Source: Candidatus Aminicenantes bacterium (lineage in GTDB: Bacteria > Acidobacteriota > Aminicenantia > Aminicenantales > Aminicenantaceae). Taken from it: DNA of 15,876 bases. Under the pieces are notes generated by a model. That model saw only the letters and a program-made list of their open reading frames with translations, had not been told where the DNA came from and ran no database searches. Below, one piece after another: positions 1 to 15,876 of the stretch (position 1 is the stretch's first letter; each line of letters begins with the position of its first letter). A program made the translations under genes and the position numbers. The stretch covers positions 942,645 through 958,520 of the forward strand of contig CP070750.1 in NCBI GenBank assembly GCA_020348385.1, given 5' to 3'.

Positions 1-374
1 GAAGCAAATTTTTGATAAATCGCAATGGCCACAGCAGTTATATGTCTTGGTTCTGGAAAACCACAATTTATGATGGGAATGAAACGTTTATTTCCTAAGT
101 TTTTTAGGCGAGCGGCAATTGCTTCCATTGCCCGAGTTACGATATACGGCTGACAATCATCATACAGAGGGGCTGTGAGGATAATGATATCTGCACGATC
201 GACGGCATCGAGCATCTGAGATCGTTTTTCATCATCGGATAGTTGCCTGTTGATCCAAAGAGTTTCCGTTTCCAGTCCTCTCTTGTCTAGAATATTGAGC
301 AGATAACTGCCCACACTCGTGGAGTTGCTCTTCTTTCCCCGTGGGCTTCCGACCAGCAATAGCACGCGGGTCAT
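1..374 (-). CDS. NAD(P)H-dependent FMN reductase-like flavodoxin-fold protein (N-terminal ~124 aa; gene runs off the window start)
   Basis: Minus-strand frame is open from ATG at 374-372 to position 1. The translation MTRVLLLVGSPRGKKSNSTSVGSYLLNILDKRGLETETLWIN...ADIIILTAPLYDD has the LxGSPRxxS N-terminus of flavodoxin-like FMN reductases. The ATG overlaps the stop of the upstream gene (tcat at 371-374 = ATGA), suggesting translational coupling. It is absent from the ORF track because it is truncated by the window edge. Confidence 0.7.
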   Translation of the reverse strand, partial: MTRVLLLVGSPRGKKSNSTSVGSYLLNILDKRGLETETLWINRQLSDDEKRSQMLDAVDRADIIILTAPLYDDCQPYIVTRAMEAIAARLKNLGNKRFIPIINCGFPEPRHITAVAIAIYQKFA

Positions 375-946
375 TTGTTCAACTCCATTTCAACGATAAT
401 TTGCTTTATCTCCTCTCGAATTTTCCACTCTTCCTCCCCGGCAAGAAACACTTCCGCTCTGTGTTTGGGTGGATAGAAATTGAAGCTGTGCCGTTCGATC
501 AAAGTGTTGAATATCTGCTTTTCATCGTCGTCTTGGTTTTTTGTTACCCCAATTGCAAGAAGCGAGGGATAACATTCGTATCTTTTGAGGTGGTGTGTTT
601 CACCTTTGATGATTGTCATTCCTGGTTGCAAAAGACCAAGCATGCGTTCGATGATCTTTTTCAGCTCTGAGGAATACCCCCCGAATGTGAGTGGGGTCAT
701 AAAGATAACCAAGTCACTCTGAATAATCTTTCGCACAACGTCTTGAGCCTCGTCCTTTTGGATACAAAGGCCTGGAGTTGTATCCCAACACTTGAAGCAT
801 CCGATGCAACTTCTGGCTTCGACTTCATTGAGCAGGATAGGTTCTGTACTCCATCCGGCACTCCCCAGCTCTTCTTCCAATATTTTTTGTATCGGGATTA
901 AATGATGTTGATGTTTTAAACTTCCGTTTAAAATGATCGCGTACAA
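371..946 (-). CDS. iron-sulfur flavoprotein (Isf-like, flavodoxin fold with a compact 4-Cys cluster)
   Basis: 191 aa with an N-terminal IILNGS beta-strand typical of the flavodoxin fold. CIGCFKCWDTTPGLC is a C-x2-C-x2-C-x7-C motif like the [4Fe-4S] site of Isf proteins. The only possible in-frame start is TTG at 946-944, because an in-frame stop lies at 971-973. A GGAG sits 8 nt upstream of it. Confidence 0.75.
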   Translation of the reverse strand: MYAIILNGSLKHQHHLIPIQKILEEELGSAGWSTEPILLNEVEARSCIGCFKCWDTTPGLCIQKDEAQDVVRKIIQSDLVIFMTPLTFGGYSSELKKIIERMLGLLQPGMTIIKGETHHLKRYECYPSLLAIGVTKNQDDDEKQIFNTLIERHSFNFYPPKHRAEVFLAGEEEWKIREEIKQIIVEMELNK

Positions 947-982
947 GCAATCTTCTCCGTGTTTTGGACGTTAAAGAACTTG

Positions 983-1012
983 TTTATATCATGCACTGGA
1001 GATTTGGGTCAA
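983..1012 (-). promoter_or_regulatory. putative sigma70-type promoter for the Isf / FMN-reductase pair
   Basis: Minus strand reads TTGACC (1012-1007), an 18-nt spacer, then TGaTATAAA as an extended -10 (991-983). It lies in the 96-bp gap between the SPFH stop (1043) and the Isf start (946). Confidence 0.3.
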
Positions 1013-1042
1013 CAGGAAATCAGCATGCTTTAGGATAGTGTT

Positions 1043-2206
1043 TTATTCTGTGATGTCCTCGCTTGCTTTTTTTTCTTCCGTATCCATGGCCGGATCCATA
1101 ACTTTGCCCTCGGTTGGCTTTTTATCTTCAGCTCCGGCTCGGCTTTCGCCCAGGATACGGTCAAAGGCAGTCAGGCCACCAAGGGCACCGAGACCCATTG
1201 TCTCGACTGCCGTGCTGGGAACAATAATCATGGACCCCTTCTGTTTGAGACCTTCAAATACCATGTTCATAGCTCTTAGGTGGAGGGCAGCTGGGTTATC
1301 CTTGTAGTGGACTGAGGCATCTGAAAATTTCTCGGCAATCTCAGTTTCGGCTTTGCTCAGGATGATGCGGGATTGGCGTTCGCGCTCGGCCTGGGCTTTT
1401 CGGCTCATGGCATCCTCCAACGCTTTGGGGATGATGATATCCCTGATCTCAACTGACTGAACCGTGATTCCCCAGGCATTCGTCTTGGCGTCCAGCACCT
1501 GCTGGATTTCTCCCCCCAGCTTGTCTCTGTGAGAAAGCATGTCACCGAGCTCATGCTTCCCGATAGCATCCCGCAGACCTGTCTGGGCAGAGAGAGATAC
1601 CGCATCCTTGAAATTCTCCACTTCCAGCACACTCTTCTCAGCGTCCCAGACCATCCAGAAGGCAATGGCATCGACATTTACCGGGACTGTGTCTTTGGTA
1701 AGAGTCGTTTCAGCCTTGAAGTCAGTGACTCGGATCCTCTGGTCCACGTAGTTAGCCACTTTGTCTATCACCGGAAGCAAGACGAAGAGGCCAGAACCAC
1801 GAAGGCCGCGGAACTTTCCAAAGCGTAGCATGACTGCTTTCTCCCACTGGTAGGCTATCTGAATACAGGGGGCAATAAGCCCTGCTGTCACAACCGAGAT
1901 CACCAGAATCCAGCTCTCTGGTCGATGGTTCAAATAAGCCCACAGTGCGGCCATGGTGGTGAAAACAAGTACCACCTCCCATATCTGAGAGACGCGGAAG
2001 AGTACTGACAAAACGAGAGCAATTCCCACCATAGTGATCACCACCTGCAGTCGGAACGGAAACACAGATAAATGGATTAAAAGTCCGAGAAGAAAGAGAG
2101 CCACAAGGATCATGATGTTTAGCGGGCCGAAACGGAAATCGGCATGAAAGCTTGTGGCAAAGCGCTCCAGAGCACCAAGTTTGTTACTACCTAATGATTT
2201 TTTCAT
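1043..2206 (-). CDS. SPFH/band-7 (stomatin/HflKC-like) domain protein with an unusual ~120-aa four-TM N-terminal extension
   Basis: 387 aa. Residues ~125-330 carry SPFH hallmarks: MLRFGKFRGL...VDAIAFWMVWDAEKSV...AQTGLRDAIGKHELGDMLSHRDKLGGEI...ITVQSVEIRDIIIPKALEDAMSRKAQAERERQSRIILSKAETEIAEKF. Ahead of that are four hydrophobic helices, then an acidic C-tail. AAGGAG lies 6 nt before the ATG, and only 14 nt separate it from the gntR stop. Confidence 0.85.
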   Translation of the reverse strand: MKKSLGSNKLGALERFATSFHADFRFGPLNIMILVALFLLGLLIHLSVFPFRLQVVITMVGIALVLSVLFRVSQIWEVVLVFTTMAALWAYLNHRPESWILVISVVTAGLIAPCIQIAYQWEKAVMLRFGKFRGLRGSGLFVLLPVIDKVANYVDQRIRVTDFKAETTLTKDTVPVNVDAIAFWMVWDAEKSVLEVENFKDAVSLSAQTGLRDAIGKHELGDMLSHRDKLGGEIQQVLDAKTNAWGITVQSVEIRDIIIPKALEDAMSRKAQAERERQSRIILSKAETEIAEKFSDASVHYKDNPAALHLRAMNMVFEGLKQKGSMIIVPSTAVETMGLGALGGLTAFDRILGESRAGAEDKKPTEGKVMDPAMDTEEKKASEDITE

Positions 2207-2220
2207 TTTTTTCTCCTTTC

Positions 2221-2598
2221 TCAGCGGTTTTTCCGCTGTTTGAGATTTTTCATAATGTCATCGAGGGTGAATCCATAGGAGGAGGCCCTCGAAATTAACT
2301 CCTGGCAGATCTGATCAAGCATGCGTTGTCTCTCCACATCATCCTGTTTCACTTTTCTGTGGCTGACAAATGTGCCCGATCCCATTTGGGTCTCAACTAA
2401 TCCCGTGAGTTCCAGCTCAGTATAAGCCCGGCTTACTGTGTTCGGATTGATGGAAAGCTCTACAGCAAGCTGGCGCACCGTGGGGAGCTTATGACCCGCC
2501 TCCACGGCGCCGGTTGCGATGGCGGTTTTCACCTGATCGATGATCTGTCTGTAAAAGGGAATACCACTTTTCATGTCCAGCAGGAAACTCATAGTCAT
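2221..2598 (-). CDS. GntR-family transcriptional regulator, short YtrA-like subtype (wHTH only, ~125 aa)
   Basis: IPFYRQIIDQVKTAIATGAVEAGHKLPTVRQLAVELSINPNTVSRAYTELELTGLVETQMGSGTFV is a canonical GntR winged HTH. The protein is too short for a UTRA or FCD effector domain. GAGAGGAAG RBS lies 4 nt before the ATG at 2598. Confidence 0.85.
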   Translation of the reverse strand: MTMSFLLDMKSGIPFYRQIIDQVKTAIATGAVEAGHKLPTVRQLAVELSINPNTVSRAYTELELTGLVETQMGSGTFVSHRKVKQDDVERQRMLDQICQELISRASSYGFTLDDIMKNLKQRKNR

Positions 2599-2634
2599 TT
2601 TCTTCCTCTCATCTAAATAATGTCATAAAACAAT

Positions 2635-2666
2635 AATGTAATAATACATTAATACAAATTTGTCAA
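2635..2666 (-). promoter_or_regulatory. putative gntR-SPFH promoter with an embedded palindromic operator AATGTA-ATAA-TACATT
   Basis: Minus strand reads TTGACA (2666-2661), a 17-nt spacer, then TATTAC (2643-2638). A perfect 6-bp-arm inverted repeat AATGTA(2635-2640)-N4-TACATT(2645-2650) overlaps the spacer and -10, 37-52 nt upstream of the gntR ATG. Confidence 0.35.
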
Positions 2667-2740
2667 GTTTTTTTTCAAAAAAATAAGGGTTGAAAATAAA
2701 AATTTTCCCCCTGCTCCCACACTGCCAAACCACTTGGCGG

Positions 2741-5700
2741 TTAGAACTTAAATTCTTTGTACTTCACCTTATGGAATAGCGAATAAAGAACAGGGACGAC
2801 GCCTAGAGTGAGCATGGTTGAGAAAAGCAATCCAAAAATGATCGCTATCGCCATCGGTTTCCACATAGGGCCTCCTCCTAACCATAGAGGAAGAAGACCT
2901 CCGACTGTCGTTGCTGTCGTGAGGAGGATGGGTCTGAGGCGACGTTGAGATGCTTCGACGACTGCCCGGGCCGGTTCCCACCCGTGTTCTTTGATCTCAT
3001 ATTTTATGCGATCAAGAAGCACGATGGCGTTATTGACGACAATGCCGGCAAGGGAAACCACCCCAAGAAGCGTCATGAATCCAAAATAAGAATTCGCTAT
3101 GAGCAGTCCAAAAACAACGCCGATGATCCCTAGAGGTATAGTGGTCAGTACGATTATCGGAAGCCGTATGGAGTTGAACTGGAGGACCAGCAGCAGAATA
3201 ATGATTAAGAAGCCTATCGGCATCTTCTCTCCGATAGATGCATTGGCCTCGCCAGAACTTTCTATTTCGCCGCCTAATTCATATTTGTATCCGACGTCCC
3301 ATGCTTGGCTTTCCACCTTAAGCCATTTATCCAGTTCCTGGCTGAGCGCGATTGGAAGAGTCCCAGGTAGTACCTCGGATTGAACGGTAACCGTTTTTAA
3401 CCGGGAACGCCGAAGGATTTTTGACGGTTGCCATTGAATCTCCAGGTCGGCCACCTGTTTTAAAGGGACGTTTCTCCCTGTCATCTGAGCGTACACATTG
3501 ACTGTTTCCAGCTTTCCGATGTCCTGACGTTCGGCCCCCTCTGAACGCATGGTTACAGGGATGGTTTTGTCTTCTTCTCTAAACTGGGTAACTTCGATTC
3601 CTGTCAGAGCTGTTTGCAATGAAATGGCGATATCTCGGTTTGTCACACCCGCACGGCGGGCACGGGCTTGATTGATCTTCACCAGAATTTTTTTAGTCCT
3701 CTGCCCCCAATCGTCTCGGATATTCTTGGTGCCTGGTATTGTCCTAAGCTTTGCTTTTACACTATCAGCCAGCTCGAACACTTTACCCAGTTCTTTACCG
3801 GAGACCCGGATTTCTACAGCGGCTGTCGGAGGGCCGTATAGGAGAAGATCAAGGCGGGTACGGAGTTCAGGGAATTTATTCATACAATATTCCTCTGTTT
3901 TTGCGATCAGAGAATCGATGATGGTGTTGGATGTTGTGTTAATAAGCATGGTCGCGTATTCAGGTTTCGCCGGTACTGGGCTGTAGGCGATATAAAAGCG
4001 CGGCGCACCCGCTCCGATATAAGTGGACCAGTTAACGATGCCCTCAGGACGATCGGGCCCGGCAGCCAGCTCGCGCTGCATGAACGCTTCGATGTCTTTG
4101 ACCACAGCTTCCATTTGATGGATGGGGGTTCCTTTGGGGAGTTCGAAATCCGCCGTGTAGATGGCTTTGTCATTCCTCGGAAAAAAGATGGCAGGGATGA
4201 ACATGAAACCCTGCATAGCAATGAAGAAAATGAAAACCACAGCGATTATTGATTTGACGGGATGGCGCAGCAACCGGAGTAAAAAATGTCGGTACCGCAC
4301 ATAAAAATTTGAGTCGTAATGCTCTTCTTTCTTTTTGACCTTTACAAAATACACACAAAACAGAGGGGTAATGGCCTCGGATAAGAACCAGGAACACAGT
4401 AGGGTAATGGTGACCACTTTGAACAGCGGTCCTATGTATTCACCCATGTTCGATTCTGCCAGATAAAAGGGAAGGAAGGCCGCAGCCGTGGTGAGAGACC
4501 CGATCAACAGGGGAACACGGAGTTCTGTCGCCGAACTGATGGCTGCTTCTTTTGCCGGTACTCCGGCTTTGATCTGGACCATTATCGATTCTGACATCAC
4601 GATCGCGTTATCTACCAGTAATCCCAGGGCTATGATAAGGGCAACTAGGGACATCTGATCGAGGCCAATGTTGAGGAAAGACATGATCAAGAGGCTCATG
4701 ATCATGGTCATCGGGACCAGGGATGCTACGACCAAACCTGTGCGAATCCCTAGGGTCAGAAGCATAACCAGAATGACAATGGCGATGGCTTGGAAGAGAT
4801 TGTTTGTGAAATTACTCACAGCGCGATCGACATGCTCCGGTTGGAATGCCACGGTATCGAATTCGATCCCTATGGGATACAGGCTTTGCAATCGACTCAT
4901 CAGCTCACTGACCTCTTCCCCGAGAACGATGATATTTCCTTTTTCTCGCAAATTGATGGCCAGAGCCAGTGCGGGTATTCCCGAGGAATGGACGATGGAC
5001 TGTGGAGGATCGATATATCCTCTGTAAACTTCGGCAAGATCCTCGACATAGATCAAATCTGTTCTTCCCGGAATGCTGATCAGAGTATGCTTCAAATCCT
5101 CGACCGATTCAAAACTGCCTGTCGGCTCCAGCACGATCTTTTCTTTTCCAGTGCTGACATCTCCCCCAGGGATGACAATGTTCTGGCTCTGCAATATGTT
5201 GATGAGCTGGGAGGCTGAAAGTCCCACTTCAGCCAGGCGGGCATCGTTGTATTCAACGAATATCCGTTCATCCTGTGCCCCGTGGATCTCGACTTTGGCA
5301 ACATCATCGATGAGCAGCATCTCATTTCGCACTTCATCAGCCACTTCTTTCAGCTGCGCATACGAGAATCCTTCCCCGGTGATCGTTATGATCGTGCCGA
5401 AAATATCGCCGAATTCGTCATTAACGAAAGGTCCGATCACACCCTCTGGCAGTTCTCCTTCGGCCTTTTCCACCTTCCGCCTCAGGCTATCCCAGATAGG
5501 GCGCATCTTTTTATAGCTTTGTTCGATGTTCACAAAAACGATTGAGACACCCGATCTGGATTCGCTGTTGATAAAATCAAGTTCCGGCATTTCCTGAATG
5601 GATTTCTCCAGCTTATCCGTGATCAGGGTTTCCACTCTTTCCGGGCTCGCTCCGGGAAAATAGGTCAACACCATGGCGGTACGGATAGTAAAGCCGGGAT

Positions 5701-5809
5701 CCTCGGCGCGGGGCATTCCTTGGAATGCCATGATACCGGCCAGGAGGGCAGCAAACAAAAGAACGAAAGTGACCCGGTTTTTTTCGATGGCGGTTTGTGT
5801 AATATTCAT
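2741..5809 (-). CDS. RND efflux transporter permease subunit (AcrB/HAE-type inner-membrane pump)
   Basis: About 1022 aa. Start refined to the internal ATG at 5809 (MNITQTAIEKNRVTFVLLFAALLAGIMAF is the typical RND N-terminus), preceded by GGAGAGGAAAG. The track's ATG at 5848 would overlap the adaptor gene by 23 nt and adds an atypical MVKRSSFRERKDP extension. The protein has two large periplasmic loops and twelve TM helices (e.g. NNAIVLLDRIKYE, GPMWKPMAIAIIFGLLFST). Confidence 0.9.
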   Translation of the reverse strand: MNITQTAIEKNRVTFVLLFAALLAGIMAFQGMPRAEDPGFTIRTAMVLTYFPGASPERVETLITDKLEKSIQEMPELDFINSESRSGVSIVFVNIEQSYKKMRPIWDSLRRKVEKAEGELPEGVIGPFVNDEFGDIFGTIITITGEGFSYAQLKEVADEVRNEMLLIDDVAKVEIHGAQDERIFVEYNDARLAEVGLSASQLINILQSQNIVIPGGDVSTGKEKIVLEPTGSFESVEDLKHTLISIPGRTDLIYVEDLAEVYRGYIDPPQSIVHSSGIPALALAINLREKGNIIVLGEEVSELMSRLQSLYPIGIEFDTVAFQPEHVDRAVSNFTNNLFQAIAIVILVMLLTLGIRTGLVVASLVPMTMIMSLLIMSFLNIGLDQMSLVALIIALGLLVDNAIVMSESIMVQIKAGVPAKEAAISSATELRVPLLIGSLTTAAAFLPFYLAESNMGEYIGPLFKVVTITLLCSWFLSEAITPLFCVYFVKVKKKEEHYDSNFYVRYRHFLLRLLRHPVKSIIAVVFIFFIAMQGFMFIPAIFFPRNDKAIYTADFELPKGTPIHQMEAVVKDIEAFMQRELAAGPDRPEGIVNWSTYIGAGAPRFYIAYSPVPAKPEYATMLINTTSNTIIDSLIAKTEEYCMNKFPELRTRLDLLLYGPPTAAVEIRVSGKELGKVFELADSVKAKLRTIPGTKNIRDDWGQRTKKILVKINQARARRAGVTNRDIAISLQTALTGIEVTQFREEDKTIPVTMRSEGAERQDIGKLETVNVYAQMTGRNVPLKQVADLEIQWQPSKILRRSRLKTVTVQSEVLPGTLPIALSQELDKWLKVESQAWDVGYKYELGGEIESSGEANASIGEKMPIGFLIIILLLVLQFNSIRLPIIVLTTIPLGIIGVVFGLLIANSYFGFMTLLGVVSLAGIVVNNAIVLLDRIKYEIKEHGWEPARAVVEASQRRLRPILLTTATTVGGLLPLWLGGGPMWKPMAIAIIFGLLFSTMLTLGVVPVLYSLFHKVKYKEFKF

Positions 5810-5825
5810 GGGATCTTTCCTCTCC

Positions 5826-6920
5826 CTAAAGCTTGACCTTTTGACCATCGGAAATATGGCTGATGCCGGCTGTTACGACCAGGTCCCCGTCTGCAAGGCC
5901 TTCAAATACCTCCAGTCCCTCTGCCGTCAACTCTCCGACATTGACCGGTTTACGTCTGATAATCCCGTAGCCTTCCTCCTCGGTGAGTCGTTCAACGATA
6001 AAAACAAACCGTCCTTCGCGATCTTCTCCTACTGCTTGAGAGGGGATGATGAACCTAACGCTCTCATCTTTCAGACTGAAGTGAAATTCAGCGGTCGCGA
6101 CCATCCCGGCACGGATATCCGGGTCCGGTTGACTCAGGAGTAAAGTGACTGGGAAAGTGGTAGCCATCCCAGTGGATTTAACGCCGATTTCGGAAACGGT
6201 TGCTTGGAATTCTTTATCGGGAACGGCATCAAATTTTACGGGAACATTTTTCTTTTCTTCTATAAGGGAGATTAAAATTTCTGGAATCGAGACTTTCACT
6301 TCGATGTGAGAACCCGATGTCAGCAGTATAATCGGCATGCCCACCTGAACGTTTTCGTTTACTTCAACATGAACCTCCGCAATCGCTCCGTTCAGCGGAG
6401 CTTTTATCTTTGTGTAATTCAACTGCATTTGAGCCAATTCCCGCATCTTTTCAAGTGTTTGAACGTTGGCGTTGGCCGCTTCGGATGCCATTCTGGCTGC
6501 ATCCAAATCGCTCAACGAAGTGCTCTTTTTCTCATAAAGCGTTCTTGTCCTTTCATAATTGACATCGGCATTTCGTGCCTGGGCTTTCCCCTGCAATAAT
6601 GCGGATTCGGCCTGCTGCAGTCTGAGTTCGTAATCGTTGGAGTCCAATTCGGCCAGGAGTTGGCCAGCTCTCACCCTGGACCCGACACGAACAGCAATAC
6701 CGCTTACCGTTCCCGGTACTTTGAAACTGAGATTCGATTCTGTGCCCGCCTGAGCCACGCCTGAAAATGTGCGAACATAACTCCCCTCTGCGGAAATAGC
6801 TTCTATGTATCGTACCGGCCGGATGATCTCCTGAATTTCTGCCTCCTCCTTGCAGGAAGAAAACAGCAAAACAGCTATTAAAATAGCAACACAAGGTTTA
6901 AGCAGATTGTTGACAGTCAT
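5826..6920 (-). CDS. RND efflux periplasmic adaptor (membrane-fusion protein, HlyD/AcrA family), probable lipoprotein
   Basis: 364 aa. Signal plus LLFSSC lipobox-like N-terminus, alpha-hairpin heptads (LELRLQQAESALLQGKAQARNADVNYERTRTLYEKK), and beta-barrel/MP domains. GGAGGA RBS. Sits 17 nt downstream of the outer-membrane factor and 16 nt upstream of the RND start. Confidence 0.9.
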   Translation of the reverse strand: MTVNNLLKPCVAILIAVLLFSSCKEEAEIQEIIRPVRYIEAISAEGSYVRTFSGVAQAGTESNLSFKVPGTVSGIAVRVGSRVRAGQLLAELDSNDYELRLQQAESALLQGKAQARNADVNYERTRTLYEKKSTSLSDLDAARMASEAANANVQTLEKMRELAQMQLNYTKIKAPLNGAIAEVHVEVNENVQVGMPIILLTSGSHIEVKVSIPEILISLIEEKKNVPVKFDAVPDKEFQATVSEIGVKSTGMATTFPVTLLLSQPDPDIRAGMVATAEFHFSLKDESVRFIIPSQAVGEDREGRFVFIVERLTEEEGYGIIRRKPVNVGELTAEGLEVFEGLADGDLVVTAGISHISDGQKVKL

Positions 6921-6937
6921 GATATCCTCCGATGTTT

Positions 6938-9340
6938 TTATTGCCTTTCTTCATATATTCCATACTTTTTATAAAAAGCTCTCATGCGCTCCAGAAGTGC
7001 TTGGCGTTCCTCGTTGTCCATAAAAAACTCGAATCTTCCTGTGGAACGTTCCATTTCCAGCAGATCGAGCAAGAAATCATACACGGCATTGGCTGCCGCT
7101 TGATCGGCATTGAATGCGGCGGTTTGAGCATCCAATAAACTGAGAATGGAAACAGCTCCTTGTGAATAAGCGTTTTGTACGATCTCTAAAGATTTATTGG
7201 CGGCGTCTGCAGCATCGCGTGCCTGTTCGATACCGACATAAGAGGATCCAGTCAAATAAATAGCTGAAAGAATACGCTGCTCGATCCTTTCGGTGATGGC
7301 TTGCTTCTGAAAATTCAGATAGTCCAGCTCTTTTTGTGCTTTTGTCCTCACAACGAGTTTCTCTCCCCCTTTGAACAAGGGGAAAAATAAGCTTAATCCA
7401 ATATTCCAGGAAGTGTTATCCATTTCGGGGAACGGGAATGATTGGGATAAACCAAAACCGGAGCTGGTGCCCGCTCCTCCCTTTGCAAAAATGTGCGATA
7501 CTTCGCCTTGAAGTGCCAAGGTCGGCAACCAAGAACTGTAGGATGCAGAGCGCAGGATCCTCTCTTGTGTTTCGATCGCAGCGTTCAACATCTCCAATTC
7601 AGGAGAGGCATTCAATCCTTCCTCCACCATAAACTTGCGGAAGACGTCCATTGACCGGATATTACCTGTTAATCTCAAAACTTCTTCGCTTGTGTAAAGA
7701 GCAAGATTACCCATTCCCACTTCAAGTGTGATGAATGGCTCATCTAAAGGCCTATGCAGGAGACGGTTGAGTTCGATTTCTGCCAGCATCCGCTGAGTAC
7801 TTACCTCCATGGAAGCTTTTTGGTTTGTCGCTAAAGCACTTTCCCATCGGTAGACCTCGGCAGGGCCTGCCATTCCTGTGGTTTCTCTTACGCGGGCTAT
7901 TTCCAGGTTAGTGCGTATTCTTTTTAAATTATCGCGTTGGATCTTCTCAAAAGTTTTAGCCCGGAGCACATTCAAGTACGCCGACGATGCAGCCAGAGTT
8001 ATGTCCAGCCGCAATTGCTCAAAATCCCATTCCCTGGATTTTTGAAGCGACTTTTGTATGGATAAATTGGCCCAAACCGGCTCAGAATAAATAACCTGGG
8101 TAGCCGAAACTGAGCCGGATAATGTGCGCTGTGCCTGGGAACCAAAGCTGGCTTCAGCCCTATCTTTGTCGATAACGATACCTGTCCCCAACAGGTCTAT
8201 TTGAGGAAGCAATTGTGATCGGGCTTGTCTGACATCCTGTGCGCCAGCAGACACAAATCTTTCTCTAGCGGCTAATTCTAGATTCATTTCGATGGCTTCT
8301 TGGACTGCTGAATTCAAACTGAGTTTTCGCTCCAAGTCTGTTAATTCTTCATTCAGCAATTCAGCCTTGATCAATACTCTCCAGGCAGGATAAACACCGA
8401 TTGCCCTTGCTGTCGCCATATTTATTTTTAACTGCTCTCCGATAGATATATCCACCGGTATGGAGCCTGGTTCTTCTCCCAACAGGATTCGTTGGATGTT
8501 CAGGGCCACTCTGCGAGCCACCTGTTGGGAAACGTCGGCAATCACAGAGGCCATGATCCCACGGTCCACATCATTGACATCGAACGACGCAAAACTTGGC
8601 AGTTTGCGTTTTATCAGTTCATCGATAAGTCGGGCAGAATCTGTCCTGGGTATTTGGAAGAGAGGCCCCAGAATCACAACTTCGATCTCAGGAGATAGTT
8701 GGGCTAGGGCAAAGTCGATGGATTTGCCCACGCCGATAACCTGCAGATCGATCCCAATTTTTTTCACCAAATTTGTGCCTCGGGTTCTGATCTCGGGGAT
8801 CGCCTTCAAATAGCTGGTATCGAATAGGTATGCTGCTTTCCTGAATTCAATGACCTCTAAAAAGGCCTGAACTTCTCTTATGGTCCTTTCCGGCATATTG
8901 ACATAATTGAGATTTTTCACACCGCTTGTTCCATCTTTATACGGAAATCCCATTAATCCCGCATCGAGAATCCAGGGAGCGATAACGGGTTTGGGCAGAC
9001 TTCCTCGGGTTGCTACATCATGGGAGGCTATGACTCCCATGGCAATGATTAAATCCACCTCTGGATCGGCAAGGAGTCTATTCATTCCGGCCTCAACTCC
9101 TTTGGCTGTCCAATCCGCCACAATGCGTTTATCTTCCGGGAACTGCACATCAAAATCTGCACGAGTGAGTTCAAGAATTTCATTCAACCAAAAAGACAGG
9201 TATTGCTCATTCAATTCATAGTACCCATCCAGCACCATTCCGATGCGCTTTACAGGAAGCTTTTCGGGCGTTTGAGGAAATCCCAGGCAGGTTATTATCA
9301 ATAAGGTAGTAAATAAACTAATATAACGTCGATAATTCAT
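6938..9340 (-). CDS. fusion protein: signal peptide + COG2984/PF04392-type periplasmic solute-binding domain + TolC-like outer membrane efflux protein (two OEP repeats)
   Basis: 800 aa in one uninterrupted frame. N-terminus MNYRRYISLFTTLLIITCLGF is a signal peptide. Residues ~30-330 match the ABC_sub_bind pattern (PKPVIAPWILDAGLMGFPY..GTSGVKNLNYV, LPSFASFDVNDVDRGIMASVIAD, GSIPVDISIGEQLKINMATARAIGVYPAWRVL). Residues ~335-800 carry two OEP repeats (LSLNSAVQEAIEMNLELAARE..; ..LPTLALQGEVS..; LSILSLLDAQTAAFNADQAAANAVYDF). There is no second signal peptide at the junction, so this is a true fusion rather than two genes. GGAGGA RBS 6 nt before the ATG. Confidence 0.8.
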   Translation of the reverse strand: MNYRRYISLFTTLLIITCLGFPQTPEKLPVKRIGMVLDGYYELNEQYLSFWLNEILELTRADFDVQFPEDKRIVADWTAKGVEAGMNRLLADPEVDLIIAMGVIASHDVATRGSLPKPVIAPWILDAGLMGFPYKDGTSGVKNLNYVNMPERTIREVQAFLEVIEFRKAAYLFDTSYLKAIPEIRTRGTNLVKKIGIDLQVIGVGKSIDFALAQLSPEIEVVILGPLFQIPRTDSARLIDELIKRKLPSFASFDVNDVDRGIMASVIADVSQQVARRVALNIQRILLGEEPGSIPVDISIGEQLKINMATARAIGVYPAWRVLIKAELLNEELTDLERKLSLNSAVQEAIEMNLELAARERFVSAGAQDVRQARSQLLPQIDLLGTGIVIDKDRAEASFGSQAQRTLSGSVSATQVIYSEPVWANLSIQKSLQKSREWDFEQLRLDITLAASSAYLNVLRAKTFEKIQRDNLKRIRTNLEIARVRETTGMAGPAEVYRWESALATNQKASMEVSTQRMLAEIELNRLLHRPLDEPFITLEVGMGNLALYTSEEVLRLTGNIRSMDVFRKFMVEEGLNASPELEMLNAAIETQERILRSASYSSWLPTLALQGEVSHIFAKGGAGTSSGFGLSQSFPFPEMDNTSWNIGLSLFFPLFKGGEKLVVRTKAQKELDYLNFQKQAITERIEQRILSAIYLTGSSYVGIEQARDAADAANKSLEIVQNAYSQGAVSILSLLDAQTAAFNADQAAANAVYDFLLDLLEMERSTGRFEFFMDNEERQALLERMRAFYKKYGIYEERQ

Positions 9341-9371
9341 TCTCTATCCTCCGAAATGTTTAGAGTATATC

Positions 9372-10133
9372 TCATTTCTTCAATGACTGTATTTCCCTTT
9401 TCAGATCCTCGATATCCTTCTCTATCTTTTTGGTGTCGGATCTCTTGATAAACTTTCCCACCAGGATCGCCACCAGGATGACCAGGTACAATTGACCGAA
9501 TATCACGAGGTAGGCCGAGATCGACCTGGCGATATCTGTAGCAGGTGTGATGTCCCCGTATCCCAGCGATGTCATCGTTATGATGCTGAAGTAATAGAAC
9601 GTGGTGGCGTAGTTGCCCATGCCTTCGGTCAGGGTAAAGGAGCCGGGATAGAATAATTCTAGGCTGCTGCAGATGGCAGCACCCACCACACCGATCAGGA
9701 GGAATCCCGCGATAGCTCCGAAAATGATATTGACGTTGATCTCCTTGCTGACAGCCACATTGTATATGATGACTCCGGTTGTATAGATGATGAACAACAG
9801 GTAGATGAAGCTTAAGGGCCAGATGTTGAATAAAAGGGAAGTCCAAACAGAGATCATCGAAATCCCTCCCCAGAGGAGACCGTTCCGAAGAGACCTCTTG
9901 TCTTTGCTAACGGCCAGGACACAGAATATCAGCAATAAGATCAGCATACCGCTGCCGAGGAAATTAGCTCCGGATAATCCCAACGATGTGTAAGTATGGT
10001 AGATGATATCCTGAACTATTATGAATAACACGATAAAGACGAACCGGTATTTGACTATCCATATCCATAATTTTTTGCCATCTGCCGCACCCTTATCCTT
10101 TTTTTCTTCGATGATGATTCCTTGCTTAGTCAT
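9372..10133 (-). CDS. potassium channel family protein (compact six-TM, no charged S4, C-terminal coiled coil)
   Basis: 253 aa. Pore helix plus selectivity filter YFSIITMTSLGYGDITP (TxGYGD), five predicted helices before it and one after, and a KIEKDIEDLKREIQSLKK tail. AAGGAG RBS 7 nt before the ATG at 10133. The stop lies only 31 nt upstream of the outer-membrane factor gene start. Confidence 0.8.
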   Translation of the reverse strand: MTKQGIIIEEKKDKGAADGKKLWIWIVKYRFVFIVLFIIVQDIIYHTYTSLGLSGANFLGSGMLILLLIFCVLAVSKDKRSLRNGLLWGGISMISVWTSLLFNIWPLSFIYLLFIIYTTGVIIYNVAVSKEINVNIIFGAIAGFLLIGVVGAAICSSLELFYPGSFTLTEGMGNYATTFYYFSIITMTSLGYGDITPATDIARSISAYLVIFGQLYLVILVAILVGKFIKRSDTKKIEKDIEDLKREIQSLKK

Positions 10134-10170
10134 CCCCTATCTCCTTAATGATCCCCTAATATCCCTCATT

Positions 10171-10200
10171 TGATTATCATAATCAATAAAACAAGGTCAA
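10171..10200 (-). promoter_or_regulatory. putative promoter of the K+ channel / efflux operon with an overlapping 7-1-7 inverted repeat (Fur-family-like box)
   Basis: Minus strand reads TTGACC (10200-10195), a 16-nt spacer, then GATAAT (10178-10173). The perfect palindrome TGATTAT-C-ATAATCA (10171-10185) covers the -10. It differs by one position per half-site from the 7-1-7 Fur box TGATAATnATTATCA. Confidence 0.4.
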
Positions 10201-10274
10201 CAGCTACCCATAAAAGAGGCCCTTCAGCTTAAATCTGTGATTCTCGGATTGTCTTTGTCAGATAGGAATATCAA

Positions 10275-10303
10275 GTGATATTTATAGAAATAATCTTTAT
10301 AAT
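10275..10303 (+). promoter_or_regulatory. possible promoter for the MFS transporter gene
   Basis: gTGAtA (10275-10280), a 17-nt spacer, then TATAAT (10298-10303), about 43 nt upstream of the GTG start. The -35 is weak. Confidence 0.25.
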
Positions 10304-10345
10304 TATCGAGAGTGCAGGAAACTGAGACTGAATGAGAAAGAAAAA

Positions 10346-11602
10346 GTGGATGTGAAAAAACCTGTTCGGCTATTCAATCGCAACTTCTTTCTGCTCTGGC
10401 AAGGACAATTTGTCAGCCAGATCGGCTCCCAGGCCTATGCCATAGCCATGATGTTATGGGTAAAGCATGAAACAGGTTCGGCCTCTTTGATGGGTCTGCT
10501 GATGATGGTGTCAATGATTCCGTTTGTGGTTCTCGGCCCCTTTGCTGGAACGTTTGCTGATCATTTTTCACGGCGCAAAATAATCATATTCAGTGACGTG
10601 CTCAGTGGAGTGCCGGTACTCACCCTGGCATTTTTGATGTTTTATCGACCCAGTGCTTCTGAACTCCTGATCGTCTGTCTTTTTCTGGTGAGTGTGACTC
10701 TGGGCATTATCCGGTCGTTTTTCAATCCGGCCATTTCTGCCTCGATTCCCGATATCGTTCCTCGCGAAAAGGTGTCTGCGGCCAATTCACTGAATCAGTC
10801 TTCGGTTCAAATTTCACAATTCATTGGCCAGGGGATAGGCGGATATCTATTTGTCATCCTTGGAGCTCCCTTGCTTTTTTTGATCGACGGCGTTACCTAT
10901 TTGTTTTCAGCTTTCAGTGAATCGTTTATCAGAATCCCACAGAAAATTCCTGAAAAAAAGGGTGGCTGGCGAGATAAGTTCGGAAAATTCAAGTCAGACA
11001 CAATGGAAGGATTTCGGTTTGTTTGGGGACATGCCGGTATCAGGGCCCTCTTTTTTGCCGCCGCATTCATCAATTTTTTCGCGATTCCGATTGTCGTTCT
11101 GCTGCCATTCTATGTGGAAGATCACCTCCATGCAACTTCTGATTGGTATGGCTATATTCTTGCAGCGTACGGATTCGGTGCATTAATTGGCTATGGAATT
11201 GCTGGTGGCGTGAAAATATCCAGTCCTATCCGGTCCAAAGCCGTTATTTCTGCACTCGTTCTCATGTCTTTTTGCTTACCCATATTGAGCGTTATAGATG
11301 TACCAGTTCTTGCTCTAGTATTGATGATTCTAATCGGAGTTCTGAGTGGATTTTTCAATATAAACCTGTACACGCTGCTCCAAATCGCCGTCCCCAGTGA
11401 AATGAGAGGGAGGGTATTCGGCTTGCTCATCACTCTCACTGGCGGCTTAACACCCATTTCCATGGGCCTCAGCGGGATTATTGCGGATCTGGTAAACCAG
11501 AATATTCCCCTCATCTATGCAGTCTGCGGGATAACAACACTTTTGCTCACCATCATTACCTCATTCAGCAAGAATTTTAGGGCTTTCTTGCGTTCTGGAT
11601 AA
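10346..11602 (+). CDS. MFS transporter, MFS_3 / EntS-like (enterobactin-exporter-type) family
   Basis: 418 aa with twelve predicted TM helices. The N-terminus LFNRNFFLLWQGQFVSQIGSQAYAIAMMLWV resembles the conserved start of MFS_3 / EntS-type exporters, and DHFSRRKIIIFSD is an MFS motif-A-like loop. Start is GTG at 10346 with no better in-frame ATG. Confidence 0.85.
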   Translation: MDVKKPVRLFNRNFFLLWQGQFVSQIGSQAYAIAMMLWVKHETGSASLMGLLMMVSMIPFVVLGPFAGTFADHFSRRKIIIFSDVLSGVPVLTLAFLMFYRPSASELLIVCLFLVSVTLGIIRSFFNPAISASIPDIVPREKVSAANSLNQSSVQISQFIGQGIGGYLFVILGAPLLFLIDGVTYLFSAFSESFIRIPQKIPEKKGGWRDKFGKFKSDTMEGFRFVWGHAGIRALFFAAAFINFFAIPIVVLLPFYVEDHLHATSDWYGYILAAYGFGALIGYGIAGGVKISSPIRSKAVISALVLMSFCLPILSVIDVPVLALVLMILIGVLSGFFNINLYTLLQIAVPSEMRGRVFGLLITLTGGLTPISMGLSGIIADLVNQNIPLIYAVCGITTLLLTIITSFSKNFRAFLRSG

Positions 11603-11638
11603 GGTTTAAGACGGAGCCAAAAAAAATCATAAAAAAAC

Positions 11639-11685
11639 TTGACAAATGGACAAAAAAGCATTAGTATACACTTGGGTAGTTACTA
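11639..11685 (+). promoter_or_regulatory. putative trmB promoter with a GGGTAGTtACTA motif at or just after the TSS
   Basis: TTGACA (11639-11644), a 17-nt spacer, then TAGTAT (11662-11667). The motif GGGTAGT-T-ACTA (11674-11685) ends 2 nt before the ATG at 11688. The same motif recurs as a full palindrome at 12488-12502. Confidence 0.35.
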
Positions 11686-11687
11686 GA

Positions 11688-12470
11688 ATGGAAAAAAAGG
11701 AAATCGTTCAAGCAATCGAGAATCTTGGGCTCTCGACCTATGAAGCGAAAGCCTATTTTGCCCTCCTTTCAGAATCTCCTCTGACAGGTTATAAACTCAG
11801 CAAGAATTCCGGCGTTCCCCGTTCTCGTATATACGAAACGATCGAAAAACTCACGGCGAAAGGATTGGTTCTCTCTCAAGAGGGAGATACAACTTTGTTG
11901 ATCCCTGTCAGTCTCGAATCATTTTTGGAAAAAAAAGAAAAGGAAAGCAAACGGAACATCAATTTCCTCAAGGAAGTTCTCCCGCAGCTCAAAAAACCAG
12001 CGGAGAGTCAGGGCATCTGGACCATATCAGGACGGGATCAAATATTCGAATCCGTCAATCACTTTATTTCTCAGGCAAAAAGCCATGTTTATTTAGTTAG
12101 TTTCGACAGTGATATCATTTTCTTTGAAATTGCTCTGTCCGAGGCTGAAAAAAGGAAGGTATCCATTTTTGGCGCTTATTGCGGAGAAAAGGATTTTAAG
12201 CTAAAAAATCTGTATCCTCATCAGGGGCAGCCCTGTTCTTCCTGCAGGGATATTTCACTCACTATCGATTCAGAAGAAGCTCTTGTGGGTTGTACATTTC
12301 CTCCTGATGGAGCGAGGATCGCCCTGACCAAAAATCCCGGCATCATCCATGTGGCCGAAGAATACATCAAGCATGAGATTTTCTTGAGCCAGTTATTTAA
12401 AACGTATGATAAGGTTCCATCGGATGAATGGAATGCCATTTATCAGAAAATAATGGGTGATCTCCCATAA
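11688..12470 (+). CDS. TrmB-family transcriptional regulator (N-terminal wHTH plus C-terminal sensor-like domain)
   Basis: MEKKEIVQAIENLGLSTYEAKAYFALLSESPLTGYKLSKNSGVPRSRIYETIEKLTAKGLV is a canonical TrmB HTH. Start placed at the ATG at 11688 because the upstream ATG at 11646 sits inside the predicted promoter spacer and adds a non-conserved 14 aa. The alternative start at 11646 cannot be excluded. Confidence 0.75.
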   Translation: MEKKEIVQAIENLGLSTYEAKAYFALLSESPLTGYKLSKNSGVPRSRIYETIEKLTAKGLVLSQEGDTTLLIPVSLESFLEKKEKESKRNINFLKEVLPQLKKPAESQGIWTISGRDQIFESVNHFISQAKSHVYLVSFDSDIIFFEIALSEAEKRKVSIFGAYCGEKDFKLKNLYPHQGQPCSSCRDISLTIDSEEALVGCTFPPDGARIALTKNPGIIHVAEEYIKHEIFLSQLFKTYDKVPSDEWNAIYQKIMGDLP

Positions 12471-12487
12471 ATTTTTTTTTGAAAAAG

Positions 12488-12502
12488 GGGTAGTAACTAC
12501 CC
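12488..12502. promoter_or_regulatory. perfect 7-1-7 palindrome GGGTAGT-A-ACTACCC (candidate TrmB operator; alternatively a minus-strand hairpin plus T-run)
   Basis: rc(GGGTAGT)=ACTACCC. It sits between a TTGAAA (12479-12484) and the small-ORF RBS. On the minus strand it reads hairpin + CTTTTTC, but no minus-strand gene ends here. Confidence 0.4.
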
Positions 12503-12549
12503 TAATGAACACTAATGAGAGGAAAGACATTTTATCTTAGGAGGCGAAA

Positions 12550-12774
12550 ATGAGATTTCGAGAAAAATTACTCATTTTATTCGTTGCGGTTATCCTATCG
12601 TTTTTGGGGTTTTACCTGATTTCCTCATCTTTTGCTGAACTGCACACTCTGGCTAGGGAGAGGGACACCGATCAGAGCGAGAGTTATCTTGCCGAATGCG
12701 ATGTGAACAAGTCCTTGCTGAATTCTTACCTCAGCAAATCTAGTTTTTCTTGTGCTACCGGTGCAAGTGAATGA
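12550..12774 (+). CDS. small hypothetical secreted or membrane protein (74 aa)
   Basis: Strong AGGAGG RBS (12538-12543) 6 nt before the ATG. The N-terminus KLLILFVAVILSFLGFYLISSSFA is hydrophobic, followed by a hydrophilic tail with two Cys. Its stop overlaps the start region of the next gene (ATGA at 12771-12774). No recognisable family. Confidence 0.4.
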   Translation: MRFREKLLILFVAVILSFLGFYLISSSFAELHTLARERDTDQSESYLAECDVNKSLLNSYLSKSSFSCATGASE

Positions 12775-12794
12775 ATCCATCAAAGGAGAAAAAC

Positions 12795-13079
12795 ATGGAT
12801 GTAAAATGGAAAGAACTGGTTTTTTTAGGGGCCTCTGTTTCGGCCCATTGTTTTCCCTGCTTCGATTATCATCTCGAACAAGCAAGAAAGTTGGGAATTT
12901 GTGAGGCAGATATTCAAGAATCCATTCAAGCAGGATTTATGGTCATGAACGGGGCGGGCGACAAAATGAAGGAAAAAATTAAACAGACATTGCCACAAAT
13001 ATCACTCAAAGGGAATGAAAGCTGCTCGAGCAATCCGACGAAAAAGAAAACCCTTCATGTTCCTGTTGTCCGGTTTTAG
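12795..13079 (+). CDS. carboxymuconolactone decarboxylase / AhpD-like family protein (Cys-x2-Cys-x3-His motif)
   Basis: AAGGAG (12782-12787) 7 nt before the ATG at 12795. MDVKWKELVFLGASVSAHCFPCFDYHLEQARKLGICEADIQESIQAG matches the AhpD/CMD core (conserved C..C...H followed by a helix). The track's ATG at 12771 lacks an RBS. Confidence 0.7.
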   Translation: MDVKWKELVFLGASVSAHCFPCFDYHLEQARKLGICEADIQESIQAGFMVMNGAGDKMKEKIKQTLPQISLKGNESCSSNPTKKKTLHVPVVRF

Positions 13080-13133
13080 CGCACAGTTCTACACACATAA
13101 AATCAGATGAGCATTTCCAGGAGCATCAAATCC

Positions 13134-13535
13134 ATGAAAGGCGCGCAATTCCATCCGAAAAAAACACTCGTTCCCCAGCCCATTGTGAAGGGCGCACGCA
13201 TGTGGAGCGTGGCCTTGGAAAAAACGATGTTCACCTATTTCGAAATAGATCCGGAAAGCCGCTTTGACCTGCATTCCCATGTGAATGAACAGATAACCAT
13301 GGTGCTGGGAGGGGAATTATTTTTCAAGTTTAAAGATAGAATCGTATGCGTGAAAAAAGGAGAGGTGATAGCCATCCCTTCAAACACCCCTCACGAGGCC
13401 TTCACACAAAAAAGTTCTGTGATTGCGGTTGATGCTTGGTCTCCTGTTATGGAAAAATATAGACAAGGGAAAAAAGATAATAATGTATTGCAGAAAGAGC
13501 GCATACTCGCCGGTTGTATCGGGATGAAGCCTTGA
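13134..13535 (+). CDS. cupin domain protein
   Basis: Cupin motif 1 HSHVNEQITMVLGG and motif 2 PSNTPHEA. AGGAG lies about 10 nt before the ATG at 13134. The alternative upstream start at 13107 has no RBS. Confidence 0.65.
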   Translation: MKGAQFHPKKTLVPQPIVKGARMWSVALEKTMFTYFEIDPESRFDLHSHVNEQITMVLGGELFFKFKDRIVCVKKGEVIAIPSNTPHEAFTQKSSVIAVDAWSPVMEKYRQGKKDNNVLQKERILAGCIGMKP

Positions 13536-13575
13536 AAAATAAAAAGATAATTATTGAACATTCAGGGAAATGGAT

Positions 13576-14466
13576 ATGGATAAACTTAAATTTTATATTG
13601 TTGATGTTTTTGCAGAAACAAAATTGACGGGCAACCAGCTTGCTGTCTTTATTAATGCAAAATCTCTTGGTACGGACAAAATGCAACGCATAGCCAAAGA
13701 AATGAACTTTTCGGAAACCACATTTATTACTTCAAATGAAGATCGTGGAAACGGATACGATGTTCGTATCTTTACTCCAGAAAATGAACTCCCTTTTGCC
13801 GGACACCCTACATTGGGAACGGCATATGTTATCCAGAATGAAATCAAAAAAAGAATGGTAGACATAATTAATTTAAATCTGAAAGTGGGGCAAATACCCG
13901 TCTCGTTTCTATCTAAAAACAATCAGATAGATTTCGTTTGGATGAAGCTCAAAACGCCGATTTTTGAACATGAATATGGGCCAGAACCGTGGACGGAAAT
14001 GCTGGGATTGGAGAAGGACGATTTTGAAAAGGATTATCCTATCTGCGAAGTGTCTGCTGGTGTTTTTTGTTTTATTGTTCCTCTCAAGACCCTCAACGCA
14101 GTAAAAAGAGCACAAATAAACCTGAATAAATTTTATGAGTTCATCAAAAATTCAAATGCTAAGGCGACTCTTGTTTTTGCTAAAGAGACCTATAAAGAAG
14201 AAAATGATCTTAATGTCAGATTCTTCGCACATTATTATGGGGTGTCCGAAGATCCGGCCACCGGAAGTGCCAATGGATGTCTAGCAGCCTATCTTGTCAA
14301 GTACAATTACTTCGGCGAGAACCAAATTGATGTCCGAGTAGAACAGGGTTATGAGATAGGGAGACCGTCGCTGCTTCTTCTTAAAGCAGAACACAAAGGC
14401 GAGGATATCGACATCAATGTAGGAGGAAAGGTATTTATGGTTGCAAAGGGAGAATTTTTTATATGA
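13576..14466 (+). CDS. PhzF-family (phenazine biosynthesis-like / DAP-epimerase-fold) isomerase
   Basis: KFYIVDVFAETKLTGNQLAVF..SETTFI..DVRIFTPENELPFAGHPTLGTAYV is a canonical PhzF/YddE N-terminal half with the catalytic-region Glu. A C-terminal duplicate half (..SEDPATGSANGCLAAYL) is present. Start placed at the second ATG (13576) for better spacing from GGGAAA. Confidence 0.85.
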   Translation: MDKLKFYIVDVFAETKLTGNQLAVFINAKSLGTDKMQRIAKEMNFSETTFITSNEDRGNGYDVRIFTPENELPFAGHPTLGTAYVIQNEIKKRMVDIINLNLKVGQIPVSFLSKNNQIDFVWMKLKTPIFEHEYGPEPWTEMLGLEKDDFEKDYPICEVSAGVFCFIVPLKTLNAVKRAQINLNKFYEFIKNSNAKATLVFAKETYKEENDLNVRFFAHYYGVSEDPATGSANGCLAAYLVKYNYFGENQIDVRVEQGYEIGRPSLLLLKAEHKGEDIDINVGGKVFMVAKGEFFI

Positions 14467-14502
14467 ATTATCCTATTTGCCGCCATTTCAGGAGGCATTT
14501 AA

Positions 14503-15129
14503 ATGAACAGCAAAGATTATTTTGAAAAGGTCGCCGATCAATGGGATCAAATGAGAAGAAGCTTTTTTTCTGACAAAGTGCGGAAAGTGGCTGTTGCAAA
14601 AGCGGATATTCAGGCCGGGAAATTGGCGGCGGATATCGGAGCAGGGACTGGTTTTGTAACTGAGGAGTTGGTTCAAAATGGCTTAAAGGTTATTGCTGTC
14701 GATCAATCGGGAGGCATGCTCGAAGAGATGAAAAAAAAGTTTGGCCGGATCGATACTGTCGAATACAGGATAGGAGATTTCAATAACTTACCTCTCCAGA
14801 ATGAAACAGTGGATTATGTTTTTGCCAACATGTATTTGCATCATGTCGACTTACCCCAGGTGGCGATAGAAGAGATGGCAAGAGTTTTAAAGCCAGGAGG
14901 CAAAGTTGTCATCACTGATATGGACGAACATAAATTCGAGTTCCTGAAGAAAGAACAGCACGACCGCTGGCTGGGATTTAAAAGGGAGGATGTCGAGCGC
15001 TGGTTTAATGAAGCAGGGCTGAAAAATGTAAGAGTAGAATGTATGGAGGAGGAGTGCTGCGCAGATTCTGTGGAATGCGGGGAGAAAGCGAGCGTCAGCT
15101 TATTCGTAGCTTATGGTGAGAAATCATGA
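14503..15129 (+). CDS. class I SAM-dependent methyltransferase (Methyltransf_11-like) with a Cys-rich C-terminal tail
   Basis: AGGAGG (14489-14494) 8 nt before the ATG. Motif I DIGAGTGFVTEEL, an acidic beta2 end (VIAVDQS), motif II DYVFANMYLHH and motif III LKPGGKVVITD. The C-terminus reads CMEEECCADSVECGE (C-x4-CC-x5-C). Confidence 0.85.
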   Translation: MNSKDYFEKVADQWDQMRRSFFSDKVRKVAVAKADIQAGKLAADIGAGTGFVTEELVQNGLKVIAVDQSGGMLEEMKKKFGRIDTVEYRIGDFNNLPLQNETVDYVFANMYLHHVDLPQVAIEEMARVLKPGGKVVITDMDEHKFEFLKKEQHDRWLGFKREDVERWFNEAGLKNVRVECMEEECCADSVECGEKASVSLFVAYGEKS

Positions 15130-15876
15130 ACTCGATTTCCGTTTTTTCCTTCTCAGGGTTTCAATAGTAAAATCTTCAAAGGTGATGGCGATGGCGATTT
15201 TGGTCATTAAAGTGAAAATAAGAAAGCCGATGGCAAAGATGGCCACCGAAATTTTGATTTCTGTCATAGACGGCCTGTAGATGTATATCTGCCCCAATGT
15301 ATCCGGAGTGAATCCGGGGATGAGCAGGGCGATTCCTTTTTCGATATAAACACCGAACCAGATTAAAATGGCTCCTAGGTTTAAGGTAATGACGTTTTTC
15401 CTCGTTTTGGGGATTAAAAAGAGCAAAAAGGCAATGATGCTTATGATCAATGAGACCCAGCCGTAGAACACGATATCACGGTTTTCCCCGACCCCGATAA
15501 AAAGGTATTTCAGATGGACCAGATGTTCTGTATCCGAGTATATTTCTTTGAACACTTCGGCGCCGAAAAAAAACAGGTTGATAAACATGGCATAAGCCAT
15601 AAGCTCGGCGATCTTCCAGATCGCTTCCTGTTTGATCTCGAACGTTGTGGTTTTTTTCAAAATCTGGAAGAGGATGATCAACACTGCCGGACCGGAGCAG
15701 AATGCCGATGCCAAAAATTTAGGAGCTAACAGCGCGCTGTTCCAATATGGTCGGCCGGCAAGCCCATTGTAAAGGAATGCGGTTACAGTATGGATACTGA
15801 TGGCAAGCGGGATAGAAAACAAAATAAACGGATTCAATAGCTTTTTGTTGTATTCCTTCTTGTAGAAGAGAGTATT
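15124..15876 (-). CDS. NrfD/PsrC-like polytopic membrane protein, C-terminal ~250 aa (gene continues beyond the window end)
   Basis: Minus-strand frame is open to the window edge; the track's M is an internal TTG. There are six TM helices, and the penultimate region YIYRPSMTEIKISVAIFAIGFLIF resembles the Y-x-P-S/T-x-x-E C-terminal signature of NrfD/PsrC quinol-interacting subunits. Its stop overlaps the methyltransferase stop (TCATGA at 15124-15129). Confidence 0.45.
   Translation of the reverse strand, partial: NTLFYKKEYNKKLLNPFILFSIPLAISIHTVTAFLYNGLAGRPYWNSALLAPKFLASAFCSGPAVLIILFQILKKTTTFEIKQEAIWKIAELMAYAMFINLFFFGAEVFKEIYSDTEHLVHLKYLFIGVGENRDIVFYGWVSLIISIIAFLLFLIPKTRKNVITLNLGAILIWFGVYIEKGIALLIPGFTPDTLGQIYIYRPSMTEIKISVAIFAIGFLIFTLMTKIAIAITFEDFTIETLRRKKRKSSS

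Follow-up and report, generated by a model that had tools for sequence, protein, structure and literature searches.

The outer-membrane component of an RND efflux operon in the window (the whole stretch of DNA analysed, 15,876 nucleotides) is a single protein in which a TolC-type exit duct is fused to a folded domain akin to periplasmic solute-binding proteins. The fusion is genuine and old. The best reading of the extra domain, hereafter the N-domain, is that it constitutes an accessory module, with or without a hydrophobic ligand: built in, located outside the duct in the manner of a collar, and not a classical solute receptor. This interpretation is given a probability of about 0.5. The features on which the argument draws are the following.

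9348..9352, minus strand: Shine-Dalgarno sequence GGAGG, read from the sequence, 7 nt 5' of the fusion-gene ATG
6938-9340, minus strand: fusion open reading frame, 800 aa, TolC-type outer-membrane exit duct with a binding-protein-like domain
9275..9340, minus strand: signal peptide, residues 1 to ~22, read from the translation
8345..9259, minus strand: class-I periplasmic-binding-protein fold, divergent ABC_sub_bind (PF04392), residues 28-332
8318..8344, minus strand: linker of ~9 residues, 333-341, from the sequence and the secondary structure of the model
7016..8317, minus strand: complete TolC/OMF module, residues 342-775, from Pfam OEP, the model, Foldseek and invariant columns
6938..7015, minus strand: C-terminal helix and tail, residues 776-800, and stop codon (helix 776-792 in the model)
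5826..6920, minus strand: RND periplasmic adaptor (MFP), 364 aa, with TIGR01730 RND_mfp, HlyD_D23 and HlyD_3 matches
2741..5848, minus strand: RND inner-membrane pump, 1035 aa, Pfam ACR_tran 540 bits over its full length
2221..2598, minus strand: GntR-family HTH regulator, Pfam GntR 60.5 bits

The protein opens with a signal peptide made up of MNYRRY, a hydrophobic core of 15 residues and PQ, which reads in the translation as a cleaved type I signal and not as a lipoprotein signal. A lipobox is present in only six of 184 homologues, and a lipoprotein anchor at Cys18 was ruled out, as this cysteine is not conserved among them. The signal peptide is separated from the first TolC helix by ~310 extra residues, which include the N-domain. 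In the predicted model the last strand of this domain occupies residues 327-329 and the first TolC helix residues 342-352; the intervening linker is free of stop codons, of runs prone to frameshifting and of hydrophobic segments, and the TolC module begins at its canonical N-terminus directly after the N-domain.

The TolC module harbours two tandem OEP repeats (PF02321), recognized by Pfam as two stretches with 137.8 bits against a cutoff of 22. Each repeat is modelled as a short helix, a beta-hairpin and a long helical hairpin. The AF2 monomer model (pLDDT 87) displays the TolC protomer fold: Foldseek returns TolC, OprM, CusC, VceC, CmeC and MtrE with E values of 8e-20 to 1e-13, TolC (1EK9), OprM and CusC lying at 1e-17 to 1e-20 with whole targets covered, and TMt values of 0.7-0.8 are reached over whole OMF targets. 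In the homologue alignment the hairpin-tip glycines G489 and G728 are invariant, and R785 in the C-terminal helix is conserved at 90% or more. The module falls short of the NCBIfam cutoffs for both TolC (TIGR01844, 95.2 versus 225.15 bits) and NodT (TIGR01845, 58.2 versus 210.05 bits), which indicates a divergent OMF clade belonging to neither subfamily.

The N-domain passes the gathering threshold of PF04392, ABC_sub_bind, marginally (26.2 versus 25.9 bits), and a precomputed match to this family is found in roughly 60% of the top 120 homologues. It is modelled confidently (pLDDT 92) as an intact bilobed class-I periplasmic-binding-protein fold that is nearest to solved ABC_sub_bind members: the closest structures in Foldseek are tryptophan-, phenylalanine- and tyrosine-binding proteins, and weaker fold matches include GLR, mGluR, GABA-B and CaSR. 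The model is nearer to the closed form of CD0873 (TMt 0.75) than to the open one (0.62). The evidence thus supports a divergent ABC_sub_bind/COG2984-type class-I solute-binding fold. The family is characterized by invariant motifs of its own, namely IGxVxDGPWE (D38, G39), KPVIAP, NLNY (N143, Y146) and ARRVALNVQRILLGEEPGSIP (R276, R277). Across 275 non-redundant sequences the mean pairwise identity is 0.43 for the N-domain and 0.47 for the TolC part; as the former is conserved almost as well as the latter, it is under selection.

The same continuous frame recurs in ~275 non-redundant full-length homologues from at least eight phyla, all of them metagenome-assembled genomes (MAGs), and the top 120 homologues (46-100% identity) share the succession of signal peptide, N-domain and TolC module. 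The 80 species-representative loci are spread over lineages that include Acidobacteriota, Gemmatimonadota, Calditrichota, KSB1, Zixibacteria, Krumholzibacteriia, Desulfobacterota, Gammaproteobacteria and Myxococcota. A search with the N-domain alone retrieved 1970 cluster representatives, 509 of them at E<=1e-30; the best 150 of the 1970 comprise 107 proteins with a full TolC module, 31 with a truncated one and 12 short fragments, and no clearly free-standing N-domain was seen among these 150. The idea that adjacent binding-protein and TolC genes were joined by a sequencing or assembly frameshift has nothing in its favour except that model organisms rarely show this architecture. It would have to account for one frame in independent assemblies and phyla, for a TolC part devoid of its own signal peptide and for the missing free-standing N-domains among the best 150 representatives: the likelihood of such an artefact is negligible, and it was ruled out on the comparative data.

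The genomic context is that of a complete tripartite RND operon. The adaptor gene starts 17 nt past the fusion-gene stop and its product scores 246.5 bits against TIGR01730 RND_mfp (cutoff 94.9), with additional Pfam matches to HlyD_D23 and HlyD_3 and a hairpin of AcrA length; the pump open reading frame, as listed, shares 23 nt with the end of the adaptor gene, and the pump scores under every NCBIfam equivalog cutoff, which leaves it without a substrate class. An RND gene is present in 51 of the 53 related loci that have at least 4.5 kb of downstream flank, and 43 of those 51 preserve the order OMF-MFP-RND. The GntR-family gene lies directly 3' of the pump gene and its product may be a local regulator of the operon; this linkage is not conserved in other fusion loci. 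Across 85 loci MFP and RND are the only conserved neighbours, and none was found that might hint at a substrate. A scan of the operon region for promoters and terminators gave sites no more numerous than in shuffled controls.

These results bear out much of the first-pass annotation, which had proposed an in-frame fusion and not two genes, an ABC_sub_bind plus OEP plus OEP architecture with a solute-binding fold over the N-terminal ~300 residues, a TolC part without a signal peptide and a tripartite RND operon, and had suggested that the operon setting of homologues be checked. Its remark that no characterised example is known also agrees with the open-access literature searched (TolC fusions, PF04392/COG2984, a tripartite-pump review and the YbjP papers), in which the architecture is described nowhere. 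Its functional proposals, that the domain sits at the duct mouth and there gates the channel or recruits substrate, have fared less well.

In solved PF04392 proteins the amino-acid ligand is held by a set of T, A, T, D and N residues (PMC9382623, PMC6816091), here taken from TrpX, SP1069, CD0873 and VC_1101. The equivalents in the fusion family are positions 103, 123, 125, 149 and 229, the N-lobe part of this mapping resting on one profile alignment at ~15% identity and possibly being off by one or two positions, the C-terminal half being confirmed by hhalign. All five are replaced: T by V at 103, A by F/Y/W at 123, T by I/L at 125, D by L/F/I/V at 149 and N by H/Q/R at 229. The five positions average 2.79 bits of entropy against an N-domain mean of 1.99, and are therefore more variable than the domain average; pocket-equivalent positions are 64-99% hydrophobic, with the exception of the polar 229. 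As judged from the alignment, the N-domain lacks the canonical ligand-binding residues of PF04392, which speaks against its functioning as an ordinary solute receptor. Invariant residues (D38-G39 after strand 1, D126, N143 and Y146) fall in loops that border the cleft in typical members of the fold, and in the sequence the invariant R276 and R277 are near a pocket position. A conserved ligand site of a non-canonical type, accepting for instance an anionic amphiphile, would produce such a pattern as well.

A probable location of the domain can be deduced from TolC topology. OprM and CusC are lipidated ducts whose N-terminal arm lies on the outer surface of the barrel, the same surface as that considered here, and in the assembled pump adaptor hairpins cover the periplasmic entrance of TolC. 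The N-terminal helix of TolC starts at the equatorial domain and ascends to the membrane (PMC13082787). Since the ~9-residue linker joins this helix, the N-domain should sit outside the barrel at the equatorial belt, and not at the mouth of the duct; the topology, as opposed to coordinates, puts it probably away from the periplasmic entrance by about half the length of the barrel. The E. coli lipoprotein YbjP is bound at the equatorial domain of TolC in a 3:3 ratio (PMC13095208).

Both the pocket and the position bear on the notion that the N-domain is a classical substrate-binding protein, delivering solute to a transporter for recruitment or import and fused to the duct by chance. The Pfam family is that of ABC-importer binding proteins and the nearest structures bind tryptophan, phenylalanine and tyrosine. 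Against this, four of the five ligand-backbone contacts are now hydrophobic and the fifth, the asparagine, is a variable H/Q/R; ABC permease or ATPase partner genes are absent from the window and none is conserved across the 85 loci; and a ~9-residue tether at the TolC equator cannot reach the inner-membrane docking face. This reading is highly improbable. Lost contacts, missing partner genes and insufficient reach together ruled out a classical ABC-importer binding protein, and the substrate recruitment suggested by the first-pass annotation is, in this classical form, largely refuted.

According to the collar interpretation, export and signal-peptide cleavage would be followed by trimerization of the TolC module into a beta-barrel and an alpha-barrel, and the duct would dock tip-to-tip with the adaptor, a mode of docking expected because the tip glycines are conserved and the adaptor hairpin is of AcrA length. 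Each of the three protomers would permanently carry one N-domain of ~300 residues, and the three copies would form a collar outside the barrel, between the outer membrane and the peptidoglycan. Such a collar might act as a scaffold and contribute to the stability, positioning or assembly of the duct, the ancestral amino-acid pocket having presumably turned into a variable hydrophobic core or groove. Gap-filtered mean-field DCA (Meff ~221, 721 columns), a noisy run, recovered some plausible contacts inside each domain together with impossible inter-domain pairs, such as the N-domain with extracellular loop residues; a weak cluster linking residues 40, 41, 43 and 51 with 338, 529 and 548 is, given this noise, suggestive at most.

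A ligand-gated or ligand-tuned duct is a tentative alternative, somewhat unlikely overall. Here the N-domain would be a Venus-flytrap sensor for a ligand other than an amino acid, and its closure, passed through the linker and the equatorial domain to the TolC helix iris, would alter duct opening or pump assembly. The bilobed fold is intact and confidently modelled, N-domain and duct are equally well conserved, the cleft loops and the nearby Arg-Arg pair contain invariant residues, the shortness of the linker makes mechanical coupling plausible, and in other systems this fold controls the gating of channels and receptors, GLR, mGluR, GABA-B and CaSR being among the fold matches. The contact positions, however, are among the more variable of the domain and mostly hydrophobic, unlike those expected for a conserved specific ligand; no ligand can be proposed from a neighbourhood in which just MFP and RND are conserved; and YbjP, which occupies the same TolC region, showed no allosteric or signalling role (PMC13082787). 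Channel gating by some ligand of another kind is a bare possibility. The fuller proposition, that domains with a remodelled pocket sense a periplasmic or envelope molecule and control TolC opening or pump assembly via the equatorial domain, is slightly more doubtful still.

The hydrophobic character of the pocket raises a further prospect, namely that pocket and nearby arginines hold a lipid-like molecule or a pump substrate: a fatty acid, a lipid head group, or a hopanoid-like or surfactant-like compound. The site would either buffer cargo close to the outer membrane or, as a substitute for a lipid anchor, fasten the duct to the inner leaflet. The pocket composition, with its single polar position, and the invariant R276 and R277 are consistent with this proposal, as are the lack in this family of the N-terminal lipid anchor common in OMFs and the topology, by which the N-domain should lie just under the outer membrane (PMC13082787). 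Conversely, a collapsed protein core would show variable hydrophobic positions just as readily, and RND substrates are taken up by the pump in the inner membrane, a long way from the equatorial belt. We also know of no route from the exterior of a TolC barrel into its lumen. A hydrophobic site of this type is unlikely.

To our knowledge, TolC-type ducts have usually been seen as passive and bare, with a lipid anchor as the only N-terminal variation. In 2025-26 YbjP, an overlooked accessory lipoprotein on the equatorial surface of E. coli TolC, was reported (PMC13082787, PMC13095208). Many uncultured lineages have permanently fused a far larger folded domain to what is probably the equivalent surface, and have retained it under selection that matches the constraint on the duct itself. 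From this it seems that efflux ducts in general are decorated at the equatorial belt and that such decoration matters for their function; the fusion family offers a natural single-chain system in which to study it. The family also illustrates neatly how a solute-binding fold can be co-opted for a role outside transport. Were the N-domain to bind a ligand, a new mode of pump regulation would emerge; a ligand-operated duct would represent the first case in which a small molecule directly controls an efflux pump via the outer-membrane component.

Compared with known outer-membrane factors, the fusion protein shares with TolC, OprM and CusC the two OEP repeats, the OMF-MFP-RND operon and the conserved tip glycines, and its predicted fold can be superposed over the full extent of TolC, OprM, CusC, VceC and CmeC; it differs in the ~310-residue insertion and, unlike lipidated ducts of the NodT/OprM type, the family has no lipobox cysteine. 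The relevant ABC_sub_bind proteins are Streptococcus pneumoniae SP1069 (3LFT, Trp), Vibrio cholerae VC_1101 (3LKV, Phe), Clostridioides difficile CD0873 (6HNI, Tyr) and Streptococcus suis TrpX. With these the N-domain is just 14-17% identical; its T, A, T, D and N contacts are replaced, it is neither free nor lipid-anchored, ABC importer genes are absent nearby, and the family adds invariant motifs of its own, DGPWE and RR.

The accessory lipoprotein YbjP (DUF3828; PDB 9TG4, 9V52) binds TolC on its outside, along the stretch that separates the equatorial domain from the membrane, in 3:3 stoichiometry, and replaces there the lipidated N-terminal arm of other OMFs; by topology, the N-domain would be attached in the same place. 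The two differ in other respects: YbjP is a separate, lipid-anchored polypeptide of unrelated fold and sequence and about half the size, whereas the fusion protein has no Pfam match to DUF3828, adopts a class-I binding-protein fold and is devoid of a lipobox. The likeness would thus be one of position and role, and the function of YbjP itself is not clearly established. Ligand binding and signalling have been demonstrated for the Venus-flytrap fusions (iGluR/GLR, GABA-B and the BT1754 hybrid two-component sensor), which are among the weaker fold matches, whereas the fusion duct is known from sequence and model only. In all of them a binding-protein fold is tied to a membrane machine, which in the present family is an outer-membrane duct.

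The fusion gene and the pump genes that follow it lie on one strand of the window, and the reading frame matches exactly the coordinates given in the first-pass annotation:

6938-9340, minus strand: fusion open reading frame, 800 codons
7 nt 5' of the fusion-gene ATG, minus strand: Shine-Dalgarno GGAGG, read from the sequence
residues 1 to ~22, minus strand: signal peptide of the ordinary type, read from the sequence
5826-6920, minus strand: RND adaptor, next gene after the fusion gene; TIGR01730, 246 bits, exceeding the cutoff
2741-5848, minus strand: RND pump, second gene after the fusion gene; ACR_tran, 540 bits

Pfam recovers the proposed domain composition, with OEP (PF02321) matched in two stretches (137.8 bits) and ABC_sub_bind (PF04392) matched marginally at residues 86-326 (26.2 bits, barely above the gathering cutoff of 25.9). 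The junction, nucleotides 8280-8400, contains neither a stop codon nor a long single-base run nor a hydrophobic candidate for a second signal peptide: as had been claimed, the frame is continuous and does not represent two genes, and the TolC part has no signal peptide of its own; homologues keep the same frame. Since reading frame, domain matches, downstream RND genes and junction agree, the observation of a fusion within a complete RND operon stands as described.

A search of 5.8 billion proteins yielded 1748 homologues, the best 120 of which are 46-100% identical, nearly all ~800 residues long, and include an identical protein on a 4.35-Mb Candidatus Aminicenantes MAG contig as well as proteins from Zixibacteria and Calditrichota. 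Searching 1.84 billion cluster representatives with the N-domain alone produced 1970 matches (509 at E<=1e-30): among the best 150, the full TolC module is present in 107, TolC is cut by the contig end in 31 and 12 are short fragments, with no clearly free-standing N-domain. With each species represented by a single genome, a scan turned up 122 relatives; 80 of them were retained, every one a MAG. These belong to Acidobacteriota (Thermoanaerobaculia, Terriglobia, Vicinamibacterales), Gemmatimonadota, Calditrichia, KSB1, Zixibacteria, Krumholzibacteriia, Desulfobacterota/Thermodesulfobacteriota, several Gammaproteobacteria and Myxococcota. In 78 of the 80 loci both modules share one reading frame; the exceptions are L055, probably rearranged, and L079, which terminates at a contig edge, and in L037 and L082 the TolC module ends early. 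At L055 (6569-8604, a Chromatiales MAG) a 460-residue N-domain frame without TolC runs directly into an RND fragment, probably through rearrangement or misassembly. Because the fused frame recurs across the homologue, cluster and species-representative searches, an assembly frameshift joining two genes is excluded, and the notion that the fusion is an artefact is refuted. Mean pairwise identity is 0.43 for the N-domain against 0.47 for the duct, so that the former is nearly as conserved; the sequences thus portray a fused architecture that is real, widespread and under selection.

Among 53 loci that extend 4.5 kb or more downstream, 51 hold an RND pump gene. Forty-three of these share the window's arrangement of duct, adaptor and pump on a single strand, six show a convergent arrangement, and in the other two the pump genes lie upstream of the duct. 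RND genes thus accompany the fusion in the great majority of these loci, not in all. The pump in the window scores under every NCBIfam equivalog cutoff. Clustering of all neighbouring reading frames from 85 loci revealed no further conserved partner, and neither an ABC permease nor an ATPase is a conserved neighbour across them. RND linkage and the lack of any other conserved partner mark the fusion protein, on genomic evidence, as a dedicated duct of an RND pump. At L019 and L023 (5.6 kb downstream each) and L069 (3.6 kb) the fused duct has no recognisable adaptor or pump nearby and may be an orphan shared among pumps, like E. coli tolC.

Other neighbours are local. Upstream of the fusion gene, and separated from it by 31 nt, lies a 253-residue reading frame (9372-10133, minus strand) that follows a promoter-like site at 10200-10173 and falls just under the threshold for Ion_trans_2, a K+ channel pore (22.2 versus 22.5 bits). 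Co-transcription of this frame with the pump is possible, and it is not conserved as a neighbour in other loci. Downstream of the pump, on the same strand, a GntR-family regulator (2221-2598, minus) and an SPFH/Band-7 protein (1043-2206, minus) may act as local regulator and membrane scaffold; related loci do not preserve this arrangement. A common cluster of TLC/HEAT-repeat protein, cNMP-binding protein and response regulator precedes the fusion-pump operon in a Zixibacteria MAG (L001, 1099-6381) and an 8-Mb genome (L003, 1-1493), and PAS histidine kinases lie immediately upstream in L003 and L004: this may be a lineage-specific regulatory context. On the divergent side, an MFS_3-type transporter with a TrmB-family regulator (10346-12470, plus) and the ensuing CMD, cupin, PhzF-like, SAM-methyltransferase and NrfD-like genes (12771-15837) have no evident tie to the pump.

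As the Pfam match is marginal, the fold of the N-domain was tested independently. A profile of 28 family members matches the PF04392 structures 3LKV (E 4e-9) and 3LFT (E 6e-5). AlphaFold2 models are confident both for the full-length protein (pLDDT 87.3, pTM 0.74) and for the N-domain alone (pLDDT 92.2). Foldseek ranks TolC, OprM and CusC first for the full model (E down to 8e-20, TMt ~0.8, entire targets covered), followed by the three solved PF04392 proteins 3LFT (E 1e-11), 3LKV and 6HNI, to which the N-domain is 14-17% identical. Profiles and models together identify it as a genuine, very divergent member of the ABC_sub_bind fold family, in agreement with the COG2984-type assignment.

In the assembled pump the adaptor covers the periplasmic entrance of the duct. 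The invariant hairpin-tip glycines G489 and G728, and an adaptor hairpin that appears AcrA-like in length from its Pfam domain positions, would lead one to expect ordinary tip-to-tip docking. The last strand of the N-domain spans residues 327-329 in the model, the first TolC helix starts at 342, and the TolC module aligns from the canonical mature N-terminus. The corresponding N-terminal helix of TolC starts at the equatorial domain and rises to the membrane (PMC13082787). Because a linker of ~9 residues ties it to this helix, the N-domain probably lies level with the equatorial belt, on the outer face of the barrel and about half a barrel length above the entrance, a placement that follows from TolC topology and not from coordinates; the earlier location at the duct mouth is not supported. 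A co-variation search for the interface was too noisy (Meff ~221).

A common set of residues holds the ligand (Trp, Phe or Tyr) in the solved PF04392 proteins; in TrpX it consists of T108, A127, T129, D152 and N233, with specificity positions in addition (PMC9382623, PMC6816091). Contact residues were placed in 3LFT by spacing and transferred through the profile alignment; hhalign reproduced the C-terminal half of this mapping, the N-terminal half deriving from one alignment only:

103: canonical T, mostly V in the fusion family
123: canonical A, F/Y/W/V
125: canonical T, I/L
149: canonical D, L/F/I/V/S
229: canonical N, H/Q/R/N
270: specificity position Q284/Y279, variable

In 275 non-redundant sequences these positions exceed the domain average in variability (2.79 versus 1.99 bits) and, 229 excepted, are mainly hydrophobic; the model lies nearer to closed (TMt 0.75) than to open (0.62) CD0873. 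Such a pattern is compatible with a pocket that has collapsed into core, or with a hydrophobic groove of loose specificity, and is at odds with a conserved polar ligand held in the usual manner. The proposed solute receptor of the ordinary PF04392 kind is thus not sustained, and classical substrate delivery, with its contacts lost and importer genes missing from the conserved neighbourhood, is largely refuted and very improbable. D38-G39 (in 'DGPWE'), D126, N143, Y146 and R276-R277 (in 'ARRVALNVQRILLGEEPGSIP') are invariant specifically in this family, a set that takes in cleft-lining loops and an arginine pair near the pocket. Together with conservation across the domain, they keep a candidate non-canonical ligand site in play. 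A duct tuned by ligand, the effect being passed through the equatorial domain, would account for these residues and for a domain conserved almost like the duct; the variable, mostly hydrophobic contact positions speak against it and leave it a tentative, rather unlikely alternative. More doubtful still is the idea that the domain binds a lipid or another amphiphile and so tethers the duct or buffers cargo.

The lipobox occurs in only six of 184 homologues and the signal-peptide cysteine is not conserved: by this measure the family lacks a lipid anchor, unlike OprM and CusC. The signal peptides of many homologues close with a small residue and then Gln (...SFS|Q, ...FA|Q, ...SG|Q); such a motif falls within the 22 residues preceding the first strand in 54% of sequences, versus 26% of background windows (9275-9340, minus strand; proteins P0001-P0120). 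It resembles the 'Q-rule' described for Bacteroidetes, N-terminal pyroglutamate following signal peptidase I cleavage, which may reach the phyla of this family.

The function of the N-domain we infer: with a probability of about one half, it is a built-in accessory collar on the RND-pump duct. Set around the equatorial belt, three domains of binding-protein fold would stabilise the non-lipidated duct, hold it in position or aid its assembly, as a fused counterpart of what YbjP or a lipid arm supplies elsewhere. YbjP, a lipoprotein discovered recently, attaches 3:3 to the equatorial surface of E. coli TolC (PMC13095208, PMC13082787). What equatorial accessories contribute to TolC is a current question, which makes an unstudied fusion timely.

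In line with the original impression of novelty, the open-access literature searched, among it a large review of tripartite pumps and both papers on YbjP, holds no description of a binding protein fused to TolC; the architecture is known so far as automatic annotation only, such as the JGI name 'outer membrane protein TolC/ABC-type uncharacterized transport system substrate-binding protein'. On repeats, fold and operon the protein qualifies for the broad outer membrane factor/TolC family, and it falls outside the curated TolC and NodT subfamilies. Its N-domain has the ABC_sub_bind fold without the contact residues, importer partners, or free or lipid-anchored state of that family. In OprM and CusC the lipidated arm runs over the equatorial surface that would here carry the fused domain, and the likeness to YbjP is one of presumed position only.

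Follow-up and report, generated by a model that had tools for sequence, protein, structure and literature searches.

Prokaryotic six-transmembrane (6TM) K+ channels without a voltage sensor combine a pore of the KcsA, MthK or NaK type with the architecture of SthK or MlotiK1, and we found no member of these families described in the literature as part of an efflux operon. The described efflux systems closest to the one reported here are MexJK and TriABC-OpmH of Pseudomonas aeruginosa, which belong to the HAE-1 class of RND pumps. Counter-ion conductances support electrogenic pumps such as the lysosomal V-ATPase, which operates together with ClC-7 and TMEM175; in these cases a passive channel dissipates the charge moved by the pump and thereby frees it from limitation by the membrane potential. 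To our knowledge, a counter-ion arrangement has not been demonstrated for any bacterial efflux pump. K+ release is also part of the Kef systems, in which glutathione-gated K+ efflux serves as a defence against toxic compounds. Loss of the inner-membrane K+ channels Kch of E. coli (PMC12669030) or MchK of M. smegmatis (PMC9025972) alters the membrane potential, the periplasmic ion levels and the susceptibility to antibiotics, and Kch raises periplasmic K+ and opens porins (PMC12669030). These effects were reported to act via porins or the general ion balance and not via an efflux pump, and both channels are encoded by stand-alone genes not reported in any pump operon.

In contrast to kch and mchK, the K+ channel gene analysed here is located in a predicted pump operon. 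We studied a stretch of 15,876 nt from the genome of an uncultured Candidatus Aminicenantes bacterium, which is called the window in the following and contains the channel gene directly upstream of the genes for an outer-membrane factor (OMF), a membrane-fusion adaptor (MFP) and an RND permease (Table 1). The original prediction of a 253-aa channel with a TSLGYGD filter, ending 31 nt before the OMF gene, was confirmed by the ORF coordinates (9372–10133 vs. the OMF start codon at 9340).

Table 1. Features of the channel and pump genes and of their surroundings in the window.
Feature	Position (nt)	Strand	Remarks
Promoter-like element TTGACC-16 nt-GATAAT	10173–10200	minus	~40 nt ahead of the start codon of the channel gene
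Perfect palindrome TTGATTAT-G-ATAATCAA	10170–10186	.	8-nt arms, 100% complementary, 1 nt between; overlaps the -10 hexamer
Ribosome-binding site AAGGAG of the channel gene	10141–10146	minus	
K+ channel gene, 253 aa	9372–10133	minus	ORF list, profile, fold; 6 TM helices, pore helix and long C-terminal helix
Selectivity filter T188-S-L-G-Y-G-D194	9552–9572	minus	Residues 188–194 of the channel
Channel-OMF gap, 31 nt	9341–9371	minus	GGAGG at 9348–9352, 7 nt ahead of the OMF ATG at 9340
OMF gene, 800 aa	6938–9340	minus	N-terminal PBP-like domain fused to TolC-like OEP repeats
PBP-like domain PF04392 of the OMF	8363–9085	minus	Residues 86–326; Pfam
RND membrane-fusion adaptor (MFP) gene, 364 aa	5826–6920	minus	HlyD_D23, HlyD_3; 17 nt past the OMF gene
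RND permease gene, MexK/TriC-like	2741–5848	minus	ORF of 1035 aa; NCBI model of 1022 aa with start at ~5809; P0121
Promoter-like TTGACA (2661–2666) and palindrome AATGTA-TTAT-TACATT (2635–2650)	2635–2666	minus	Ahead of the GntR gene
GntR gene	2221–2598		Pfam identification
SPFH gene	1043–2206		Pfam identification

The channel protein is 100% identical to a protein annotated as hypothetical in a Candidatus Aminicenantes MAG and contains the TxGYGD filter signature of P-loop K+ channels. The filter residues T188 to D194 are invariant across 16 channel orthologs, as is G213, which is located 22 residues past G191 and occupies the position of the glycine hinge. The score of the single sequence for Ion_trans_2 (PF07885) was 22.2 bits and therefore just below the Pfam cut-off of 22.5. 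The precomputed annotation of the sequence collection assigns PF07885 to the channel and to all of its orthologs. A profile of the orthologs matched K+ channel pores in the PDB, with Kv4.2 at an E value of 5e-8 and further matches to K2P9, SthK, KcsA, NaK and MthK. The AF2 model (pLDDT 90.4) shows the outer, pore and inner helices at residues 134–161, 175–188 and 200–252, and a Foldseek search with this model returned K+ channels only, all of the 6TM type, the best fold matches being the non-domain-swapped hERG, GORK, Eag and SthK. Judged by its sequence and model, the gene codes for a real P-loop K+ channel with predicted K+ conduction.

The protein shares the filter, the pore helix between two TM helices, the glycine hinge located 22 residues past the filter and the four additional N-terminal TM helices with the prokaryotic 6TM channels without voltage sensor, but it differs from them in its size of only 253 aa and in its C-terminus, where the inner helix runs on as a single long helix. 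It also lacks a cytoplasmic sensor, as neither a cyclic-nucleotide nor an RCK or other sensor domain was found in the protein, which distinguishes it from the RCK-containing Kch as well. The fourth helix (residues 105–128, IWPLSFIYLLFIIYTTGVIIYNVA) does not contain a single basic residue in place of the Arg/Lys ladder expected for S4 of Kv or KvAP channels, and the ortholog profile yielded no sequence match to voltage-sensor domains. The fourth helix thus lacks the hallmark of voltage-gated channels of the Kv/KvAP type. A Kef-type identity was likewise unsupported: Kef systems combine a CPA2 antiporter-like architecture with KTN domains, and neither a CPA2 antiporter-like nor a KTN/RCK domain was detected in the channel with Pfam and NCBIfam. 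Despite the absent voltage-sensor charges, the four N-terminal helices are strongly conserved, e.g., at C71, A74–S76, Y117 and T118. The orthogroup of the channel is small, forming a single cluster at 50% identity, and represents a narrow clade inside a family comprising thousands of channels with a length of ~220 aa.

The gene following the channel gene had been designated as coding for an outer-membrane factor, which holds for the OEP part of the protein (Pfam match with E 5e-40) but misses that the 800-aa product is an unusual fusion with an N-terminal PF04392 domain, for which we observed a weak match to 3lkv. The same fusion of a PBP-like domain with OEP is present at the loci L001, L002, L004, L093 and L097 and is kept in every type-A operon examined. 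The adaptor reached 246 bits with the model TIGR01730 (RND_mfp, cut-off 95). The permease is full-length, as it matches ACR_tran over residues 17–1026 (E 1e-161) and aligns over its full length with MexK (E 7e-184) and TriC (6vej, E 1e-179), and it scored below every subfamily cut-off of NCBIfam. Because a full-length permease is encoded together with an adaptor and an OMF, the genes represent a three-part RND pump; they are located on the same strand and either overlap or are separated by up to 17 nt. The pump resembles MexJK and TriABC-OpmH in its permease and in the combination of this permease with adaptor and OMF in one unit, but differs from them by the OMF gene coming first, by the PBP-like domain of the OMF and by the K+ channel gene at the head. 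The 3' boundary of the pump operon is probably marked by the promoter-like sequence and palindrome ahead of the GntR gene. A role of GntR as regulator of the operon was unsupported, since the gene has a promoter-like sequence of its own and its palindrome is unrelated to that at the channel promoter.

The gap between the channel and OMF genes had been described as holding only a GGAGG ribosome-binding site without hairpin or promoter. We found no terminator-like or sigma-70-like site when scanning positions 9341–9371, and the RNA fold of the gap was unremarkable (-7.5 kcal/mol, z = +0.59), which agrees with this description. The only convincing promoter had been placed upstream of the channel at 10171–10200, and a promoter-like element is indeed present there, although it only spans 10173–10200. 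Its specific pattern, TTGACC-N16-GATA, occurs twice in the window vs. 0.03 expected copies, each time ~40 nt upstream of a minus-strand gene, and the element can be aligned with its counterpart ahead of the orthologous channel genes of L002 and L004. Counted by generic criteria, however, sigma-70-like promoters upstream of the channel only reached the level of chance (4 found vs. 4.5 expected). The perfect palindrome overlapping the -10 hexamer is a candidate repressor operator, which is specific for the window and absent from the channel-upstream regions of L002 and L004. The channel-OMF gaps of the latter loci are 92 and 56 nt long, respectively, and both contain an AT-rich palindrome with TATAAT, which might represent an internal promoter or operator. 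In an Rfam scan covering the window together with L002 and L004, no riboswitch or leader was found upstream of the channel and the window gave no match; the only matches were two copies of SRP RNA in L004. To test for insertion of the channel behind an ancestral pump promoter, we compared the channel-upstream regions by alignment with the sequences ahead of the OMF gene in L093, L094 and L097, which lack the channel, and observed no common promoter block.

The channel, OMF, MFP and RND genes show the usual attributes of an operon, being encoded on the same strand with short gaps and no intervening terminator or promoter. Because the 31-nt gap is free of signals, the three pump genes are tightly packed, the promoter-like element upstream is conserved, and the gene order is shared with L002 and L004–L007, we regard the channel gene as the likely first cistron of this operon, as originally predicted, and its co-transcription with the OMF, adaptor and RND genes as probable from the sequence.

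To follow the channel through other organisms, we scanned genomes and metagenomes for orthologs by exact peptide patterns, which returned few close orthologs. The 10 distinct contexts recorded stem from a few related metagenomic lineages and do not count as fully independent; 7 of them have an RND gene as immediate neighbour of the channel gene, in five different arrangements and with RND genes of three lineages. Two further lineages (L002 and L004–L007) share the channel-OMF-MFP-RND order of the window, so the synteny asked for in the original prediction is present in relatives. In L001, the channel gene is convergent with the pump operon on the opposite strand, in L003 it is located between two RND genes, and in L008 it is convergent with an RND gene which is preceded by a second channel gene. 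In L092, it is divergent from a TMEM175 gene and followed by an RND gene. The RND neighbours in L003, L008 and L092 have no OMF or adaptor gene nearby. The contexts without an RND gene on the visible side(s), L091, P0011 and L036, are all short or cut contigs. The conserved feature is therefore adjacency rather than co-transcription, as shown by the opposite strand in L001, and the variety of five arrangements with RND genes of three lineages speaks for an adjacency selected repeatedly instead of a frozen synteny block. The channel gene is absent from the orthologous pump operons L093, L094 and L097. Because the RND protein of L093, the closest pump ortholog without channel examined, is 89% identical to that of the window, we regard the channel as an optional accessory of the pump. 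The association does not extend to the wider channel family: among 62 control loci with distant homologs (from Acidobacteriota, Actinomycetota and others), we detected neither RND nor TMEM175 genes in 587 kb of flanking sequence. An association with RND or FUSC pumps is limited to the orthogroup, the second channel of L008 and channels from Halieaceae.

Other K+ channels were found beside the pumps as well. Genes homologous to CmTMEM175 (5vre), a family unrelated to P-loop channels, adjoin the orthologous pump operons in L002, L004, L093 and L094–96, where they replace or accompany the P-loop channel, and 6 of 7 orthologous pump operons contain at least one K+ channel gene. The exception is L097, where no K+ channel gene of either kind is nearby; the window itself does not contain a TMEM175 gene elsewhere. 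In Halieaceae, the genes for a FUSC pump, an OMF and an MFP are followed after a 13-nt gap by a different small K+ channel gene, which is an independent case of channel-pump pairing. The arrangement had been regarded as non-standard, and we found no description of it in the literature on K+ channels or TMEM175 in connection with RND, efflux or operons.

The simplest alternative is that no functional link exists: a separately expressed channel came to lie beside the pump by chance in one lineage, and the synteny persisted by descent. This would fit the small orthogroup, the relatedness of the organisms from which the sampled contigs derive, the missing channel in the closest pump ortholog L093 and the chance-level count of generic promoters. 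Against it stand the variety of arrangements and RND lineages, the same association in the unrelated TMEM175 family, the lack of RND genes in the control flanks, the independent case in Halieaceae and the gap without signals of its own, and we consider an accidental neighbourhood very unlikely. The link between channel and pump proposed in the original prediction is strengthened by an RND adjacency that survives rearrangement and by the substitution or addition of TMEM175, and in our assessment of the sequences it probably exists.

Such a link could also consist in a co-regulated stress response, with the channel acting as a K+ release valve which is switched on together with the pump by toxic hydrophobic or electrophilic compounds. 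It may either acidify the cytoplasm in a Kef-like manner, with K+ leaving and H+ entering, or adjust the turgor after membrane damage. The Kef paradigm is established, channel and pump share one promoter-like region, the palindrome over its -10 hexamer suggests control by a repressor in the window, and a TetR gene is divergent to the ortholog P0011; moreover, the P-loop channel and TMEM175 can each be missing or replace one another, which is expected of an add-on response. However, the channel contains no ligand-sensing or KTN domain and has no similarity to Kef, the loci have no conserved sensor or regulator gene in common, and an adjacency that persists with the channel on the other strand and beside RND genes of three lineages fits a role in RND function better than one shared regulator. 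A stress response of this kind appears unlikely.

Alternatively, the channel may serve for periplasmic K+ signalling by raising the periplasmic K+ concentration, which would modulate the OMF duct or the fused PBP-like domain. Kch offers a precedent by controlling periplasmic K+ and porin permeability (PMC12669030), and all type-A operons examined contain the PBP-like domain in their OMF. This is hard to reconcile with the channels of L003, L008 and L092, which adjoin RND genes without an OMF or adaptor gene nearby, or with L097, whose operon codes for the PBP-like domain without containing a K+ channel gene, and nothing ties PF04392 domains to K+ binding. We therefore regard periplasmic signalling as distinctly unlikely.

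The permease deviates from known RND pumps in its putative ion relay. A proton relay like that of AcrB (Asp407, Asp408 and Lys940) is absent, as TM4 contains Asp-Asn (LLVDNAIV) instead of the Asp-Asp of MexK/TriC, and TM10 (GIVVNNAIV) contains an Asn replacing the Arg of MexK/TriC, the Lys of MdtB and Lys940 of AcrB. The Asp-Asn/Asn-Asn variant is common to the family and was present in all 15 members inspected, which come from several phyla, and it also occurs in pumps without a channel gene; its use as a marker of channel-linked pumps was therefore rejected. The type-B RNDs contain Asp-Asp plus Asn-Asp. From these features it may be imagined that the channel or TMEM175 acts as an ion supply or accessory subunit, delivering or recycling the coupling cation at a non-classical RND pump, perhaps in contact with it via the peripheral four-helix domain. 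The altered residues of TM4 and TM10 throughout the pump family, the relay of the type-B RNDs and the strong conservation of the N-terminal helices without voltage-sensor charges are in line with this idea. However, the relay variant does not track the channel, K+ cannot run downhill out of the cell via the channel and into it via the pump at one and the same potential, and a tetrameric channel does not match the symmetry of a trimeric pump, which makes a role as ion supply or accessory subunit highly improbable.

Because two unrelated K+ channel families are kept beside such pumps in the relatives, we suggest instead that K+ flow is used in support of pump activity. Building on the gene anatomy, the fold and filter of the channel and the conserved adjacency, we tentatively propose a counter-ion mechanism as the most likely one, in which K+ exit balances the pump current. 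The channel, the OMF with its PBP-like domain, the adaptor and the MexK/TriC-like permease would be produced as a four-gene unit from the promoter at 10173–10200. Turnover of the pump would bring positive charge inward in the form of H+ or another cation passing the RND permease, and anion export by the FUSC pumps of Halieaceae would represent an equivalent charge movement. Exit of K+ through the co-expressed channel would balance the depolarising charge and keep the membrane potential close to the value at which K+ is in equilibrium, and the K+ gradient of the cell would then buffer the driving force for efflux. The published effects of Kch (PMC12669030) and MchK (PMC9025972) on membrane potential, periplasmic ions and drug susceptibility are in line with this explanation. 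The presence of TMEM175 homologs beside these bacterial pumps recalls the lysosomal case, but the analogy is functional only, since a bacterial efflux pump consumes an ion gradient and pumps of the V-ATPase type build one.

Co-transcription as first cistron, a functional link and electrical balancing together are our best overall explanation of the locus, with a chance of being right as a whole that we place slightly below even. Some observations speak against it. The coupling ion of the pump is uncertain, as its relay deviates from the canonical residues by Asp-Asn in TM4 and by Asn in TM10, and no interaction is required between a channel that is tetrameric and a pump that is trimeric. For a general K+ leak, any channel gene of the genome would in principle suffice, and the pumps of L093, L094 and L097 without this channel indicate that it is dispensable for the pump family. 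In its widest form, electrical balancing would mean that dedicated K+ conductances, i.e., the 6TM P-loop channel, TMEM175 and the Halieaceae channel, are a recurrent accessory module of energy-dependent three-part pumps serving as an electrical shunt, which we consider possible but rather doubtful.

Bacterial K+ channels have become central structural models, but what they do physiologically is poorly understood, as is the function of bacterial TMEM175. The conserved genomic association with RND pumps, seen here for two unrelated K+ channel families, makes the role of such channels experimentally approachable. It also draws attention to charge compensation, a rarely considered aspect of efflux energetics. 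The operon family offers two further oddities for study, namely the fusion of a PBP-like domain to the OMF and the non-canonical ion relay. If the channels are indeed a recurrent module of the pumps, this would assign a concrete physiological role to prokaryotic K+ channels and bacterial TMEM175, and efflux systems would gain a fourth functional part. Should this prove to be general, the K+ conductance may present a possible target for weakening efflux-based resistance.

The K+ channel gene stands at the head of a tight row on the minus strand of the window, where it is followed by the genes for the outer-membrane factor (OMF), the membrane-fusion adaptor (MFP) and the RND permease of a three-part efflux pump. 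In the NCBI model (P0121), the permease has 1022 aa, and its start lies about 13 codons inside the ORF listed in the table. A spacer of 142 nt separates the RND gene from two downstream genes, a short one for a GntR regulator and one for an SPFH protein, and the palindrome in front of these is unrelated to that at the channel promoter. On the upstream side of the channel lie two divergently transcribed genes, one for an MFS transporter and one for a TrmB regulator. A hypothetical protein of a Candidatus Aminicenantes MAG matches the channel protein with 100% identity.

Coordinates of the features in the window and in the compared loci (L numbers)
Locus	Feature	Position	Strand	Basis
Window	K+ channel gene, Ion_trans_2, 253 aa	9372-10133	minus	ORF and domain match
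Window	OMF gene, 800 aa	6938-9340	minus	ORF and domain match
Window	PF04392 match in OMF, residues 86-326	8363-9085		
Window	MFP adaptor gene, 364 aa	5826-6920	minus	ORF and domain match
Window	RND permease gene, as ORF	2741-5848	minus	ORF and domain match
Window	Asp413-Asn414 of the 1035-aa ORF	4607-4612		
Window	Asn939-Asn940 of the 1035-aa ORF	3029-3034		
Window	TTGACA promoter-like site and perfect palindrome AATGTA-TTAT-TACATT before GntR/SPFH genes	2635-2666		
Window	Promoter-like TTGACC-16-GATAAT	10173-10200	minus	pattern scan
Window	TTGACC-N16-GATA, two copies	987-1012; 10175-10200	minus	
Window	Perfect 8+8 palindrome TTGATTAT-G-ATAATCAA	10170-10186		
L002	Palindrome AAAATATAAGA-A-TCTTATAATTT, repeated	3170-3208		
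L004	Palindrome AAAATATAAGA-A-TCTTATAATTT, one copy	2855-2877		
L004	Two SRP RNA matches	1151-1418; 1532-1799	minus	
L002	TMEM175 gene	9942-10637		
L004	TMEM175 gene	9592-10287		
L093	TMEM175 gene	11066-11755	minus	
L094	TMEM175 gene	11264-11950		
L092	TMEM175 gene	1-216	minus	
L003	Channel between two type-B RND genes	6871-14846		
L008	Cyclic-nucleotide-binding protein gene, 145 aa	102-539		
L008	Channel ortholog	544-1335		
L008	Second Ion_trans_2 gene	4663-5373	minus	
L021	FUSC, OMF, MFP, channel, AI-2E	4835-11527		

The original prediction that the channel is the first gene of the efflux operon was supported and could be extended, and every feature it described is present in the window. The TSLGYGD filter occupies channel residues 188-194, and the 31 nt between the channel stop codon and the OMF start codon carry GGAGG 7 nt ahead of the ATG. 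A pattern scan detected no promoter-like or terminator-like site in this gap, and the RNA fold of the gap and its flanks was no better than that of shuffled sequence (z = +0.59). Near the channel, a single promoter-like site was detected on the minus strand, and it lies upstream of the gene. Because generic promoter counts around the channel did not exceed those of shuffles, this site is weak evidence when taken alone; the promoter reading is strengthened by the recurrence of TTGACC-N16-GATA in the window (two copies vs. 0.03 expected, both about 40 nt ahead of a gene start on the minus strand) and by its alignment with the same element in front of the channel orthologs of L002 and L004. The pattern may reflect the promoter consensus of this organism. 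A palindrome overlapping the -10 hexamer was seen in the window only. Since the short gap is free of signals and the upstream promoter-like element is conserved, co-transcription of channel and pump is the simplest reading for the window, and a probable one. The gap is longer in the relatives (92 nt in L002, 56 nt in L004) and contains an AT-rich palindrome with TATAAT, absent from the shorter gap of the window, as well as a weak promoter-like site in L002; the relatives may therefore possess an additional internal control point. Terminator-like sites were found in none of these three gaps. Upstream of the channel in L004, two tandem full-length SRP RNA matches (185.6 bits each) reflect either a genuine duplication or an error of the assembly.

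Adjacency of the channel to RND genes proved to be conserved in relatives. Ten distinct contexts of channel orthologs were readable, and the order channel, OMF, MFP, RND of the window recurs in L002 (= L035) and L004-L007, followed there by a gene for TMEM175, a structurally unrelated K+ channel family. In L001, the channel is convergent with the 3' end of the orthologous OMF-MFP-RND operon, in L003 (= L010) it is flanked by two RND genes at 34 and 106 nt, and in L092 it is divergent from TMEM175 and followed by an RND gene split by a frameshift. L008 has a cNMP-binding gene together with the channel; both are oriented convergently to an RND gene, in front of which lies a second Ion_trans_2 gene. 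The visible sides of two short contigs (L091, L036) and of the cut contig encoding P0011 are without an RND gene. The RND genes concerned represent three lineages: type A, to which the window gene belongs; type B, with about 25% identity to type A; and the L092 gene, with 36–38% identity to type B. As a control, 62 loci with distant channel homologs, covering 587 kb of flank, contained neither RND nor TMEM175 genes. Two of the contexts show further peculiarities: L003 has no adaptor or OMF gene nearby, and downstream of its RND genes lie a DUF6268 gene and a gene whose product unites patatin, POTRA and Omp85 domains; in L008 the stand-alone cyclic-nucleotide-binding protein gene ends 4 nt upstream of the channel, the pair resembling a split MlotiK1/SthK-type channel.

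Starting from the permease, we found three further type-A operons. L093 (RND 89% identical) contains TMEM175 in convergent orientation to the RND gene, whose 3' end it overlaps, L094-L096 (76%) contain TMEM175 after the RND gene on the same strand, and L097 (71%) contains neither channel; by tblastn, the 6TM channel is absent from all these loci and TMEM175 from the window. Among the seven distinct type-A operons, four thus have the 6TM channel and four TMEM175, including two with both, and one has none. The TMEM175 proteins, which adjoin type-A operons or the 6TM channel in three orientations, share homology with human TMEM175 and with CmTMEM175, a bacterial channel of solved structure (5vre, E 4.9e-19); our literature search found no physiological role for bacterial TMEM175. 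Two structurally unrelated K+ channel families occupy variable positions and orientations at one and the same operon, which would be hard to explain unless selection favours a K+ (cation) conductance encoded alongside the pump. Halieaceae (Gammaproteobacteria) provide an independent case, in which a different small channel, 29–39% identical in the pore half, directly follows a FUSC-type three-part system. L021 shows the order FUSC, OMF, MFP, a 13-nt gap, channel and an AI-2E transporter gene; the adaptor gene or the whole set precedes the channel in L016, L017, L019, L020, L024, L028, L057-L059, L070 and L071, and the channel and AI-2E pair is kept without efflux genes in L049 and L052.

Gene anatomy, channel fold and the conserved association are shown here, and we consider a functional link between channel and pump likely. 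How it would work is more tentative, and we favour a counter-ion shunt as a possible mechanism: pump turnover would be depolarising, with RND pumps admitting cations or FUSC pumps exporting anions, and K+ exit via the co-expressed channel would provide a natural charge-balancing current. With the membrane potential clamped in this way towards the K+ equilibrium potential, the driving force would be buffered by the K+ gradient. The shunt would account for three features: two unrelated K+ channels are interchangeable, the association tracks several RND lineages and a FUSC system, and orientation is irrelevant. Possible alternatives that we ranked lower are neutral synteny and a Kef-like protective K+ release co-regulated with the pump.

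Among solved structures, the permease is nearest to MexK (E 7e-184) and TriC (E 1e-179), and it scores below every curated NCBIfam subfamily cut-off. Its family comprises more than 120 clusters at ≥62% identity, with the source names Aminicenantes, KSB1, Latescibacteria, Zixibacteria, Krumholzibacteria and Gemmatimonadota. While TM4 carries Asp-Asp in AcrB (Asp407-Asp408), MexK and TriC, the family has Asp-Asn, and in TM10 Asn-Asn replaces Lys940 of AcrB or the Arg of MexK and TriC. All 15 family members that were inspected, drawn from several candidate phyla, show this variant, and the coupling ion may therefore depart from the classical relay. An ion-supply or accessory-subunit role of the channel tied to this unusual relay is again ranked below the shunt. 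The N-terminal domain of the OMF matches PF04392 (ABC_sub_bind) and resembles a periplasmic binding protein (weak match to PDB 3lkv) fused to a TolC-like part, a fusion found in all orthologous operons examined (L001, L002, L004, L093, L097). Periplasmic K+ might also signal to the outer-membrane duct, by analogy with what has been shown for E. coli Kch and porins (PMC12669030), and we likewise place this possibility behind the shunt.

The channel has the fold of a 6TM K+ channel: its AlphaFold model (pLDDT 90.4) shows six TM helices, a pore helix and, at the C-terminus, a single long helix, and the top TM-scores were obtained with hERG, GORK, Eag and SthK. Since the fourth helix is without basic residues, it is not of the voltage-sensor type, and a cytoplasmic ligand-binding domain is also missing. 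Across 16 orthologs (55–82% identity), there is no variation in the filter, in Gly213, which occupies the glycine-hinge position, or in several residues within the four helices of the N-terminal part. The ortholog profile matched the pores of Kv4.2, K2P9, SthK, KcsA, NaK and MthK, with no matches across the N-terminal half. A search of 1.84 billion library representatives placed the orthogroup in a single cluster at 50% identity (433 bits), beyond which scores fall to 192 bits and a large family of about 220-aa channels begins (5,695 proteins at E up to 1e-10). Proteins of 414–476 aa matching the small-channel profile twice (P0246, P0273, P0275, P0280, P0282, P0317, P0330, P0344, P0358, P0375) suggest tandem, two-pore versions of this family in prokaryotes.

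K+ channels have been linked to membrane potential and drug susceptibility as stand-alone genes (PMC12669030, PMC9025972), and a full-text literature search yielded no account of efflux operons that contain or adjoin K+ channel or TMEM175 genes. The parts are of known kinds and their combination is new, as read from comparative genomics of uncultured lineages only. The arrangement is unexpected for specialists in efflux and in ion channels alike, and makes it possible to test directly what purpose bacterial K+ channels serve, a question of long standing.

Follow-up and report, generated by a model that had tools for sequence, protein, structure and literature searches.

A conserved inverted-repeat motif at two promoters flanking a TrmB-family gene as the candidate operator of an autoregulated repressor in a Candidatus Aminicenantes bacterium

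The window analysed here is a stretch of 15,876 nucleotides from a Candidatus Aminicenantes bacterium. It carries a gene for a TrmB-family regulator that lies between two copies of an inverted-repeat motif, and the second copy precedes a series of genes (12550-15129) that probably form one co-transcribed operon. The features of the locus are given below, where the promoters at both sites are consensus predictions.

11639-11644, + strand: -35 hexamer TTGACA of the regulator's own promoter (consensus scan: 17-nt spacer, then TAGTAT, 10 of 12 matches)
11662-11671: sub-site 1a, TAGTATACAC, whose first six bases are the -10 hexamer TAGTAT (11662-11667)
11674-11685: site 1, GGGTAGTTACTA, with the core GTAGTTACTA (11676-11685) and the palindrome TAGTTACTA (11677-11685)
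11688-12470, + strand: TrmB-family regulator gene, 260 amino acids (called from Pfam PF01978, homologue length and structure matches)
12472-12480, + strand: run of nine T directly 3' of the regulator stop codon, conservation at least 0.9
12479-12484, + strand: -35-like TTGAAA of the downstream promoter, read from the sequence, with moderate conservation (0.4-0.6)
12488-12502: site 2, the perfect palindrome GGGTAGTAACTACCC, with the core TAGTAACTAC (12491-12500)
12501-12506, + strand: -10-like CCTAAT, 16 nt after TTGAAA, its TAAT part conserved at 0.9 or more
12506-12514: sub-site 2b, TGAACACTA, 15 bp from the site 2 palindrome, with a conserved right arm ACTA
12550-12774, + strand: small membrane protein of 74 amino acids, the first gene behind site 2, with the ribosome-binding site AGGAGG at 12539-12544
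12771-13079, + strand: CMD/AhpD-like protein (Pfam PF02627) with the CxxC motif HCFPCFDYH
13107-13535, + strand: Cupin_2 protein, which recurs in loci L001, L013, L014 and L068
13570-14466, + strand: PhzF-family isomerase (Pfam PF02567, 207 bits; NCBIfam TIGR00654, 222 bits against a cut-off of 76)
14503-15129, + strand: class I SAM-dependent methyltransferase of 208 amino acids, the last gene of the presumed operon

Assignment of the regulator to the TrmB family, as in the original prediction, is sound. Residues 12-76 match PF01978 with 69 bits (cut-off 25.6), and translation from the ATG at 11688 yields 260 amino acids, which is the length of nearly all homologues. The protein consists of a winged helix-turn-helix, a coiled-coil helix and a PLD-like effector domain, without a sugar-binding beta-sandwich subdomain. 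In an AlphaFold2 model (pLDDT 88), a helix at residues 76-100 is followed by an alpha/beta domain, and Foldseek matched this model to TrmBL2, TrmBL1 and the TrmB sugar-binding domain 2f5t (E = 2e-7), and then to PLD-fold proteins. A sequence search of the PDB with the family profile returned 3qph (2e-17) and TrmBL2 (4e-13). PF11495 is not significant for the window protein and is recorded for several homologues. The regulator does not reach the NCBIfam cut-offs for the sugar-sensing TrmB and TrmBL1 equivalogs (73 and 56 bits versus 650 and 600), and this match covers only residues 1-160 of a 260-residue protein, versus about 340 residues. It likewise scores 38.5 bits for the TrmBL2 equivalog, whose cut-off is 530. 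Across the family, the sequence SGVPR(S/A/P)RIYE in the helix-turn-helix region is invariant, as are H229 and E230, while C165, H178 and C183 are nearly so. The clade comprises about 15 clusters at 50% identity, drawn from Aminicenantes/Acidobacteriota, Thermoanaerobaculia, a 'Deltaproteobacteria' MAG and KSB1.

The earlier gene calls for the downstream cluster, namely CMD/AhpD, cupin, PhzF and methyltransferase, are correct. The small membrane protein at its head has an N-terminal transmembrane segment that is conserved in about 20 loci and a variable C-terminal part, and it has no match in Pfam or NCBIfam. The CMD/AhpD-like gene, which is the most constant neighbour of the regulator, likely starts at ATG 12795, preceded by AAGGAG. 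In NCBIfam it comes closest to AhpD domains that are fused to ArsM-like methyltransferases, but none of these matches reaches its cut-off. The methyltransferase carries a C-terminal cysteine cluster (C180, C185, C186 and C192), and its homologues adjoin the regulator in Aminicenantes-like and distant GC-rich loci alike. An identification of this enzyme as ArsM was considered and is unsupported, as it falls below all cut-offs (58 bits, versus 263 for arsenite methyltransferase).

Among related loci the operator module is constant and the gene behind it varies, being a small membrane ORF, CMD, ArsN2, CBM9/DUF5916 or a PEP-mutase-like gene. The neighbours that recur are the CxxC AhpD-like protein, the methyltransferase, the cupin and PhzF, or ArsN2 with an ArsP-type permease. 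ArsN2 exceeds the NCBIfam cut-off of 125 bits in two lineages (135 and 127 bits), with an ArsP_1-family permease (PF03773) adjacent to it. Neither ArsN2 nor an ArsP-type permease is present in this window, and no match to arsR, arsC, acr3 or arsB was found among the neighbouring genes scanned or annotated.

Both motif sites are where they had been placed. Site 1 lies between the predicted promoter, with its -10 hexamer at 11662-11667, and the start codon ATG 11688, and site 2 lies between TTGAAA and the AGGAGG of the small ORF. The pattern GGGTAGTNACTA has three exact matches in the window, at 11674-11685 (+), 12488-12499 (+) and 12491-12502 (-), of which the last two are readings of one perfect 15-bp palindrome. 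The exact pattern was absent from all 200 dinucleotide-preserving shuffles, and chance is thereby excluded for the exact motif. When up to two mismatches are allowed, the window holds five matches against 1.3 expected. The claimed 12-nt identity between the sites holds if site 1 is compared with the minus-strand reading of site 2 (12 of 12 positions), but not on the + strand, where the central base is T in one and A in the other.

Comparison with relatives changes what the motif is taken to be. At site 1 they read AGGTAGTTACTAA and at site 2 GATAGTAACTACTC, and the GGG/CCC extension is peculiar to this window. The GGG/CCC arms were therefore rejected as part of the motif. The conserved motif is not GGGTAGTnACTACCC but the 10-mer GTAGYYACTA, a TAG-N3-CTA dyad, together with a partner sub-site. 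The 10-mer is asymmetric in part, with G1 and A7 lacking symmetric partners. At site 2, TAGT and CTAC are present in 15 of 15 distinct lineages, whereas the two central bases vary (AA, GG, GA or AG). One locus, L087, reads TGGTTACCA with both arms changed symmetrically, as expected of a site that is read by a dimer.

The core of site 2 is the reverse complement of the core of site 1, and the similarity extends beyond the cores. The 24-mer at 11662-11685 is identical at 20 of 24 positions to the reverse complement of 12491-12514, and no other position of the window, with both strands considered, matches at more than 15 of 24. The locus presents two 24-bp elements in opposite orientation, each made of a 10-mer core and a partner sub-site 15 bp away. 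The distance from sub-site 1a to the main site 1 palindrome is 15 bp from start to start. In distant loci, a second full palindrome is found at the position equivalent to sub-site 1a, and pairs of palindromes spaced by 15 bp recur in L063, L065, L068 and L069. The L068 pair occupies the spacer/-10 region and the start site of a promoter with TTGACA, a 17-nt spacer and TATCCT. Counterparts of sub-site 2b in GC-rich loci read TGAACAC (L082) and TGAATACTA (L077). The sub-sites are spaced by 15 bp in most lineages and by about 9-12 bp in L077, L082 and L089. As a separate observation, a minus-strand promoter in L063-L066 (TTGACA, 15 nt, TAGTAT) was read by eye and fails the 16-18 nt spacer rule of the scan.

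The element at site 1 spans the regulator's own promoter from the -10 hexamer to about +15, and site 1 itself occupies about +1 to +15, ending 2 nt before the start codon in the usual place of a ribosome-binding site. Site 2 occupies the -35/-10 spacer of the downstream promoter and abuts the -10. The CTTGACA of the first promoter is retained in nearly all loci of 46-94% protein identity, and relatives read TCTAAT, TATAAT or TTTAAT at the position of CCTAAT.

Conservation was assessed in 34 distinct related loci with protein identities of 50-94%. Four-fold degenerate sites of invariant regulator codons served as the neutral reference and have a pairwise identity of 0.47 (maximum 0.69) in these loci. 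Over the same loci, TAGTATACAC, GTAGTTACTA, TAGT..CTAC and AATGAAYACTA reach at least 0.9, and this difference from 0.47 points to purifying selection on both sites. Site 1 falls on the ribosome-binding region, so translation may account for some of its conservation, and some lineages read AAGGAGTTACTA there, which is a better Shine-Dalgarno sequence. We found no signal of co-evolution between the two sites of a genome: similarity was 18.04/24 within loci and 18.06/24 between loci, and 3018 of 5000 permutations reached the observed value. The sites of one genome are therefore no more alike than sites across genomes, and the GGG shared in this window carries no weight.

Such conservation could in principle stem from ordinary signals for the promoter, the start site and ribosome binding, or from the site of a different transcription factor, in which case the TrmB-like neighbour would not be the binder. 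Site 1 does overlap the -10 together with the ribosome-binding region and the presumed start, and both promoters carry an ACAC(T) box behind the -10, oriented alike. However, generic signals would not give one 10-mer in opposite orientations at two promoters, and would not track one regulator gene into genomes of 55-68% GC, where the positions are divergent or upstream. No second regulator gene is consistently present in these loci, which argues against another factor. We judge this explanation to be very unlikely.

The perfect palindrome at site 2 might instead act as an RNA hairpin, either as an intrinsic terminator of the regulator gene or as a leader structure. On the + strand of this window it can fold at -9.4 kcal/mol, and on the minus strand a consensus scan classes it as terminator-like. 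However, the regulator and the small ORF that flank it are both on the + strand, so a minus-strand terminator has no identified user, and on the transcribed + strand no T-run follows the stem. The GC arms exist only in this window, whereas the TAGT/ACTA or TAG/CTA arms of relatives form no stable stem. In addition, site 2 has modest shuffle z-scores, -2.4 on the + strand and -1.2 on the minus strand, no fold forms at site 1 (-0.7 kcal/mol), and an Rfam search of 11400-12900 gave nothing near the gathering score. Contradicted by the conservation pattern and lacking a U-tract, a hairpin function for site 2 was rejected and seems highly improbable. The nine-T run that precedes site 2 may serve the downstream promoter as an UP-like element, form the U-tract of a weak regulator-gene terminator, or do both. 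The hairpin upstream of this run folds weakly (-9.4 kcal/mol, z = -1.5).

The distribution of the motif follows that of the regulator gene. Counting GTAGTTACTA across about 557 kb of related DNA gave 36 occurrences at site 1, 35 at site 2 and five at other positions, all five a short way upstream of distant homologues. The window holds no copies apart from those at the two sites. Over this DNA the motif is confined to the neighbourhood of the regulator and is not a dispersed repeat.

A frequency matrix built from 18 lineages was applied to 17 distant loci (110 kb), 13 of which have a GC content of 55-70%. It gave 17 matches against 2.4 expected, all no more than 1.5 kb from the regulator gene and at the heads of operons, in surrounding DNA that cannot be aligned. 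Four further lineages carry the motif, and the additional carriers include the 'Deltaproteobacteria' MAG, Thermoanaerobaculia and KSB1. The motif is absent from 7 of the 17 distant loci, and in 4 of these 7 the sequence that precedes the regulator gene is shorter than about 700 nt. A relaxed TAG-N3-CTA pattern had no match in five of six motif-less loci checked; the other, L086, has two matches that are far from the gene. An altered helix-turn-helix region in the motif-less loci was considered and rejected, because the invariant SGVPR(S/A/P)RIYE sequence is present in all.

Two inverted repeats with 20 of 24 identical positions around a single gene, with flanking genes that differ among loci, are also what the terminal repeats of a mobile cassette would look like, and the elements could alternatively be dispersed REP or MITE copies. 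The copy distribution in 557 kb argues against dispersed repeats. The locus has no transposase and no direct duplication beside the repeats, the sites in distant loci are located in divergent or upstream promoters rather than around the gene, and the neighbours are drawn from a small recurring set of gene families. Both forms of the mobile-element explanation were rejected on these grounds, and we give them hardly any credence.

The comparative evidence points to a model in which the two motifs are operators of an autoregulated, TrmB/TrmBL2-like repressor encoded between them, and we assign this model a probability of about 80%. The original prediction of an autoregulated repressor with its target operon is supported by conservation across 34 loci, by overlap with core promoter elements and by co-occurrence with the regulator. 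The same inverted-repeat site is present in both promoters, where it overlaps the predicted -10 or spacer and the start or ribosome-binding region. The operator would be a composite of about 24 bp that consists of GTAGYYACTA and the partner sub-site 15 bp away, and the bound form would probably be a dimer of dimers. At its own promoter the regulator is expected to bind from the -10 to about +15, covering the ribosome-binding region, and at the downstream promoter across the -35/-10 spacer and the start region. Since the operators lie on both core promoters, bound regulator would exclude or block RNA polymerase at both. It would thereby repress its own gene and the operon for the small membrane protein, CMD/AhpD, cupin, PhzF and methyltransferase, until an effector sensed through the PLD-like C-terminal domain releases it from DNA. 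We infer binding at these sites, repression, stoichiometry and the effector.

The same regulator might bind the same sites but activate the downstream promoter, or act there in both ways, and so offset its weak -35, which is conserved at only 0.4-0.6. MerR-type proteins act from within the promoter spacer, but this mode of activation requires an over-long spacer of 19-20 nt and belongs to a different protein family. The site 2 palindrome abuts the -10 inside a spacer of normal length (16-17 nt), where bound protein would clash with RNA polymerase. Although TrmBL1, Tgr and Halobacterium TrmB both repress and activate (PMC4158304; PMC2710871), the activating sites in archaea are located upstream of the core promoter (PMC4158304). 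Activation by this regulator therefore appears unlikely, if somewhat less so than the other alternatives to the repressor model weighed above.

The nature of the effector is a matter of speculation, and a thiol-reactive metal or metalloid is one candidate. In a more ambitious proposal, the clade would consist of thiol-based sensors of soft metals, metalloids or organoarsenicals that use C165, H178 and C183 of the PLD-like domain. These proteins would take the place of ArsR over ArsN2 with ArsP and over the CxxC AhpD protein with the cysteine-rich methyltransferase, and would bind the 24-bp composite operator as a dimer of dimers. We hold this full proposal only tentatively and consider it doubtful. 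Literature searches on TrmB with arsenic or arsenite and on DVU1556 found nothing relevant, and no literature was found that joins AhpD and ArsM with selenoprotein or organometallic themes.

Under the repressor model, the locus most likely represents an ordinary type of genetic switch that has not been described before for this subfamily of TrmB proteins. Research on TrmB-family regulators has, to our knowledge, dealt almost exclusively with archaea, in which most of these proteins respond to sugars, and our search of the literature for bacterial examples found only the mycobacterial MmtA1. The analysis offers a testable set for a bacterial subfamily from largely uncultivated phyla, consisting of GTAGYYACTA with its partner sub-site, two promoters and a recurrent regulon. 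The candidate regulon includes the CxxC AhpD-like protein, methyltransferase, cupin and PhzF, or else ArsN2, an ArsP-type permease and a PEP-mutase-like enzyme, and it provides an entry point to gene clusters without assigned function. The regulator and its site might also be put to synthetic use as a compact repressor/operator pair. If the effector is a metalloid or another thiol-reactive compound, the range of signals known for the TrmB fold would become wider; if not, the protein would be a routine local repressor.

The closest known systems are TrmB and TrmBL1/Tgr of Thermococcus and Pyrococcus, which belong to the same family and combine a PF01978 winged helix-turn-helix, a coiled coil and a PLD-like effector subdomain. 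In archaea, TrmB proteins exert repression through palindromes located at the promoter or the start site, and TrmBL1 is reported to regulate its own gene (PMC4158304). As at this locus, TrmB and TrmBL1 use short T/A-rich inverted repeats on the core promoter or start site, and the regulator gene adjoins its target operon (PMC4158304; PMC2710871). The archaeal malE and mdxE promoters carry a full palindrome and a half-site, which is also the arrangement here (PMC4158304; PMC2710871). In contrast, the regulator described here resides in a bacterial host with sigma-70-type -35/-10 promoters, has 260 amino acids without the C-terminal sugar-binding beta-sandwich, and has targets that are not genes for sugar transport or glycolysis.

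The sites themselves had been likened to the archaeal TrmB operator, TACT-N3-AGTA (PMC4158304), and this resemblance is loose. The window sites have TAGT in place of TACT/AGTA-type half-sites, and their TAGT/ACTA arms are 1 nt apart, whereas the arms of the archaeal sites are separated by 3, 5 or 7-8 nt. TACT or AGTA occurs in the window sites only as an overlap with the central base. Other archaeal sites are the TGM, TATCAC-N5-GTGATA, and the Halobacterium site, TACT-N7-8-GAGTA (PMC4158304; PMC2710871).

The best structural match is TrmBL2 (PDB 5box and 5bpd), a chromatin protein and global repressor of Thermococcales that shares the length of about 260 amino acids and the layout of the regulator, with a sequence identity of about 20%. 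Some bacteria are said to possess TrmBL2-like proteins (PMC3031468). Whereas the binding of TrmBL2 to coding and intergenic DNA follows no specific motif (PMC4158304), the regulator of this locus appears to be tied to a precise 10-mer.

Functional parallels can also be drawn with ArsR/SmtB proteins, which are small dimeric winged-helix repressors that head detoxification operons, have an inverted-repeat operator on their own promoter and carry conserved cysteines, but belong to a different protein family. The putatively regulated genes of some lineages include ArsN2 and an ArsP_1-family permease, and ars operons are known to contain both ArsN2 and ArsP (PMC6465285; PMC6205960). A precedent for sensing through cysteine rather than of sugars by a PF01978 protein is OxsR of Haloferax volcanii (PMC9426492). 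OxsR is a single-domain protein with C24 in the interface of the DNA-binding domain and a CG-rich motif, CGGnCGnGCG (PMC9426492), whereas the conserved C165 and C183 of the regulator described here lie in the C-terminal domain and its motif is AT-rich.

Two copies of a short palindromic motif lie in regulatory positions on either side of a gene for a TrmB-family regulator, one ahead of the regulator gene itself and the other ahead of a presumed operon.

Promoters, motif sites and their partners around the regulator gene
11639-11644, +, TTGACA, -35 of the regulator promoter (consensus scan)
11662-11667, +, TAGTAT, -10 of the regulator promoter after a 17-nt spacer (consensus scan, 10/12 matches)
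11662-11670, partner of site 1, TAGTATACA, beginning with the -10 hexamer
11674-11685, site 1, GGGTAGTTACTA (read from the window sequence)
11688-12470, +, regulator gene, 260 aa
12479-12484, +, TTGAAA, -35-like hexamer of the downstream promoter
12488-12502, site 2, perfect palindrome GGGTAGTAACTACCC (read from the window sequence)
12506-12514, partner of site 2, TGAACACTA
12539-12544, +, AGGAGG, RBS of the ORF starting at 12550

Site 1 is located between the predicted regulator promoter, which is a strong sigma-70-type promoter, and the ATG at 11688, and site 2 between the TTGAAA and AGGAGG elements. Because both sequences and their placements are exactly as the original prediction gave them, that observation is confirmed. 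The GGGTAGTNACTA pattern has three exact matches in the window (the palindrome is counted on both strands) and none in 200 dinucleotide-preserving shuffles; with up to two mismatches there are five matches versus 1.3 expected. The only exact copies of the bare core TAGTNACTA in the window are sites 1 and 2. We take ATG 11688 as the true regulator start because the resulting 260 amino acids match the length of nearly all homologues. An alternative in-frame ATG at 11646 yields a 274-aa ORF (adding 11646-11687) that overlaps the promoter and operator, and three 274-aa database entries (P0006, P0013 and P0015) apparently use it and are probably mis-called.

For comparison, 86 loci encoding relatives of the regulator were fetched, and an exact look-up added six; Candidatus Aminicenantes MAGs, with 85-87% protein identity, are the closest genomes. 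Every locus from 94% to about 46% protein identity carries the same layout upstream of the regulator gene (CTTGACA, 17 nt, TAGTATACAC, TTAGG, TAGTTACTA, 2-3 nt, ATG) and 3' of its stop codon (T8, GAAAAAATGA, TAGTAACTAC, TCTAAT, GAACACTAATGA). Among 34 distinct loci, TAGTATACAC, GTAGTTACTA, TAGT..CTAC and AATGAAYACTA are each at least 0.9 identical, whereas four-fold degenerate sites in invariant regulator codons have a pairwise identity of 0.47 (maximum 0.69), and therefore the non-coding blocks are under strong purifying selection. What relatives retain of the predicted repeat is a common core, GTAGYYACTA, present at site 2 as the reverse complement TAGTRRCTAC with variable central bases (AA, GG, GA or AG); the GGG/CCC arms that make site 2 a 15-bp palindrome are not conserved. 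A test for within-genome co-variation of sites 1 and 2 was negative, so the GGG shared by the two sites in the window does not count as evidence.

Each core is paired with a partner 15 bp away to form a composite element of about 24 bp. At 20 of 24 positions, the 24-mer at 11662-11685 is identical to the reverse complement of 12491-12514 (the next-best match anywhere in the window is 15/24), and inverted matches of 15-20/24 were found in 26 loci. Distant lineages carry another complete palindrome as partner, for example TAGTAACTA-tcctag-TAGTTACTA (locus L068), TAGTAACTA-tcatag-TAGATACTA (L063) and TAGTATCTA-ctatag-TAGTTACTT (L069). The pair in L068 occupies the spacer/-10 region and the start site of a promoter with TTGACA, a 17-nt spacer and TATCCT. 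The sub-sites are closer together in L077, L082 and L089, at about 9-12 bp.

Two other conserved features accompany these promoters. Nine consecutive T nucleotides (12472-12480), with conservation of 90% or more across loci, directly follow the regulator stop codon; they could serve the next promoter as a UP-like element or form the end of a weak terminator with a hairpin in the last codons (12453-12468). In both promoters the -10 is followed by an ACAC(T) box of like orientation (11668-11672 and 12509-12513 in the window), also at least 90% conserved, which may indicate the region where transcription starts or belong to the partner sub-sites.

The proposal that site 2 is an RNA hairpin or terminator is contradicted by the lack of a U-tract on the transcribed strand, by a stem present only in the window and not in relatives, and by the lack of an Rfam match. 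An origin of the 24-bp elements in a mobile element or dispersed repeat is likewise contradicted, both by copy number and by placements that differ among distant loci. A count of GTAGTTACTA over 557 kb (the 86 loci and the window) gave 36 copies at site 1, 35 at site 2 and five at other positions, each of these five just upstream of a distant homologue on a GC-rich contig; the sequence is found only beside regulator homologues and is no dispersed repeat. Generic promoter or ribosome-binding signals may contribute to the conservation of site 1, whose sequence is AAGGAGTTACTA in some lineages, but they cannot explain an identical 10-mer at two promoters in opposite orientations, or its presence beside distant homologues in GC-rich DNA.

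In a distant set of 17 loci (110 kb in total; 34-45% identity; 55-70% GC in 13), a position weight matrix gave 17 matches versus 2.4 expected, always at intergenic operon heads no more than 1.5 kb from the regulator gene. In L063-L066 a divergent methyltransferase-CMD operon has the palindrome pair in its promoter (CMD denotes the AhpD-like protein), the order is operator, methyltransferase, cupin and regulator gene in L068 and L069, and sites both precede and closely follow the regulator gene in L077 and L082. The matrix scan found no motif in seven of the 17 loci, most with very short flanks, and the SGVPR(S/A/P)RIYE stretch of the HTH region is unchanged there. Sites also occur on independent contigs from a 'Deltaproteobacteria' MAG (L087), Thermoanaerobaculia (L089) and KSB1 (L091), and in a further 50%-identity homologue locus from an unclassified assembly (L092). 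The site 1 palindrome of L087, TGGTTACCA (near 4988-4996, immediately before the regulator gene at 5001), has a symmetric arm change (left A to G, right T to C), as expected for a site that would be read by a dimer. In L091 an operator-like AGTAGTAGCTACTAAC (5849-5862) lies 57 nt past the regulator stop; the next called gene is convergent, and a target gene is not evident there.

The regulator belongs to the TrmB family by domain (PF01978, 69 bits versus a cut-off of 25.6) and fold. A family-profile search of solved structures returned Pyrococcus TrmBL1 (3qph, 2e-17) and TrmBL2 (4e-13), and the AlphaFold2 model (pLDDT 88) most resembles TrmBL2, then TrmBL1, the TrmB sugar-binding domain (2f5t) and PLD-fold proteins. 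NCBIfam scores far under every equivalog cut-off rule it out as an equivalog of TrmB, TrmBL1 or TrmBL2. With 260 aa, a winged helix, a long helix and one PLD-like domain, it shares the TrmBL2 layout; the beta-sandwich with which TrmB completes its sugar pocket is absent. Residues C165, H178 and C183 are nearly invariant in the effector domain; a thiol-based TrmB-family regulator is known from Haloferax (PMC9426492). The subfamily is small, with about 15 clusters (50% identity) at <1e-60 and 173 at <1e-30 among 1.84 billion representatives.

Five genes follow the regulator on the + strand with gaps of at most 36 nt.

Genes downstream of the regulator
12550-12774, +, first gene, 74-aa membrane protein
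second gene, +, CMD/AhpD-like protein with motif HCFPCFDYH
third gene, +, cupin
fourth gene, +, PhzF-family isomerase
14503-15129, +, fifth gene, class I methyltransferase of 208 aa with a C-terminal cysteine cluster
15124-15837, -, NrfD-like gene (polysulphide-reductase membrane subunit), convergent, closing the cluster

The NrfD-like gene overlaps the end of the methyltransferase gene by 6 nt, and NrfD is again convergent after this gene in L014 (14-nt gap). The small membrane ORF has a conserved N-terminal transmembrane segment (M+F+EKLLILFV....S..GFNLIASS in the window, L001, L007, L009, L013, L015 and others) and a C-terminal part variable in length (33-95 aa) and sequence; a family match was not found for it, and in L015 it is the sole gene behind the operator.

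The promoter-operator module after the regulator is kept among lineages while the first downstream gene varies (small membrane ORF, CMD, ArsN2, CBM9/DUF5916 protein or PEP-mutase-like enzyme). CMD/AhpD is almost always a neighbour, and the 208-213-aa methyltransferase, cupin and PhzF recur. Operator-like sites precede or face CBM9_1/DUF5916 genes in L048 (2995-3004), L092 (7447-7456), L049 (just downstream of 6777) and L053 (1107-1116), and thus these genes look like extra regulon members in some lineages. The window also carries an RND efflux operon on the - strand (6938-9340, 5826-6920 and 2741-5848: outer-membrane factor, membrane-fusion protein and AcrB-type pump), with no operator motif near it. 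Its 800-aa outer-membrane factor is an unusual fusion, with a weak ABC_sub_bind (PF04392) match before the OEP repeats.

The methyltransferase cysteine cluster (C180, C185, C186 and C192; VECMEEECCADSVECGEK) and the CxxC of CMD suggest thiol or soft-metal chemistry; the methyltransferase homologue in L064 has CC pairs at both protein ends. Neighbours in other lineages include CMD, an ArsP_1-family permease with a CSC motif, and ArsN2 (NCBIfam equivalog scores of 135 and 127 bits versus a cut-off of 125); ars operons are known to include ArsN2 and ArsP (PMC6465285; PMC6205960). The closest resemblance of the CMD domain is to AhpD domains that occur in fusions with ArsM-like methyltransferases. 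However, no match to arsR, arsC, acr3 or arsB was found among scanned or annotated neighbouring genes, and the methyltransferase scores under every ArsM cut-off, so that an ArsM identity is not supported. For these reasons, a soft metal, metalloid or thiol-reactive compound as the effector is only a hypothesis, and a doubtful one.

The site 1 element spans the -10 to about +15, covering the ribosome-binding region, and the site 2 element occupies a spacer of normal length (16-17 nt), directly adjoins the -10 and extends to the start region. Since occupancy of either element should block polymerase, we infer from sequence, conservation, position and co-occurrence with the regulator an autoregulated local repressor, which would bind its two sub-sites probably as a dimer of dimers, prevent RNA polymerase binding or open-complex formation at both promoters, and be released by an effector; the genes at 12550-15129 would presumably be co-transcribed. 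The weak downstream -35 would suit activation rather than repression of that promoter, which we regard as quite improbable. The original reading of an autoregulated repressor and its target operon stands as the predicted function.

A literature search found no paper linking TrmB-family proteins to the GTAGYYACTA motif or these target genes. Mycobacterium smegmatis MmtA2 has a footprinted site, TGTAGTC-N4-GACTACA, with the same GTAGT/ACTAC arms as the motif but another spacing; the paper leaves the family of MmtA2 unstated, and the neighbouring MmtA1 has a PF01978 domain (bioRxiv 10.1101/2025.04.03.647061). The suggested resemblance to archaeal TrmB sites is only loosely true: both are palindromic and T/A-rich, but the half-site here is TAGT rather than TACT and the arms are separated by 1 nt rather than 3 to 8. 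The proposed mode of repression is that of archaeal TrmB and TrmBL1, which act through palindromic sites located on promoters or start sites and can have a complete palindrome at one of their promoters but a half-site at a different one (PMC4158304). Overall, the motif pair is genuine and has good support, and its type is that of a classical local repressor-operator module.
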